Part shown: positions 1 to 64,000 of the stretch, piece after piece | How positions within the stretch are numbered: the first letter of the stretch is position 1 | How the letters are laid out: the number at the start of each line of letters is the position of its first letter | Source of the DNA: a virus | Direction: 5' to 3' (one strand) | IMG/VR virus record: IMGVR_UViG_3300034106_005922 | Span: 6,496 to 70,495 of that record | Length of the DNA stretch: 64,000 bases | Program-made: the position numbers and the translations under genes | The notes under the pieces: generated by a model | Told to the model about the DNA's origin: nothing | The model's input: only the letters and a program-made list of their open reading frames with translations | Database searches by the model: none

Positions 1-626
1 TGAATAAAATAATAGATTCTTCTTACGATAAATTGAGATTTAATAATATAAAAATATTATCTGCTCAAAATGAATCTTTTGATTTTAAAGAAAAAAATGT
101 ATCCATTGTAAAAATTAATCCAATGTCACAAGCAGGATACAATGCTTTTTGTGTTAACGAATTATATAAATATGTAGACACAGAATTCGTATTGCTTTTT
201 CAGAATGATGGTTTTATTTTAAATCCTGAACATTGGTCAGATGATTTTTTAAATTATGATTATATTGGCGCTCCTTGGCCAAACCATGAAGAATCTAGAG
301 TTGGAAATGGTGGATTTTCTTTTAGAAGCAAAAAATTTTTAAATGCAACTAAAGATTTAATTTATTTAGAAAATATTGGATTATCTGGAGGATCATGCAC
401 ACCAGAAGATCATTTGTTATGTAGGTATTATTATGATCATTTAATAAAAGTTGGTATAAAATTCGCTCCAATTGATGTCGCTATCAGATTTTCTTTTGAG
501 CAATTTATACCAGAATATCCATTTTGGAATAATGATATGTCTTTAGGATTCCATGGTTTATTTCAAGCTGGATGGGATAATGACGAATTTAGATTAAATT
601 TAAAAAAACAATATAATCTATTATGA
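1..626 (+). CDS. DUF5672-like putative glycosyltransferase (frame open to the left edge; 5' end may lie outside the window)
   Basis: Motifs FQNDGFILNP, YDYIGAPW, VGNGGFSFRS; no stop in frame upstream of TTG at 33. Confidence 0.7.
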   Translation, partial: NKIIDSSYDKLRFNNIKILSAQNESFDFKEKNVSIVKINPMSQAGYNAFCVNELYKYVDTEFVLLFQNDGFILNPEHWSDDFLNYDYIGAPWPNHEESRVGNGGFSFRSKKFLNATKDLIYLENIGLSGGSCTPEDHLLCRYYYDHLIKVGIKFAPIDVAIRFSFEQFIPEYPFWNNDMSLGFHGLFQAGWDNDEFRLNLKKQYNLL

Positions 627-1591
627 AAGTAGCTTTTTTCAATCATCAATTATGTATTAGGGGATCTACTGTGTCTTTATATAATTATGCATTAGCCAAT
701 GAAAAATTACTAGGCAACGAATCAATTGTAGTATACATGACTGATCCAGAAAATATTAATCATACAGATGCTACAGTATTTGAAAAATTTAATAAAACCT
801 TTAAAACCAAAGGATTTGATAATTGGGATAGTTTAGATGAATATTTGAAAGAAGAAAAGGTAGATGTACTTTTTAAGAGCTCTGGAGGATGGAATGATGG
901 TAAAGTAAGTAAATATGTCAAGACATGTGTTCAAGCAATTTTTGATATATATCAACCACATGGAGATGTTTATTCATATCTTCACGAATATATGTCAAAT
1001 AAAATGACAGATGGTAAAGCTCCATATGTCTACGGCATTTGCGATTATCTTCCAGAACCTAATTTGAATTTAAGAGAAATTTATAATATTCCATCTACTG
1101 CTAAAGTATTTGGCAGAATTGGAGCTAAAGATTCATTTAACGTAGATTGCGCAAAACATGCAATTATAGATTTAGTGAATAATACAGAAGATGTATATTT
1201 TATGTTTTTTGGTACAGACTCTTTTTATGAACACCCTAGAATTATATATTTGCCGAAATCTCATGAATATCAAGATAAGTCAAATTTTGTAAATGCTTGT
1301 GATGCAATGCTTCACGCTAGAATAGATGGAGAAATTTTCAGTTTATCTATATCTGAATTTCTATGGTTCGATAAACCAATTATAACATTTCATATCGGAC
1401 ATCAGACTGGACATTTTGAAATTCTAAAAGATAAAGCTATAATTTATAAAGATAAAGAATCCTTATGTTCTATTATTAAAAATTTTAATAAAAATGATTA
1501 TCCTAAAAATTACTATAAATCAATCATACTAGATAATGGATTTACAACAGATAAGGTAATGCAAAAGTTTAAGGAAGTTTATTTAAGTTAA
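623..1591 (+). CDS. GT-B (GT4-like) glycosyltransferase
   Basis: N-terminal KVAFF..RGS, VFGRIG, CDAMLHARIDGEIFSLSISEF (E-x7-E type motif); ATGA overlap with upstream gene. Confidence 0.7.
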   Translation: MKVAFFNHQLCIRGSTVSLYNYALANEKLLGNESIVVYMTDPENINHTDATVFEKFNKTFKTKGFDNWDSLDEYLKEEKVDVLFKSSGGWNDGKVSKYVKTCVQAIFDIYQPHGDVYSYLHEYMSNKMTDGKAPYVYGICDYLPEPNLNLREIYNIPSTAKVFGRIGAKDSFNVDCAKHAIIDLVNNTEDVYFMFFGTDSFYEHPRIIYLPKSHEYQDKSNFVNACDAMLHARIDGEIFSLSISEFLWFDKPIITFHIGHQTGHFEILKDKAIIYKDKESLCSIIKNFNKNDYPKNYYKSIILDNGFTTDKVMQKFKEVYLS

Positions 1592-2394
1592 TGAACCTAA
1601 TAATAGATCGATCAAATCGTTTAGCAAATCAATGGTGCTGGGAATGGCACTATATTATGAATATTTTTAGAGAATTAGAAAAAATTGATTCAAATGACTA
1701 TCAGTATATATTCACAGATAACCTAGAAGCACTTCCAGTTGAACCAAATAATAATACAGTAGTTTTTATTGTTTCTGATGAACATTATACCGTTCCAAAA
1801 TATACAGAAAAAGTTAAAGCTATTTTCAAAAACTATGTCTTTCCAGACCAAGAAGCTTTAAATATATATCCTATTCCACAAGGGCATAATAAAGATTTAA
1901 TTTTTTATCCTTATAAAAATATAGAAGAAAGAACTTACGACATAGGTTTTCAAGGAAATTTTCATACATCTAGACCAATTGTTATTCAAGGTATTCTTGA
2001 CGAAATAAATAAAAGAAATTTAAGATTAAATATTCTATTAAACCAAAGTTCAAATACGTTTGATTATTCTAGTAATTTATGGAATACAAAAATTTCACTA
2101 TCACTAGATGGCCAAATTACTCCAGAAAACTTTAGGTTTTTTGAATCAAGTATTTTAGGGTGTGCAATTATTGCTTCTAATAATTTACCAAAGAATTGGA
2201 TATATGATCAAAATCATTACATAAAAGTAGATTGGATGAATTCAAAAGAAGTTGTTGATAATATAGAAAATTTATTAACAGATAAGAATTTACTAGAAAG
2301 ACTTTCAATAAGATCTTATAATGCATGGATTAATTTATATAATCCTAAAAATATATCAATATATGTAAATAATAAATTAAAGGAAGTAAAATGA
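1591..2394 (+). CDS. Exostosin/GT47-like or GT-B glycosyltransferase
   Basis: YDIGFQG, TKISLSLDG, FRFFESSILGC pattern; paralogue of 2980-3789. Confidence 0.55.
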   Translation: MNLIIDRSNRLANQWCWEWHYIMNIFRELEKIDSNDYQYIFTDNLEALPVEPNNNTVVFIVSDEHYTVPKYTEKVKAIFKNYVFPDQEALNIYPIPQGHNKDLIFYPYKNIEERTYDIGFQGNFHTSRPIVIQGILDEINKRNLRLNILLNQSSNTFDYSSNLWNTKISLSLDGQITPENFRFFESSILGCAIIASNNLPKNWIYDQNHYIKVDWMNSKEVVDNIENLLTDKNLLERLSIRSYNAWINLYNPKNISIYVNNKLKEVK

Positions 2395-2990
2395 ATAATA
2401 AAATTAAAGAAATATTACTAGAATATGGTCATAAAGGCATTTATACCCAAGATGGATATTTTCAATGTCTGACCGATAAAGCCGCAAGATCAGCGCAAAT
2501 TGGACATTCATATGATCATGTATATCCAGATTTATTAGATAAATTTTTTAAATTAGAAAAATTTAATATGCTCGAACTCGGTATTCATAAGGGTTACAGT
2601 TTGGAGATGTGGTCTAAAATATTTCCTCAAGCAAATATCTATGGACTAGATATTGATCATTCTTTAATTGATCCATATGTGAATTTAAATCAAAAAAATA
2701 TTAATATATTACCACAAGCCAGCCAAACGGATTCTAATATTTTAAATTTTATACCAAATATGGATTTGATAATCGACGATGCATCGCATCAACCAAATTT
2801 AACAATAAATTCTTGGGAAATTTATAAAAATAAATTAAATAAAAATGGATTATATATTATCGAAGATGTACCGAGTAGTATTTTTGATGAGGCTGTTTTT
2901 CCAAAACTATTTAAAGATAATTTTAAATTAATAGATTTAAGACCAATAAAAGGCAGGGATGATGATATAATTTTATATTATGAAAATTAA
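2391..2990 (+). CDS. Class I SAM-dependent (sugar) O-methyltransferase
   Basis: LELGIHKGYS, YGLDID, DLIIDDASH, GLYIIEDV. Confidence 0.8.
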   Translation: MNNKIKEILLEYGHKGIYTQDGYFQCLTDKAARSAQIGHSYDHVYPDLLDKFFKLEKFNMLELGIHKGYSLEMWSKIFPQANIYGLDIDHSLIDPYVNLNQKNINILPQASQTDSNILNFIPNMDLIIDDASHQPNLTINSWEIYKNKLNKNGLYIIEDVPSSIFDEAVFPKLFKDNFKLIDLRPIKGRDDDIILYYEN

Positions 2991-3789
2991 ATATTCAATG
3001 CCAGATAATCCAAGGATCGTTAGCCAATTTAATAATTTTCCATTTGGATGTGGCGGAATTAGACCATTTTTAGATATAGCAAATGAAATAACAAATATAA
3101 CTATACCAGATTTTACTTTTTGGTATGTAGATCCAGATTATAATTTTCAAAATCCACCAGACGGATTAAATGAAAAAGATATAGTCTTTTATAAAGGAGA
3201 CGAACATTATAGAATACCGCAATGGCACAATCAATGTAAATTATTATTAAAACAAACAGTTACAAATCAATTTCCTTATAATATAATACATATCCCATTT
3301 TTATATGTTACGGATTTTATAAAATCCGCTTATATTCCATTTAACGAAAGGAAAATAGACGTTTTATTTACAGGTACTTGTTGGCCAGAAACTAATAGAA
3401 AATACATTATTGAATATTTAAAAAATAAATTAAAAGATTTAAATATAGTGATCAGCGAATTCATTGATACAAAAACATACTCTCATTTATTAGCTAATTC
3501 TAAAATATCTTTATGTCTAGATGGAAAATGGACACCAGAATGTAGTAGATTTTCAGAATCAATACAAGCAGGAACACTAGCCTTTTCTTCTGATTTATCT
3601 TATTCAAAATTATTCGATAATTGCCCCTACATAAAAACTGATTGGTCCAATCTAGATCAAGTCGTAGATCAAATATATTTTTATTTAAATAATAAAAACT
3701 CTGAAAAAATTTCCATAGAAGCTCATGATTTTTGGTTGAATAATTGGCATCCCAAGAAATGGGCCGAATTAATTTTAAGTAGAATTTAA
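2980..3789 (+). CDS. Exostosin/GT47-like or GT-B glycosyltransferase
   Basis: GDEHY, IDVLFTG, SKISLCLDG, SRFSESIQAG; paralogue of 1591-2394. Confidence 0.55.
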   Translation: MKIKYSMPDNPRIVSQFNNFPFGCGGIRPFLDIANEITNITIPDFTFWYVDPDYNFQNPPDGLNEKDIVFYKGDEHYRIPQWHNQCKLLLKQTVTNQFPYNIIHIPFLYVTDFIKSAYIPFNERKIDVLFTGTCWPETNRKYIIEYLKNKLKDLNIVISEFIDTKTYSHLLANSKISLCLDGKWTPECSRFSESIQAGTLAFSSDLSYSKLFDNCPYIKTDWSNLDQVVDQIYFYLNNKNSEKISIEAHDFWLNNWHPKKWAELILSRI

Positions 3790-4739
3790 TGATAATCGCT
3801 AAAACACCATTTAGGATTTCACTAGCGGGAGGATCTACCGATCTTGAGTCTTTTCTAGATTTGTATGGACAAGGATCTGTTATAAGTTTTCCTTGTAATC
3901 TTTATACATACATAACAATTTTTGACGATAAACTAGGCCTGAATTCTTATGATAAGAAATACATTATAGCATACTCTAAAAGAGAGGCGATCAATCAGGT
4001 AGATAAGATAAAAAATGATATAGCACGAATTATTTTAAAAAAATACAATGTAGCTCCAATTAACGCTACATTTAATTCTGATATATTCAGCTCAAATTGT
4101 GGATTAGCATCATCAAGCTCTTATACATTATCATTTTTAAATGCCATTTTAAAATTCAAAGAATTGAATTATTCTGAAGTTGATCTATGTAAAGAGGCTT
4201 TATCCATAGAAAGAGAATTTAACCCGTTAACTGGGCAACAAGACATATTCGGATGTGGAATAGGTGGGTTCAAAAAAATTGATTTTTTTAAAGATAAAAA
4301 TCCAACATTTAAATATCTTAATTCCGATATCTTTGATAGGTATGATTTTAGTTTAATATATACTGGCATATTGAGATCTTCAACTAATATATTGAAACAA
4401 ATAGACTCAAGAAAATCATTCTCATTACTTAATCTAGTACAAGAAATGGAAATAGCTATAGAAAAGAATAGGTATAAAGATTTTATATCTATAATAAAAG
4501 AAGGCTGGATAAAGAAAAAAGAATCAAATCCCAATATTATAGCAGATAAAGTGGTTAAAAAAATTGATCAAGATCTAGCAAATGATAAATCTATTTTAGC
4601 CCATAGATTGTGTGGCGCTGGAAATGGTGGATATTTTCTCGTAATAAAAGAAAAAACATCAAAAATAAATTTGAATACTAACTCTAATATTATTAACATA
4701 TCTTATGATAAAGAAGGATCAAGATCCTACAGGTTTTAA
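3789..4739 (+). CDS. hddA: GHMP-family sugar kinase, heptose-7-phosphate kinase-like
   Basis: KTPFRISLAGGSTD, GLASSSS, GQQD, LCGAGNGGY; adjacent to GmhA-like gene. Confidence 0.8.
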   Translation: MIIAKTPFRISLAGGSTDLESFLDLYGQGSVISFPCNLYTYITIFDDKLGLNSYDKKYIIAYSKREAINQVDKIKNDIARIILKKYNVAPINATFNSDIFSSNCGLASSSSYTLSFLNAILKFKELNYSEVDLCKEALSIEREFNPLTGQQDIFGCGIGGFKKIDFFKDKNPTFKYLNSDIFDRYDFSLIYTGILRSSTNILKQIDSRKSFSLLNLVQEMEIAIEKNRYKDFISIIKEGWIKKKESNPNIIADKVVKKIDQDLANDKSILAHRLCGAGNGGYFLVIKEKTSKINLNTNSNIINISYDKEGSRSYRF

Positions 4740-5253
4740 AAATAGCATTGATTCAATCAATAGATTGACCGCAAAAATAACTAATGTTGAATTAGTTAAT
4801 TTTAGGGAAACATTGTATGATTATGATAATATCATTATTATAGGAAATGGTGGTAGTAATTCAATAGCTAGTCATATTGCAGTAGACTATAATAAATTTC
4901 TCAAAAAGAAGACTCTTGCATTTACCGACGCATCAATGCTAACTGGATATTTTAATGATTATGGCCTTGAGCAAGTATACGTGAAATTTATTGAACAAAA
5001 TTTAACTAAAAAAACTTTAGTAATACTTATATCTTCATCTGGAAATTCCTTAAATATTTTGGAATGTGCAAATTTTTGTGAAAATAATAAAATAGCTTTT
5101 TGTTCTTTGACTGGTTTTAATAAAAATAATAAAGTAAAAGTAAAATCTGAAAAATCTAAAAACTGTAAGTTCAATTACTGGGTGGATTCAAAGAGCTACG
5201 GAGTCGTGGAGAATTGTCATCAAATATTCTTGCATGCAATTGTTGTAAATTAA
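4705..5253 (+). CDS. gmhA: SIS-domain phosphoheptose isomerase
   Basis: IGNGGSNSIASH, NDYG, ISSSGNSLNI, YGVVENCH. Confidence 0.8.
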   Translation: MIKKDQDPTGFKNSIDSINRLTAKITNVELVNFRETLYDYDNIIIIGNGGSNSIASHIAVDYNKFLKKKTLAFTDASMLTGYFNDYGLEQVYVKFIEQNLTKKTLVILISSSGNSLNILECANFCENNKIAFCSLTGFNKNNKVKVKSEKSKNCKFNYWVDSKSYGVVENCHQIFLHAIVVN

Positions 5254-5254
5254 T

Positions 5255-6583
5255 ATGAGATACTGCCTAGACCTAGATAATACAATCTGTATTACTCCTA
5301 AAAATGAATATGAAAAATCAACAATAATAGAAAAAGCTAAAAATTTAGTTAATAAATTATACGACAATGGAAATTATATTATTATAAATACAGCAAGGGG
5401 CGCATCTTCTGGCATAGATTGGACAGAGTTTACAAAAAAACAATTATCTGATTGGGGAGTAAAATATAACGAGCTTGTTACAAATAAAAAACCTAATGCA
5501 GATGTTTTTATTGACGACAAGAATATGTCTATAGAAGAATGGTATAATTCTGATAAATTTCCTAAAGGATTCATTGCTGGTACATTCGATATAGTCCATA
5601 ATGGATATATTAAATTCTTTGAATTTGCAAAAGAACATTGCAATAAATTGATGGTTGCAATACATGAAGATCCATCTTTAGAGAAAAATGAGAAAAGCAA
5701 ACCAATTCATACTTTAGAAGAAAGAATGGAAATTCTTAAATCAATTAAACACATAGATGAAATTCTGATATATCAAACAGAAGAAGATCTTCATGAATTA
5801 ATAAGATTAATGAAACCAAACGTAAGATTCTTGGATGAAAGTTATAAAAATAAAAAAATAACAGGCGAAAATTTATGCCCAATCATATATCATGAGAGGA
5901 AACATGATTACTCTTATACGAATTTAAGAAATAAAATTCTTGGTGGAGAAGCATTAACAAATAAAATCAATCAAATCATTTTAGATTTAGTAGAAAAAGA
6001 TAATGAAAATATTGATCTTCCAAATCCATTACCCAGTGAAATTTTAATAAATTCTTTTATGGACACCGCAATCTCTAATGTCACAGTTAAAGATGGTTTA
6101 ATTTTAGAATTTGGAGTTTATCAGGGTAGAACAATAAATTATATAGCTTCAAAATTTCCAAGCAATATAATATACGGATTTGATTCATTCGAAGGTCTTC
6201 CAGAAGAATGGAATGATAAAAATCCAAAAGGAATTTATACATTAAACGGTAATCTACCTAAAGTTGAAAAAAATGTTGAACTTATTAAAGGATGGTTTAA
6301 TGAAACATTACCTTCATTTATAAAAGAACATAAGAATCCAATTTCATTGTTACATGTAGATTGCGATATTTACTCATCTACCGTATGCGTTTTAGAGTCA
6401 TTAAAAGATCAAATCGTAGATGGAACAGTAGTTATATTTGATGAAATTTGGAAATATCCAAATTACAAAGAACATGAAATAAAAGCTTTTGCAGAATTTC
6501 TTTTAAAATATAATTTCAAATATGAATGCATCAGAACTCTCAAATCAAGATATGCGAAAGGAATATTTATATTAAAAAAATGA
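5255..6583 (+). CDS. Trifunctional fusion: HAD phosphatase + HxGH-type (TagD/HldC-like) nucleotidyltransferase + TylF/MycF-like methyltransferase
   Basis: CLDLDNTIC..KP..FIDDK; AGTFDIVHNGY..EERMEIL; LEFGVYQG..GFDSFEGLPE..HVDCDIYSST..FDE. Confidence 0.8.
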   Translation: MRYCLDLDNTICITPKNEYEKSTIIEKAKNLVNKLYDNGNYIIINTARGASSGIDWTEFTKKQLSDWGVKYNELVTNKKPNADVFIDDKNMSIEEWYNSDKFPKGFIAGTFDIVHNGYIKFFEFAKEHCNKLMVAIHEDPSLEKNEKSKPIHTLEERMEILKSIKHIDEILIYQTEEDLHELIRLMKPNVRFLDESYKNKKITGENLCPIIYHERKHDYSYTNLRNKILGGEALTNKINQIILDLVEKDNENIDLPNPLPSEILINSFMDTAISNVTVKDGLILEFGVYQGRTINYIASKFPSNIIYGFDSFEGLPEEWNDKNPKGIYTLNGNLPKVEKNVELIKGWFNETLPSFIKEHKNPISLLHVDCDIYSSTVCVLESLKDQIVDGTVVIFDEIWKYPNYKEHEIKAFAEFLLKYNFKYECIRTLKSRYAKGIFILKK

Positions 6584-7470
6584 AAACTAAAGTAATAGTA
6601 ACAGGAGGATGTGGTTTTATAGGAAGCCATCTAGTGGACTTATTAGTAGAAAATAATTTTGATGTCAATGTAGTAGACAATATTTCTACTTCAAAAAATA
6701 ATAAATATATACATGAAAAAGCAAAGTATATTTATTTAGATATAACCGAAGATATTCAAAAATTAAAAGAAGCATTTAGTGGTGCAAAATATATATTTCA
6801 TTTAGCAGCTTTTGCTAGAGTAGTTCCATCTATACATGATCCAATAACTTTTCATAATATAAATGTAAATGGATCTTTAAACGTTTTCTTGGCAGCAAAA
6901 GAAGTTGGAGCAAAAGTTATATTTTCTTCATCCTCATCAGTATATGGAAATCCAATAGAATTACCAGTCAAAGAAACCCATAGACTAGATTCAATGTGCC
7001 CATATGCACTTCACAAGCAGATAGGCGAAGAGTATCTTGAATTATTTAATAAAATTTATTCTTTGAATAGTGTTTCTTTGCGTTATTTTAATGTTTTTGG
7101 AGAAAGAGCCCCAAGAGAAGGGGCTTATGTTCCAGTTGTAGGAATATTTTTAAGACAAAAAGAAGCTGGAGAACCATTAACTATAGTTGGCGATGGACTT
7201 CAAAATAGAGATTTTGTACATGCAAAAGATGTAGCTAGAGCAAATTTAGCAGCAGCTCTAGACGAAAGAAATGGAGCATTTATATATAACGTTGGCTCTG
7301 GCAAATCATTGTCTGTAATAGAAATAGCAAATAAAATTTCAAAAAATACAGTTCACATAACAGAAAGATTTGAATATAAAAACGCAAGAAGTGATGTTAG
7401 TAAAATTAAACAAGAATTAAATTGGGAATATAAAATAGAGCTTATGGACTGGTTAAATTCATACGTATGA
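6580..7470 (+). CDS. NAD-dependent nucleotide-sugar epimerase/dehydratase (extended SDR)
   Basis: VTGGCGFIGSHL, YALHK, LRYFNVFG; start placed at ATGA overlap 6580. Confidence 0.9.
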   Translation: MKTKVIVTGGCGFIGSHLVDLLVENNFDVNVVDNISTSKNNKYIHEKAKYIYLDITEDIQKLKEAFSGAKYIFHLAAFARVVPSIHDPITFHNINVNGSLNVFLAAKEVGAKVIFSSSSSVYGNPIELPVKETHRLDSMCPYALHKQIGEEYLELFNKIYSLNSVSLRYFNVFGERAPREGAYVPVVGIFLRQKEAGEPLTIVGDGLQNRDFVHAKDVARANLAAALDERNGAFIYNVGSGKSLSVIEIANKISKNTVHITERFEYKNARSDVSKIKQELNWEYKIELMDWLNSYV

Positions 7471-8105
7471 AAATATTATTTTTTATTACAATGCATAGGC
7501 AATTGGATGAATTAAAAATATATTCATATCTTTTTAATAAATTTAATCATATCAAAAATTTTGATATATTTATTTACAACACTAATAAAAATATTTCCGA
7601 GCAAATGGTTCGCAATAATTTAAATTTAAATACGAATCTATATGTTCATTGCGATCCTAATAATGAAGGATATGTTTTAGGGCTTTTTTCTGGATTGAGT
7701 CAAAATTATGATTTTTATAGAGAATACGATTTCATTGTTCACTTGCATCCAGATGTATTTATTTTAGACGACAAGAAACTATATGAACTTTTAATTAATC
7801 AGAAGGATAAAGATATAGATTTTCTTGTTTCTCAAGTAGTCGAAGTGCCATTTGCCTATTTAACAGATTTATTTATATTTAAACCAAAAAACAACTTTAT
7901 ATCAAAATATATAAATTATCAAAATCTTGATTCAGCAGAAAAAATATTATTCTCAGTAATAGAAGATAATAATCTTAAGAAATGCTTCTTTTCAAGATAT
8001 CTCAATGACGAAATAGCTGGCAAAAATAGAGAAATAGATGAATATAGTATATGGCACGAACATAATTTAGAAAATGTAAGATATTATATTGATAATACTA
8101 AATGA
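7467..8105 (+). CDS. Putative GT-A-like glycosyltransferase
   Basis: YDFIVHLHPDVFI motif; cluster context. Confidence 0.4.
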   Translation: MKILFFITMHRQLDELKIYSYLFNKFNHIKNFDIFIYNTNKNISEQMVRNNLNLNTNLYVHCDPNNEGYVLGLFSGLSQNYDFYREYDFIVHLHPDVFILDDKKLYELLINQKDKDIDFLVSQVVEVPFAYLTDLFIFKPKNNFISKYINYQNLDSAEKILFSVIEDNNLKKCFFSRYLNDEIAGKNREIDEYSIWHEHNLENVRYYIDNTK

Positions 8106-8878
8106 AAGTAATCGACTGCTTCCTATTTTCTAATGAATTGGATATGCTTGAAATTCGTTTAAACGAATTAAACGATAAAGTAGATAAATTTTTAATTTGC
8201 GAATCAAGAGAAACTTTTGCTGGGAAACCTAAAGAATTGGTATATGAAAAAAATAAAGATAGATTCTCTCAGTTCGAAGAAAAGATTATTCATTTAGTCG
8301 TTGAAAAATTTTCAGGCAGTGTTTCAGCAGAAAATAGAGAATATTTTAATAGGAATTACATTTTAAATGGTATACCAGATTCGTTTAATGATGAAGATAT
8401 AATTATATTTTCAGATGTAGATGAAATTCCCAAGATAGATAATCTTGACAAATCTTTAGAGATTGCTGTTTTTAGACAAGATATGTATTATTTTAATTTT
8501 AACAGTAAATTTATAGAACCAAATGATCACGCAAATTGGCATGGATCAATAGCATTTAAAGCTAAATTTAAAAACGAAGCTAATCTACAAAACATTAGAT
8601 TCAATAGATACAATATACGACCAGTAGTAAATGATGGTGGTTGGCATTTTTCTTATTTTAGTGATACACAAAATATCATTAATAAAATTAAAAACGGAGG
8701 CCATACGGAAATGTTTTATTTAGATTTAGATGAAAAATTAATTTCTGAAAGAATCAAAAATAGAGTCGATGTTCTTGGTCGAGATGGTTATCTTTTAAAA
8801 GAAATAAAAAATAATCAAGATTTGCCTAAATATGTTTTAGAGAATAAAGAAAAGTATAAACATTTATTTTATGAATAA
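8102..8878 (+). CDS. GT17-like glycosyltransferase
   Basis: DCFLFSNELDMLEIRL, FSDVDEIP, GGWHFSYF. Confidence 0.8.
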   Translation: MKVIDCFLFSNELDMLEIRLNELNDKVDKFLICESRETFAGKPKELVYEKNKDRFSQFEEKIIHLVVEKFSGSVSAENREYFNRNYILNGIPDSFNDEDIIIFSDVDEIPKIDNLDKSLEIAVFRQDMYYFNFNSKFIEPNDHANWHGSIAFKAKFKNEANLQNIRFNRYNIRPVVNDGGWHFSYFSDTQNIINKIKNGGHTEMFYLDLDEKLISERIKNRVDVLGRDGYLLKEIKNNQDLPKYVLENKEKYKHLFYE

Positions 8879-9536
8879 TCTATTTATTGATATTGGAACT
8901 CATATGGGTGGTGGGCTGTTTAATTTTATTAACAAATATAATATGACTAACCAAGATTGGGAAATTCATACGTTTGAGCCGCATCCATATTTATTTAAAA
9001 CTGCTGGAGAAAATAATACAGAAAGACAGATTGGATATCCTCATTCATTTAAAGATATGAACGAATCGTTAAAACTAATACCACAAATAAATAGGCATAA
9101 TGCTGCATGCGCAGATTTTGATGGGGAAGTAGATTTATTTTTTGATAAGGGTCTTGAAGAGAATCACATGGGTAACACCATAGTAAAAGATGTATATGAA
9201 AATCCTGTCTTTAAAAATTATGATTTCAATAGAAGTTCATATATAAATGCTCCAGTTAAAGTAAAATGCATTGATGCATTTAATTTTATAATGAATATTA
9301 CTACATCTAAAAAAATAAATAATTTAATAATTAAAATTGATGCAGAAGGAGCAGAATTTGCAATTTTAAATAAATTTATTAAATCTGAATATAGAAATAT
9401 TTTTAACGTAGATTATTGTGCTATATATTGTGAATTCCACCATTTTATGCTTAAAAATCCAAATGAGTATCTATCTGCAGATTCGTATAGGAATGAATTA
9501 GATAAAAAAGGAGCCCAACTTCATCTTTGGGGTTAA
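8871..9536 (+). CDS. FkbM-family methyltransferase
   Basis: FIDIGTHMG, TFEPHP, IKIDAEGAEF, CEFH. Confidence 0.8.
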   Translation: MNNLFIDIGTHMGGGLFNFINKYNMTNQDWEIHTFEPHPYLFKTAGENNTERQIGYPHSFKDMNESLKLIPQINRHNAACADFDGEVDLFFDKGLEENHMGNTIVKDVYENPVFKNYDFNRSSYINAPVKVKCIDAFNFIMNITTSKKINNLIIKIDAEGAEFAILNKFIKSEYRNIFNVDYCAIYCEFHHFMLKNPNEYLSADSYRNELDKKGAQLHLWG

Positions 9537-9538
9537 TT

Positions 9539-10534
9539 ATGAAAAAACTTTTAATAACTGGTGGAGCAGGAATGATAGGTTCTATTTTAGCTAGATATTT
9601 TATTGATAAAAAATATCAAGTAATTATTCTAGATGATTTAAGCGGTGGATTCATAGAGAATATTCCTAGTGAAGCAAAATTTTATTTGGGCAATATTTGC
9701 GATCAAAATTTTATTAATAAAACTTTTGAGATTGAAAAACCAAATTTTGTAATTCATTGTGCGGCTTATGCAGCAGAAATACTTAGCCCATTTATAAGAA
9801 ATTATAATTATCAAAATAATTTAATCGGATCGGTTAATATCATCAATGCATGTATAAATAATAATATTGACAAAATCGTAAACTTCTCTAGCTTTGCTAC
9901 TTATGGAGAAGGCAAGCCTCCATTTAAAGAATCTGATTTAAGAGATCCAAAAGATTGTTATGGAATAGCTAAACTAGCAGTAGAAATGGATTTAAAAGAA
10001 GCTTATGAGCATTTTGGATTAAGATACTCAACAATACTTCCACATAATGTAGTTTCTAAATATCAAAATTATTGGGATAGATATAGGAATGCCATAGCAA
10101 TATGGATTAGACAATGCTCTCTTGGAGAAGATATTACCATATATGGAGACGGGCTACAAACAAGGGCTTTCTCTGATTGCAAATTTTTATGCGAACCAAT
10201 TGAAAAATTACTTTATTCTTTTGATAATAATTTTTACAATATTGGATCAGATAATCCAATCACAATTAAAGATGCAGCGGAGTTAGTGTTAAAAGTCGGA
10301 GCAGAGTTTGGATTCAATAAATCTAAATTAATTTTTCTTGAAAAAAGAAAAGAAGTGGTTCACGCTTATTGTGATCACGAAAAAGCTAAAAAAGAATTAA
10401 ATTTTCAAGATGACACAGATCTAGAGAAATTAATAAAAGATATGTATAATCATTACTTGTCTTTTCCAGAAAAAAAAGTTGAATACATGAAATATGAAAT
10501 AGAAAAAAACATGTATAGTTTTTGGAAAAAATGA
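9539..10534 (+). CDS. NAD-dependent nucleotide-sugar epimerase/dehydratase
   Basis: ITGGAGMIGS, YGIAK, GDGLQTRAF. Confidence 0.9.
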   Translation: MKKLLITGGAGMIGSILARYFIDKKYQVIILDDLSGGFIENIPSEAKFYLGNICDQNFINKTFEIEKPNFVIHCAAYAAEILSPFIRNYNYQNNLIGSVNIINACINNNIDKIVNFSSFATYGEGKPPFKESDLRDPKDCYGIAKLAVEMDLKEAYEHFGLRYSTILPHNVVSKYQNYWDRYRNAIAIWIRQCSLGEDITIYGDGLQTRAFSDCKFLCEPIEKLLYSFDNNFYNIGSDNPITIKDAAELVLKVGAEFGFNKSKLIFLEKRKEVVHAYCDHEKAKKELNFQDDTDLEKLIKDMYNHYLSFPEKKVEYMKYEIEKNMYSFWKK

Positions 10535-11619
10535 AATATGATTTTTTAATAGTTGGATGTGGTTTATTTGGAGTAACCTTTGCCCAGCAAGCAAAAGAAA
10601 AAGGCAAGAGATGCTTAATTATTGACTCAAGGAATCATATTGGTGGAAATGTTTATACAGAAAATAAAGATGGTATTAATATTCATACTTATGGCCCGCA
10701 TATATTTCATACAAATAATGACGAAATATGGAACTACATAAATAAATTCACAAAGTTTAATTATTTCATCAATAGACCTAAAGTAAATTACAAAGATAAG
10801 CTTTATTCATTTCCAATTAATTTGTTTACCCTGTATCAACTTTGGGGAGTAAAAACCCCAGAAGAAGCTAAATTAAAACTAGAGTCAGTTAAAGTTAAAA
10901 TTGAAGAGCCTAAAAATCTTGAAGAATGGACCTTGTCCCAAGTCGGAGAAGAAGTTTACTATACTTTTATTCATGGATATACAAAGAAACAATGGAATAA
11001 AGAGCCCAAAGACCTTCCTTCTTTTATTATAAAAAGACTACCAATTAGATTAAATTTTGATGATAATTACTTTTTTGATAAATATCAAGGTATTCCAATT
11101 GGTGGTTATACCAAAATTATAGAAAATATGACAGACGGAATAGAGGTAATATTAAATGAAAACTATTTTGATAGAAGGGACTATTGGAATCAAAAAGCCG
11201 AGAAAGTTATTTTTACTGGTAAAATAGATGAATTTTATAATTATAAGTATGGGGAATTAGAGTATAGAAGTTTAGAATTTAAAACTGAAAGACATGAAAT
11301 TAAAGATTATCAGGGAAATGCCATTATAAACTATACGGATGAAAATATCCCATATACAAGAATATTAGAGCATAAGCATTTTGAATTTGGCGAGCAAGAG
11401 TATACCTATATAACTAAAGAATATCCAAATAATTGGGATAGAAATAAAATCCCTTATTATCCAATAAATAATGATAAAAATAATGATCTATATAAAAAAT
11501 ATAGACAAATAAGCGAAAAAGAGAATAATATACTATTCGGAGGAAGACTAGCAGAATATAGATATTACGACATGCACCAAATTATTGGCTCTGCACTACA
11601 AAAAAGTAAAAATATATAA
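10531..11619 (+). CDS. glf: UDP-galactopyranose mutase
   Basis: IVGCGLFG, HIGGN, YGPHIFHT, GYTKKQW, YQGIP, GRLAEYRYYDMHQ. Confidence 0.95.
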   Translation: MKYDFLIVGCGLFGVTFAQQAKEKGKRCLIIDSRNHIGGNVYTENKDGINIHTYGPHIFHTNNDEIWNYINKFTKFNYFINRPKVNYKDKLYSFPINLFTLYQLWGVKTPEEAKLKLESVKVKIEEPKNLEEWTLSQVGEEVYYTFIHGYTKKQWNKEPKDLPSFIIKRLPIRLNFDDNYFFDKYQGIPIGGYTKIIENMTDGIEVILNENYFDRRDYWNQKAEKVIFTGKIDEFYNYKYGELEYRSLEFKTERHEIKDYQGNAIINYTDENIPYTRILEHKHFEFGEQEYTYITKEYPNNWDRNKIPYYPINNDKNNDLYKKYRQISEKENNILFGGRLAEYRYYDMHQIIGSALQKSKNI

Positions 11620-12761
11620 TGAATACAAATTTTATAGAAACATATCATGGTAAAAAAATAGATACAGCAAATATTTTAAATATTGAAGATGCAAGTAAAC
11701 TTATAAAAGGCAGAAAAACAGTAGTAATAACTGGAGTAACAGGTCAAGATGGAAGTCATATGGCAGATTTTCTTTTGAAAAATACTGATCTATTGATTTT
11801 CGGAGGAGTCAGAAGACTTAGCGTATATAATCATGAAAACATTAAACACATTAAATCTGACAGATTTCATTTAATTAATTTTGATTTAACTGATTCCCAT
11901 GCAATAGCCCGAACAGTAGAAAAACTTCAACCAGATTATTTTATTAATTTTGCAGCTCAAAGTTTTGTAGCCAGCAGTTGGGATTTTGCGAAACAAACGT
12001 GGGCAACCAATTCAACAAGTGTTTTAGATATATTAGAAGCAATTAGACTTTATAAACCATCTTGTAGATTATATCAAGCTGGATCTAGCGAAGAATTTGG
12101 AAATGTATTATATAGCCCTCAAGACGAAAAACACCCATTAAGACCAAGAAGCCCATACGGAGCTAGTAAAGCTGCTTCTAGACAATTAATTAAAGTATAT
12201 AGAGATTCTTATAATCTTTATGCAATTCAAGGATGGCTATTTAATCATGAAGGCATTAGAAGAGGTGAGGAATTTGTAACTAGAAAAATTACTAAAAATA
12301 TAGCAAGAATACATAATGCTTTAAAAAATAATGAAGAATTTAAACCAATGGAACTAGGTAATATGGAAGCAAAAAGAGATTGGAGTGATGCAGAAGATTT
12401 TATAGAAGGCGTATGGATGATGCTAAATCAAGATAAATATAATTCAAATTATAATGGAATACCACAAGAATATGTATTTTCATCTAATGAAACCCATACT
12501 ATTAAAGAGTTCGTTGAAAAAGCTTTTAATATAGCTGGAATTAAAGGTAATTGGATAGGAGAAAACGAGCATACCATGTATGTATCAAATGACAAGAAAA
12601 TCTTAGTTCAAGTCAATCCTAAATTTTATAGACCAGCAGAAGTAGAATTATTATTAGGAAATTCAAATAAAGCAAGAGAAGAACTTAATTGGAAGCCAAA
12701 GATTTCATTTGACAAATTAATAGAAAAAATGGTATCATCAGACATTGATAATTTAAAATGA
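11619..12761 (+). CDS. gmd: GDP-mannose 4,6-dehydratase
   Basis: ITGVTGQDGS, AAQSFV, PRSPYGASK, FNHEG, EFVTRKI, RDW, RPAEV. Confidence 0.95.
   Translation: MNTNFIETYHGKKIDTANILNIEDASKLIKGRKTVVITGVTGQDGSHMADFLLKNTDLLIFGGVRRLSVYNHENIKHIKSDRFHLINFDLTDSHAIARTVEKLQPDYFINFAAQSFVASSWDFAKQTWATNSTSVLDILEAIRLYKPSCRLYQAGSSEEFGNVLYSPQDEKHPLRPRSPYGASKAASRQLIKVYRDSYNLYAIQGWLFNHEGIRRGEEFVTRKITKNIARIHNALKNNEEFKPMELGNMEAKRDWSDAEDFIEGVWMMLNQDKYNSNYNGIPQEYVFSSNETHTIKEFVEKAFNIAGIKGNWIGENEHTMYVSNDKKILVQVNPKFYRPAEVELLLGNSNKAREELNWKPKISFDKLIEKMVSSDIDNLK
12709..12738 (+). promoter_or_regulatory. sigma70-type promoter (TTGACA-18-TATCAT, extended TG)
   Basis: Inside the 3' end of gmd, upstream of 12758; same -10 as promoters at 15585 and 27926. 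Confidence 0.55.
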
Positions 12762-13390
12762 AAAAACTATTAACCTCACAAGAAAAAATATACGAATTTC
12801 ATGCTCCAAAAGATTTATTCGATAAAGCTTACGAGCAAGTATTAAAAATAAATTTTTATAAAAATGCACACAATAAAATTTCTATTGATGCTTCCAGAAA
12901 AGATCAACAACAAGAAGAAAAAAATCTAGCTAAAAATCCCAATTTTGACGAACTACATCAATGGTTTATGGAATGTATTCAAAAGGTTTCAGTTGATACT
13001 GGTTATGAATGTGATTTTAAAATTATTCATTCATGGGCGAATAAATCTGAAAAAGAAGAAAAACATCACGAACATAATCATCCTATGGCCGTAATAAGTG
13101 GAGTTTTTTATTTAACAACAGCTAGCGAAAATGGTGGAGGAGAAACTTATTACGTTTATAGTTCAAGTACTTGGGATAAAGCCTTTTTAAGATATATTCA
13201 TGAAGAAAAATATCTTATTAAACCAGAAGCGGGAAAATTAATACTTTTTCCTTCAATTCTCAATCATGGATGTCTTCCAAATAAAGAAGAAGACCCTAGA
13301 TATACAATAGCTTTTGATGCTTTTCCTTGTGGTCAATTAGGTACAATAGAAACACATGGGATAGATCTTGTTATTAGTGTCGTTAATTAA
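12758..13390 (+). CDS. 2OG-Fe(II) oxygenase (TIGR02466-like)
   Basis: SWAN..HHEHNHP..ISGVFY, PEAGKLILFPSILNH, RYTIAF. Confidence 0.8.
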   Translation: MKKLLTSQEKIYEFHAPKDLFDKAYEQVLKINFYKNAHNKISIDASRKDQQQEEKNLAKNPNFDELHQWFMECIQKVSVDTGYECDFKIIHSWANKSEKEEKHHEHNHPMAVISGVFYLTTASENGGGETYYVYSSSTWDKAFLRYIHEEKYLIKPEAGKLILFPSILNHGCLPNKEEDPRYTIAFDAFPCGQLGTIETHGIDLVISVVN

Positions 13391-13395
13391 TTTTA

Positions 13396-13743
13396 ATGCA
13401 AAAAAATACTAATCATAAACTCTGTCAATTAATAGTTAAAAAATATGTCAAAGGAAATATAAATTGGGCAAGAGAAATTAAAATAGCCCAAAGACTTACT
13501 AAAAAATTTAAATCTTTTGAATTTTGGGATAATCTTAAAGACTTAGGAAGTCCTCCGCCATCTTTAGCTTGGTTTTTAAAATCAGAAGGCAAAGCATTCC
13601 TTTTAAAGGAATACGAAAGTTTTAATATGAATTTAAGTGTTGATATAATAGAATTAAAAGAAAATAAAGTAGCAGAAGATAAAAAAGTTTGCCAAAAGCC
13701 TAAAACTCTGTTAGAATTTATAAGATATGGGAAGAAAACCTAA
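13396..13743 (+). CDS. Hypothetical protein
   Basis: 115-aa ORF tiling between oxygenase and recA. Confidence 0.6.
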   Translation: MQKNTNHKLCQLIVKKYVKGNINWAREIKIAQRLTKKFKSFEFWDNLKDLGSPPPSLAWFLKSEGKAFLLKEYESFNMNLSVDIIELKENKVAEDKKVCQKPKTLLEFIRYGKKT

Positions 13744-14869
13744 AGAAGAAATTATTGAGTCCTCTGGTCCAAGCGCATCAGATAGGCTATTATCATTTTT
13801 AAAAGATAATAAAGAAGATCATTATAATTTTGAAGATGAAGTTTATTATAAAGTATCAACTGGTAGTTTGAACCTGGATATAGCTACAGGTGGAGGTTTA
13901 TGCCCAGGATTACATAGATTTATTGGAATGAATGAGGGTGGGAAAACTTCAGAAGCATTAGAGGTAACAAAGAATTTTTTAAAAACAGTAGAAAACTCTA
14001 GAGCTTTGCTATTCAAAGCAGAGGGAAGACTCAGCAAGGAAGTAAAAGAGCGTTCTGGAATTAAGTTTGTAACAGATCCTAAAGAATGGATCGATGGAAC
14101 TTGTTTTGTATTTGAATGTAATATTTTTGAAACAGTTTCAGAATTGATGAAAGATTTGATTCAATCTAATGATGAGAATAAGAGATACATATTTATTCTT
14201 GATTCAGTTGACGGATTGATGACCAAAGGAGATTCTCAAAAGAATATGAGTGAAGCCACGAAGGTAGCAGGAGGGGCAGTCATCTCATCGATGTTAATGA
14301 AAAGAATTTCTCTCGCGCTTTCTAAACGTGGTCACATGGCAATTTTTATAAGTCAAGTTAGATCTGATATTAAGCTTGATCCTTACGCAGCGAATAAAGA
14401 TATTCGTCAAACTACTGCAACTGGTGGTAATGCACTATTGCATTTTGCTAATTGGATTCTTGAATTCGAACCAAAGTTTAATAAAGACCTTATTCTTGAA
14501 AAGCCAAATGATAGATATGATCCAATTAAGAATAAAATTATTGGACATAATGTTAAAATTGCAATCAAGAAGTCCACTAATGAATCAACTAATTCAAAAG
14601 TTCAATATCCAATTAAGTATGGTCGTAAAGATGGATCTTCTGTTTGGAGAGAGTATGAGGTAATCGATCAAATTCTTTCTTGGGAATTCGCAAGTGCCAA
14701 GGGCGCGTGGGTAACATTCTCAGATGAAATTATAGAGGAACTTAAACAGCAAAATCTTGAACTCAAGAAACAGCATCAAGGCATTGATAATCTAAGAGCT
14801 TATCTCGAAGAGAATAAGCCAATAGTAGATTATTTTTATAATAAATTCATCAAAACCCTTGCGTCATGA
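13727..14869 (+). CDS. recA: RecA/UvsX-like recombinase
   Basis: STGSLNLDIATGGG, Walker A GMNEGGKTS, FILDSV, FISQVR, TGGNALLHFA, KGAW. Confidence 0.9.
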   Translation: MGRKPKEEIIESSGPSASDRLLSFLKDNKEDHYNFEDEVYYKVSTGSLNLDIATGGGLCPGLHRFIGMNEGGKTSEALEVTKNFLKTVENSRALLFKAEGRLSKEVKERSGIKFVTDPKEWIDGTCFVFECNIFETVSELMKDLIQSNDENKRYIFILDSVDGLMTKGDSQKNMSEATKVAGGAVISSMLMKRISLALSKRGHMAIFISQVRSDIKLDPYAANKDIRQTTATGGNALLHFANWILEFEPKFNKDLILEKPNDRYDPIKNKIIGHNVKIAIKKSTNESTNSKVQYPIKYGRKDGSSVWREYEVIDQILSWEFASAKGAWVTFSDEIIEELKQQNLELKKQHQGIDNLRAYLEENKPIVDYFYNKFIKTLAS

Positions 14870-15285
14870 GATTGTTAAATATTAACGGCACGCTCGTTAA
14901 TAAAAACGTAAGAAAGAATTTAATAAACTGGGAGGGTAAAAGTCGTAGTAAATTGCAATTTAAATTTAAGCAATTCTTTTATCCATACTGGAAAAATCAT
15001 ATAGTTTACGAAGAGTTTCCAGTTTATGGAACAATGCTTAAGGTAGACATATTAAATGCAACAAAAAAGATAGCGATTGAGATTCAAGGCAATCAACATG
15101 AATCCTTTAATGAATTTTTTCATGATAATTCTAGATTAAAATATCTTCAAAGTATAAAAAGAGATGTTAAAAAAGAAAAATGGCTTGAAATGAATGAATT
15201 TAAATTCCTCGAACTATATGAAGCCGATTTAAAGAAACTTTCACCACAATATATAGAAGAAAAATGCGGAGTTTTAATTATTTAA
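14866..15285 (+). CDS. Vsr/DUF559-like PD-(D/E)XK endonuclease
   Basis: EEFPV..KVDIL..IAIEIQGNQH..RD..K. Confidence 0.7.
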   Translation: MRLLNINGTLVNKNVRKNLINWEGKSRSKLQFKFKQFFYPYWKNHIVYEEFPVYGTMLKVDILNATKKIAIEIQGNQHESFNEFFHDNSRLKYLQSIKRDVKKEKWLEMNEFKFLELYEADLKKLSPQYIEEKCGVLII

Positions 15286-15291
15286 GTGTAA
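15286..15291 (+). promoter_or_regulatory. GTGTAA putative late-promoter motif
   Basis: Same motif as before virion genes; 9 nt before GTG at 15301. Confidence 0.5.
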
Positions 15292-15300
15292 AATTTAATA

Positions 15301-15573
15301 GTGACAAATAAGAAAAAATTTAAAATACCAGATTCATTATTAAAACAAATTGATGAATGCAGTTTTGGAGGATATATACTTTTTAATTTTTCAAGTAAAG
15401 GCGACCCACAAGTATTCACTAAATTCGATAATCAAATAAACGCTATGGCTTTATTATATTATATTAATACATGGAGTCAAAGTATAGATCAATTAAATTT
15501 AGAAGCTACAACAGATTTAATAGCAAGAAAAAACGAAGAAGAAGACGACGATTTTGACGAAGACAAAGATTAA
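15301..15573 (+). CDS. Hypothetical protein with acidic C-terminus
   Basis: 90-aa ORF ending EEDDDFDEDKD; own GTGTAA motif. Confidence 0.6.
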   Translation: MTNKKKFKIPDSLLKQIDECSFGGYILFNFSSKGDPQVFTKFDNQINAMALLYYINTWSQSIDQLNLEATTDLIARKNEEEDDDFDEDKD

Positions 15574-15584
15574 GTTTAAAACAC

Positions 15585-15613
15585 TTGACTTTTAATTTTT
15601 ACTGAGGTATCAT
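15585..15613 (+). promoter_or_regulatory. sigma70-type promoter (TTGACT-17-TATCAT)
   Basis: Intergenic, 9 nt before the dnaB ATG. Confidence 0.75.
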
Positions 15614-15622
15614 ATATAAAGG

Positions 15623-17107
15623 ATGATTTATTCTTTACAGGTAGAAAGACACGTATTAAGCGGCTTGTTGAAGCACCAAGAATTATTTGCAGATATAGAT
15701 ATTTTCTTATCTGAAAATGATTTTTTTAACGATGTTCATTCAACGATATATTCCGTATTTAAAAATATTAAACATAAAGGCGAAAATGTAGATAAGGTTC
15801 TCCTTGCCGAAAGGATCAAGAATCTAGGAATCTCATTTAAAGATGATATTAATATTTTTGATTATATTGATAATTTAACTTTTTCTCAAATAACTGAACA
15901 AGCAACGATGGAGTCGTGCAAAGAGTTATTAAAATTAAGGGTAAGAAGAGAAATATCTCAAACGGCAGATAAGCTAAAAGATTATGTAGTAAAAAATGCA
16001 GATGATAATTTGGATGAGATTATAGGAAAAATAGACCAAATATATAATAAAAAAATATCTTCTTATTCAGAGAATGATGTTCCAATTAATATCTTTGAAG
16101 GTGTTGAAGATCTTGTAGAAGAAATCGGCAACAGCCCAAAAGAAGATACTGGACTTATAACTCCATATTCTGAATTTAATAGAATGTATGGTGGCTTAAA
16201 GAATGGAAATATTTACGCTATCGCTAGTAGGCCAGGCCAAGGTAAATCAACATGGCTAAATGATATCTGCTTTAAGACTTCAATTAATCCTAAGAATAAA
16301 ACTAAAACTCTTATTCTTGATACTGAAATGCAAACAGTGGATATTCAATTGAGAATGGTTGCTTCTTTAAGTGGAGTACCAGTTTGGTATCTTGAAACTG
16401 GTAATTGGCGTAAAAATGAAGAAATGACAAAAAAAGTAAGAGAAGCTTGGTCTAAAGTTAAAAAATATGAATACTTTCATTATCATGTAGGAAATAAAAA
16501 TATTGATCAAGTATGCTCTATTATTCGCAGATGGTATCTCTCTAAGGTCGGAAGAGGAAATCAAGCTATGATCGCTTATGATTATATTAAATTAACTGGA
16601 GAAAAGGTCGGCCAAAATTGGGCAGAACATCAAGCAATTGGAGATAAGATTGATAAGTTAAAAAGAATTTCCGAAGAGATTCATTGTCCAATTATTACTG
16701 CCATGCAATTAAATAGAACTGGTGAAAGTTTCAATAGAAAAGGTTCAGAAGTAGTCGATGATAGTTCTGTTATTTCACTTTCAGATAGGCTACAATGGTT
16801 TGCTTCATTCGTAGCCATCTTTAGAAGGAAAACATTAGACGAAGTTACTCTTGATGGTCAAACATTTGGAACTCATAAATTAATCCCGACTAAAACAAGA
16901 TTCCAAGGAAAAGATGCAGCTGGTCATCAAGATTTGGTTAGAAGATTAGATTGTACTGGAAAAGAAGTATGGTCACAAAATTACTTAAATTATAATGTTC
17001 AAAATTTCAACATAGAAGAAAGAGGATCACTTGTTGATGTAGCAGAGCGTCAAAGAGAACAATACGAATTGAATGATGCAAACGCAAATGATGGAGAATT
17101 ATTATGA
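15623..17107 (+). CDS. dnaB: DnaB-like replicative helicase
   Basis: N-terminal ERHVLSGLL, Walker A ASRPGQGKST, DTEM, YDYIKL, AMQLNR. Confidence 0.9.
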   Translation: MIYSLQVERHVLSGLLKHQELFADIDIFLSENDFFNDVHSTIYSVFKNIKHKGENVDKVLLAERIKNLGISFKDDINIFDYIDNLTFSQITEQATMESCKELLKLRVRREISQTADKLKDYVVKNADDNLDEIIGKIDQIYNKKISSYSENDVPINIFEGVEDLVEEIGNSPKEDTGLITPYSEFNRMYGGLKNGNIYAIASRPGQGKSTWLNDICFKTSINPKNKTKTLILDTEMQTVDIQLRMVASLSGVPVWYLETGNWRKNEEMTKKVREAWSKVKKYEYFHYHVGNKNIDQVCSIIRRWYLSKVGRGNQAMIAYDYIKLTGEKVGQNWAEHQAIGDKIDKLKRISEEIHCPIITAMQLNRTGESFNRKGSEVVDDSSVISLSDRLQWFASFVAIFRRKTLDEVTLDGQTFGTHKLIPTKTRFQGKDAAGHQDLVRRLDCTGKEVWSQNYLNYNVQNFNIEERGSLVDVAERQREQYELNDANANDGELL

Positions 17108-17760
17108 ACGTAGAATTAATATCAATTACAAAACCAGAAATAAAAGGGTTAAAAAATCCAGAAGATTTAGTTGCATATTGTGCTAGAGTTAGTAATCCAT
17201 CGAATCAAATGAATACTGAAACTGCTCCAAAATTATTAAAATTCTTGATTCAACATAAACACTGGAGTCCATTTGAACTCGTTGATATGTGCGTTGAAAT
17301 TAAAACTAGTCGCGGAATCGCTGCTCAAATTTTAAGGCATAGGTCGTTTAGCTTTCAAGAATTTAGTCAAAGATATAGTTTAGCAACAGAATACGAAGAC
17401 ATTGAACTTAGACTACAAGGAGATAAAAATAGACAAGTAGGAGAAAAATTACTATCAGTAAATAATCCAGCTTATGAAAAAATAAGCGAACTTATTGCGG
17501 AAAGCTTATCCTTATCTCAACATTGTTATGATACAATGATTGAAAATGGAGTAGCTAAAGAAGTTGCGAGAATGGTATTACCATTAAGCACAGAGACTAC
17601 TATGTATATGAAGGGGTCATTAAGAAGTTGGGTTCATTATATTGAGCTAAGGACAGAACAAAATACGCAAAAAGAACATAGACTTATTGCTGAAAAATGC
17701 AAAAAGATTTTTATGAAAGAATTTCCTACGATAAGCGAGGCTTTAGAATGGAACAATTAA
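17104..17760 (+). CDS. thyX: Flavin-dependent thymidylate synthase
   Basis: HWSPFE, RHRSFSFQEFSQRY, EVARMVLP. Confidence 0.95.
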   Translation: MNVELISITKPEIKGLKNPEDLVAYCARVSNPSNQMNTETAPKLLKFLIQHKHWSPFELVDMCVEIKTSRGIAAQILRHRSFSFQEFSQRYSLATEYEDIELRLQGDKNRQVGEKLLSVNNPAYEKISELIAESLSLSQHCYDTMIENGVAKEVARMVLPLSTETTMYMKGSLRSWVHYIELRTEQNTQKEHRLIAEKCKKIFMKEFPTISEALEWNN

Positions 17761-18653
17761 ATGTTTATCAAATTTTAACCGATCTAGGATATAAGTTAAA
17801 AGATTGTGGTAAAGAATACAGAACTAGACCTCTTTATAGAGACAGCGACAATGATACTGTCTTAAAGATTTACAAAGATACAGGTCATTGGTTTGATTTT
17901 AAAGAAAATATAAGTGGAGACTTTAGTTCGCTAGTTGGAATGACTCTTAAATTAGAAGATGCAAGTAAAGCTAAAGAATGGTTGCAAAATAAAAATTTTG
18001 CATTTCACCAACCAAAAGAAATAGAAAAACCCTTATTAAAATCAACCAAAACATTCGATATAGAATTACTATCTAAATTAGAAAATAATCACGATTACTG
18101 GATTAATAGAAATATACAAAAAGAAGTAATAGCAGAGTTTAAGGGTGGCGTTGCAAAAATGGGTAAGATGAAAAATAGATATGTATTTCCAATTTTTAAT
18201 TTAAATAATAATATCACTGGATTCTCTGGAAGAGATGTATCAAATCTATCTAAAATCAAATGGAAGCATCTCGGAGAAAAGAGCGAATTCATTTATCCTC
18301 TGTTTTTAAATTCAAAAATTATAGAAAATGAAAAAGAAGTTATTCTTGTAGAAAGTATTGGAGATTTACTTAGCCTTTGGCAAGCTGGAATTAAAAATAT
18401 TATTGTTACATTTGGAGTAAGTTTGAGTTTGCCAATTTTAAATTATCTTTTAAAAATTGATATCAAAAAAATATATATCAGCTTAAATAATGACTCAAGT
18501 AAAAATAACGCTGGAAATATTGCCTCAGAGAAAATTTATTCTAAATTAAAAAGATATTTTGACGATAGACAATTGAAGATATCATTACCACTTAAAAAAG
18601 ATTTCGGAGAGATGACTACGGAAGAAATAATTCAATGGAAAAAGAATCTTTAA
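17748..18653 (+). CDS. dnaG: DnaG-like Toprim primase (atypical motifs)
   Basis: RYVFPIF..GFSGR, ILVESIGD, VTFG, KDFGEM; start likely ATG 17748. Confidence 0.75.
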   Translation: MEQLNVYQILTDLGYKLKDCGKEYRTRPLYRDSDNDTVLKIYKDTGHWFDFKENISGDFSSLVGMTLKLEDASKAKEWLQNKNFAFHQPKEIEKPLLKSTKTFDIELLSKLENNHDYWINRNIQKEVIAEFKGGVAKMGKMKNRYVFPIFNLNNNITGFSGRDVSNLSKIKWKHLGEKSEFIYPLFLNSKIIENEKEVILVESIGDLLSLWQAGIKNIIVTFGVSLSLPILNYLLKIDIKKIYISLNNDSSKNNAGNIASEKIYSKLKRYFDDRQLKISLPLKKDFGEMTTEEIIQWKKNL

Positions 18654-19588
18654 AAGTATTATCAGCTTCTAGAATTAAGACCTTGGAAACTTGTTCTTGG
18701 GTTTATTGGCTTAATTATCACGCCAAAGTACCACAATCTCAAAACGATGGTGCATTAAGAGGCACTATATGTCATACTATTTTTGAATTACTTTTAAATA
18801 AAAGGCATCTTAAAAATTATAAAAGAATAATAAAAAAGAACGCTATTAATGGAGATGAAGGAGTAGATAGATTAGTTAAAAAGTTATCAGCAAAAGTTAA
18901 ACTAGATGAAAGCAATTATAAGTTGTTAAATGATATGATTTTAGTTGGTCTTAAAAATGATTTCTTTGGAGAAGGCGGGGAGATAGTGAAACCAGAGTAT
19001 TCATTTGATATTAAAAATGATGAACCCAAATATCATATCCGAGGCTTCATAGATAAACCCGTTCAAATCAAAAAAGAAATGCATATAATTGACTACAAAA
19101 GCTCTAAATATAAATTTAGGGGCGATGACCTAGAAGCCAACATTCAAGCTATGATGTATAGTCTTGCAAGCAAGAAACTATGGCCAAAATTAAAACCTAT
19201 TGTTAAATTCTTATTCTTAAGATTTCCAAAGCAACCAATTCAGGAATTATCTTTTGACGAAGATCAAATCAAAGGATTCGAGCATTATTTAGAGCATATT
19301 AATGATTATGTAAATAAATTTGATGAAAATTCAGCTAAAGCAAATTTTGCAGTTGATAGCGTAAAGAATAAATGGATGTGTCAAGTTGGTGGGTGGAAAT
19401 GTCCATATAAAGATGCGTATACATACTATGTTAAAGTAAATGAAAAAGGTGAAATAGTAGAAACTAGCCTAGAAGATAATTTTAAAGATATGAAAGGATT
19501 TAAAGTAGAAACTAGAAAATATGAAGGATGTCCAAAATTTCAAACCAGTTTTGCTAAAGACCACTCAAAAGACGAATTTTTAGATTGA
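18635..19588 (+). CDS. Cas4/AddB-like PD-(D/E)XK exonuclease
   Basis: LSASRIKTLETC, RGFIDK, IIDYKSS, Q..Y, C-terminal Cys cluster (possible Fe-S). Confidence 0.8.
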   Translation: MEKESLKVLSASRIKTLETCSWVYWLNYHAKVPQSQNDGALRGTICHTIFELLLNKRHLKNYKRIIKKNAINGDEGVDRLVKKLSAKVKLDESNYKLLNDMILVGLKNDFFGEGGEIVKPEYSFDIKNDEPKYHIRGFIDKPVQIKKEMHIIDYKSSKYKFRGDDLEANIQAMMYSLASKKLWPKLKPIVKFLFLRFPKQPIQELSFDEDQIKGFEHYLEHINDYVNKFDENSAKANFAVDSVKNKWMCQVGGWKCPYKDAYTYYVKVNEKGEIVETSLEDNFKDMKGFKVETRKYEGCPKFQTSFAKDHSKDEFLD

Positions 19589-19613
19589 TATATTCATAAA
19601 CTCTTGTTATATT
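19585..19613 (+). promoter_or_regulatory. sigma70-type promoter (TTGATA-17-TATATT, extended TG)
   Basis: 7 nt before ATG 19621; -35 overlaps the upstream TGA stop. Confidence 0.55.
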
Positions 19614-19620
19614 TGTAAAA

Positions 19621-20370
19621 ATGATACCTTTATTTAAATCTCATTATTCTTTAGGAAGATCCATTCTTACTCTAGAAGACAAGTCTGAAAGAGATGAATA
19701 TCCAGATTCTGTTATTCAAATAGCCAAACAAAATAAATTAAAAGAGATATTCTTAGTAGAAGATAATATGTCATCATTTCTTGAGGCTTATACAAATTGC
19801 AAAAACAATAATATTAAGTTGAATTATGGATTAAGAATTTCAGTCACAGAATCAATGAATGATAAAACAGACGAATCAAGAAATAAAAATTCAAAAATAA
19901 TCTTATTTTTTAAGAATAAAAAAGGATACGAATCATTAACAAAATTATTTAGTACTGCAGCTAAAGATGGTTTTTATTACGAGCCTAGATTAGATTACTC
20001 TATTTTAAAACAAAATTGGTCAGATAATTTAATTCTAGCTATCCCATTTTACGATTCTTTTATATTCAACAATACTTTAAAAAATAGCATTTGCGTGCCT
20101 CAATTTGATTTTACAAAACCAGTTATCTTTATAGAAAATAATGACTTACCTTTTGATTTAATAATTAAAGATAAAATGCTATCATTTGCTAAAGAGAATA
20201 AGCTAGAAATTTTTAATACTAAAAGTATTTATTACAATTCTAGGAAAGATTTTAAGACATATCTTACATTTAGATGCATTAACAATAGAAGTGTGTTGAA
20301 TAAACCAGAAATAGAACATATGAGTAGTAATGAATTTTGTTTTGAAAGTTGGGAAAATGAAAACTCTTGA
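19621..20370 (+). CDS. Stand-alone PHP domain of DNA polymerase III alpha (probably metal-site degenerate)
   Basis: FKSHYSLGRSILT, QIAKQNKL, IKLNYGL, KNKKGYESLTKL, YYEPRLD resemble the DnaE N-terminus. Confidence 0.8.
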   Translation: MIPLFKSHYSLGRSILTLEDKSERDEYPDSVIQIAKQNKLKEIFLVEDNMSSFLEAYTNCKNNNIKLNYGLRISVTESMNDKTDESRNKNSKIILFFKNKKGYESLTKLFSTAAKDGFYYEPRLDYSILKQNWSDNLILAIPFYDSFIFNNTLKNSICVPQFDFTKPVIFIENNDLPFDLIIKDKMLSFAKENKLEIFNTKSIYYNSRKDFKTYLTFRCINNRSVLNKPEIEHMSSNEFCFESWENENS

Positions 20371-20815
20371 GAAAAAAGTAAATAATTTCGGTGGAAAGAC
20401 TCGTCAAAGAGACGATAGGGAAGATAGATTAATAGATTATAGGTTATGGAAATATAAATTAAATAAACTCTATACTACAGACGTAGATCAGATTGAATGG
20501 CGAATTATTGATGGCCAAATGAAACCAGTCGCAGTTTTAGAAATGACCCGTATAGATGACGATAAAATTCCTGGACCAAATTACTTTAAAGCCATTATTA
20601 ATAGATTTGAAACAAGAGATACTCAAAAATATACAATAACACATGTGGCGAATTGTCTTAATGTAGATGTATATATTGTTGCTTTTTTAAAAAATTTAAG
20701 TTATTATATAGTATACAATCTCTCTAAAGGAGATAAGTGGGAAAAATATAATGAATATCAATATATTAATTGGTTACAAAACTTAGGGCAACAACCAGAT
20801 CCTTTTGATTTTTAA
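20357..20815 (+). CDS. PD-(D/E)XK-like protein
   Basis: TDVDQIEW..PVAVLEMT pattern; start likely ATG 20357. Confidence 0.4.
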   Translation: MKTLEKKVNNFGGKTRQRDDREDRLIDYRLWKYKLNKLYTTDVDQIEWRIIDGQMKPVAVLEMTRIDDDKIPGPNYFKAIINRFETRDTQKYTITHVANCLNVDVYIVAFLKNLSYYIVYNLSKGDKWEKYNEYQYINWLQNLGQQPDPFDF

Positions 20816-20816
20816 T

Positions 20817-21455
20817 ATGGACGAACATCTTTTAAGATATGACAATAAAAAAACTCTAGTCTTTATTGACTGTGAGACGTTTAATCTTTGCCTTAATTTT
20901 TGCCATAATATCCCATGGCAAATAGCGATGTTAAAAGTTCAAGGGGATAAAAAAATAGATCAAAAGAATTTTTATTTGAAATGGCAAACAGATTTAAAAA
21001 TTAGCCAAGATGCAGCAAGAATCACAAGATATGATCATAAAAAAGTTCAAAAAGAAGGACATGACCCAAAAGAAATATTTGCTACAATTAAGGATTGGTT
21101 AGATCATGCAGATTATATAATTGGGCACAATACTCTTGGATTTGATATTTATCTTATTAAGGAATATTATAAATATATGGGGTGTTCTTGGCAGCATCTT
21201 GTTAATAAATTTATTGATACAAATACAGTCGCAAGGGGTATAAAATATGGAATACCATATAATCCAAAAGAAAATCTTATTGAATATCAGTATAAAATCT
21301 ATCATACAAGAAAAAAAGGAGTCAAAAGCTCTTTGACAGCTTTAGGTAAAGAAAATGGAATTGAACATGATTATGAAAAACTTCATGATGCAATAAATGA
21401 TCTTGACTTAAACTTAAAAGTGTGGAATAAATTGAAATGGCAAATAGAGGTATAA
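20817..21455 (+). CDS. DEDDh 3'-5' exonuclease (DnaQ/epsilon-like)
   Basis: FIDCET, GHNTLGFD, LHDAINDL; start likely ATG 20817. Confidence 0.85.
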   Translation: MDEHLLRYDNKKTLVFIDCETFNLCLNFCHNIPWQIAMLKVQGDKKIDQKNFYLKWQTDLKISQDAARITRYDHKKVQKEGHDPKEIFATIKDWLDHADYIIGHNTLGFDIYLIKEYYKYMGCSWQHLVNKFIDTNTVARGIKYGIPYNPKENLIEYQYKIYHTRKKGVKSSLTALGKENGIEHDYEKLHDAINDLDLNLKVWNKLKWQIEV

Positions 21456-21456
21456 C

Positions 21457-21681
21457 ATGGCATCATTAGACGATATATATGATATGACACAGAAACTAGA
21501 AGAGAATAATATTGATTATCTTCTAATCACTGTAACCAAAGGAAAGAAACAAGGTAAAGCTGACGTTTTCTTTTCTTTAAGAGATAAAACTTCAATGAAG
21601 ATACTAGCAACTGGGTTAGATGCATTTAATAAGGAAATAGATAATATAGAAAGAGAGCAAGAAGAGGATTCAGATGAATAA
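21457..21681 (+). CDS. Small acidic hypothetical protein
   Basis: 74-aa ORF coupled between exonuclease and dnaE. Confidence 0.6.
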   Translation: MASLDDIYDMTQKLEENNIDYLLITVTKGKKQGKADVFFSLRDKTSMKILATGLDAFNKEIDNIEREQEEDSDE

Positions 21682-24256
21682 TCATTTAGAAGATAAAGTA
21701 TTTTCAGATAAATTTGATAATACAGACTTGGGCCTACATGGAGTCAGACTTCCAGAATTTTCAATAGATTCATCTCTTAAAAGACATTTAAATATTAGCG
21801 AAGATGTTTCCAACTATGATTTTTTAAGAGCATTAGCTTTAAATGGATTTAAAAAATTAAACATAGACAAAAACAATAAAGACTATAAAAAGTATATTGA
21901 TAGAGCTAAATACGAACTAGATACTTTAAAAGAATTAGGGTTTATTGATTATATTTTATTAGTTTGGGATGTTATTAACTTCTGTAAGACTAGCGATATT
22001 CCAATAGGACTAGGTAGAGGTTCAGCAGCAGGATCATTAATTTTATATCTTATTGGAGTAACTAGAATTGATCCAGTAAAATATGACCTTTATTTTGAAA
22101 GATTTATATCCAAGATTCGAGCTAAAAAGCAAGTTATCGATGGTATAACATATTTAGATGGTAGTTTAATGTGTGACGTAGATATTGATATTTGTTATTA
22201 TAATCGCCAAAAAGTACTTCAATATTTAGAAACAAAATTTAAAGGTAAAACTAGCAAAATCTTAACACTAAATACTCTTAGTGGAAAACTACTTATTAAA
22301 GAGTGCGGAAAGATCGTCGGTGAAAAAAGCGAAGAAGAGATGACAAATATTTCCTCATTAATTCCTAAAGTTTATGGTCAAGTTAAAGATATCAATATTG
22401 CTTATGAAGAAGTAGAAAAATTTAAAGATTGGTGTGATGAGAATAAAGAAACATTTCAAATTGCTTTAAAATTAAGAGATTTAATCAAGAATAAAGGAGT
22501 TCATCCATCTGGAGTTCTTCTTTCTTATTATGATTTAGAAACAGTATGTCCAACAGAATTTTCTTCTGATAAAGAACCAGTTTCTAGTTTTGATATGAAC
22601 TGGGTAAGCATATTTAATATCAAACTTGATATTCTAGGCTTAAGAAGTGTTTCTGTAGTAGATGACGTTTGTAAAAATATTGGTATTAAAGTAGAAGATA
22701 TTGATTTGAATCATGAATCTATTTATAGGAATTTGAAAGAATTAAGATCGCCTCATGGACTATTTCAAATTGAAGCAGAAACTAATTTTAGAGTTTGCCA
22801 AAAAGTAAAACCAAAAAATCTAGAAGAACTAAGTGGAGTATTAGCTTTAGCAAGACCTGGAGCATTACAATTCGTAGACAAGTACGCTGCTCACACGAAT
22901 TATCAGCAATCAGAAAGTATTCATCCATTTTTCGATGAGATTTTAAAAGAAACTGGTGGAGTAGCTTTGTATCAAGAGCAGTTAATGAAGATGGCTCATA
23001 AAATTGGGTTCACTCTTGACGAAGCAGAAATCTTAAGAAGAATCGTTGGTAAAAAGAAAACTGAAGAAATCAAAGCATGGAAGAAAAAGATTGAATCAAA
23101 GATTAAAGAAAATAAAATTCCAAAAGAAGTAGGAGAAATTCTCTGGAAAATTCTAGAGGATTCAGCAAACTATTCATTTAATAAGAGCCATTCGTTAGCT
23201 TACGCAGCTTTAGCAGCAGTTACAATTTATTTAAAATTTAATTATCCACAGCAATTCTTTTTATCTTTATTAAAGATGAGTAGAAATGAGCCAGACCCAA
23301 TTGGCGAAATTTCCAAGATTCAAAAAGAGATGCATGAATTTGATATCAAACTTCTTCCACCTCATATTATTAAATCACAGATGGATTTCTCAATAGAAGA
23401 CAAAGACATTAGATTTGGTTTATTGTCAATTAAGGGTATTAGCGATAAGTCGATTGAAAAGCTCAATAGTTTTAGAAATAAATATTCTAATAAATTTGAA
23501 ATATTTCAAGCAGCAGAAGAAGCCAATCTTAATATTGGAGTGTTATCTTCTTTAATTCAAGCTGGAGCGTTGAGTGGTTTTAATCAATCTAGAAGTAAAA
23601 TTGTACTAGAAGCTCAATTATGGAATATATTAACTGCAAAAGAAAAGAAATATTCTATTTCATTTGCTGAAAAGTTTGATTATGATTTAATTAAAATCAT
23701 TAAACATCTTAATAAGTTTACTGATGAAAAGAGTAATGTAGTTATTAAAGATGCAAGATTAAATACTATTAAGACTAAATATGAACCATATCTTCAAATT
23801 TATAATCAAAATAGTAAAAGTGAAAGTTTTGCTAATTGGTATTACGAAAAGAAACTCTTGGGATATACTTATAACAAGAATCTAAGAGATATTTTTGCCG
23901 AGAAAAGAGAAAATCTCAAATATATAAGTGATATTATTGATGAACAAGTAAATACTAAAGTAGCTTTAGTAGGACAAATTGAAGAAGTTTACACTGGCGT
24001 TTCTAAAAATGAAAAGAAAACTAGATATGTAAGGTTAAAGATATCAGACGAAACATCAGCAATCAGCGTATTAATATTTAATGATAATATTGAAAATAAT
24101 AAACTATTAAACAACAAAGCCTTTGAAGAAGGTAATATTGTGATAGCGAAAGGCTCAAAAAGAGATGATTGTATATTTGGAGATTTAATAGCTATTCAAG
24201 ATCATCAAATATACATGAAGTTGAATGATTTAAAAAAGATTGATAAAAATAATTGA
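21674..24256 (+). CDS. dnaE: DNA polymerase III alpha catalytic core lacking PHP
   Basis: GRGSAAGSL, FERFI, CDVDID, HPSGV, KLDILGL, LYQEQLM, YSFNKSH, IRFGL..IKG, C-terminal OB fold. Confidence 0.93.
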   Translation: MNNHLEDKVFSDKFDNTDLGLHGVRLPEFSIDSSLKRHLNISEDVSNYDFLRALALNGFKKLNIDKNNKDYKKYIDRAKYELDTLKELGFIDYILLVWDVINFCKTSDIPIGLGRGSAAGSLILYLIGVTRIDPVKYDLYFERFISKIRAKKQVIDGITYLDGSLMCDVDIDICYYNRQKVLQYLETKFKGKTSKILTLNTLSGKLLIKECGKIVGEKSEEEMTNISSLIPKVYGQVKDINIAYEEVEKFKDWCDENKETFQIALKLRDLIKNKGVHPSGVLLSYYDLETVCPTEFSSDKEPVSSFDMNWVSIFNIKLDILGLRSVSVVDDVCKNIGIKVEDIDLNHESIYRNLKELRSPHGLFQIEAETNFRVCQKVKPKNLEELSGVLALARPGALQFVDKYAAHTNYQQSESIHPFFDEILKETGGVALYQEQLMKMAHKIGFTLDEAEILRRIVGKKKTEEIKAWKKKIESKIKENKIPKEVGEILWKILEDSANYSFNKSHSLAYAALAAVTIYLKFNYPQQFFLSLLKMSRNEPDPIGEISKIQKEMHEFDIKLLPPHIIKSQMDFSIEDKDIRFGLLSIKGISDKSIEKLNSFRNKYSNKFEIFQAAEEANLNIGVLSSLIQAGALSGFNQSRSKIVLEAQLWNILTAKEKKYSISFAEKFDYDLIKIIKHLNKFTDEKSNVVIKDARLNTIKTKYEPYLQIYNQNSKSESFANWYYEKKLLGYTYNKNLRDIFAEKRENLKYISDIIDEQVNTKVALVGQIEEVYTGVSKNEKKTRYVRLKISDETSAISVLIFNDNIENNKLLNNKAFEEGNIVIAKGSKRDDCIFGDLIAIQDHQIYMKLNDLKKIDKNN

Positions 24257-24281
24257 CATTTAATTATAGTTGATATAATAT
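24253..24281 (+). promoter_or_regulatory. sigma70-type promoter (TTGACA..TGaTATAAT)
   Basis: Upstream of ATG 24289; -35 overlaps the dnaE TGA stop. Confidence 0.65.
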
Positions 24282-24288
24282 AAACTAT

Positions 24289-24831
24289 ATGATTTCATTC
24301 TATAAACCAAACAGCAAAAATACTGGAACAGCTTGCAGCTTTACAGTAAATACAAAAGATGCCTCTATATGGGGTTCATTAATTAAACAATCTTCTTGGA
24401 ATGATGCCAAGAAGATAGGTTCATTTTCAGAGAATCAAAATAATCCAAGCAAAAGCGTCAAAATCAAGTTCTCTTTAACTGAGGCAGCTGGAATTTTAGA
24501 TTCAATTGAAAGAAATGTAGAATTTTCTGCTTATCATAGTTCTGAAAAACAAACTACAAGAATTAAGTTTTGTCCATATATTAAAGATGATAAACAAGTA
24601 GGATATTCTTATTCAGTAAATAAAGAGGATAAGCAAAATAGCGAAAATAAGCAATCTTATTTAATTGGCTTTTATTTTAATGAAGCTTCTCTTATTAAAG
24701 AATTTTTAAAATTCGCACTACATTCAACATTTCATCAACAAGAAGTAGAAAACATTAAAAGATTGAAGAATAGAAAGACTGAATCTACTGACTCAACATC
24801 AAATGTAGACGCAGAAGGCGATCTTTGGTGA
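24289..24831 (+). CDS. Putative ssDNA-binding protein, Whirly/PC4-like
   Basis: Position after dnaE, acidic-aromatic tail DAEGDLW, twice-repeated beta-strands-then-helix pattern. Confidence 0.5.
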   Translation: MISFYKPNSKNTGTACSFTVNTKDASIWGSLIKQSSWNDAKKIGSFSENQNNPSKSVKIKFSLTEAAGILDSIERNVEFSAYHSSEKQTTRIKFCPYIKDDKQVGYSYSVNKEDKQNSENKQSYLIGFYFNEASLIKEFLKFALHSTFHQQEVENIKRLKNRKTESTDSTSNVDAEGDLW

Positions 24832-26753
24832 ATAAAAAGAAAAAAGTTTTAATACAAACTGATTTTTCCCTAGCCAAAACAGGGTTCGGGAGAAATGCAA
24901 AAACTCTTTTAAAATATTTATATAATTCAAATAAATATGATTTAGTTCATTATTGCTGTGGAATGCCTTGGAGTCATCCAGAATTAAAAAGAACTCCATG
25001 GAAATCAATTGGATCATTACCAGACACACAACAAGAATTAGAGCTTCTAAATAGAGATCCAAATTTAGCTAGAATGGCAAGCTATGGCGCGCATTATCTA
25101 GATAGAATTATTGATCAAGAGAAACCAGACGTATATATTGCTGTTCAAGATATTTGGGGAGTTGACTTCGCCATAGATAAACCTTGGTTTAATAAAATAA
25201 ATTCTGTTATTTGGACGACTTTAGACTCATTACCGATATTGGATTCAGCAATTTCTTGCGCACCAAAAGTTAAAAATTATTGGATTTGGAGTAATTTTGC
25301 TACGAAAGCATTAAATAGCATGGGATACAAACACATTAAGACTGTGCATGGGTGTTTAGAGTCTAAGGATTTTTATAGATTATCAGATTTTGATAGAAAA
25401 AAATTAAGAAATAAATACAACTTACCCCAAGACGCATTTATAATTGGTTTCGTTTTCAGAAATCAATTGAGAAAAAGTGTTCCTAATCTTTTAGAAGGAT
25501 ATGCCCTATGGAAAAAAGAAAATCCAGATATTAAAAATACATTTTTACTTCTTCACACTCATTGGGGAGAAGGATGGAATATTCATAAACTCTGTAAAGA
25601 ATTAAATGTAAATCCAGCAGAAGTATTAACTACTTATATATGTAAAAATTGCGGAGAGTATGAAATTAAGAATTTTACGGGCCAAGATTTAAATTGTAAA
25701 TATTGTGGGGAAGAAAAAAGTCAAACGACCACAAATGTTAGTATTGGAGTTACAGAGCAGCAATTAAATGAAGTTTATAATTTAATGGATGTATATTGTC
25801 ATCCATTTACTAGTGGAGGACAAGAGATTCCAATTCAAGAAGCTAAACTTACAGAATTAATTACTTTAGTTACAAATTATTCATGTGGCGAAGAGATGTG
25901 CGAAAAAGACGCTGGCTCTATTCCACTAGAATGGTCGGAGTATAGAGAGCATGGCACAGAGTTTAGAAAAGCCTCTACCTACCCAACTTCTATAGCTAAG
26001 AATTTAAATAAAGTATATAAAATGTCTAAAGCTGAAAAAGTAGAAATGGGCAAAAAAGCAAGAGAATGGACAATTAAAAATTATTCAGTAGAATCTGTAG
26101 GTTCAACTATAGAAAATTTTATAGACAAGTCCGAAAACACAAACTTTGAATTTTCAAATTCTCAAATTGAAAGAAACCCTAATGCAGTTGTACCAGAAAT
26201 AAAAGAGAATAAGGATTGGATTTTATATCTATATCATAATATTCTTTGTCTTAAAAATATTAACGAAAATGATTCTGGATTCATTTACTGGATGGATCAA
26301 CTTGCAAAAGGGGCTTCTAGAAATGATGTAGAATCATATTTTAGAAAAGTTTCCACAGAAGACTTGAATAAAAATAAACAAATTCCATTTGAAGAAATTT
26401 TAGGTAAAGATGATGATGGAAAAAGATTATTACTAGTTATGCCAGAAAGTGCTGGTGATGTATTCATGGCTACAAGTTTACTTCCATCAATTAAAAAGAT
26501 GTATCCAGAATATAATATATATTTTGCAACAAAACAGGAATACTTTTCTATTCTAAATGGTAATGAATATATTTATAAAACCATTCCTTATATCCAACAA
26601 ATGGATAATTTGATGTGGTTAGAAGGCGCTGGCGACCATAAAGGATTTTTTGAAATTGCATTTTTACCACATCTAGGTACTCAAAGAGTTTTGAATTATC
26701 TCCATAATGGAAAAGATAAAATAGAATTTAATATTAAAAATAATAATATATAA
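24825..26753 (+). CDS. GT4 glycosyltransferase with Zn-ribbon insert, DUF4214-like helical domain and GT9 N-terminal half
   Basis: TGFGR, RNQLRK, HPFTSGGQEIPIQEA; CKNC..CKYC; LYHNIL..DSGFIYWMDQL..SRNDV; MPESAGDVFMATSLLPSIKKMYP. Confidence 0.75.
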   Translation: MVNKKKKVLIQTDFSLAKTGFGRNAKTLLKYLYNSNKYDLVHYCCGMPWSHPELKRTPWKSIGSLPDTQQELELLNRDPNLARMASYGAHYLDRIIDQEKPDVYIAVQDIWGVDFAIDKPWFNKINSVIWTTLDSLPILDSAISCAPKVKNYWIWSNFATKALNSMGYKHIKTVHGCLESKDFYRLSDFDRKKLRNKYNLPQDAFIIGFVFRNQLRKSVPNLLEGYALWKKENPDIKNTFLLLHTHWGEGWNIHKLCKELNVNPAEVLTTYICKNCGEYEIKNFTGQDLNCKYCGEEKSQTTTNVSIGVTEQQLNEVYNLMDVYCHPFTSGGQEIPIQEAKLTELITLVTNYSCGEEMCEKDAGSIPLEWSEYREHGTEFRKASTYPTSIAKNLNKVYKMSKAEKVEMGKKAREWTIKNYSVESVGSTIENFIDKSENTNFEFSNSQIERNPNAVVPEIKENKDWILYLYHNILCLKNINENDSGFIYWMDQLAKGASRNDVESYFRKVSTEDLNKNKQIPFEEILGKDDDGKRLLLVMPESAGDVFMATSLLPSIKKMYPEYNIYFATKQEYFSILNGNEYIYKTIPYIQQMDNLMWLEGAGDHKGFFEIAFLPHLGTQRVLNYLHNGKDKIEFNIKNNNI

Positions 26754-26754
26754 T

Positions 26755-27933
26755 ATGCATATTCTAGAACAATACGCTTTAAATTGTGGAGTATCAATTT
26801 CTAAACCATACATAAGTGAAGAATTTTTCCCACTACCGTTTGAGAAATATATAACATTACATCCAAAGGGAAAATTCCCATCTAGAGAATACGACCATTG
26901 GGAAGAAGTAACAACTAATTTATTTCCTATTTTAGAAAAACATAATATTAAAATAGTTCAAGTCGGAGGAAAAGAAGATCAACCTATACCTTTTTGCTAT
27001 CCAACAAATGGACAAACTAATTTAAATAATTTAGCATATTTAATTAAAAATTCATTACTTCACGTTGGTATAGATAGTCTCCCAATTCATTTCGCTTCAG
27101 CATTTGATAAGAAAATAGTTGGACTTTACTGTAATATGTATCCAAATCAATCTGCACCATATTGGTCTTCTTCTGAGGATTGTGATTTATTATTTGCAGA
27201 TTTGAAAGGCAAAAAACCATCTTATGCAGCCTTCGAAAACCCAAAAACGATCAATACTATAAAACCAGAAGACATTGCTAATAGTGTTCTTAAAAAATTA
27301 AATATTAATGAAACTATTAAAAATAAAACAATTTATTTTGGAGATGCTAGCTTTATAAGATCTATAGAAATTATTCCAGATCATGTTCCTAATTTGTCCT
27401 CATTTAATATAGATATAGCAAATGTGCGAATGGATTATCATTTTAATGAAATGTTTTTATTCAATATATTAAGCGTATACAAGGCCAACGTCTTAACTGA
27501 CAAAGCTATTAATATAAATGAATTAGTTAAATTTAAGAACAATATTCTTCATGTTTATTTTATTATTAATGATGAATCAAACTTTGATATTAAATTTATA
27601 GAAAATTTAAAAAATAATGGAATAAAATTCTCTATATTATCTTTTATTCCAGAAGATAAAATAGAAAAGATCAAAATTCATACCATGGACTTTTGTAATA
27701 TTATTGTAAAAAATCTGGAAAATAATAAAGATATCATTAAATCTTTTAATAAAAATAATTTAAAATTTAAATCAAGTAAAATACTTTTAAGTCAAGGTAA
27801 AATGTATCCTTCTTTTGATAATTTTAAATCAAATACAAGCTATAAACAGTCATTACATGAGCATTTTGATTTTCAAAATAATGGTGATCTTTATAAAGAA
27901 TTAGAGAATTTATATATTTTTAGTATTGACTAA
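26755..27933 (+). CDS. GT9 (heptosyltransferase-like) C-terminal half plus unknown domain
   Basis: YITLHP..REYDHW, VQVGG, GQTNLNNLAYLI..HVGIDSLPIHFASAFDKKIVGLY. Confidence 0.7.
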   Translation: MHILEQYALNCGVSISKPYISEEFFPLPFEKYITLHPKGKFPSREYDHWEEVTTNLFPILEKHNIKIVQVGGKEDQPIPFCYPTNGQTNLNNLAYLIKNSLLHVGIDSLPIHFASAFDKKIVGLYCNMYPNQSAPYWSSSEDCDLLFADLKGKKPSYAAFENPKTINTIKPEDIANSVLKKLNINETIKNKTIYFGDASFIRSIEIIPDHVPNLSSFNIDIANVRMDYHFNEMFLFNILSVYKANVLTDKAININELVKFKNNILHVYFIINDESNFDIKFIENLKNNGIKFSILSFIPEDKIEKIKIHTMDFCNIIVKNLENNKDIIKSFNKNNLKFKSSKILLSQGKMYPSFDNFKSNTSYKQSLHEHFDFQNNGDLYKELENLYIFSID

Positions 27934-27954
27934 ATTTTTAAAAGGTAGTATCAT
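27926..27954 (+). promoter_or_regulatory. sigma70-type promoter (TTGACT-17-TATCAT)
   Basis: 6 nt before ATG 27961. Confidence 0.75.
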
Positions 27955-27960
27955 CTTAAA

Positions 27961-28761
27961 ATGAGTCCAAAAATCAAAGCAGAAGAAAATACAATTTCAA
28001 TTGGAAGTTCGGAATTATTTGAATCCGTAGTAATCTCAGAACAAAAGCAAGAAATTGCTCAAGTAATCCCGCCTAATCTATTCACAAGGAATAAATATGG
28101 CCTTATTGAAGATAAGGGGCTCAATTATATATTTAATGATGATGGTACAATTAATTGGCGTAAAATGATCAAAACAGAGCATCTTGTTCCAAACAGACAG
28201 AAAACACAAGAAACAGATGTTTCTAAACTTCAAGACAAAGATTTACTCATTCTTCTTGGTGGTATCAAAGAACTTGCTCAAATCCGTGGATATACAAGTG
28301 TCGAATATAAAGTAGTCGCAGCTTCTGAGAGTTACTTTGCAACAAGCTGTAAAATTACTTGGTTACCAAATTATGAAACTGGTGGAAAAGAAATTATTTT
28401 TGAATCTCTTGCTGATGCTACAGTAAACAACACGAAGAGTTTCGCCAGATTCTTTTTGGCTGCAATTGCTGAAAATCGAGCTTTTGTTAGATGCGTAAGG
28501 AATTTCTTAAAAATTAATATTGTATCTCAAGAAGAACTTGGAGATGCTAAATTAATAGATGATTCAGTATCTCAAAATGATAATCCAACTTCTCCTCATG
28601 CTCTATTAGAAAAAGTAATGAAAGATAAAAGTATTAACTTTGATCAATTAAAGAAAAAATTAATTAAAGAAAAATTCGATAATGCAGAAAACTTAAATTC
28701 AATTTCTGATATTCCTAAAGCTAAAATTTTTGAGCTTATAGAAAGAATTAAAAAAGTTTAA
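27961..28761 (+). CDS. Putative Rad52/Sak-fold single-strand annealing protein
   Basis: LLGGIKELAQIRG..AIAENRAFVRCVRNFLKI..SQEEL pattern typical of SSAP folds. Confidence 0.5.
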   Translation: MSPKIKAEENTISIGSSELFESVVISEQKQEIAQVIPPNLFTRNKYGLIEDKGLNYIFNDDGTINWRKMIKTEHLVPNRQKTQETDVSKLQDKDLLILLGGIKELAQIRGYTSVEYKVVAASESYFATSCKITWLPNYETGGKEIIFESLADATVNNTKSFARFFLAAIAENRAFVRCVRNFLKINIVSQEELGDAKLIDDSVSQNDNPTSPHALLEKVMKDKSINFDQLKKKLIKEKFDNAENLNSISDIPKAKIFELIERIKKV

Positions 28762-29555
28762 CTTAAAATATAAGTAGAAAAGCTAACTGAAACTTTTCCA
28801 TTATCTGACACGCTTAGATTTAAACTATCATTATTTTTAACTATATTATTAAAATTAAAAGATAATATATTATTTAAAGTAGAATAATTTTTAAAATTTA
28901 TTTGGATTGATCTTATTTCTTGATTTAATAAGAATGATCTCATATTTGACATCATATAATTATCAATATCCAATTCAAAAGCAAAATCTATCTTTATAGG
29001 ATAATTTATTAATACTTCAGTAGGATAATATTCACCAATATTATATTGCGGTATTCTATTTGTTGAAATAGTCATATCAAATGAAAGAAGCCGATTTGTT
29101 AAGGCTTCATTTAAAGTTATATCAGTATAGCACAAATCGTATGGAGTTATGCTGTAATTTATTGGATTATTATTGATTATCCCAGTTTGTTCAGCAAATT
29201 GACCATAAATATCAATATCAGCACGACAAACAATAGGGTTATCAATTGCAGTTTTAATATTATATTTAGTTAAATAACCGCTATTAAAATTTAAATATTT
29301 ATCAGCATATCCAAAAGTTCCACTTATTATATTTTGTCCAGTAAAAGCAAGAATTGGATCAACATTAGAAGGTATATATTCTATATTAATCATAGCTTTA
29401 TTTTGATCATTTACTAAATAGTTAAAACCTGTATCTTCTATTGCTATGGAAGGAATGATATTTGTATCATAGGATACCCCTAAAGATTGAACTCCAGAAA
29501 CAAATTGTCCATTTAAGTAAATATTTTGATTTTGTTTAGAAGAAAAGATAGCCAT
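28758..29555 (-). CDS. Tail-tube paralogue (baseplate tube protein-like)
   Basis: Aligns by eye with the 47604-48743 product; own GTGTAA motif. Confidence 0.6.
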   Translation of the reverse strand: MAIFSSKQNQNIYLNGQFVSGVQSLGVSYDTNIIPSIAIEDTGFNYLVNDQNKAMINIEYIPSNVDPILAFTGQNIISGTFGYADKYLNFNSGYLTKYNIKTAIDNPIVCRADIDIYGQFAEQTGIINNNPINYSITPYDLCYTDITLNEALTNRLLSFDMTISTNRIPQYNIGEYYPTEVLINYPIKIDFAFELDIDNYMMSNMRSFLLNQEIRSIQINFKNYSTLNNILSFNFNNIVKNNDSLNLSVSDNGKVSVSFSTYILS

Positions 29556-29564
29556 TTAATATAA

Positions 29565-29587
29565 TTACACCATTAAAACAAGTGTAA
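29565..29587. promoter_or_regulatory. Back-to-back GTGTAA late-promoter motifs (TAATTACAC..GTGTAATTA)
   Basis: Inverted pair between divergent genes 28758-29555 and 29609-30151. Confidence 0.7.
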
Positions 29588-29608
29588 TTATTTAAAAGGT
29601 ATAAGGTT

Positions 29609-30151
29609 ATGGCAAGCATATACGATACAGTTTCTGGCTGGTCTAGTACAGTTAACTATATGAAATATAATATAGTTTCTGGATCAGATTCTAGATTTTA
29701 TTACTCTGTTATAAACAATAATATTGGAGCAGCAAATAATCCAACTTCATTACCTAATCTTCAACTTGAATGGGATGGATATATAAATATTAATAGTGTT
29801 TTAGTTCCAAATTTCTTTTGGAAACCATCCTATACTAGTAGTATAAGCACCACTCCAGATATTAATATAATTCAATATGGTAACGGATATCAACAAAGAT
29901 TAAATCAAACTATTAATCCAAATCTAGCAAATTTTGAAGCGCAATTCGATAATAGATTAGAATCTGAAGCGGTCAGTTTATTGCATTTCTTAAATGCAAG
30001 GTCAGCAAAAGAAGCTTTCATATACAATGTTCCCACAATTTATAGTAAAACTAATTTTTCAACAAGATTTATTGCACCAAATTGGTCTGTGAGTTATAAT
30101 TCTTATAATAATTATTCAATAAAAATTAAACTTCAAGAGGTTTCTGCGTAA
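29609..30151 (+). CDS. Lambda gpM-like minor tail / distal tail protein
   Basis: QYGNGYQQRL..FDNR..LLHFL..AFIY; first gene of the tail-tip operon. Confidence 0.75.
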   Translation: MASIYDTVSGWSSTVNYMKYNIVSGSDSRFYYSVINNNIGAANNPTSLPNLQLEWDGYININSVLVPNFFWKPSYTSSISTTPDINIIQYGNGYQQRLNQTINPNLANFEAQFDNRLESEAVSLLHFLNARSAKEAFIYNVPTIYSKTNFSTRFIAPNWSVSYNSYNNYSIKIKLQEVSA

Positions 30152-31980
30152 TGTCAACTCAAAATCAAGTATTTAATCAAATAGTAAGTGGTTATAAATC
30201 TTTAAATGCTGAACTTTCCAAACTAGAGCCAAGTACGCCAATTAATTTTTATGAAATAGATTTAACTGAAATTTATCCAAAAGCAAACTATGCTACAGCT
30301 AATCAACCTATAACAAATGGAATACTTAGAGTATATAATGATTATAATTTATTTAATATCTCCACGAATCAATATGGCATTATAAATTGGCAAGGAAATT
30401 TTTATTATCCATTCCCCATATATGCAGAGGGTTTTGATTTATCATCCTCTTCAACTTTACCAACCCCAACTTTATCTTTTTCTAATTTTTCCCCCGATCT
30501 TTCAAACAATTCTTTTTATAAATACATTAGAATGCAAATCGAATCTTTAGGAGATATTGTAGGCTGTAAATTTACAAGAATTAGAAGTTTTTTAAAATAT
30601 TTAAATTCAAGTAATTTTTCTAATGGAATAAATCCGTATACAGATGATACTTCTATAGTTGAAATAGAATTACCAAGAGATATATATTATATTGATAGAA
30701 AAAACATAGAAACTAGATCGAAATTAGAATTCACTTTAGCTTCTATATTAGATGTGGAAAATATAAATCTTCCAGGAAGAATGATTTTAGGTTCTAGATG
30801 TCCATTTCAATATAGAGGAGAAGGCTGCTTGTACGAATATAATACAAGAAAAACTAATATACATAGTGGAATATATGGACAAGTTACTAATCCAGGAGTT
30901 CAAATACATCTTCCATTAGAAGCTCCACCAGTTGCAACAGATAATGACGAATTATATTTAGGAACAATATTTACTGGTCTAGCAGATCAATTAAGGTTTA
31001 GTGGTATAAGTTATATATCTGTTGGAGCAGGAAATTATGGAAATCTTAATCAATGGAGTTTTACAAATTATACTCTTGGCGGAGCAGGAACAGATTTAGC
31101 AGCAGCTACAATTTTAAGTGATGGGAGCACACTGGTCGTAGGAGCCACATCTCAAGCGTCAATTGGAACAGTGCAATTAATATTAAATACTGGAGTAGAA
31201 ATCACAAGAATTAGAATAGCATCACGTACTACATTTACTAATAATTATCAAGTTCAATATTCTCCACATGCTGGCATTTGGCAGACCGTTAGAAATATAA
31301 GTGGAGAAGATTTGACTTGGGCATTAAATGGTAGCGCATCTGGAACCTATTCATTAGACTTTCCTTCTAGAGGAAATCATACAGGATGGAGAATTATAAC
31401 AACAAACTCTTCTGCTGGAACGCAAATTTCAGAATTAAATTTTAGCGGACAATTTAGAATTGGAGATCAAGGCTTATGGAATACAGGAATAGCTTATCAA
31501 CGAGGAGATTATACTTATTTAGAAAAAGATGGAATAAAATATTATTTCGTATCAATAACTGGACATACTGCAGATGTTTTTAATACTCCACCAAATAGAG
31601 CTTATTGGGGATCAGATAGTTGCAGTAAAACTATTTATGGATGTAATCTAAGATGGTTAAAAAATCCTTATTTTAGACCAGTTTTATGGCCAACTACAAG
31701 AGAAGGATGGGATAGAGACACTTTTATAAGAAAATATCAAATTACTGGAACAGGCAATCCACCTGGCCCCAATGGTGGAGTAGATGCTCCATCAAATATA
31801 AGAAGATTGATAACTCCTCCGTGGTATAAAACTGGAGCTCAAGATGGATGGCCAAGAAGACCAGATGTTCATGATCCTAATAGCCCATATGCTCATGGAA
31901 TACCAAAAGATATTAGTGGCGAATACTTAAATGGATTTTTACCTTTTGGTGGTTTCCCTGGAGTAGAAAAAATATCATGA
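30151..31980 (+). CDS. Lambda gpL-like tail-tip protein with inserted domains
   Basis: FPIYAEGF, LPTPTL, YYIDRK, LPGR..CPFQYRGEGC, DSCSKTIYGC, LPFGGFPG. Confidence 0.85.
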   Translation: MSTQNQVFNQIVSGYKSLNAELSKLEPSTPINFYEIDLTEIYPKANYATANQPITNGILRVYNDYNLFNISTNQYGIINWQGNFYYPFPIYAEGFDLSSSSTLPTPTLSFSNFSPDLSNNSFYKYIRMQIESLGDIVGCKFTRIRSFLKYLNSSNFSNGINPYTDDTSIVEIELPRDIYYIDRKNIETRSKLEFTLASILDVENINLPGRMILGSRCPFQYRGEGCLYEYNTRKTNIHSGIYGQVTNPGVQIHLPLEAPPVATDNDELYLGTIFTGLADQLRFSGISYISVGAGNYGNLNQWSFTNYTLGGAGTDLAAATILSDGSTLVVGATSQASIGTVQLILNTGVEITRIRIASRTTFTNNYQVQYSPHAGIWQTVRNISGEDLTWALNGSASGTYSLDFPSRGNHTGWRIITTNSSAGTQISELNFSGQFRIGDQGLWNTGIAYQRGDYTYLEKDGIKYYFVSITGHTADVFNTPPNRAYWGSDSCSKTIYGCNLRWLKNPYFRPVLWPTTREGWDRDTFIRKYQITGTGNPPGPNGGVDAPSNIRRLITPPWYKTGAQDGWPRRPDVHDPNSPYAHGIPKDISGEYLNGFLPFGGFPGVEKIS

Positions 31981-32711
31981 AATTTAATAAAATTACTAAC
32001 CTTATTAAAAAACATGCTCTGGAAGAATTTCCTAATGAATGCTGTGGATTTATAGTAGAAAAAGACAATATTTTTGATTGTATTAAAAGTAAGAATATTG
32101 CAAAAATACCAACAAGAGACTTCAAGATAAAAATTTCTGACTATTTAGATATAAAAAATAATTATAATATACTCTATATTTATCATAGTCACTGTGATGA
32201 AAAATATAAAGACTTTTCTGGTAAAGATATTTTGGCATCAGATGGAATAGGAATTAATTATTTATTGCATATAGTGAATACAGATATATTCAAAATATAT
32301 GAATCTAATAGTTTTTCTAAAAGATACATTGGAAGAATCTATGAATATAAAAAATATGATTGTATGAGTTTAATTTTAGATTATTTAAAAAATGAATTTA
32401 ATATTTTAATAAATGCAGAACCAATATATAATTTTTTTGAAAATAATGGACACATGAACGCAGATCTAAAAGAAATAGTTGAAAAAATTTTTATTCAATC
32501 AAATAGAATTAAAAAAATCGAAAACTTAAATGATATAAATAAAAATGATATTTTTTTAATGAAAAATCATCTTGACAAAGCTTGTCATTTTTCAATTTAT
32601 ATGGGAGACAATAAAATTTTACATCATACTCCAGATCGCTTCTCTAGAATTGAAGATTACTGTAACTCTTGGAGAAGGAGAACGATCTTAGGTTTAAGGA
32701 TAAGTAATTAA
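31977..32711 (+). CDS. Lambda gpK-like tail assembly protein (JAB/MPN + NlpC/P60)
   Basis: PNECCGF, YHSH, FSGKD; YDC..HFSIY..ILHH. Confidence 0.85.
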   Translation: MKFNKITNLIKKHALEEFPNECCGFIVEKDNIFDCIKSKNIAKIPTRDFKIKISDYLDIKNNYNILYIYHSHCDEKYKDFSGKDILASDGIGINYLLHIVNTDIFKIYESNSFSKRYIGRIYEYKKYDCMSLILDYLKNEFNILINAEPIYNFFENNGHMNADLKEIVEKIFIQSNRIKKIENLNDINKNDIFLMKNHLDKACHFSIYMGDNKILHHTPDRFSRIEDYCNSWRRRTILGLRISN

Positions 32712-32712
32712 T

Positions 32713-33492
32713 ATGGTTAAAGTTACTCTACATGGTAAATTAGGAGAAGATATAGGTTCTGAATGGGATCTAGATATATATAGTGTACAAGAAGCATTTC
32801 GAGCTATAGAAGCAAATACTAAAAAATTAAAAAAATGGATGTTCAATGAAGGATCTCAATATTCTATATGTATATTTATAAATAAAAAACCAATTTCTTT
32901 TAAAGACAAAGATAGCATAAAATCTTCTGAAATTTTTTGTATTTTTGGTAATCAATTAAAATCTATAGATATTATACCAGAAATCGAAGGATCAATTACT
33001 CTTCCTAGTTGGGCTCAACCATATGTTGCTCCAGCTGCAACGATTCTTGGTGGAGCAGCCGCAATAGCAGGAGGGGTTTATTTAGATAATGAATTTTCTC
33101 CCTTTTTAGTAAATGCAGGAATTGCTTTAGTATCAGCAGGAGTTACAAATTTATTAGCAAAACCACCGCCAAATGTTCCATATCAAGCCCAACAAGCCAC
33201 AACAGCTACCCAAGGAGCGATAGGGCAAAATGGAGGCCCACAATCTTATTTATTTAATGGTCCAGTTAATATTGCAGGAGAAGGTGGCCCAGTTCCAGTT
33301 GGATATGGACAATTAATGGTTGGAAGTAATGCAGTTAATGTTTTTTATGAAAATATTTATCTTACAAATAAAAGGAGCGTTTTTACTGATTCCACTGATC
33401 CTAGATTTTTACAAGATACATTTGACGGATATCAGTTTCCATTTAATGAGCAAATGATGCTTATTAGCCAAAAGGCGGGATATAACGTTTAA
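32713..33492 (+). CDS. Lambda gpI-like tail assembly protein
   Basis: VTLHGKLG..EAFRAIEAN..IIPEIEG, hydrophobic helices, SYLFNGPVN..GGPVPVGYG. Confidence 0.85.
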   Translation: MVKVTLHGKLGEDIGSEWDLDIYSVQEAFRAIEANTKKLKKWMFNEGSQYSICIFINKKPISFKDKDSIKSSEIFCIFGNQLKSIDIIPEIEGSITLPSWAQPYVAPAATILGGAAAIAGGVYLDNEFSPFLVNAGIALVSAGVTNLLAKPPPNVPYQAQQATTATQGAIGQNGGPQSYLFNGPVNIAGEGGPVPVGYGQLMVGSNAVNVFYENIYLTNKRSVFTDSTDPRFLQDTFDGYQFPFNEQMMLISQKAGYNV

Positions 33493-33495
33493 TAT

Positions 33496-36400
33496 ATGCC
33501 TGGAAATCCAAATCTTAATAGCGAAGGATACGAAGGAATTGATTATGTCAATAATATGGGCATAATGTGGGGAAATTCTGATATACCTGATACTTTTGCT
33601 GCAAGACATTTTGGTGGTGGACATAATTTAAATTTTAGTGGGACTGATTGGTGGGGAGCAAATAATTTTAATACAACTCTTAGCTATGGATGGAGTGGAA
33701 TAGTAGCTCCAAGATCAATCATAATAGATCTTACTGGTTCTATGTGGAATGGAAGTGGAACATTGAATGCTTGGCCAAATAACAGTTTTTTTACTACAGG
33801 AGCCACGAGAATACATTATGACACCAGAAGAGGAGCTGGCAATCCTGCAGATGAAGTAGGAAGATTTTGGCCAAGTGGAAATGCTTTAAATTATCAAAGA
33901 TTATATCATACTGGCGCGCCTATGTTAAGAACGCTATATACAATACCAGATAAAGTTGGATATAGAGAATTTCAAAATGTAAAACCATCTAATTTAAATG
34001 ATATATCAATTTCAACCTCTCAAAATGTACATATCTTAGATTTAATTTCCGAAGGACCAATAGAAGGTCTTGTTACAGGAATATATAGTTATAATATTAG
34101 TGGAAAATCAGCAGGAGATGTTGGTTATACTTCATATACCTTTAATCCTTACAGCACTCAAAACGCTGGAAGAGTTTCATCAATATTAGATCCAACTTTG
34201 ATTATTCCTCCAGAAGCAAGATCAATATTTTGGAATGATACCCCAGTTGCAACAACTGATGGACTTTTAAATTTTAGATATACAAATTATAAATTTGATT
34301 ATGGTTCTACTAATAATCATACAATTTCTAGACCAAATATCAGTTTATTTGAAGATAGATTTCATTATGATGGATATCAAGTAGATCAAAATAGAGTTCC
34401 AGTACTTTCCGCTCTTACTACGAATGTTAATGAAAGATTATATGGACCATTTTTCTTTAGCGGGGTAGTTTCTGGATTAATACCTCAGAAAAAATATTAT
34501 GTATATAATACAGATTTAGATGCAATAAAAATTACATATAATGTCAATAGTTTATTTTCTACTATTGTGTCTGGAGATTTCGCTGGAACTGTAAATAAAG
34601 ATGAAATTAAAATGGGCGTAAAATTATACAGAGTATTTTCTGATAGAAGAGAGGCTTTAGCTACTACAAAATATATTCAAACTAATCCAGAAAAATGGGC
34701 AAGTGATAGTTTTATTATAAGAGGTAAATTAACTAACCCAGCTTTAATGCATTATACTTTCTGGCTTAGATCTTATGCAGATAATGGATTTTTAGTTGAA
34801 GTTCTTCCAGATCAAATTGGTTGGGCTGTGGAAATACTAAAAATAACAGCAGAACTCTCTCAAGGCTCTAGATCGAATACAACTTTTGTAAATAGTATCA
34901 CAGAAGTATACGCTAATAGATTCACATATCCTAATACTGCTATGATGTATAATGTTTTTAATTCAAAATATTTTGCAGAAATACCAACTAGAAAATATAA
35001 AGTAAGACTTTTAAAAGTTAAAGTTCCAATTAATTATGATCCAATTGGTAAAAATTATAGTGGCGCATGGAATGGGCAATTTAAGTTAGCTTGGACAGAT
35101 AATCCAGCTTGGTGTTTTTATGATATTATTACAAGCAATAGATTTGGTTTAGGAAAATATATAGATCCTACTTTAGTGGATAAATGGTCATTATATGAAA
35201 TATCTCAATATTGCGATCAATTAGTTCCAGATGGTTATGGTGGATTAGAGCCAAGATTTACATGCAATTTATTAATGACAGCCAGAGAAGAAGCTTATAA
35301 AGTATTAAATGATATGGCTTCAATTTTCAATGGATTAGTTTATTATAATGCTGGACAAATATTTGTAAGTCAAGACAGACCAAAAGATGCAATTTATACT
35401 TTTAATACTAGTAATACTGTAAATGGAGAATTTAGATATTCAAATAGTTCAAAAAGAGTTAGAAGATCAGTTGCATTAGTTAGATTTAATGATGAAAATA
35501 ATAATTATTTACCAGCAATAGAATATGTAGAAGATAGAAATAGCGTATTAAAATATGGAATTAGAGAAGTAGAAATCACATCTTTTGGAGGGACAAAAAG
35601 AAGTCAAGCAAAAAGATTAGGTAAATGGTATTTAACTAGTGAAAATTTAGAAACAGAAACTGTAAATTTTGATGTTGGATTAGATGGAAATTTTTTAAGA
35701 CCAGGAGATATAATAAATATTTATGATCAAAATAGAAAAAATAGAGTTTTTGCTGGAAGAACTTTATCATTTAATACTGGCGAAGCAATTTTAGATGTTC
35801 CATTTAATGCTGAAACTTTATTTGCATTTACTGGAGTAGTAAATCCAATTTCAATTAATTTTTTAACGCCAACGTATAATTTAAATTATGGTACATATTT
35901 AGGTAATCTTTACATAACTGGATTTCCTGATCAAGTGACTTCTAGTGGTATTTCTGGAATTAACTCTGATTCATTAAGAAGATCTCAAATTCAACAATTA
36001 ACAATATCAGATCCTAAAAATTATGCTTCGCAAGGAACAGGAAATTATACTGGATTTTTAAAAATTAATTTTCCTTCTGGATTAGATGGTGTTAATTATA
36101 TATTACCTCAAAATACTGTTTGGACAATAGATTTCAATGCAGCCTTATATAGCGGATCTAATCTCGGATTAAATAATAGATATAATATAAATAATCCACA
36201 AAATTTACTTTATCCTGGTTGGTATCTAGAAGGCTATCTAAATGATTTAAAAGCGTACAGAGTAGTTGATATAAAACATCGAGAAGAATCTATTTATTCG
36301 ATTACGGCATTAGAATATACTCCACAAAAATATACTGATATTGTTACTGGAGAATCTTTAATATCTGTTCCTACAAAAATACCAGCCCCATTATCACCAT

Positions 36401-36855
36401 CATTATCGCTTTCAATTTTATATAGAGATCCTACTAATGCTTATGGGACAGGGGGTAATCCGCCAGCTTACACAATAAATAAAACTGGAATTAATTCAAT
36501 TGCCTACGCAATAACCCCACCTTCTAATTCTGGAGTAGTTTCATATTATAATATATATAGAAAAACTGATGGCAATTTTACAACCCCTATTCAAGTTCAA
36601 GATTTATTTGATGTGCAAAATTATAATTTAAAAAACCAAAATCTTGTTTTACCGACGAATACATCCAGTGGAAATGTACCTCCATTCTTTACTCCTACTG
36701 GAATTGGTACATGGTACGTAGGATTAGAAGCAGTAAATGCTTATGGAGAAAAATCTCCATTTGTTAGCGGTAGTATAACTCTCAGTAATCAAGCTCCATT
36801 GGCTACAGTACTAGCTTCTGGATTTAATATAGTTGGAGGAATTAATAATTTATAA
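33496..36855 (+). CDS. Lambda gpJ-like tail-tip/central fibre hub
   Basis: DLISEGPIEGL, YPNTA, WTDNPAWCFYD, QYCD..PRFTCN, QAKRLGKW, LRPGDII. Confidence 0.9.
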   Translation: MPGNPNLNSEGYEGIDYVNNMGIMWGNSDIPDTFAARHFGGGHNLNFSGTDWWGANNFNTTLSYGWSGIVAPRSIIIDLTGSMWNGSGTLNAWPNNSFFTTGATRIHYDTRRGAGNPADEVGRFWPSGNALNYQRLYHTGAPMLRTLYTIPDKVGYREFQNVKPSNLNDISISTSQNVHILDLISEGPIEGLVTGIYSYNISGKSAGDVGYTSYTFNPYSTQNAGRVSSILDPTLIIPPEARSIFWNDTPVATTDGLLNFRYTNYKFDYGSTNNHTISRPNISLFEDRFHYDGYQVDQNRVPVLSALTTNVNERLYGPFFFSGVVSGLIPQKKYYVYNTDLDAIKITYNVNSLFSTIVSGDFAGTVNKDEIKMGVKLYRVFSDRREALATTKYIQTNPEKWASDSFIIRGKLTNPALMHYTFWLRSYADNGFLVEVLPDQIGWAVEILKITAELSQGSRSNTTFVNSITEVYANRFTYPNTAMMYNVFNSKYFAEIPTRKYKVRLLKVKVPINYDPIGKNYSGAWNGQFKLAWTDNPAWCFYDIITSNRFGLGKYIDPTLVDKWSLYEISQYCDQLVPDGYGGLEPRFTCNLLMTAREEAYKVLNDMASIFNGLVYYNAGQIFVSQDRPKDAIYTFNTSNTVNGEFRYSNSSKRVRRSVALVRFNDENNNYLPAIEYVEDRNSVLKYGIREVEITSFGGTKRSQAKRLGKWYLTSENLETETVNFDVGLDGNFLRPGDIINIYDQNRKNRVFAGRTLSFNTGEAILDVPFNAETLFAFTGVVNPISINFLTPTYNLNYGTYLGNLYITGFPDQVTSSGISGINSDSLRRSQIQQLTISDPKNYASQGTGNYTGFLKINFPSGLDGVNYILPQNTVWTIDFNAALYSGSNLGLNNRYNINNPQNLLYPGWYLEGYLNDLKAYRVVDIKHREESIYSITALEYTPQKYTDIVTGESLISVPTKIPAPLSPSLSLSILYRDPTNAYGTGGNPPAYTINKTGINSIAYAITPPSNSGVVSYYNIYRKTDGNFTTPIQVQDLFDVQNYNLKNQNLVLPTNTSSGNVPPFFTPTGIGTWYVGLEAVNAYGEKSPFVSGSITLSNQAPLATVLASGFNIVGGINNL

Positions 36856-36857
36856 TT

Positions 36858-38339
36858 ATGAATAATATATTCGCCAAAGATGTAGAAATTAAATGGAATA
36901 TATATCCAAATATTCCAGCCTATATAAAAGATTTTGATTTTTTTGATTTATTGTCTTTTAATGTTTCTATATATAATAAAGATAATGAATTATTAAATAC
37001 AAAAAATCAAATTTTATCATCAACTAGAGAATTTATTATAGATGGAGATAGTCTTAATGAATATTTTGATGGTAGTAGACCAGTACTTTATGAATATGCA
37101 GCTGGAAATACTCGTGGTCTTTTTCATTTAGCAGAAGTTAAAAAAATATTGCCTCAAAATTTTATATATTCTTTAGAGGAAAATTATAATGATTTTGTTA
37201 AAACTAAAAATAAAAAAGGATTTTTTAAAAACCTTTCTTTTAGCATAAAATACGATAATTTTGATATTGATCAAAAAATAGATATGCAATATAGTGATTT
37301 TAAAATAAATAATTTTAATTCGATATTTTTAAATATATATAAAAATTCAGACGATTTATCTTTAAAATTTAAAATAAATAAAAAAGAATATTTTGATTCC
37401 ACCTTAAATGGATTATATGTTATTCCTTACGATATAAAAACTAATCAAAAACTAAAATCAATATATATAAATAATATATATGCTAAATGGTTAGATACTT
37501 CAGAAGAAATTAAAATATTAAGCCTTCCATTTAATGATAATTCAATCACAGAAAGTAGTTTTTTAAAATTAAAAATATTTTATTTCAATGAATCTCAAGG
37601 GCAAATTCTAGATTTCTTTAGAGAAAAAATGAATGAAACTGAATTTGAGGATTTTTTAACCGAATATTTTACAGATCAATATTATAGTGCAGATATGGTA
37701 TATAAAGAAAATCTAATAAATCAAACTATAGCTTATTTTCAAGCACCACTTTATTTATTTAATCAAAATAGTTTATCTACTATTTCTTGGCCTAATGAAG
37801 AAATTAATATATTTGGATGTTATTTTAAGAATTATTTTCCTAAATCTAACAAAGATTTAAGTAATTTTACTTTTTCTTTAGGTAAATTAATTAATGTCAT
37901 AGATTCTACTGCAAATGATTATAGGAGTTCTGAAAATATACCTCCGAATTTATTAGGATTTTTTATAAAAAATGATAACAATGATCTTCAATATAAAGAT
38001 ATAAATTATGATCTTCCATATTTTAAATTTTCTAATATAAGAAATGCTTCAATCATAAAAATTGAAAAAGAAAATTCTATTACTAAAATTTATTTAGAGT
38101 TTATAACATTATTTCCAGACTATAATTCAATATATCTAGAAAATATAAGTCAAAATCTTTTCTTCTTACAAAAATACTATAAATCAATAAATGACACAAA
38201 TTATGCTACATTTTTATTTTGTTATGAATACGATAATAATACAACTGCACAATACTTATCAAACAATTTAGAAGACGAAAATAGAATCATACAAGATTCT
38301 AAATTGATTAATTTTAGTCTTAAATTACTTCCTCAATAA
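36858..38339 (+). CDS. Hypothetical protein
   Basis: 493-aa very AT-rich ORF after gpJ; overlaps the TMP 3' end convergently. Confidence 0.6.
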   Translation: MNNIFAKDVEIKWNIYPNIPAYIKDFDFFDLLSFNVSIYNKDNELLNTKNQILSSTREFIIDGDSLNEYFDGSRPVLYEYAAGNTRGLFHLAEVKKILPQNFIYSLEENYNDFVKTKNKKGFFKNLSFSIKYDNFDIDQKIDMQYSDFKINNFNSIFLNIYKNSDDLSLKFKINKKEYFDSTLNGLYVIPYDIKTNQKLKSIYINNIYAKWLDTSEEIKILSLPFNDNSITESSFLKLKIFYFNESQGQILDFFREKMNETEFEDFLTEYFTDQYYSADMVYKENLINQTIAYFQAPLYLFNQNSLSTISWPNEEINIFGCYFKNYFPKSNKDLSNFTFSLGKLINVIDSTANDYRSSENIPPNLLGFFIKNDNNDLQYKDINYDLPYFKFSNIRNASIIKIEKENSITKIYLEFITLFPDYNSIYLENISQNLFFLQKYYKSINDTNYATFLFCYEYDNNTTAQYLSNNLEDENRIIQDSKLINFSLKLLPQ

Positions 38340-41300
38340 TCCACCTGGACGCTGCTGTTCTGTTATAACTCTTACTACTTCGTTTCTTATTTTATTTGAT
38401 AATTCTTTTGCTTGAATGGCGCTATCAGAAGTTGTTTCATTACTAGGATTCATAAATGAATCTGAGGAACCATTATTTCCCATATTTACTGAAATCGATA
38501 TATTATTATTTATAGATGGATCTGCTTTAGTGGTAGGATTTTGATCTAAATTTTCATTACCATTAGATACATATCCACCATCAGCAAATTTTCTTATTCT
38601 ACCATTATTTAATTTTTCAAAGAAATTTTTACCATAAGTATTAACTGCGTCTTTTCTCATTACATATTCGCCGCCCATAAGCATTGCTGGAATATCATCT
38701 TTTCCAGATGGTCCACCTTTAGCAAAATGTATAAAACCTCCATCTTTTACATATGTAGCGTATTTATATGGATCGAAATCTCCAGCTTTAGTTTCTTTGG
38801 TTGGTATTGCTCTTTTTACTTGTTTTGAACCAAATAAATCATAAGCAGCGTTTCGAATTGCTGGCGCACCATACTTATTAAAAGCTCCTGCGCCAAGAGA
38901 TCCAGCTGCACTCAATGCACCTCCGATTAGAGTATTTTGTTGTTGTTTATTAAAATTATCTCTATTTTGTTTGTTTAATTGATCAACTCTAGCTCTTTCT
39001 CTATTATTTGCGTCTATTGTATCAAATATGGCTTTTTTATTACTATCATATAAAGCTAAACCTTCTGCAAGATAACTAATTAAAGCTTCTCTTTTTTCTA
39101 TAGCATTTCTATTTTGAGGATCATTTTCATTTAAAATTGCATAGCTAGATAATAATGGATCAAGTACATATTCTCCAGCGCTTGGGAATAAAGGATTATC
39201 ATATTTATAAGTACCAGCCAATTCAGCTCTAAATCCACCAATTGTACTTACTAAGTCAGAATAAGCACTAGTAATATTTAGATCTTGATATTCTTGTATT
39301 GCATTTAATGCGCTCTCTAGTTTATTTTTTGTATTTAAATCAATAACTCTTCCGTCTCCTTGTTTATTTGAATCTCTTAGCATTTGAGCAATAATTTGTT
39401 CCTGTTTGCTTAATTTTGTTTCGTCTATGGCTGGAACATCTAACTGTTGAGAAATATTTTTAGTTGTTTTACTTTCGCTTAAATCAAATGCTCGTCCTCC
39501 GCCGCCCCCATATGCAATCACATCGCCACCATCTGCCATACCAACGCTTCCTCCGCTATTTAATGAATGCAAAAAGTTTTCTCCATATTTTCTAACAGAA
39601 GATTTTTTAATAACATATTCTCCATTACTTAACATAGCTGGAACATCATCTTTTGTACCAGATCCGCCTAATACTTTTCCTCCATTAGAAAATTTTTGTA
39701 TTCTATTTCCATTTACATATCCACCTCCAGCTCCACCTAAAGGATTTTTAAATATACTAGGTAAACCACCAATACTACTAAATAATGAATTAGTTACAGC
39801 ATTTGTAGTCATTTCTAAAGATAATTGTTGAATTCTTCTACTTATATTTAAAGCCATGCTTTGGAAAGCGTCTCCTACATTTTGAGTTCCATCAATAATA
39901 GATTGAAATGCTTCATTAAATTGAGATTTCATTGTTCTGGCTGTATCAGAAGCGATATTATTTAAATCTCTAAATGCATCTTGAGTTCCATATGTCATTT
40001 CGTCGCTAAATGAACCAAATATATCAGTAACGCTTCCTTGTCCACTTCTTATTTTATCTTGCCTTGATTTATCCATTATTTGTTTATACTCGTCTGCAAA
40101 TATTGTCCCTTCTTGGAATCCAGCTATAGCTCTTAAGCGATCAGCTGCCGCAGAAGTTGCTAAACTCAATTTAACTATATTATCTCCAAGTTCTTTTTTA
40201 AGTTGAGCTTCTTTTTCTGTATAAATATTCAATACTTCAGTTCTAGTAGCAGCATCACCAATTGATGATCCTAATTCTACTAAATTTTTAGTTGTCATAC
40301 TAGCTTCCATGCTAGTTTGTTGAATTGCAATTTGTAATTCTGCTAAAGTTCTGTCAGTTAAAATTCCATCTTCCGCAATCTCTTGCGCACCTTTTTTATA
40401 AACTTCTCCAAATTTTCTTTCTAATTCAAGTCTTTTTCTTGAATCTGCTGTGCCTCCTAAAATTCCTTGCATTGCAGCTGTATTAGTGCCTCCAAGAACA
40501 TTTTCTGGTAAAAATCGCGCGCCTTCATTTGTTTTTAAAAATTCTTTAAGTACATTACCAAAATCACCTTGTTGAATAAATTTTGCGGCTTGTTGTCTTT
40601 GAGCAGCGTCTTCCGAAAACAATTTCATTGTTTGCGTGGTTAAATTAATATAATTTAATTGTGCATCTACTACTTTTTTAAATGTTTGATCTACTATTTC
40701 AGATGTTTTTCTTAAATTACCAAAACTTTCTTGTAAAGCCTTCGCTTTTTCTTCTAAAGATTTATCGCTATCTAATATAGCTTGTATTGAATTGGCTAAT
40801 TCTAAACTTTTATCTTTTTGTAATTTTCCAGAATCGCCTAATTGAAGCACAAAGGTCTTTAATGCCTTTCCAGACTCTATAACTGATACTTGGAAGTCTT
40901 TCTCGTAAAGAAGTCGCTCTTGCTGCATTTGATAAGCTCTTTGTTGTCTTTCTTCTGGATTTAATTCGTATATATTTTTTGGTGGATTATTTGGATCATA
41001 TGGATAAGGAGTTGTTCCAAATCCAGCTGGAGCTTCTCCAGCATTTCTTACGCTCGTTGTGTCAAATCCAAATAAATCATTTTTTGCGAATTCATCAATA
41101 CTCATTGTAGCTTTATCTGCTGCAATTGATGCTTCTGCTATAGATTTTGCTACTTGATCATTTATTCCATAATATTTTTCTGAAGCGACAGATAATGTAT
41201 CAAATGATTTTAATAAACCGTCTTGTTGAGATATTAAATCTCCAATATATTCTCCATTTGTTGTTTTTATTGATCCTAATTGTTTTAATGTCTCGGTTAA

Positions 41301-44300
41301 ATCTAAATTTTTAGCTCCATCTTTAAGTTGTTCATTGGTGGTTTGTATGAATTGATTTACAAAATTATTAGAAGCAATTTCATCATTTGCTCTTTGTATT
41401 GCAGATTGTAATTGTGCTTCTGTGCCAGATAATCCAGCTAATAATTCTTTTTGAACATCTTCACTTACAGACGATAAAATTCTATTGAATGCCGCAGATC
41501 TTTGACCTTGTAATTTACTTAATTCAATTGGGGTGGCTTTTATTGCTCCAGCTTCTATTCCAGCAATCTTTTCTCTTGAAGTTAAAAATCCTTGAACATC
41601 TTCAGAAAATCTTGCTACTTTATTGCCAGATTCTCTTGAATTTTTCGCAAACTCTTCTGATCTATCATTTAATTGTTTAAATGCTTTAGTCAAACCAATT
41701 GTAACGCCAATTAATCCACCAAGCGCTGCGCCCAATGGCCCAAATAAAGCTCCTGTTCCAGCGAATGCTGCTGTATCACTTAAAACTGTTGTTCCAGCTC
41801 TAGCATATCTATTATTTGGCATAAATTCTTGAGCGATTTGGCTTACGATTGGAACAGCTATACTTGCACCAATTCCTATTCCCTGTAACCTCGCAGCTGC
41901 ATCAGCTCTTCTTTCTCTTGCTGCTTCTAATCCACCTCGAGCTATTTCTGCACCTCTTCCTCCACCAGCTGCTCTAGTTTCTAATTGTTTTAGAGATTTA
42001 GATCCCGTTATTAAATTTCCACTTGCAGCGACTAATCCATCAGTTTGAATTACTAATTTTTGATAAGACTTGTCTGCGCGAGTTAATGTATTTCTTACTT
42101 TTTCTGTACTCATATCAATTAAATCAAACTCTTTAGCGAGTTTTGTTAATTCAATATTAGCTTGATCAAAAGTTAATTTTCCATTTTTAACACTTCTTGC
42201 AAGAGCTGCAAAAGCTGCATTAGCTTCTTTAGATGCTGGTAAAGCTTCTGGTCCAGCTTCAGTTTGAGTGGCTGAATATAAAGCAAAATTAGGAATTAAA
42301 CCTTTAGCTGCACCTGCTCTACGAGCATTATTTAATGAACTATATCTTGAAATTCCTTGAGATAATCCTCTTGGTTCATCTTTAGTATTATAAACTCCAA
42401 GACCACTAGGATTCATATTAGACATTAAAGAATTACTTCTTCCAACTCTTATGGAATTTGGATTTACGCCAGCTTTCTTTTCTCTATTTATTGCGTCATT
42501 TAAAGCATTTGCGAAATTAGGAACAAATCCTCCAGAAAGATATTCAGAGTATGGAAGACTTGGATCGAAATTAGAATTGTAAGCTTTTTTAATAATACTA
42601 GCAATTGCACCAGGACTGCCAGTTAATTTTGCATCTGCTTTTTGTAGTTGTTCTCCAAATTTAAATCTCTTTTTAAAATTACCTGTAGCAGGACCTGCTT
42701 CTTCGAAATCAAATGGTCTATTATCTTCATCATCAATAGATCTTATAAATTGTTTGGGAGTTTTTGTTGCGAGGGCAACTGCCGCTTCAAATATAGAACC
42801 TTCTGCGGTGGATGGTATTAATCTTTTCCCCTTTAATGCGCTTCGAACATCATTTAATGCAGCTGGAGAAGATTCCTCATCTCTCAAAACTGTACCAAGA
42901 TATTTATGAGTTAAACTTGCTATTGGATCAAGAAGAGCTTCATTTACTAAATTAGTAAATTCACTTGGTCTTTTCTCTAAATTTCCTTCAAGACTTCTAA
43001 CTTGAATATTAGAAAATGTAATACTTTTACTTGCTAATTCTGGATTATTTTTAACTGCTCCACTAAAAGCTTTTAAGTTTCCAACCTTAGTTGAAGCTGT
43101 TGCATTTTCTACTCCAGCAGATACAGAAACAACTCCTAATCTTCCTTTAGTATCATAAAAACCACTATCATATTCTTTTTGTTTTGCTGCTTTTTTCTGT
43201 GCGCTTAATTCTTTTTCTGGTTTCCAATTAGCATCTCTTGCTGCTTTTTCACTAATTGTTCCATTTGCAATTAATCTTGGAATTTGATAATTATTATAAG
43301 ATGATACATTTCCATTTTGATCTTTTATATTATAAAATGTTTTTGCAAAATTAGGAATAAGTCCAGCGCTTGCGTAAGGATTAAATCCATGTTTAGCAGA
43401 AAATGATTGTTTATAATTTTTCCCAGCTTTACTTCCTTCTGGAGGCATAATTGCTGGTTGAGAAAATCCTGGCATTCTTTTTACTGTCTCTGCTGAATTA
43501 TAAATAGTTTTTCCTACTCCAGGAATATTCATTTCTTTAATATTTCCTGGTTTATATCCTCCAGCTAATGCGCCATAAATTTCTTGCATTACAAAATTTG
43601 GAATAAATCCATCACTTCTTGTAGTAATTTGCCCACCTTTAACAGTTACTCCTCTACCGACTAATCCGCTAGTAATTGAACCAGATAAAGCCGTGGCTTG
43701 TTGTCTTAATGCATTTTGTTCTCTTAAGACCCCTAATATTCTATTTTCTACATCTAATATTGTAATTTGTTTAGAAGCTATTGCTGAAAGAAGTTGTGGT
43801 TCTTGAGAAAGAATACTCGAAATTTTTCCTTCAATAGCAGCTCTATCCGCAGCTTGCTTGCCAATACCTAGTAATGTTTTAGCTGAAGTAGCAGCAAATT
43901 TACTTAAATCTAAAAATAATTTTCCAATAACAGCTGTTATTAATAATAATCCAGGACCAGATATAAAAGTAGAAAGACCACCTAAAATTCCAGCTCCAAT
44001 TTTAGCTCCAACGCTTTCTGAATCTTGATTAGCTAATCCTTCTAATATATTATTTACATTTTTTAATGTGCCTTCGATTGCTGGTTGAAAAGCTCCTGCA
44101 CCAATTTTAGCTCCTAATTGAGTGAAGTTTGTTAGTGTTCTACTTGTTAAAGCAGATAAAGTTTCATTTAATGCTTCATTTCGTTTAATAGCTTGATCAG
44201 TTGCACCTCTTGAAGTATTTAAAGCATTATTATAAACAGAATATTCTTTACCCAAATCACCTAAAGCAGCTTTTAAAATGTTAATCTGGAAAACACCACC

Positions 44301-45227
44301 AACACTTTCTGCAACTTGTGATCTTTGAGCATCAGAAAGAGTATCAAAAGTTGATGATAATTGTCTTAAAATATCAATTGCTGGACGAGTACTACCATCT
44401 AAATTACGAACTTCTAAACCTAAATTTTGTAATTGATCTAATACTTCTGGTCTAGCAACTCTTGTAAAAATAGTCTTTAGCGAATTACCAATAACTGCGC
44501 CACCTCTAGCAGTAGTTTGCTGAACGCTTGTTACAATAGCTAACAATTCATCAAACCCAACTCCTGCGTCTTGAGCAGAACTACCAACTCGTTGAATTGC
44601 ATTGGCCAAATCAGCAGAACTAACAGCAAAAGCTGCGTCAACATTTGCTAATTTATTAATAATAGTTGTTGAATCTAACGCTGTTTGATTAAAACTATTT
44701 AATGTAGCCGTTAAAGCTTCTACGCTAGAAACAGTATCTAATCCACTTAATCTAGTTAAAATTAAAGCATCTCTTGTTCTTTTTAGTGTTTCTTCTACGC
44801 CAAGACCTTGACGAGCTAGTTCTGTTGCAGCTTCTGCAACTGATTGAAATGATTGTCCAGTATCTTTAGCTACGGTGAATAAATCTGCACCAAATTTTTC
44901 TAATCCCTTTGTTGTTGTATTTAATATAATATTAATATCAGTAAGAGATTTTTCAACATCTATTGTACTTTTAATTAAACTAACAAAAGCTTTTTCTACA
45001 GCAAAAATTGCTCCAGCACTAGCACCGAATGCAATAACACGAGCATTAGAAGCATCTAATGACTTTTGGAATTCGTTAGAAGCTCCAGTAATTCGGCCTA
45101 ATGGCTGAGTAAAGGCCTTTTCATTAAATCCTTTGAATTTAAAATCGCGAGATAAAGCACTTTGAATATCTTTTTCAAGTTGCCTTGTATCTGCACCTAC
45201 AGAAATTGTAGCTGACGTTCTTGCCAT
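38325..45227 (-). CDS. Tape measure protein
   Basis: 2300 aa; TP901-like N-terminal TMP domain (ELARQG, IGNSLKTIFTR); helical Ala/Gly-rich; position after tube and chaperones. Confidence 0.9.
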   Translation of the reverse strand: MARTSATISVGADTRQLEKDIQSALSRDFKFKGFNEKAFTQPLGRITGASNEFQKSLDASNARVIAFGASAGAIFAVEKAFVSLIKSTIDVEKSLTDINIILNTTTKGLEKFGADLFTVAKDTGQSFQSVAEAATELARQGLGVEETLKRTRDALILTRLSGLDTVSSVEALTATLNSFNQTALDSTTIINKLANVDAAFAVSSADLANAIQRVGSSAQDAGVGFDELLAIVTSVQQTTARGGAVIGNSLKTIFTRVARPEVLDQLQNLGLEVRNLDGSTRPAIDILRQLSSTFDTLSDAQRSQVAESVGGVFQINILKAALGDLGKEYSVYNNALNTSRGATDQAIKRNEALNETLSALTSRTLTNFTQLGAKIGAGAFQPAIEGTLKNVNNILEGLANQDSESVGAKIGAGILGGLSTFISGPGLLLITAVIGKLFLDLSKFAATSAKTLLGIGKQAADRAAIEGKISSILSQEPQLLSAIASKQITILDVENRILGVLREQNALRQQATALSGSITSGLVGRGVTVKGGQITTRSDGFIPNFVMQEIYGALAGGYKPGNIKEMNIPGVGKTIYNSAETVKRMPGFSQPAIMPPEGSKAGKNYKQSFSAKHGFNPYASAGLIPNFAKTFYNIKDQNGNVSSYNNYQIPRLIANGTISEKAARDANWKPEKELSAQKKAAKQKEYDSGFYDTKGRLGVVSVSAGVENATASTKVGNLKAFSGAVKNNPELASKSITFSNIQVRSLEGNLEKRPSEFTNLVNEALLDPIASLTHKYLGTVLRDEESSPAALNDVRSALKGKRLIPSTAEGSIFEAAVALATKTPKQFIRSIDDEDNRPFDFEEAGPATGNFKKRFKFGEQLQKADAKLTGSPGAIASIIKKAYNSNFDPSLPYSEYLSGGFVPNFANALNDAINREKKAGVNPNSIRVGRSNSLMSNMNPSGLGVYNTKDEPRGLSQGISRYSSLNNARRAGAAKGLIPNFALYSATQTEAGPEALPASKEANAAFAALARSVKNGKLTFDQANIELTKLAKEFDLIDMSTEKVRNTLTRADKSYQKLVIQTDGLVAASGNLITGSKSLKQLETRAAGGGRGAEIARGGLEAARERRADAAARLQGIGIGASIAVPIVSQIAQEFMPNNRYARAGTTVLSDTAAFAGTGALFGPLGAALGGLIGVTIGLTKAFKQLNDRSEEFAKNSRESGNKVARFSEDVQGFLTSREKIAGIEAGAIKATPIELSKLQGQRSAAFNRILSSVSEDVQKELLAGLSGTEAQLQSAIQRANDEIASNNFVNQFIQTTNEQLKDGAKNLDLTETLKQLGSIKTTNGEYIGDLISQQDGLLKSFDTLSVASEKYYGINDQVAKSIAEASIAADKATMSIDEFAKNDLFGFDTTSVRNAGEAPAGFGTTPYPYDPNNPPKNIYELNPEERQQRAYQMQQERLLYEKDFQVSVIESGKALKTFVLQLGDSGKLQKDKSLELANSIQAILDSDKSLEEKAKALQESFGNLRKTSEIVDQTFKKVVDAQLNYINLTTQTMKLFSEDAAQRQQAAKFIQQGDFGNVLKEFLKTNEGARFLPENVLGGTNTAAMQGILGGTADSRKRLELERKFGEVYKKGAQEIAEDGILTDRTLAELQIAIQQTSMEASMTTKNLVELGSSIGDAATRTEVLNIYTEKEAQLKKELGDNIVKLSLATSAAADRLRAIAGFQEGTIFADEYKQIMDKSRQDKIRSGQGSVTDIFGSFSDEMTYGTQDAFRDLNNIASDTARTMKSQFNEAFQSIIDGTQNVGDAFQSMALNISRRIQQLSLEMTTNAVTNSLFSSIGGLPSIFKNPLGGAGGGYVNGNRIQKFSNGGKVLGGSGTKDDVPAMLSNGEYVIKKSSVRKYGENFLHSLNSGGSVGMADGGDVIAYGGGGGRAFDLSESKTTKNISQQLDVPAIDETKLSKQEQIIAQMLRDSNKQGDGRVIDLNTKNKLESALNAIQEYQDLNITSAYSDLVSTIGGFRAELAGTYKYDNPLFPSAGEYVLDPLLSSYAILNENDPQNRNAIEKREALISYLAEGLALYDSNKKAIFDTIDANNRERARVDQLNKQNRDNFNKQQQNTLIGGALSAAGSLGAGAFNKYGAPAIRNAAYDLFGSKQVKRAIPTKETKAGDFDPYKYATYVKDGGFIHFAKGGPSGKDDIPAMLMGGEYVMRKDAVNTYGKNFFEKLNNGRIRKFADGGYVSNGNENLDQNPTTKADPSINNNISISVNMGNNGSSDSFMNPSNETTSDSAIQAKELSNKIRNEVVRVITEQQRPGGLLRK

Positions 45228-45251
45228 TCCTTATACCTTTCCTGTAATAAA

Positions 45252-45257
45252 TTACAC
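45252..45257 (-). promoter_or_regulatory. GTGTAA putative late-promoter motif
   Basis: 24 nt before TMP ATG; leader contains AAAGGTATAAGG. Confidence 0.65.
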
Positions 45258-45276
45258 GAAAATATAAGATATTTAA

Positions 45277-46281
45277 TTAAATTCCGTGGAGTTTCATGAG
45301 GTCTTCCATACTTAAAGTACCGCCTCTTTTCTTTGCTTCTTCAGTTAGACTTATAGTGTTAGATTCATCTAATCCAGCCTTTTTAAGGTCTTCTTTAGTT
45401 GCACCAATAATAGAAGTAGCCACAGTATCAGCTTTATTACTAGCGCCCTTTTCTAGCAATTCCTCTACATTTTTACTGCTCTCTAACCATTCTATTAGCT
45501 TTTCTGGGTCTTCGAAATATTCATCTGCTGGCTTATGTTTTGCATAGCTTAATTGATTTTTGAAATATTTAGCATAACCAAAAATTTCAATTTGATAAAA
45601 TGTTAAATATACAATACTTTTGCCATACATATAATAAGGATTATCATCAGATATATTAAAAAGTGTTAAATGGCTATTTAGTAAAGATATTTTCTTTAAA
45701 TTTTTATCATTATAAATTGATAGTTTATCATTATAAATTTGTACTAATTTAGTAATATCTACATTTTCAAGTTCATCAAATTCATTTTGAGAAAAGAAAT
45801 TTTCTTTTAAATCAGAGTCTTTATATAAAGATATAAACATATAGTATTCATTAATCTTTTTATTGGCATAATCTTCTGCAGTAAATCCTATTAATTCTTT
45901 TTTTTCTAAATTTAAATTTAATAGCTTTTTTTCTTCGTTGCTTATTTGTTCATTTATGGCTTTTAATTCCTGTTCTCGGAATAGCTTTAATTTTGTTTTC
46001 TTTAAACCAGTTATATATTCTTTTATTTTTTTAATTTCTTTATTTTTTTCTTCAGACCAAAGCTCTTCTTTTAATATATATGTCTCTTGATCTGCCAAAG
46101 AAGGAAGTTTATTTTTTAAAGCCTTATGGTAAAATTCTTCTTTTTTAAGGTCTACGTCTCCAGAAGATACGGAGTCCATGTGCTTAATATATATTAATTT
46201 ATCGTTTAAATATGTTTTAGAGTATCCTTTTAAAATATCTACTAAGTAAAGTCTTAATAAATTTTTATTATCAATTTGCAC
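45277..46281 (-). CDS. Putative tail assembly chaperone
   Basis: Helical protein immediately upstream of TMP. Confidence 0.45.
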   Translation of the reverse strand: MQIDNKNLLRLYLVDILKGYSKTYLNDKLIYIKHMDSVSSGDVDLKKEEFYHKALKNKLPSLADQETYILKEELWSEEKNKEIKKIKEYITGLKKTKLKLFREQELKAINEQISNEEKKLLNLNLEKKELIGFTAEDYANKKINEYYMFISLYKDSDLKENFFSQNEFDELENVDITKLVQIYNDKLSIYNDKNLKKISLLNSHLTLFNISDDNPYYMYGKSIVYLTFYQIEIFGYAKYFKNQLSYAKHKPADEYFEDPEKLIEWLESSKNVEELLEKGASNKADTVATSIIGATKEDLKKAGLDESNTISLTEEAKKRGGTLSMEDLMKLHGI

Positions 46282-47014
46282 TCTTATTTTCTTCTAAATT
46301 AAATAGCTTTTCAAATTCTTCTTGTGTCGAAGCTCTGCCCATATACCAGAAACTAATAAGAAGAACTAATTTTTGACATAACTTCTCAAAGAAAGGATCG
46401 CTTGCTTCTTCTAATCTATCATACTCTTTTAATTTATCCTCAAATGTACCATCTCCAAATACTGGTGAAAATGCACCATTGTCATTGTCTTTATAAGAAA
46501 GATTAAGAACCCAAAACATTATAGTTTTATTTCTCGCTCTATTTTCCGCTGTTTGATCAAAAAGACTAGCTTGAGCGAACTCATAATCTTGAATCTTTTC
46601 TCTAGATTCAGCTATATCTTTAATTAAATTATTATATTGAAGCTCTTCTTCTTTACTTTTTTCTTTAACAGATAATCTTTGAAATTCATTTTGCAATTGA
46701 AATAGTTTTAGATATAAACTAGTATATTGCTCTTTATCTATTTCGCTAAAAATTCCACCATCATTAGTAAATCTTTTAGCTAATAAAGCTCTTGTTAAAA
46801 GACCAGCTTTAATGCCTTCTGATAAACGAACTCCATAGAACAATTCTGCTTCATCAAATAAACCTCTGTTTGGTTTTTTGATAAAATATTTTTGAGGCAA
46901 TTCTTTTTTTACATTTTTAGATACTTGAATTTCTTCACCTTTTTCATTCTTTTCGTTAGTAGTTTCTTTTACTTCTACCTCTTTATTTATCGAAAACTCG
47001 TATAGTTTTTTCAT
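46271..47014 (-). CDS. Putative tail assembly chaperone
   Basis: Coiled-coil-rich; between tube and TMP. Confidence 0.45.
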   Translation of the reverse strand: MKKLYEFSINKEVEVKETTNEKNEKGEEIQVSKNVKKELPQKYFIKKPNRGLFDEAELFYGVRLSEGIKAGLLTRALLAKRFTNDGGIFSEIDKEQYTSLYLKLFQLQNEFQRLSVKEKSKEEELQYNNLIKDIAESREKIQDYEFAQASLFDQTAENRARNKTIMFWVLNLSYKDNDNGAFSPVFGDGTFEDKLKEYDRLEEASDPFFEKLCQKLVLLISFWYMGRASTQEEFEKLFNLEENKSAN

Positions 47015-47018
47015 ATTT

Positions 47019-47294
47019 TTAAGCTCCAGTTTGTTCTCTTTCTAGTTTTTCAAGAAAATTTTTAATTTTAGAAAAATAAACTACCCCACCAATTGTTTTA
47101 ATAAATTTATTTCTTTTTTCTTCATTCCAAGAATCGTAAAATTTTAAAAAATTAGAATTAGTCAAATTTGAATAATTTGGATTCTTTATACCAAAATCTT
47201 TTGTTAAAGACCTTTGTATAGATTGAACGGACAAATTACTTTGAATAATTTTTTCAATTGGAATAGCTTGATAAAGATTAAGTCTTTTTTTCAT
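47019..47294 (-). CDS. Hypothetical protein
   Basis: 91-aa ORF tiling the operon. Confidence 0.55.
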   Translation of the reverse strand: MKKRLNLYQAIPIEKIIQSNLSVQSIQRSLTKDFGIKNPNYSNLTNSNFLKFYDSWNEEKRNKFIKTIGGVVYFSKIKNFLEKLEREQTGA

Positions 47295-47512
47295 TTTAAA
47301 TTAATATCAATTGTATTGAAATATTCTTCTATTTCTCTTATTGCATCGTTGGCATTATCAAGGACTCTTTTACGTATTTTTGCATAAGCTTCTTCGTTAA
47401 TATTATATCCAGAATCGGATAAATCTTCAAGAATAAAAAAGAAATTTTTATAGATATTTGTTATCTTGCGCTTTATTTGAAATAAAGTTAAATCTTTAAT
47501 TTTATGCTCCAT
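47291..47512 (-). CDS. Hypothetical protein
   Basis: 73-aa ORF with own GTGTAA motif and AAGG-rich leader. Confidence 0.6.
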   Translation of the reverse strand: MEHKIKDLTLFQIKRKITNIYKNFFFILEDLSDSGYNINEEAYAKIRKRVLDNANDAIREIEEYFNTIDINLK

Positions 47513-47544
47513 ATACCTTTAACCAACCTTTACCTTGACTGTAT

Positions 47545-47550
47545 TTACAC
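47545..47550 (-). promoter_or_regulatory. GTGTAA putative late-promoter motif
   Basis: Directly after the terminator U-tract, 32 nt before ATG 47512. Confidence 0.6.
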
Positions 47551-47581
47551 AAAAAATAACCCCCGTGGAAACGGGGGTTAT
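47551..47581 (-). terminator. Rho-independent terminator after tail tube gene
   Basis: Perfect stem ATAACCCCCGT/ACGGGGGTTAT with 4-nt loop, followed by a T-run on the - strand. Confidence 0.9.
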
Positions 47582-47603
47582 CTTTATAATTTGTTCTTAA
47601 CTA

Positions 47604-48743
47604 TTAGGCTTGACCACTGATGAACAACCCGCGAACTGTATCTTGGGGTCCACCAACTTGTGCGCTAAATGTAAGAGTAACTGATTTATTACTACCGATA
47701 TCAGAACTATATTCTTGACTATCAAGTTTAGCTCCTTTAAGGGTATATTTGGCTACAACTTGATCATTATCACAAGCTGGGTTCTTGATAGATATTGATG
47801 GATCATATGTGCCAGTATCGTTACAAATTAGATCATTGATACTTCCCTCGCTCATTTCTGTTACTTGAGCGTCAACGCTTAGAGTTACAGTTAATGGGAA
47901 ATCAATTGGTCTAGAGAATGCGAATTTACTACCAAGTCTTTGAATTGGAGTACGAGCCAAATCAAAACTCAATGTATAGCTTTGAATATTCATTGTTGAG
48001 GTAGTTACTCCACCACCAGATGCTTGAGGAATTGATATAGTTATATCTCCTGGGCGCAATGCACTTACTCCACTGGCTAAACCAGTAGAAGAAGTTGTTG
48101 CTGCGGTTGGAAGAATATAATAATTCTCAATTGAACTTCCATCAGCAGGATTTACAGCTGGAATATAATTTCCAGTTGTTCCTTTTTGGAAGTTCATGTT
48201 TAAACCTTCAACATTGATTGTTGTAGTTGGGAAATTTCCAACAGAACCTTCTGTAGAATAAGAGCTTATGAAACCATTTCCAACTCCAATAACTCCGTTA
48301 TTTGCGGGAGTAGTATTATTAAAGTTTACAGCATCATTACCCTCTGGTACTGTACGGATGAAATAATTTCTTTCATCTTGTGTTCCATTTAGCAATCCAG
48401 AGATCGCAGAAACTTCATTTGTATCTCCAGATTTATTTACTGTAAATCCTAGATTTACTTCATTAACTAAATTTGCTAAAATATAACTAAAATCCAACGC
48501 AACGGTTGGATTAGTTAAAATTACTCGATCAATAGCGGCCAATTGACCGAATTGATTAACGTCTGTACGATCAACTGTGAAGCTGTAGTTAGCGGTTTGA
48601 ATTCTTTGAAGTTGATTAACTAAAGAATTTCCAGTTGGTCCAACCCAAGGGGTGTTGGCTCCAGAAGTTAAGTGAAAACCTGTAGCTGGTGATGGACCAG
48701 CATATAAAGCTTCAGATTGATAAATTATACGATTTCTTGCCAT
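47604..48743 (-). CDS. Major tail tube protein
   Basis: Beta-rich 379 aa, GGAG leader, own promoter motif and terminator, position upstream of chaperones/TMP. Confidence 0.75.
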   Translation of the reverse strand: MARNRIIYQSEALYAGPSPATGFHLTSGANTPWVGPTGNSLVNQLQRIQTANYSFTVDRTDVNQFGQLAAIDRVILTNPTVALDFSYILANLVNEVNLGFTVNKSGDTNEVSAISGLLNGTQDERNYFIRTVPEGNDAVNFNNTTPANNGVIGVGNGFISSYSTEGSVGNFPTTTINVEGLNMNFQKGTTGNYIPAVNPADGSSIENYYILPTAATTSSTGLASGVSALRPGDITISIPQASGGGVTTSTMNIQSYTLSFDLARTPIQRLGSKFAFSRPIDFPLTVTLSVDAQVTEMSEGSINDLICNDTGTYDPSISIKNPACDNDQVVAKYTLKGAKLDSQEYSSDIGSNKSVTLTFSAQVGGPQDTVRGLFISGQA

Positions 48744-48768
48744 ATTATTTGTTCTCCATTTATTGTTA

Positions 48769-48774
48769 TTACAC
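48769..48774 (-). promoter_or_regulatory. GTGTAA putative late-promoter motif
   Basis: 25 nt before tail tube ATG. Confidence 0.65.
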
Positions 48775-48800
48775 CTTATTTTATAAAATTCTCACTTTTT

Positions 48801-49664
48801 TTATAATCTAGGGTATCTATTTTGTATTAATTCAAAATCAACAAAAGCTGAATATACATTACGATTTAAAGTACTAGTGGCGTTTGATATTCTAGTATCA
48901 GACTTACTAATATTAACTTCATTAATATATACATATTCATTGTCTACGCTTTTATTTTGAGTTGCATTAATATAATTAAAACAGTCTCCAGTAACACTAT
49001 TTAATGCATCAAATGGCATATCACTTGGGTACATTAATGGCACTAATTGGCGACTTGTGTCTCTCATGATGCTTGTTACAGCATCTAAATTAAAAACTGT
49101 ATCTGATAATACGATTGCTCTTACATTACTTACTGTTTGGTCAAATCCACCAAAAGCAAGAGGCTTATTTTTGCCTCCTTGATATTTTAAATATATAACA
49201 GGATAAGTTTCTGAGCCTACTGGCAAACCCGTTGGATTTTGATATGTTTTAGGATTAATTTGGTAAGCTGTTTCAAATAAAATAGCTTCTTCTGTTTTAC
49301 TAGTTAAATACATATTAAAATCTTTAACAGCATAATTACCACTTAGAGCTACGCTAGGATTATTTATAGGTTGGCTAAAATACAACTGTCCTTCAGTAGC
49401 GTTAATTCCGCTTAATCCACTTTGACCTATTGTAATAAAATTATTATTTAAATATACCCCACTTATAATATTTGCTCCACTTATAGAGCAATCTATAATC
49501 ATTTGTTTGAACGGCGCTCCATAAGTATAATATCCATAAAACATATTAGTTAAAGGATAAAAAACACTTTGATAGTTAGTGAAAGCCTGACCCCTTGTTA
49601 TAACTGCACGATCCAACCAAAAAAGCATACTCGTCATGATAATGTTGTCAAATTGCGGTGTCAT
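48801..49664 (-). CDS. Putative tail terminator/neck protein
   Basis: Synteny (before tube); YPVIYL motif typical of tail terminators. Confidence 0.45.
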   Translation of the reverse strand: MTPQFDNIIMTSMLFWLDRAVITRGQAFTNYQSVFYPLTNMFYGYYTYGAPFKQMIIDCSISGANIISGVYLNNNFITIGQSGLSGINATEGQLYFSQPINNPSVALSGNYAVKDFNMYLTSKTEEAILFETAYQINPKTYQNPTGLPVGSETYPVIYLKYQGGKNKPLAFGGFDQTVSNVRAIVLSDTVFNLDAVTSIMRDTSRQLVPLMYPSDMPFDALNSVTGDCFNYINATQNKSVDNEYVYINEVNISKSDTRISNATSTLNRNVYSAFVDFELIQNRYPRL

Positions 49665-50254
49665 TATTTTAAATTCCTAATAAAATTACTATACATTTCT
49701 GACATATATTTTACTGTTTTAAAAGTTCCATTTCTAACTTTATTTTGAGATTGAATACCTCTTTTAGATCTACTTTTAGGAAACAATAGGCCGTATACAT
49801 AATATCCGAATCCACTAATTCCATCCTCTATTCCTTTAACCCAACTTTTTCCATTTTCAAAAGGCAATGGAGTTACAGATTTAATTTCTTCAAAAGAAGG
49901 AGTAAATACATTAAATTTTAATTCAAAAGTTTTTGAATTAAATGTTGATCTTTTATCTAAAAAAGTATTTTCTTTTATTAAATTTTTTAAATCTTCTATT
50001 GGTTTATCTCCAGCTTCAAAACCTATAAAAGCAAAAAGATTTTCTTTGCCGTCTAAAGTATAACTTATATTTTCTCCATCTGGCCCACTAGCAATCTCTT
50101 GTGAGACTGGATGATTTTCAATTTCATTTAAATATTTTTTTGTATTTTCAGTTAAGATTTCTTCAGCAAAATCTAACGCTTCTCTTTTAATAGCCCGTTC
50201 ATAAGACTTAGAAAGTTCTTGATTTAGTTGTTTTGTATTAACTTTAGAAGCCAT
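49664..50254 (-). CDS. Putative neck/tail completion protein
   Basis: Synteny; basic C-terminus; start likely ATG 50254. Confidence 0.4.
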   Translation of the reverse strand: MASKVNTKQLNQELSKSYERAIKREALDFAEEILTENTKKYLNEIENHPVSQEIASGPDGENISYTLDGKENLFAFIGFEAGDKPIEDLKNLIKENTFLDKRSTFNSKTFELKFNVFTPSFEEIKSVTPLPFENGKSWVKGIEDGISGFGYYVYGLLFPKSRSKRGIQSQNKVRNGTFKTVKYMSEMYSNFIRNLK

Positions 50255-50255
50255 A

Positions 50256-50696
50256 TTATTTTGTTTGCTCCAATCCATATACATAATAACTATTATTAAG
50301 ATATCTTTTAACAATATCTTCTGTGATAATATTCCATGTTTTTCCATCAAATTCTAAATTTAGAGTTTTACCATTAGCTATAAAATCTCTAGCTGGCTGT
50401 TTTACTTTTAACGTAACGTCTCCTTTTGCAAATATAACTTTTAAATCTGGATCCACTACATCATTATCTTTTGCATTATTATAGTATATTCTTCCACTAA
50501 AGACGCCAGTAACAGGCACATATGTAAAGTTAGTTTGATCAGAATTTTGTCCATATCCATAGATCATTGGACTAGACAACTGATTAATAACTCTTATTGG
50601 ATCTTTATTAACTATAAAAGCTCTAGAAAAATAATCAAAAAATTGATCATATTCGTTAGAAAAACTAGCGGCAACATCTGAACTTATATAGCTCAT
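50256..50696 (-). CDS. Putative head closure (stopper) protein
   Basis: Small beta-rich protein in the neck position. Confidence 0.4.
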   Translation of the reverse strand: MSYISSDVAASFSNEYDQFFDYFSRAFIVNKDPIRVINQLSSPMIYGYGQNSDQTNFTYVPVTGVFSGRIYYNNAKDNDVVDPDLKVIFAKGDVTLKVKQPARDFIANGKTLNLEFDGKTWNIITEDIVKRYLNNSYYVYGLEQTK

Positions 50697-50704
50697 AAAT
50701 TAAA

Positions 50705-51217
50705 TTATGGATTTAAATCATCTCTTCTAGTTCTAAATCCTCGATTATCGAAACGAAAATCTCCATAAAATCCTGGTATTGTATCGTCTCCAGCTACTTG
50801 CATAGGATAAATTTCATTTAATTCATATTTATCGGCCAATCCCTTCAATTCTTCATACTCTTGTTTTCTTATAGAAATATAATTCTTAAGTACTTCATTT
50901 TTATTAACTTTTTGAACACTTCCAATATCGTCTTTTATTGTAACAAAATCTGTTGTAGCTAAACTTCCTATGCTTTTAATTTTTAAATCAAAATAATATA
51001 CATTATACATTTTTTTAAATATATATTTTTGAATATCATTTAAAGCGGGTGAGATTTCTAAACCTTGATCATTAATTGAGAAAGATGCATTTAAAAAATT
51101 ATTCAAACCTCCAATATTTCTTCTTAACCATGCAGCAATAGCTGATATACTAAAATCAGAAGGTTCTCCCAATTCTTCAAATATTTCTTGAGCAATAGAA
51201 GCGATGTAATTAGTCAT
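50705..51217 (-). CDS. Putative head-tail adaptor
   Basis: Helical protein opening the neck module; own GTGTAA motif. Confidence 0.4.
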   Translation of the reverse strand: MTNYIASIAQEIFEELGEPSDFSISAIAAWLRRNIGGLNNFLNASFSINDQGLEISPALNDIQKYIFKKMYNVYYFDLKIKSIGSLATTDFVTIKDDIGSVQKVNKNEVLKNYISIRKQEYEELKGLADKYELNEIYPMQVAGDDTIPGFYGDFRFDNRGFRTRRDDLNP

Positions 51218-51225
51218 ACACTAAA

Positions 51226-51231
51226 TTACAC
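51226..51231 (-). promoter_or_regulatory. GTGTAA putative late-promoter motif
   Basis: 8 nt before ATG 51217. Confidence 0.65.
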
Positions 51232-51258
51232 TATAATATTGGTCTGCAATTCGTTAAT

Positions 51259-52131
51259 TTAAACTAAAGTTGAGAGTATTTCTTCCTTATCAAAGGCTTG
51301 CATTATATTATAATTACATTGATGAGGCAAGCCAGCAAATTCCTTTTCCATTATAATTCCATCAATAGTATGGGTAAATATCTTAGATTGATCTTTAGCT
51401 ATGATATTTTTATGTATATTATAGCCTAATTTATCTGGCGAAGTACCAATCCAACATACTGTAGAAGGAAGCATTAAAGCTGCTGATGCATGTTGAGCAA
51501 ATGAATCTATTAATAATCTTTTTTCAGTTAAAGCAAGCAAGCAAAAAAGCTCTCTAAAGTGAGTATCAATTTTTTCAGTATGCTCATAGCTAATTTGATC
51601 TCTTCGACCAATGTGGAATATATGATACTGATCTTTTAATGAATTAATTAAATCTTTAACCAAAAAATCTGGAAGATCTCTTGACCAATTATAATTTGGA
51701 CCTTCATTTCCTCCACCATTAGTTTGAATAATTATAGATTTTTTGTTTCTATTGTATTTTCTTGCTGAATCAATTGCTTCTGCGTAATTTAAAAATAATC
51801 TAGGATTTTCTCCAGTATATTTCAATCCAAACATATTGCACCATGATTCAATTAAATGTTTATTTTCTACTACATATTCATTACTTTGGTAGACTTCATT
51901 TCCTAAAAATATAACATCTTTATTTTTAATAAAATCTTCATAAAAATATTGCGCACTATTTGATCTATAAATTCTATAAACAAATGGATTATTAAGAAAT
52001 ACTTCTGGATACGGACAGATTACGATTAATTTTCTATCTGGAAAATTTTTAGAAATATTTTCAGCAACAGCAGTAGCTGCTATATGCTTACCAATTCCAC
52101 CTTGCAAAAAGAATACTATACTTTTAGTCAT
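51259..52131 (-). CDS. GT9-like glycosyltransferase
   Basis: QGGIGKHIAATAV..FPDRKLIV..EVFLNNP; LIDSFAQHASAAL..STVCW. Confidence 0.7.
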   Translation of the reverse strand: MTKSIVFFLQGGIGKHIAATAVAENISKNFPDRKLIVICPYPEVFLNNPFVYRIYRSNSAQYFYEDFIKNKDVIFLGNEVYQSNEYVVENKHLIESWCNMFGLKYTGENPRLFLNYAEAIDSARKYNRNKKSIIIQTNGGGNEGPNYNWSRDLPDFLVKDLINSLKDQYHIFHIGRRDQISYEHTEKIDTHFRELFCLLALTEKRLLIDSFAQHASAALMLPSTVCWIGTSPDKLGYNIHKNIIAKDQSKIFTHTIDGIIMEKEFAGLPHQCNYNIMQAFDKEEILSTLV

Positions 52132-52148
52132 TATGTAATTATATGATA

Positions 52149-52658
52149 TTAATTACTGGATTCTAAATTATATCTTATATTATATAAGAATATCTTATCA
52201 AGAATATCTGGGTTACAGATCAGATTTGATACTTTTTTACTATAAATAAAAAAAGAATCCGAGTTTCCATCTAAATATACATAATGATTATTTTCTAAAT
52301 AGTTATGAATTTTATAATAAATATCATTTTTTATATTAGACTCAAACTGAATTTTTTCTATATTTATAGGTTTATTTCTATTTATTAATGATGATATTAT
52401 TGAGTAATTTAAATCGTTACATTTTATTTTTAAATATTTTATACTTATAATATTATAAATATCAAATATATCTATTAGATTAAAAGAATTATTATAATAA
52501 ATTTTATTAACAGTATATGGACATATTGAATCTTCAAGATAATTAAAATCTGCATCAACAATAAAACCATATATACCATCTTGAATTTTTGTGCAAATAT
52601 TAGTATTCGGACTAAAAGATACGCCAATTTCTAAAAAATCTAAATTGTTAAAATTCAT
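52149..52658 (-). CDS. Degenerate FkbM-like methyltransferase
   Basis: LDFLEIG, IKYLKIK (expected KID.EG lost), KIQFESN. Confidence 0.4.
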   Translation of the reverse strand: MNFNNLDFLEIGVSFSPNTNICTKIQDGIYGFIVDADFNYLEDSICPYTVNKIYYNNSFNLIDIFDIYNIISIKYLKIKCNDLNYSIISSLINRNKPINIEKIQFESNIKNDIYYKIHNYLENNHYVYLDGNSDSFFIYSKKVSNLICNPDILDKIFLYNIRYNLESSN

Positions 52659-53515
52659 CTTAATTTTAAGAAGAGTTGGTACTGATGTGGAAACTCTAAG
52701 GAGAATCTTCTTTCTATATTTGATAAATAAATTGGATTATTTTTGTCTTCTATCAAATGCACATATCCCTCTATGCAAGATTCACCCTTTTCTTCTCTTT
52801 CTATCTGATTATCTGAGAGTAAATAATTAACTTTTTTATCTTTAAAAGAATTAACAAAACAATTTAAATAGTACTGTTCAAAAAGAAGTGGATATGTTAT
52901 ATATCTTATATTTATAATCTGTTTTAATTCTTTCTTAATTTTTTCTAATAGAAAATAATCTAAGTCTATGAAATATTTATAACAATTATTATGAAATGTT
53001 TTAGCTAAACTAGGATCTTTGAAGTACATTAATCCACAATTAATTGCACCATTAAGCTTTGGATTCCATTCTTTGGGTTTATGATTAAAGAATACATCGC
53101 AAAAATTAACTAATCCGCTATATGTTCTTTCATAATAAGTTTTTTCTAGATTTTGAAAAGCAAAATCTCCTTCAAATATAATATCTTTTAATCTTCTAAA
53201 TATAAAAATATCCCCATCTAAATGTATAAAAGGTTCATCTTGAAGAGTTAAAGAATATATTTTAGGATATGCCCAAAAAAGATAAGTATCAAGGTTTTCG
53301 AAATTATTTAATGTATTTTTAATTCTGATTTTATCTGTTTCAAAAAATTTGAATATATTATGCCCATAATTATCAGTATTTAATTCTACTTTATCAAACC
53401 ATTTAGCTGACCAGAGCATAGAGTATATAAACATCATAATGAAATTTCTTTCATTATTACAACGTGCAAGATTTTCTCTTATAGGTTTTGACCAAAAAGT
53501 ATATAAAGCTTTCAA
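52655..53515 (-). CDS. DUF6734-like GT-A-type protein
   Basis: TFWSKP, FWAYPKIY..QDEPFIHLDGDIF (DxD), INCG, FEQY. Confidence 0.55.
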   Translation of the reverse strand: MKALYTFWSKPIRENLARCNNERNFIMMFIYSMLWSAKWFDKVELNTDNYGHNIFKFFETDKIRIKNTLNNFENLDTYLFWAYPKIYSLTLQDEPFIHLDGDIFIFRRLKDIIFEGDFAFQNLEKTYYERTYSGLVNFCDVFFNHKPKEWNPKLNGAINCGLMYFKDPSLAKTFHNNCYKYFIDLDYFLLEKIKKELKQIINIRYITYPLLFEQYYLNCFVNSFKDKKVNYLLSDNQIEREEKGESCIEGYVHLIEDKNNPIYLSNIERRFSLEFPHQYQLFLKLR

Positions 53516-53576
53516 TTTTTATATTATATTAATATATCTATAAATTATCTATAAATTATGCTTTAATTTTAAACTA

Positions 53577-56500
53577 TTATAAAGCCGTATTGCCATACAT
53601 TACGTATATATTATTTCCAGTATGAAGAAGTGAAATTGAAGCGAATTGGCCAGCAGTTCTATATTGATTATTATAACTATTAATTATTATTCCAACTCCA
53701 GATCCAGTAATTTGAATTTGACCTGCTCCTCTTTGAATTATTGAAGCATTAAAACCAGTAGGATTTCCACTCACTAAAATTCCAGTTATTTGACTTGGGG
53801 AATCAGCGATTATAACATCAGAATTTAAATTACCAGAAATTAAGAAATTATTTTTAATTTCAATCATTTCTGGAACAAATCCAAATATTTTTTTATCTGA
53901 AAAATAAACTCCAGAATCAAAATCTATAGTTAATCCGTTTGGTGCAAAAGACCTTTTAGTTCTATTAGAAGCATCGCTCAAGATCATAGAGCCAGTATGC
54001 CTTGAACTTATTAATGCATTTGCTCCGCCAAGAATTATAGAACTTGTTTCAGTAATTCTAGAATTTTTACTACCAATTATAAAAGAATAATCTCCGATCC
54101 CAGAGAAGATGCCTGTAAATAAATTAATAGAGTTATTTATACCACCTATTATTGCAGAACGATCTCCACTTATAATATTTCCAAATCCACCAATAATTGT
54201 TGAAAATTTTCCTAAAGCTAAATTATTATCCGATCCACCTATTATTTGACTAAAACATGTTGTTCCACAGCTATTGAATGGAGAACCTGCAATAGAAGTT
54301 TGACATCCATAAATATTACTATTAAATGAATTTGCAATTAAATTATTTGAAATACTATTAGGACAACTACCAAATTGTAAAAATATTTTACTGCATATAC
54401 TAGAAATAATTGTATTATAATCTTGATCGGTTCCATTACAAGTCCCGCCTAATATTACATCAAACGATCCAGAAGTTATATTATTTGCTCCATTTATTAT
54501 AGTACTAAAATTGGAGGTCAGTGGTGCACTACTACCACCAGGAAATTTAACTAAATTAGTGATAAAATTTCCAGATCCACCAATTATACTCATAAAGTTA
54601 ACGGTGCAAGAACTGCTTAATGGATTTTTAGTAATACAATTTCCTCTACCACCAATAAGATTAGCGTAATAAGCATCTCTTATGCAACTTCCAAAAGGAA
54701 AATTTCCGATTACGCTAGAAAATCTTGATTGACAAAGCGTCATGTTACTTGAAAGAACAAAATTTCCCTGATTTTCATTAACTAAGTCATTAAAGCAGCC
54801 AAATATAAAATTAGAACTATTATTAGTTCCACTCATACAATTTCTATTTCCAATTATGAAATCTCCACAATCAAAGGCACTTCGTGATCCACCTAGAATA
54901 TTCTCGTTTCCTATTATGATATTCCTCTCCAGCAATATATTATTGTTATCCCCTAAAATTTTAGTTTGACGGAAGCCAGCAGCGCCACTTAAAGTATTTT
55001 CTATTCCTAATATTGGGTTTTCAATTGTTCCAGTTGTAGCTATTAATACAGCCATTGAACCTGTTTTAGAAATATTTAAAGAATCAAGACCACTTATACT
55101 TCCAGCTGTAAAATTTAAACTTCCAGATGTAATTTTTAAATTTCCACCAGTAATAGTTAAAAGATCTTTATCGAATGCAGTAAATGCGGTAGAATTAGGT
55201 ATTCTTGTTAAAGAAAGTTGCTGCCCATTCAAATCAATATTAAAAAAATTATTTCTATCAAAATAACTTCCACTAAAGTAAGTTGGAAATTGACTTGGGA
55301 AGTAAGCGTAAGATGATGGTTGAGCAGTTAACCCTCTTTGAAGAGCATCTCCTATTTCTATAAGTTTTCCATTATTTAATAAAATTAAATTATTAGTTAT
55401 ATCCTCTACTCCTGTTCCAATTAAAAGAGAAGATGCTGAATTAAATGTTCCTTGATAACCTACATAATTACCCCAAAAATATAAAGATTTATTTGGATTT
55501 TTAACCACAAGAGAGTAAGTATCTCCTGCTGCGACTTTTAAAACTCCAGTATTAATAAATCCTGCTCCTGCCGTAAGTGATGTTTGACCAAAATCATTCG
55601 CTCCCCATCCGCGCGCATAACGAGAATTAAGTATACTATTTGGTGGTCCACCAAATATATTTAAAAATATACCTAATGTGTGACTTTTACCAGCACTAAT
55701 ATCTAATACTTGATGGCCATTAGGATTTACTAGAGATTCAAAAGAACTTGATCCTGTATAAAGCCAAGGAGCAGTTAAAGAAGTATTTAATGTTGTATTA
55801 AAAGTTTTCCCAAATCTATTATCTCCAAGACCTGTTAAATATGGCGGAGTTGATCTTGTTAAAAAATAATTATTAGATCCAGCATAAACATTATTAACAT
55901 TATTAACATCAGTTATTGCAAAACCTGTTCGAAAAAGCGCTGAATTTCCAGTAAAACTTCCACTATCAAAAACAATACCAATTGATCCGCTTATTCCATA
56001 TTGAAGATCTTTCACTCCACTTAAAGATATTGTATAATCTGCTACTCCTAAAGTCTCGTCTCTCCCTGTTACAAGACCCGTTGAAGATCCACTATTATAT
56101 AAAATATAAAAATTTATCCTAGTATTATCATTAGCACTATCTCCAGCTAGCCTTCTACTAGAAGTTATTTTTCTTATAGTAGTGTTTTGTGCTCGACCAG
56201 ATATGAATTGATTTATTGTTGGGTTAAAAGTATATGAAAAAGACGGGGAAATTTGTTCATAAATACTTCCTGTTCTTCTTATTAAAGTAGTATTATTTCC
56301 AGGTTTATATAAATCATTAAAATATACTCCAGTTGTAAAGCTTATTGAAATTGGATCGCCAGAATAAGAAATATTTTTTTCATAAAAATTTACTATTCCA
56401 ACGTTTCCAGTAGGATGTATATTTATAAAATAACCAGAATTAGCAAAAATTTTATTACCAGAAATAGTTTGATTGCCAGTAGTATAAACCAGCTGATTAG

Positions 56501-57005
56501 GATAAGCGGATAAATCTATTCCAGTTAATACTGGATTTCCAGAAATATAAGCTGTTCCACCAGATATATTAACATTTCCATTTATTAAATTTATATCTGT
56601 TCCAGAAAAATTAAATTCACTAATATTACTTAAATCTAGAGCATTAAAAATACCAGTCTCAGAAACTTGAAGATTACCAGAAATCGATACTCCCGTGGCA
56701 AAAGTTTTAACCCCAGAAATAGTTTGATTGCCAGTTAAATTTACATATCTTAAATCTAATTCTCCAGTATTAGGTATTCCACTTGGTCCAATCGCTCCAC
56801 TTGGTCCAATCGCTCCACTTGGTCCTATTGGGCCAATTGGACCCTGCGGAAGTACAACACAGGCTTGAGTATCGTATGTTGGAGATGTAATAGTTGGGGA
56901 TAAAGGAGGTGGCAAATTAACAAAGGCATTTACAGATGTTGACGGAGAATTAACTTCAACATTCGTTCCATTTGAAACAACAACATCAACATTGATTTGA
57001 TCCAT
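53577..57005 (-). CDS. Fibre/spike protein (collagen repeat, TGNQTISG repeats, RCC1-like segment, beta-helix repeats)
   Basis: GPIGPIGPSGAIGPSG; GWGANDFGQ..VAAGDTYSL; many S-x-I-x-GG-x-N repeats. Confidence 0.75.
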   Translation of the reverse strand: MDQINVDVVVSNGTNVEVNSPSTSVNAFVNLPPPLSPTITSPTYDTQACVVLPQGPIGPIGPSGAIGPSGAIGPSGIPNTGELDLRYVNLTGNQTISGVKTFATGVSISGNLQVSETGIFNALDLSNISEFNFSGTDINLINGNVNISGGTAYISGNPVLTGIDLSAYPNQLVYTTGNQTISGNKIFANSGYFINIHPTGNVGIVNFYEKNISYSGDPISISFTTGVYFNDLYKPGNNTTLIRRTGSIYEQISPSFSYTFNPTINQFISGRAQNTTIRKITSSRRLAGDSANDNTRINFYILYNSGSSTGLVTGRDETLGVADYTISLSGVKDLQYGISGSIGIVFDSGSFTGNSALFRTGFAITDVNNVNNVYAGSNNYFLTRSTPPYLTGLGDNRFGKTFNTTLNTSLTAPWLYTGSSSFESLVNPNGHQVLDISAGKSHTLGIFLNIFGGPPNSILNSRYARGWGANDFGQTSLTAGAGFINTGVLKVAAGDTYSLVVKNPNKSLYFWGNYVGYQGTFNSASSLLIGTGVEDITNNLILLNNGKLIEIGDALQRGLTAQPSSYAYFPSQFPTYFSGSYFDRNNFFNIDLNGQQLSLTRIPNSTAFTAFDKDLLTITGGNLKITSGSLNFTAGSISGLDSLNISKTGSMAVLIATTGTIENPILGIENTLSGAAGFRQTKILGDNNNILLERNIIIGNENILGGSRSAFDCGDFIIGNRNCMSGTNNSSNFIFGCFNDLVNENQGNFVLSSNMTLCQSRFSSVIGNFPFGSCIRDAYYANLIGGRGNCITKNPLSSSCTVNFMSIIGGSGNFITNLVKFPGGSSAPLTSNFSTIINGANNITSGSFDVILGGTCNGTDQDYNTIISSICSKIFLQFGSCPNSISNNLIANSFNSNIYGCQTSIAGSPFNSCGTTCFSQIIGGSDNNLALGKFSTIIGGFGNIISGDRSAIIGGINNSINLFTGIFSGIGDYSFIIGSKNSRITETSSIILGGANALISSRHTGSMILSDASNRTKRSFAPNGLTIDFDSGVYFSDKKIFGFVPEMIEIKNNFLISGNLNSDVIIADSPSQITGILVSGNPTGFNASIIQRGAGQIQITGSGVGIIINSYNNQYRTAGQFASISLLHTGNNIYVMYGNTAL
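56458..56735. repeat. 23-bp direct repeat CCAGAAATAGTTTGATTGCCAGT (56458-56480, 56713-56735)
   Basis: Encodes TGNQTISG twice in the fibre. Confidence 0.85.
56778..56825. repeat. 18-bp tandem repeat (about 2.7 copies) encoding collagen-like GPSGAI
   Basis: TCCACTTGGTCCAATCGC repeated. Confidence 0.9.
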
Positions 57006-57008
57006 AAA

Positions 57009-57383
57009 TTAAAAACTTGTAACTTCTGGACTAACAATAAATTTTCCTCTTAACAATTTTATAGAATTTCCAGTAGGAATTCCTGATGGAAATCTTTCAA
57101 TATCATAAACAAATGAACCTACTGGAATAGTTGTCATTGTATATGATGGAATATTTATATTTATAAATCCAGAAGCATAAAGAGATCCATTTATTCCACT
57201 ATTAATAACTGGTGCTAAATCAACTATAAGGCCAGATATTCCTGTAAAGCCATAAGCATACCTAACAACTCCTCTTACATCGTATCCACTTAAATTAACT
57301 GGAGTATTATATTGATCTTTTACAGAAAGAGTTATTTGTAAATTGTCGCCTTGAATTGTGCTTATATCATATGAAGTTGCCAT
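57009..57383 (-). CDS. Small virion protein, BppU-like fibre adaptor
   Basis: QGD..ITLSVKD..NLSGY..YDIE..LLRGKFIVSPEVT; precedes fibre. Confidence 0.55.
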   Translation of the reverse strand: MATSYDISTIQGDNLQITLSVKDQYNTPVNLSGYDVRGVVRYAYGFTGISGLIVDLAPVINSGINGSLYASGFININIPSYTMTTIPVGSFVYDIERFPSGIPTGNSIKLLRGKFIVSPEVTSF

Positions 57384-57391
57384 ATAATAAA

Positions 57392-57397
57392 TTACAC
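57392..57397 (-). promoter_or_regulatory. GTGTAA putative late-promoter motif
   Basis: 8 nt before ATG 57383. Confidence 0.65.
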
Positions 57398-57419
57398 TTT
57401 AATTAATTTTAAAATTAAA

Positions 57420-60400
57420 TTATCTAAAGAAATACTTTGAAGCAGTTTGCCAAATGGTCATATTTGGATCAATTGAACTCCATAAATCATATCCAGATTT
57501 AAGTACATTGTTATTTATTGAATTGTTGCTATAATCTTTCCTATAAATTGTTTCATTTGTAGGAACAAATACTTGATTAAACTCACCAATAATATTCCAA
57601 TAAATAAATTTATTAGCTTCACCAGTAGCATTAATACAAATTGCCCTATTAGTGTTATCTCCAGAAAGAGTTATTCCCCAAGCTGCTGTTCCACTTGTTG
57701 AACTACTAATTAATTGATTGCTTATTACATGTATTCCATTATTTTTATTTGCAACTGTAACGTATCTCTCTTGAGTGAAGATGTTTCCTAATCCAGTTTC
57801 TGCTGCAATTATATTAATTTTTCCATTCCATACCATTCCAGAATGAATGAATGCTTTACCTGAGATATAATTATCTGCAGAAGCATTTACTCCATCCAAC
57901 ATTAGTTCAGATCTTGTTGTTCCGCTAGTGATACCCTTCCAGAATAAATAGTTCTTTTGAGAACTTCCAGGCCAAGAAGCTAAACCGTCTCCACCACCCA
58001 AAGAAATTTGATTGCTATTTACAGCGTAACCTTGATTTCCAATTATGGTATTATTTACTCCATAAGCAGCATTAATATTACCTAATATAACAGATCTTTC
58101 TCCATAATTGTTATTTGTAAGACCTACTGTTGTGTTCTCTAATCCTTGAGTATTATTGTATGAGCCAAAAATATAATTAGTAAGACCTGTTGATCTATTA
58201 TACATTCCAAATAAACTATTATAACTTCCATAAACATTATTTTGTGCGCCAATTGCTATAGAAAAGTTAGTATAATTTCCAGTAAATCCACTTAATGTGT
58301 CTATAATGTTTCTTTGTCCAACTGCTAAATTATTATGACCACGAACATAATTTATATTACCCATCAATTGATTGTTATATGTTCCTTTAACTGGGTTATT
58401 GCTGTAATCATCTATTATATTATTATAACCCAATATATGATTATAATATCCAGATTCACCCATCATTAAATTTCCATAACCTATATTAGATGATCTATAT
58501 CCTTTAGAAGAAAGCTCGCTTCCTAATGCTACCAAATAGTCTCCAGTTGTCCAATTGCGCCTGCCAATTACTTGTGAGGAAGTAGTTTTAGACATATTAG
58601 ACTCACCTAAATCTATAGAATGTGATCCATTTAAATTAAGATTTCTAAATCCAATTGAAATAACTTGACGAGTAAAAGCATATATTCCAGTGCCATATAT
58701 TATTCCAGTTAAAGCAGAAGTTGTTGGATCAACTAAAAATTGAGTATCTTCTAAAAGAACTGCATTAGATTCACCAAGAACCAAACTACCAGCTGCAATT
58801 CCAGACAAATTATTTCTATTACCAAGTACAATGTTTTTTGTTCCAGTAATATCATTCATACTACCGATCATTATATTTGCTCCTTGATAAGCTGGATAAG
58901 TAGCTAATGAGTATGGATAAGGTCCATAATTTATAATTTTCATTCCAGTTGGGAATGCATCAGCAACAAAACCTGTTCCATAAATTCCACTATATTTTAG
59001 AAATCCAGGTTTAGCAGTTTCAAAATTCTCCCAATGATGAACGTTATTAATTCCTAATAAAAGATTTGCATGTCCACCAGAACTAGCATGACCCACGATA
59101 ATAGAAGGATTTGTAGCTCTTAAAAATGTATTTGGTAAAGCGACTCCACCTTCCCCAGTTGCAATACCAGATATATCTGTATAATCACTTATATTATTAA
59201 TAATACCAATATTTATTGATTTCAAAGTAAAATCTAAAGTATTTGGATATATAACAGAATCAAAATTATTATATCTAGAATCGCCACGAACTGAATCTAG
59301 TCCATCTTTTGGAAGGTTTAAATGAGAGCTTATTTTTATTGCAGGATCCAACAATATACCGTTTTTGAAACTAATTAAAAGTTTATTACTTTCAAAGTTA
59401 TAAGCAGGAGTATAGCCATCAGATATTATTCCTGCTCCACTTATTCCTGATCCATTTATTCCACCAGTAATATTAAGTAAGTTTGTAATATGAGATCTAT
59501 TTCCAATTATAAATGAGTTAGGGGCATTTTCAATTGAATTATTAAATCCGCCTAAAATAGAAGAATATATTCCACTTTGTATAACATTTTGTTTTCCACC
59601 TACAATAAGCGAAGATTGAGCAGTATCTAAAATTTTGTTATAATAACCATTTCCTATAAAATTTCCAAGAGGAATAATATTTTGAATAGAATCAAACTGA
59701 CCAGGATTATTAAGTAAATCATAATTAGTTACATCTATGCAATTTTGATATCCTCCACCTATAAAATTATTATGACCGATATTTCTATTAGAATTACCAT
59801 TTATTATTGTAGAAAGTGTACCAAGAATATAATGACCATAACCATTTCCTATTAATGAATAATTTTCATATGTTTCATTAACTTGATTAGCATCAGCTCC
59901 TATTTTAGAGTATTGACCACCTAAAATTGTATTTAATGCTCCATAAACTTGATTATTACTTCCTGCTAATATTGTGGCATTAAAATGACCAAATTGACTA
60001 CAAACAACATTATTATTTCCATTAATGAAATTTCCATATCCTCCATTTGAAGTATTATTGTATTGGAAAATAACTCCATCCTGAGTTTGACAACTAATAT
60101 TATTATTTCCATTAATAAAAATTCCATATCCTCCATTTACATTATTATTATATCCCAAAAGAGTTGAATCATTAGCACCACAAATAGAACTAGTGTTACC
60201 TAATATGCGACTATTTTGAGTATTACAAAGAGTATTAACAGCGCCAATAGCAACACTATTACAAGCTTGATTAGTAACAACATTAGAGGCTGAAGCCCCA
60301 ACTAAGAAATTGTTGTTTTGATCCCATACAATACATCTTGTACCGTCAGAACTAAATGCACCTTGATAAAGCTCACAATCTCCTTTTGTGATACGAAGTA

Positions 60401-60623
60401 TATCTGCTCCTATAGCAAATTCTGAGCGAAAGCCGCTGCAACCAGCTCCAAATAAATTATCAATACTTTCTCTTTTTAATCCATGTGGATAAGAGTAAGA
60501 GAAATCAGGATCACTTGGACTACTAACATTTATAGTTTTATCATTTGTGGCCTCAAGAAAGCCGTTTCCAGTATTTAATTGAAAATAATAATTACCTGTT
60601 AGCAATCCTGTATAATTCGACAT
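57420..60623 (-). CDS. Fibre/adhesin-like protein with YadA-head-like beta-roll repeats
   Basis: Many N-x-I-x-G-x-x-N repeats; internal duplication NGGYG.FINGNNN..C. Confidence 0.7.
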   Translation of the reverse strand: MSNYTGLLTGNYYFQLNTGNGFLEATNDKTINVSSPSDPDFSYSYPHGLKRESIDNLFGAGCSGFRSEFAIGADILRITKGDCELYQGAFSSDGTRCIVWDQNNNFLVGASASNVVTNQACNSVAIGAVNTLCNTQNSRILGNTSSICGANDSTLLGYNNNVNGGYGIFINGNNNISCQTQDGVIFQYNNTSNGGYGNFINGNNNVVCSQFGHFNATILAGSNNQVYGALNTILGGQYSKIGADANQVNETYENYSLIGNGYGHYILGTLSTIINGNSNRNIGHNNFIGGGYQNCIDVTNYDLLNNPGQFDSIQNIIPLGNFIGNGYYNKILDTAQSSLIVGGKQNVIQSGIYSSILGGFNNSIENAPNSFIIGNRSHITNLLNITGGINGSGISGAGIISDGYTPAYNFESNKLLISFKNGILLDPAIKISSHLNLPKDGLDSVRGDSRYNNFDSVIYPNTLDFTLKSINIGIINNISDYTDISGIATGEGGVALPNTFLRATNPSIIVGHASSGGHANLLLGINNVHHWENFETAKPGFLKYSGIYGTGFVADAFPTGMKIINYGPYPYSLATYPAYQGANIMIGSMNDITGTKNIVLGNRNNLSGIAAGSLVLGESNAVLLEDTQFLVDPTTSALTGIIYGTGIYAFTRQVISIGFRNLNLNGSHSIDLGESNMSKTTSSQVIGRRNWTTGDYLVALGSELSSKGYRSSNIGYGNLMMGESGYYNHILGYNNIIDDYSNNPVKGTYNNQLMGNINYVRGHNNLAVGQRNIIDTLSGFTGNYTNFSIAIGAQNNVYGSYNSLFGMYNRSTGLTNYIFGSYNNTQGLENTTVGLTNNNYGERSVILGNINAAYGVNNTIIGNQGYAVNSNQISLGGGDGLASWPGSSQKNYLFWKGITSGTTRSELMLDGVNASADNYISGKAFIHSGMVWNGKINIIAAETGLGNIFTQERYVTVANKNNGIHVISNQLISSSTSGTAAWGITLSGDNTNRAICINATGEANKFIYWNIIGEFNQVFVPTNETIYRKDYSNNSINNNVLKSGYDLWSSIDPNMTIWQTASKYFFR

Positions 60624-60652
60624 TAAATAATCTCCATATGTATTTTACTTAT

Positions 60653-60658
60653 TTACAC
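60653..60658 (-). promoter_or_regulatory. GTGTAA putative late-promoter motif
   Basis: 29 nt before ATG 60623; leader contains GGAG. Confidence 0.6.
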
Positions 60659-60686
60659 TAGTTTTTTCAAATTAATATTGTATATT

Positions 60687-61805
60687 TTACCATTTACTAA
60701 GAGCAGTTCTAACCCAATCGTTGGTTTTTCTGCAGTAGTAAAAGTAATTATCATCAAAAGCAAATTGCCCGCTGGTTCCAGCGCTATTTTCGGCAGATGG
60801 AATATCTGAATTTTGAAGTATTGTTTTATTTTTAATAAAAATACCGCTTGCGAAATCTAATGTTAATGTTTGAGGTCCAGAAAAATTATCGACTGATTCT
60901 TTGGTAGAATCAGCAAAAACTGTACCAGAATTACTATTTATATTAGATTTAATTAAAGATTGATTTCTAAATCTAAAATTACCTGTTTCAATATTAATTC
61001 CACTAGCAAAATCTAAAAATAATGTAGAACTTTGGGTAAAAGATTTAACTGTCTCACTAGAATCTCTAATAACAACAGATCCACTAGCAGATAAAAGGGT
61101 ATAATTACCATTAACAATTGAAGAATTATTTCCTCTTACTCTATTGTTTCTTCCATTCAATATACTTGAATAACATGCCGATTGGACACAATTACAACAA
61201 CCATTTAAAATAGTAGAATTAGAAGCTGAAAGATTAAAACGAAAATTATCATCTGTACCAATAATATTGTAAAAACCTCCATTTATAAAATTTCCTGCGC
61301 CTGGACCTATTATATTATGATAACCACCAACTATAGTGCTTCTACGAACTGCTCCAGTATAAAAACTAAAAAATGTATTTAAAGAAAAATCTGCTCCACC
61401 GATATTGTTTACTTGACCACCTAATATAGAGTTATAATAACCTCCACTAGTATTTATTGTGTTTCCCCTTCCTCCTATTATTACATTTCCTCCATCTTCA
61501 CCAAAACCATTAGATAAAATTCCATGGAATGATCCTCCAAGTATTGCTCCATCAGCTGTACCACTAATTCTTGAATTTTTAGCATCAATAATTGAAGAAT
61601 TGCTTGGGAATACTGCATTTGGACCTTGCCCAATGATTAAAGAAGAACAAACTCCACTTCTTATAAAATTACCACTAGAACCTATTAAAAAACTAGATAA
61701 ATTTCCTGTACTAATTTGTAATCCAAAGTCATCGGTTTTAACATTTAAAAATGTTTGATTGGGTTGTTTTTCTATTAAATATAAATCTCTGTATCCATTT
61801 GCCAT
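60687..61805 (-). CDS. Short fibre-like protein with beta-roll repeats
   Basis: ILGG/IIGG repeats; C-terminal GTSGQFAFDDNYFYYC..W.R module. Confidence 0.65.
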   Translation of the reverse strand: MANGYRDLYLIEKQPNQTFLNVKTDDFGLQISTGNLSSFLIGSSGNFIRSGVCSSLIIGQGPNAVFPSNSSIIDAKNSRISGTADGAILGGSFHGILSNGFGEDGGNVIIGGRGNTINTSGGYYNSILGGQVNNIGGADFSLNTFFSFYTGAVRRSTIVGGYHNIIGPGAGNFINGGFYNIIGTDDNFRFNLSASNSTILNGCCNCVQSACYSSILNGRNNRVRGNNSSIVNGNYTLLSASGSVVIRDSSETVKSFTQSSTLFLDFASGINIETGNFRFRNQSLIKSNINSNSGTVFADSTKESVDNFSGPQTLTLDFASGIFIKNKTILQNSDIPSAENSAGTSGQFAFDDNYFYYCRKTNDWVRTALSKW

Positions 61806-61809
61806 AAAA

Positions 61810-62091
61810 TTAACTCCAATTTCCTACTAAAGGAGAAACTAACCATCTTCCATTAGTTCCATCTCCGCTAACACAAATATAAATGTATTGATTGTCCCAC
61901 TTTACTTGTCCGCTTATTCCTGGGCTATATTCTCCAGTAGGCGAGTAATTATTTTGTATTCTAATTCCAGAAGAAAAATATTTTTCTCCAAATACTTCTT
62001 GGTCACCAGTCAGTCTAATATATCTAAGATCTAACTGCCCAGTATTAGTGAGCTGTTCGGTAAATATCTGAAGACCATTAAAAGTGCGCAT
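61810..62091 (-). CDS. Mini-fibre/decoration protein
   Basis: GQLDLRYIRLTGDQ motif shared with the 1142-aa fibre; GISGQVKWDNQYIYIC shared with the 372-aa fibre. Confidence 0.55.
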   Translation of the reverse strand: MRTFNGLQIFTEQLTNTGQLDLRYIRLTGDQEVFGEKYFSSGIRIQNNYSPTGEYSPGISGQVKWDNQYIYICVSGDGTNGRWLVSPLVGNWS

Positions 62092-62102
62092 CTTGTTTAG
62101 AT

Positions 62103-62108
62103 TTACAC
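62103..62108 (-). promoter_or_regulatory. GTGTAA putative late-promoter motif
   Basis: 11 nt before ATG 62091. Confidence 0.65.
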
Positions 62109-62131
62109 TTTATATATAATTATTTTATATC

Positions 62132-62479
62132 TTATTTGCCTTCAGCTAAAACATCCCTAGCACTTTTACTCAACTTAATGTTGTTATTGTTTTGCTTTGG
62201 AATATTATAATTAGAAACATGCTTCTTAAATTCTCTTACTAGTCTTTTGATTAATGTTTCTCTATCATCAACTGGAATTAATCCAAATTTACTAGCATGA
62301 GCTTGTAGATCGCTCTTATTCATTTCTTTTAATGTAATAAGATACTCAGATTCGTCTAGAGTCTTGTACTTGCGGATTCCATCATCACCCCAAATTTGAT
62401 CTAAGCTTCTGTATTGTTTTTCTTCTAATCTACCATGAGTTTGAGACAATTCACCTATATTTTTTACCTTTTTCTTCAT
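62132..62479 (-). CDS. Hypothetical protein downstream of major capsid gene
   Basis: 115 aa, AAGGAG Shine-Dalgarno, own GTGTAA motif. Confidence 0.65.
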   Translation of the reverse strand: MKKKVKNIGELSQTHGRLEEKQYRSLDQIWGDDGIRKYKTLDESEYLITLKEMNKSDLQAHASKFGLIPVDDRETLIKRLVREFKKHVSNYNIPKQNNNNIKLSKSARDVLAEGK

Positions 62480-62506
62480 ATTTTTCTCCTTTAACCTTAC
62501 AAGTGG

Positions 62507-62512
62507 TTACAC
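62507..62512 (-). promoter_or_regulatory. GTGTAA putative late-promoter motif
   Basis: 27 nt before ATG 62479, just downstream of the capsid terminator. Confidence 0.6.
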
Positions 62513-62542
62513 GCAAACCTAAAATTAGGGAATATATAAAAT

Positions 62543-62576
62543 AAAAAACCCCTAGGATTTCTCCTAGGGGCTTTTT
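62543..62576 (-). terminator. Rho-independent terminator after major capsid gene
   Basis: CCCCTAGGA-GAAA-TCCTAGGGG stem-loop followed by T6 on the - strand. Confidence 0.9.
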
Positions 62577-62591
62577 AATAATTGTTAACTA

Positions 62592-63707
62592 TTAGCTATC
62601 TTTAACTCTCAAGCCAACAATTGTACGAGCATCGATACAAACGCGTCCTTCTTCGAGGAATCCGTAGAATCCTGTTTTCTCGGAGCGAGATACGAATTGA
62701 TCGTCTGGAAGAACATTGAATGTTCCACCGCTTTCGGCTTGGCGAGCTACTGGACGGATAAAGCCTTCGCGACTTAGATCCAATCCGATTGCCAATTCTC
62801 CACCACCTAGAGCTGTTTGACCAGCTGCGGCAACTAGAGCGTTATAAAGTTGTGAATATTTAGCATTGTAACCAAGTTCAACTAGCTCATGGAGAGTTAC
62901 TCCATAAATTTCTTGAACTCCAGCATTACGATAAATTTCTTCACGAACTCCATCAGGAAGATTTGTTCCTGCTGTTGGACTACTATTAGTTGTGAATGGT
63001 TGGTAAGCAAATGCACGAACATCAGCTTTGATCTCGGGACTTACGAATAGATCGGTTAGTCCGTATGTATCAACTGTTGTACCACCAGCATATGAAGTAT
63101 TGATTCTCTTTACGAGAGTCATTAGATTATTCAAATCTGCTAGTTGGAATGTGTTAGCTGCTGTACTAGCGATAACGTGTCCGTTAGTTACGTCAGCTGT
63201 GAAGTTTGCACTTGTTGTGTATTGTGATCTTGCTTCAGCAAGAGCTTTTAGAACAACTGCCCAAGCATTACGTTCTTGTTTTACGAGAACTTCATTGCTC
63301 ATGCGTTCTACTGCTTTGCCTACAACATCAATACGACCACGACGAGCGTAGCGCTTTAAGAAGCTAACTGCACTGTCAAGGCGGTATGTGGAAACTTTTA
63401 GTTCACTGAATCCTTCGACTGTTGAAGAAGGAAGACCACCTGCTACATTTTGACTCCAAACTGTAGTATAGTCTTGGCCTTGATCGAAATATAGATCAAG
63501 AGGTAGACTTGGGGAATCATCTTCATCATAAGGTGCATCAGTGTAGATAGCACTAGCTGTGCCAGCTTGCATTAGAACCTTACTAACAACTGGTCCAATG
63601 AAAGCTGCAAAAGCTTCGGTGGCTTCTCTAGCAACGCCAACATCTCTGCTGGCCATAGCTTTGATAAGCTCAACTTGCTCTGGTGTATTTTTTAATTTGA
63701 TTTTCAT
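62592..63707 (-). CDS. Major capsid protein (HK97-like, inferred)
   Basis: 371 aa, strong AAGGAG SD, high-expression codon usage, terminator, position between decoration and neck genes. Confidence 0.75.
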   Translation of the reverse strand: MKIKLKNTPEQVELIKAMASRDVGVAREATEAFAAFIGPVVSKVLMQAGTASAIYTDAPYDEDDSPSLPLDLYFDQGQDYTTVWSQNVAGGLPSSTVEGFSELKVSTYRLDSAVSFLKRYARRGRIDVVGKAVERMSNEVLVKQERNAWAVVLKALAEARSQYTTSANFTADVTNGHVIASTAANTFQLADLNNLMTLVKRINTSYAGGTTVDTYGLTDLFVSPEIKADVRAFAYQPFTTNSSPTAGTNLPDGVREEIYRNAGVQEIYGVTLHELVELGYNAKYSQLYNALVAAAGQTALGGGELAIGLDLSREGFIRPVARQAESGGTFNVLPDDQFVSRSEKTGFYGFLEEGRVCIDARTIVGLRVKDS

Positions 63708-63732
63708 TTTTTTTAAATTTCTCCTTTAAAAA

Positions 63733-64000
63733 TTAGAGTTGAATCTTGAGAGGAGCAACACCATTTACGGCTGTTCCTAGGAAGGTGCCAACTTTGATTG
63801 CACCGTTTGGTAGGGTAGTACCAGCGGTTAAATCTCCGTTAGCGCCTGCAGCAAGGTAAGCGACTTGACCTGCAGTAGCGGCTACGCCACTGTACAATAC
63901 TACTCCACGAGTTAGTACTGGTACGGTTTGTCCACTTACAACAACGCCCATTTCTGCGGCTTTGCGAGGGTTGAAAACTAGTCTTTCGCCGTTTTCATCT
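63733..64000 (-). CDS. Putative capsid decoration/cement protein (5'-truncated by window edge)
   Basis: Frame stays open to the edge (DENGERLVFNPRKAAEMGVVVSGQ..); Gly/Ala-rich beta protein directly before MCP. Confidence 0.55.
   Translation of the reverse strand, partial: DENGERLVFNPRKAAEMGVVVSGQTVPVLTRGVVLYSGVAATAGQVAYLAAGANGDLTAGTTLPNGAIKVGTFLGTAVNGVAPLKIQL

Follow-up and report, generated by a model that had tools for sequence, protein, structure and literature searches.

The window, by which is meant the whole 64,000-nucleotide stretch of DNA that was analysed, derives from an uncultured large aquatic phage. Within it lies a pair of adjoining open reading frames, ORF1 and ORF2, which are present at the coordinates that an earlier sequence-only reading had given for them. 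The genes and features relevant to the pair are as follows.

3789-6583, + strand: three genes in a row, each best matched by a heptose-activation enzyme, all matches below curated cut-offs
24289-24831, + strand: upstream gene (180 aa) with an acidic aromatic C-terminal tail, previously called a putative SSB; its stop overlaps the ORF1 start
24825-26753, + strand: ORF1, 642 aa from TTG, 641 aa if from GTG at 24828
24825-26144, + strand: GT4-like (retaining-type GT-B) putative glycosyltransferase domain, ORF1 residues about 1-440
25641-25706, + strand: Zn-ribbon-like Cys4 insert within the GT4-like domain (C273, C276, C291, C294)
26205-26342, + strand: DUF4214-like helical linker, ORF1 residues 461-506
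26418-26714, + strand: GT9 N-lobe with the catalytic-base candidate Asp545 in an E-S-x-G-D loop, ORF1 residues 532-630
26751-26757, + strand: split point, with one base between the ORF1 TAA (26751-26753) and the ORF2 ATG, which is in another frame
26755-27933, + strand: ORF2, 392 aa, ATG start
26755-27309, + strand: linker helix and GT9 C-lobe (nucleotide-sugar side), ORF2 residues 1-185
27310-27930, + strand: C-terminal alpha/beta domain of ORF2, 207 aa, residues 186-392
27961-28761, + strand: downstream gene (266 aa), previously called an annealase; conserved, median identity 77%

ORF1 is built as a GT4-like GT-B domain followed by the DUF4214-like linker and, at the C-terminus, the N-lobe of a GT9 enzyme. 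The alternative start codon at 24828 sits in a GTGA motif shared with the stop codon of the preceding gene, and the length of the database relatives, which are annotated at 641 aa, agrees with initiation at this GTG. The N-terminal part is a divergent, putative GT4-like GT-B enzyme: residues 7-435 match PHROG 2170 'glycosyltransferase' (E 5.5e-13), the Pfam family PF00534 scores 22.4 bits, under its cut-off of 26.4, in ORF1 and 31.1 bits, above that cut-off, in a fused relative (P0241), and profile matches to GT4 enzymes in the PDB are weak (E 0.06-0.15). This domain is the best-conserved part, with a median identity of 73% among 50 middle-distance relatives. The CKNC..CKYC insert that had been noticed within it maps, through its four cysteines, exactly to 25641-25706, and its matches to Zn-ribbon families are weak (E 0.17-0.34). 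All four cysteines are found in 21 of 25 aligned relatives, only the first is retained in the remaining four (L023, L035, L062 and L079), and the insert is also missing from P0241; the Zn ribbon is thus not essential to the core job of the protein. The linker, which had likewise been proposed, falls under the PF13946 cut-off of 23.2 bits in the window protein (20.8 bits, E 4.2e-4) and above it in the relatives P0241 (28.2 bits) and P0244 (31.6 bits).

The most distinctive aspect of the pair is the manner in which a single GT9 enzyme is shared between the two proteins. When aligned by hhalign against nine single-chain GT9s, ORF1 residues 532-630 correspond to GT9 positions 2-110 (97.8%, E 1e-12) and ORF2 residues 28-185 to positions 170-337 (98.0%, E 1.6e-13), such that the halves are complementary, non-overlapping and collinear, and the phage stretch between them (GT9 111-169) is about 20 residues shorter than in WaaC/WaaF-type enzymes. 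The single-sequence support for the N-terminal half is weak, comprising four NCBIfam heptosyltransferase models (E 0.003-0.08), which match the ORF1 tail in register at the model N-termini, and residues 9-63 of PDB 3tov (E 0.035). For the best 150 of 1,709 representatives, the N-lobe match ends no more than 30 residues from the C-terminus in 140, and the tail has a median identity of 61%. The C-terminal half is recognised by PF01075 over ORF2 residues 29-139 (38 bits against a cut-off of 22) and by PDB 1psw (E 2e-5), and the top Foldseek matches of ORF2 are WaaF, the Veillonella GT9, TibC and WaaC. Residue conservation places the catalytic Asp on ORF1, where D545 is kept in 25/25 aligned relatives, and the donor-binding motifs on ORF2, where K/R44 and H112 are found in 30/30 relatives and D107 and S108 in 29/30. 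The assignment of the two GT9 halves to the end of one gene and the beginning of the next, as made from the sequence alone, is therefore upheld, as is the description of the remainder of ORF2 as some 200 aa of unknown sequence. This 207-aa domain is confidently modelled (pLDDT 91.8), although it has no significant structural match in the PDB (best E 1.2e-3, TM at most 0.40, with partial TIM-barrel or radical-SAM-like folds as the weak matches), a best E of 1.0e-3 in BFVD, and Atlas scores that are all below 0.9. It is the most variable part, with a median identity of 34%, within which R225, D227 and K307 are invariant.

How general is the division of the enzyme into two genes? Across 80 related viral contigs ORF1 and ORF2 are adjacent in 64, with 13 junction geometries that span -20 to +15 nt and include each of the three frame relations. 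An Anp1/GT62-like third glycosyltransferase gene sits between them in eight contigs, two have other arrangements, and six hold an ORF2 homologue without ORF1 in the locus. No fusion of the two was found in the 80 contigs, and the genes are separate in 74/74 loci that hold both, in keeping with the conservation of the split that had been named as a check. Among the six loci without an adjoining ORF1 only the record of G001, a complete genome, is complete enough to place ORF1 elsewhere, and there the two homologues lie about 40 kb apart; ORF1 was not found in G002, G003 and G004, whose records are 79%, 10% and 14% complete. Exactly one strong match to each half occurs in 5/5 complete or near-complete relatives. 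Rare distant relatives, at 30-41% identity, hold all the domains in one chain. The 1037-aa protein P0241, whose fusion was verified in the DNA sequence of two contigs, aligns without gaps to ORF1 4-626 and then ORF2 3-389, with PF01075 spanning the junction (residues 618-776), and P0260, P0354, P0388 and P0242 are likewise fused, all five having the N-lobe and then the C-lobe in the canonical order. In distant fused relatives a GT2 domain takes the place of the ORF2 C-terminal alpha/beta domain, and in P0354, whose record is possibly cut at the contig end, nothing follows the GT9. A fused gene in relatives had been named as a sign of assembly error; as the fused forms are only distant and the close and middle-distance relatives are all split, this objection does not apply.

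Complex modelling of the two ORFs, which the sequence-only reading had put forward as a check, gave an ipSAE of 0.74 against 0.00 for the best of three controls, a score that may mirror likeness to GT9s, since single-chain GT9 structures have been solved, rather than real binding. As a benchmark, 58 of 80 solved complexes and 2 of 110 mismatched pairs attain this ipSAE mark. Three runs share at least 94% of their contacts, with a partner pLDDT of at least 83. In the predicted interface the ORF1 loop 542-545 faces ORF2 residues 108-116 and the ORF2 helix 1-21 packs on ORF1, the contacts on ORF2 (1-21, 89-91 and 108-116) being those of a canonical GT-B cleft. From this model we infer that ORF1 would physically assemble with ORF2. 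Taken with the collinear halves, the divided residues, the conserved split and the single-chain relatives, it suggests that ORF1 and ORF2 are probably two subunits of one glycosyltransferase with a composite GT9 site, in agreement with the two-subunit, two-active-site enzyme that had been envisaged; this grading concerns the mechanism and not the acceptor.

A GT-B enzyme spread over two polypeptides is also found in Alg13/Alg14, the eukaryotic UDP-GlcNAc transferase, and in EpsF/EpsE of bacteria and archaea, a group most of whose members are described as split, the two parts having been fused again independently in certain lineages (PMC8993221). In the account given there, the acceptor side comes from the N-lobe protein of the Alg13/Alg14 type, the pocket for the nucleotide sugar belongs to the C-lobe protein, and the active site is the cavity that the two enclose. 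As in that system, the split is the rule in the phage pair and fused forms are rare. Unlike Alg13/Alg14, which belong to GT1/GT28, the phage pair is GT9, and no Alg13/Alg14 Pfam match is present in it; its N-lobe, instead of being a free membrane anchor, forms the tail of a second glycosyltransferase that is itself complete, its C-lobe protein has the additional 207-aa domain, and the pair is phage-encoded and by eye soluble-looking.

The best profile and structural matches for both halves are WaaC/WaaF (PDB 2h1f, 2gt1, 6dfe and 1psw) and the Veillonella protein 3tov, and the phage pair has in common with WaaC/WaaF the GD catalytic loop, the D-S/T-G...H motif and a basic residue that follows the first strand of the C-lobe. 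WaaC and WaaF are single chains of about 320-350 aa that act on Kdo2-lipid A, whereas the putative phage version, as judged from its sequence, is split, the chain being broken at about GT9 position 120-140. A further comparison is offered by TibC, a GT9-like GT-B enzyme that heptosylates serines of a protein; its N-lobe is described as reduced, with four strands, and its catalytic domain as bearing an inserted Cys4 metal finger (PMC4358343). TibC/AAH structures (PDB 4rap and 4rb4) rank 6 and 17 among the Foldseek matches for ORF2. On that description the Cys4 element belongs to the GT9 domain in TibC and to the GT4-like domain in phage ORF1, and the single chain of TibC, which forms dodecamers, has a beta-barrel at its N-terminus, while no beta-barrel was seen in the phage pair.

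With respect to genomic context, all inspected loci have a homologue of the upstream gene (median identity 67%) ahead of the ORF1 homologue, and in one locus where the ORF1 homologue is absent (L081) the downstream gene still adjoins the ORF2 homologue. Neither the 180-aa nor the 266-aa protein has a family or PDB match, and the latter has only sub-threshold Atlas leads to Sak/Rad52 (0.88-0.89), which leaves the names SSB and annealase unsupported. The pair does lie in the string of genes that had been called a replication operon, but at its 3' end, 1.7 kb from distal tail genes. Translational coupling links ORF1 to a gene of the replication module, an arrangement that suits an early or DNA-related role as well. 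Although a TTGACA/TAATAT site is present at 24253-24281, promoter-like sites in the region number 74 against 74.0 +/- 7.5 in shuffled sequence, such that the sigma70-type promoter claimed for the pair is not above chance. The distance to the sugar cluster (623-13390), previously put at 12 kb, is about 11.4 kb.

What sugar would such an enzyme transfer? NDP-heptose, the donor first suggested, is plausible in the window, where the three genes at 3789-6583 best match an HddA-type heptose-7-P kinase (E 7.7e-26), a GmhA isomerase (E 3.9e-14) and RfaE domain II, an adenylyltransferase (E 7.4e-19). The suggestion does not extend to the family in general. The kinase occurs in the closest relative, G009, at 89% identity and was not found in six other related records, in a search with a positive control; GmhA was not found in the five of those records that were searched for it, without a positive control. 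As the heptose-activation genes are absent in 5/5 complete or near-complete relatives that keep the pair, heptose is not a secure donor. In this clade the donor is probably NDP-heptose, for which the trio is possibly the supply to the GT9 site in this phage clade only; in relatives without these genes it may be host-made or another sugar.

The acceptor is a separate question, for which the phage's own virion or tail proteins, modified in the cytoplasm, are the most likely option, if a tentative one. Counting weakly in its favour are the presence of a solved GT9-like protein heptosyltransferase, TibC, among the Foldseek matches of ORF2, the proximity of the pair to the distal tail genes, a three- to sixfold greater richness of [ST]G pairs in tail/fibre proteins than in the enzymes, and the 13-kb multi-sugar cluster of the window, with its methyltransferases and further glycosyltransferases. 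Enrichment of [ST]G is common in fibre proteins generally. Mycobacteriophages reportedly glycosylate their virion proteins, both capsid and tail, with their own glycosyltransferases, a finding ascribed to Freeman et al. in 2023, and giant algal viruses have their own sugar pathways and multi-domain glycosyltransferases that decorate virion proteins. By description, the phage pair resembles these systems in being virus-encoded and in having several transferase domains in one protein.

A real complex could instead remodel a host envelope glycolipid (LPS core or capsule) during infection, for instance so as to keep out superinfecting phages or to prevent progeny from being lost on cell debris. 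Among solved structures the ORF2 C-lobe is closest to WaaF and WaaC, both LPS heptosyltransferases, the families matched best are those of LPS heptosyltransferases I, II and III and of RfaQ, and the combination of GT9 with GT4 is that of WaaC/WaaF with WaaG in LPS core assembly. The lack by eye of any long hydrophobic stretch in either protein is as in peripheral LPS-core enzymes, and the strong conservation of the GT4 domain would be accounted for if the acceptor were a conserved part of the inner core. This alternative is nevertheless rather unlikely, as the pair are core genes of the phage lineage, linked to replication and tail genes and not to lysogeny genes, as LPS made late in a lytic cycle would presumably replace the existing surface slowly, and as none of the homologues found is on a demonstrably cellular contig. 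Collections of cellular genomes yielded 21 matches, every one in a metagenome-assembled or uncultured draft (20 titled MAG); these drafts span many phyla and the contigs measure 1.6-211 kb, a pattern consistent with mis-binning of phage contigs.

The DNA hypermodification raised by the sequence-only reading would have the complex glycosylate bases in association with the replisome, with the Cys4 insert binding DNA. Phage GT-B enzymes do place heptose and other sugars on 5hmC, in some cases heptose with a phage-encoded kinase and cytidylyltransferase, and the clusters described adjoin a C5 methyltransferase and 5mYOX, or a ThyA-type hydroxymethylase (Pyle et al., bioRxiv 10.1101/2023.12.21.572611). 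The phage pair is like these T4 beta-GT-like enzymes in being phage GT-B proteins. Moreover, ORF1 overlaps the stop of the gene that follows the DNA polymerase, a conserved linkage, orphan ORF2 homologues adjoin a dCMP deaminase, and the GT4 domain is conserved to a degree similar to that of the flanking replication-module genes (the polymerase is higher, at 88%). However, unlike the 5hmC clusters as described, the window and three of four complete relatives are without those acceptor-making genes: a ThyA-family protein was detected in one of the four complete pair-bearing relatives (control, 10/14) and a C5 DNA methyltransferase in none (control, 9/14), TET/JBP was likewise found in none of the four, an uninformative result as its control was detected nowhere, and none of these hydroxymethyl-pyrimidine routes was seen in the window, where the thymidylate synthase is ThyX. 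Together with the dispensability of the Cys4 insert and the lack of a T4 beta-GT-like structure among the Foldseek matches listed for ORF2, this makes DNA an improbable acceptor.

The two proteins might instead function independently, with ORF2 self-sufficient by virtue of its own alpha/beta domain replacing the N-lobe and the GT9 tail of ORF1 structural or vestigial. ORF2 alone models as a compact two-domain protein (pLDDT 89.8, pTM 0.85), the invariant residues of its C-terminal domain are polar, and the loci without an adjoining ORF1, including the 40-kb separation in G001, are consistent with such autonomy. This would leave unexplained why the GT9 catalytic Asp aligns to the invariant D545 of a well-conserved ORF1 tail, why one of each half is found in all five complete or near-complete genomes, why the single-chain relatives have both lobes in canonical order and why the predicted interface is the canonical cleft, and the ORF2 C-terminal domain has no GT-B N-lobe-like structural match in the PDB or BFVD; independence is accordingly a poor prospect. 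That the break reflects a pseudogene or a mistake in sequencing or assembly, or is bypassed by programmed frameshifting or readthrough into one chain, is very improbable in spite of the single base between stop and start, the +1 difference in frame and the existence of single-chain relatives, since assembly error is rejected by the 13 geometries, the eight intervening genes and the absence of fusions, the genes can lie 40 kb apart in a complete genome, ORF2 homologues (120 listed of 307) keep a Met-His start and a length of 268-438 aa, and both proteins are under clear purifying selection.

For the two-subunit enzyme, then, ORF1 would be a complete GT4-like transferase whose tail carries the acceptor-side GT9 N-lobe, including the catalytic Asp, and ORF2 would complete that GT9 with its interdomain helix and with the C-lobe, the part that binds the nucleotide sugar. 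The GT9 active site would exist only in the cleft made when ORF2 docks on the ORF1 tail, in the manner of Alg14/Alg13. With such a composite cleft the assembled complex would have GT4-type and GT9-type sites side by side, and would probably attach two successive sugars to one acceptor.

The source of the window is a large tailed phage of low GC content (about 25-34% over most of the length). The two genes considered here, ORF1 (642 aa; a GT4-like domain, a DUF4214-like linker and a GT9 N-lobe) and ORF2 (392 aa; a GT9 C-lobe followed by a 207-aa C-terminal alpha/beta domain), lie exactly where the sequence-only reading had located them, between replication and tail genes.

Layout of the window around the pair
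623-13390: sugar-metabolism cluster of 13 kb, with which the layout begins; GHMP kinase, SIS isomerase, cytidylyltransferase-like/methyltransferase fusion, epimerases, GT17-like enzyme, FkbM methyltransferase, UDP-galactopyranose mutase, GDP-mannose dehydratase, 2OG oxygenase
3789-6583: three consecutive genes with heptose-activation enzymes as best matches, all under curated cut-offs
After the sugar cluster, + strand: replication module; RecA-like protein, DnaB-type helicase, ThyX, primase, exonuclease, DNA polymerase III alpha in two pieces
19621-20370: polymerase PHP/N-terminal part, 249 aa (PHROG DNA polymerase)
20330-20815, 20805-21455, 21457-21681: three small genes between the polymerase pieces
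21674-24256: polymerase core, 860 aa (Pfam DNA_pol3_alpha, finger, HHH_6, OB)
After the polymerase: 180-aa gene
24825-26753, + strand: ORF1
26755-27933, + strand: ORF2
After ORF2: 266-aa gene
From 29609: lambda-type distal tail genes, preceded by one minus-strand gene
From 38325 on, minus strand: tape measure of 2,300 aa, fibre-like proteins

The polymerase III alpha gene is thus itself fragmented within 19621-24256. ORF1 starts either with TTG at 24825 or with GTG at 24828; the GTG overlaps the stop of the 180-aa gene as GTGA and agrees with database relatives called at 641 aa. The ORF1 stop is TAA (26751-26753), a single base separates it from the ORF2 start, and the two ORFs are in different frames. 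The flanking 180-aa and 266-aa genes had been named SSB and annealase, names that find no family or PDB match and only ESM Atlas leads below 0.9. A sigma70-type promoter had also been proposed, and a near-consensus site (TTGACA, 17 nt, TAATAT) is indeed present at 24253-24281 in the 32-nt gap between the polymerase and the 180-aa gene, but a promoter/terminator scan returned 74 promoter-like sites against 74.0 expected from shuffles of the same composition, so that no promoter is claimed.

The C-lobe of the GT9 fold is recognised directly, as ORF2 residues 29-139 match PF01075 (Glyco_transf_9) with 38 bits (cut-off 22) over model positions 103-223 of 247. ORF1 by itself gives no PF01075 match because this model begins late in the N-lobe. 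Its residues 531-588 fall on the first 57 positions of four heptosyltransferase models, with single-sequence E values (0.003-0.08) that are weak; a single-sequence search of the PDB with residues 521-642 returned nothing and profiles alone gave matches, the top one for a profile of 25 ORF1 relatives being the Veillonella GT9 3tov (residues 9-63, E 0.035). Since the single-sequence evidence for the ORF1 tail is weak, a reference alignment of nine ordinary single-chain GT9s (297-351 aa, from five cellular draft genomes) was built and profiles were compared with hhalign. In this profile-profile comparison ORF1 532-630 corresponds to GT9 positions 2-110 (97.8%, E 1e-12) and ORF2 28-185 to positions 170-337 (98.0%, E 1.6e-13), such that the two halves are complementary, do not overlap and stand in canonical order, with 39 intervening residues (ORF1 631-642 plus ORF2 1-27) against about 59 in a canonical GT9. 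The first strand of the N-lobe leads into the G-D loop, whose Asp in ORF1 (D545) falls on the one that is invariant in the nine GT9s and is kept in 25/25 relatives; on the donor side ORF2 retains K/R44 (30/30), D107 (29/30), S108 (29/30) and H112 (30/30). As judged from these alignments, the GT9-defining residues are distributed over both chains and conserved. The AlphaFold model of ORF2 (pLDDT 89.8, pTM 0.85) finds WaaF 1psw as its best Foldseek match (E 1.4e-6), with the Veillonella GT9 3tov, TibC 4rap and WaaC (entries 6dfe and 2h1f), each match spanning about 170-205 columns in the front half of the protein. A canonical GT9 is a single polypeptide of about 320-350 aa; in the window the lobes are divided between two proteins, as in all 74 related loci that hold both, which makes the pair a split variant of GT9 rather than a canonical member.

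Is the break between the halves real, or could it be an error of assembly? A tally of the arrangement on 80 distinct IMG/VR contigs, each with a relative of ORF2 (37-100% identity), bears directly on this.

Arrangement of the pair at 80 loci
ORF1 relative directly upstream: 64/80; spacing from -20 to +15 nt in 13 geometries; each of the three frame relations occurs
One extra gene of 213-232 aa in between: 8/80; two tested match Anp1/GT62 above cut-off
Other arrangements: 2/80; ORF1 broken into 502 + 116 aa (L019), 205-nt gap (L062)
ORF1 not within the locus: 6/80
Fused ORF1-ORF2: 0/80

The expectation that the split and its synteny would be conserved is therefore borne out, with both genes unfused in 74/74 loci and 64 adjacent pairs in 13 geometries, and the break is genuine. 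Relatives of ORF2 share a common Met-His start and a common length (268-438 aa among the 120 listed of 307), and none of eleven aligned carries an N-terminal extension. From the other side, a profile of the ORF1 tail retrieves 1,709 proteins at E <= 0.001 from 1.84 billion representatives searched, and in 140 of the best 150 of these the match ends no more than 30 residues from the protein C-terminus. The extra gene occurs in contigs L026 (4352-4999) and L042 (4356-4997), where it matches the Anp1/GT62 Pfam model with 38.7-40.3 bits (cut-off 28.8), and also in L027, L032, L045, L046, L047 and L082. A gene for a third transferase sits exactly between the halves, so the split point doubles as an insertion site. 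Two further contigs have an interrupted ORF1, whether by sequencing error or in reality: in L016 the homologue matches in two frames, and in L019 the GT9 N-lobe becomes a free ORF of 116 aa.

The six orphan ORF2 loci (L022, L033, L034, L053, L059 and L081) have a setting of their own. In the five inspected, all but L034, a deaminase-like gene of 66-165 aa and a hydrophobic protein of 113-132 aa precede the ORF2 homologue; the deaminase (dCMP_cyt_deam_1) is confirmed by Pfam in L081 only, a weak DUF1360 match is confined to L081 and L022, and in L081 a homologue of the window's 266-aa gene comes after the ORF2 homologue. Four of the six orphan records were searched for ORF1. One of them, G001, is a complete 178-kb genome in which about 40 kb separate the two relatives, that of ORF1 once more standing directly after the polymerase and a 188-aa gene; in the other three (79%, 10% and 14% complete) ORF1 was not found. 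Five complete or near-complete relatives (146-209 kb) each hold exactly one strong match per half. Weak second matches to the ORF2 C-lobe (E about 1e-4) occur in two complete relatives, at G005:C1:53215-53550 (268-aa ORF) and G007:C1:110804-110992 (261-aa ORF), which may be further GT9-C-lobe-like proteins. The idea of one ORF1 scaffold served by several exchangeable ORF2 paralogues was set aside, with a single strong ORF2 match per genome in 5/5 and these two weak ones.

Single-chain relatives do exist, and were sought by a search limited to longer proteins. The clearest is the cluster representative P0241 (1,037 aa), whose residues 5-629 correspond to ORF1 4-626 (41% identity) and 634-1035 to ORF2 3-389 (30%), without a gap at the junction and with a PF01075 match that spans it (618-776). 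Its open frame is found on two viral contigs, L107 and L108. Over 8001-11114 the gene is intact in L107 (1,037 aa), and in L108 a frame change about 25 codons before the end shortens it to 1,014 aa, with an identical fusion point.

Further fused cluster representatives
P0354: GT4, DUF4214, whole GT9
P0388: GT4, GT9, GT2
P0242 (1456 aa): GT4 (interrupted by a LAGLIDADG intein), GT9, GT2
P0260: whole GT9 and ORF2-type C-domain

The P0242 intein matches Pfam Intein_splicing, LAGLIDADG_3 and Hint, and by eye interrupts a conserved glycosyltransferase motif. The fused form is rare, since only four such clusters occur among the 150 best ORF1-tail representatives, with P0242 in addition. The sequence-only reading had held that fused relatives would mean an assembly error, an argument that loses its force because the fused forms are not only rare but all distant from the window, and absent from the 80 related loci. 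They do not point to an error in the window and serve instead as Rosetta stones, linking ORF1 and ORF2 in function.

The consequence of the split would be an active site built by two polypeptides. Complex prediction took ORF1 525-642 and whole ORF2, each as an alignment, in three runs with three controls. The complex reaches an ipSAE of 0.74 (runs 0.73-0.76) against 0.00 for the best control, passing a mark that is also passed by 58/80 solved complexes and 2/110 mismatched pairs, although the pass may mirror likeness to single-chain GT9s, for which structures have been solved. At least 94% of contacts agree between runs and the partner pLDDT is at least 83. In the predicted interface the N-terminal helix of ORF2 (1-21) sits on the ORF1 lobe, and ORF1 loop 542-545 faces ORF2 108-116, as at the cleft of an ordinary GT-B enzyme. 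The score agrees with binding of ORF1 to ORF2, and on this model the N- and C-lobes, carried on separate polypeptides, are predicted to join in one active site, as modelling of both chains had been expected to reveal. The earlier interpretation of a two-subunit, two-site transferase is well supported by the complementary lobes, the conserved split and the predicted docking, and we regard it as probable. Because ORF1 carries its acceptor lobe at the end of a second, probably complete transferase, formation of the GT9 site would at once hold two enzymes together.

That other transferase occupies the N-terminal 440 residues of ORF1, which match PHROG 2170 'glycosyltransferase' end to end (residues 7-435, E 5.5e-13). 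With PF00534 (GT4/Glycos_transf_1) ORF1 scores 22.4 bits, under the cut-off of 26.4, as would suit a divergent GT4-like GT-B enzyme; P0241 scores 31.1 bits, many relatives carry a precomputed PF00534 match, and ORF1 profile matches to GT4 enzymes in the PDB are weak (E 0.06-0.15). The linker likewise stays below the DUF4214 (PF13946) cut-off in the window (20.8 bits against 23.2) and passes it in P0241 (28.2 bits) and in a second cluster representative, P0244 (31.6 bits). Within the GT4-like domain lies a Cys4 insert (residues 273-294; 25641-25706), all four Cys of which are kept in 21/25 aligned relatives; it is lost in the other four and in P0241. The idea of a DNA-binding Zn ribbon is unsupported. 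At the other end of the pair the 207-residue ORF2 C-domain is confidently folded (pLDDT 91.8); structural searches of the PDB, BFVD and the ESM Atlas gave nothing significant, the best values being E 1.2e-3, E 1.0e-3 and a score of at most 0.84, in that order. A TIM-barrel or radical-SAM-like assignment was rejected, the matches being weak and partial, and the domain has a single Cys in the window protein, which means that the radical-SAM Cys cluster is absent.

Conservation of the parts (median identity, 50 relatives of middle distance)
Polymerase: 88%
266-aa gene after ORF2: 77%
GT4-like domain: 73%
180-aa gene before ORF1: 67%
GT9 N-lobe: 61%
GT9 C-lobe: 51%
ORF2 C-domain: 34%

The gradient makes the GT4 domain the constant end of the machine and the ORF2 C-domain its variable end; in other lineages a GT2 domain replaces the latter.

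To our knowledge, the Alg13/Alg14 and EpsE/EpsF lineage supplies essentially all known cases of a split GT-B glycosyltransferase, and here the same solution arises independently in GT9. In the phage pair there are no Pfam matches to Alg13 (Glyco_tran_28_C) or Alg14 at E up to 1, the best families being GT9 and GT1/4. Alg13/Alg14 and EpsE/EpsF form one GT-B active site from two polypeptides, most members being split and some re-fused (PMC8993221). The likeness is therefore to the two-chain GT-B mechanism, with docking here a prediction, whereas the family is GT9 and the N-lobe is carried by another transferase, a feature that has no counterpart in Alg13/Alg14; the phage pair resembles the Alg13/Alg14 type in working without membership in its families. 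The BAHT enzymes (TibC/AAH) are described as having an N-terminal beta-barrel, an iron finger within the GT9 domain and a dodecameric ring (PMC4358343). The likeness seen here is in the fold of the C-lobe, the other BAHT features being set beside it by description, and the Cys4 insert is in the GT4-like domain whereas the BAHT iron finger is in the GT9 domain. Full-text searches of the literature outside subscription journals and supplementary tables returned no report of a split GT9 or a GT4-DUF4214-GT9 architecture in phages.

What sugar might such an enzyme transfer, and to what? The best matches of the gene trio at 3789-6583 are to a kinase of the HddA type (E 7.7e-26), to GmhA (E 3.9e-14) and to domain II of RfaE (E 7.4e-19), and the trio would fit a heptosyltransferase. 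The heptose kinase and isomerase are found in 0/5 complete or near-complete relatives that keep the transferase pair, and the kinase query is positive in the closest relative (89% identity). Heptose from NDP-heptose is therefore a reasonable guess at the donor for the window's clade only. As acceptor, the phage's own proteins are mildly favoured because of the TibC precedent, the proximity of tail genes, which the pair adjoins, the multi-sugar cluster and the [ST]G-rich fibres. TibC is a GT9-like enzyme that heptosylates protein serines (PMC4358343). On the minus strand at 53577-62091, the number of [ST]G pairs per 100 aa is 3-6.5 in fibre-like structural proteins and about 0-1.4 in most enzymes, and a collagen-like G-P-x-G-P-S-G-A-I repeat occurs near residue 55 of a 1,142-aa member. 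A role in the host LPS core is possible because GT9 and GT4 are LPS core families. DNA, the other target proposed earlier, is disfavoured by gene content, as the enzymes that make hydroxymethyl-pyrimidines are mostly missing from the complete relatives: the ThyA family (PF00303) occurs in 1/4, C5 methyltransferase (PF00145) in 0/4 and TET/JBP (PF12851) in 0/4, the last with a control that was silent everywhere, and the window ORFs scanned include none that would make a hydroxymethyl acceptor. Known heptose-on-DNA systems adjoin such enzymes (bioRxiv 10.1101/2023.12.21.572611). Highly improbable is a replisome-coupled DNA glycosyltransferase that would use novel acceptor chemistry on newly made DNA without a hydroxymethyl-pyrimidine precursor, be translated as one unit with the SSB following the polymerase, and have its GT9 site restricted by the split to where the subunits meet on DNA.

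The family is abundant, with 3,533 ORF1 homologues at E <= 0.001 among 8,000 candidates scored, and the 1,709 GT9 N-lobe proteins each stand for a cluster at 50% identity. The phage collection yielded no cultured relative at DNA or protein level: the pair gives zero DNA matches to 50,697 phage records and, at protein level, ORF2 gives none and ORF1 three distant glycosyltransferase matches. Assignment of a host from cellular genomes was rejected, as the 21 ORF1 matches (L086-L106) are all to metagenome-assembled or uncultured drafts of many phyla with one archaeal bin, and most likely represent phage contigs that ended up in cellular bins. Flavobacteriales and other Bacteroidota account for 11/21, the other labels including Bacteriovoracaceae, Cellvibrionales, Verrucomicrobiota, Pseudomonadales and a Promethearchaeota bin; this preponderance of Bacteroidota might point towards the host. 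The 'moraphage' jumbo-phage lineage was also rejected, as its tails are contractile (PMC12619734), whereas the window encodes lambda-type tail-tip proteins together with a tape measure.

If the acceptor of the split GT9 is DNA or host LPS, the interest would be in defence evasion or receptor masking; if it is the virion, the pair would be a protein glycosylation machine that aquatic phages encode themselves and that is widespread among them.
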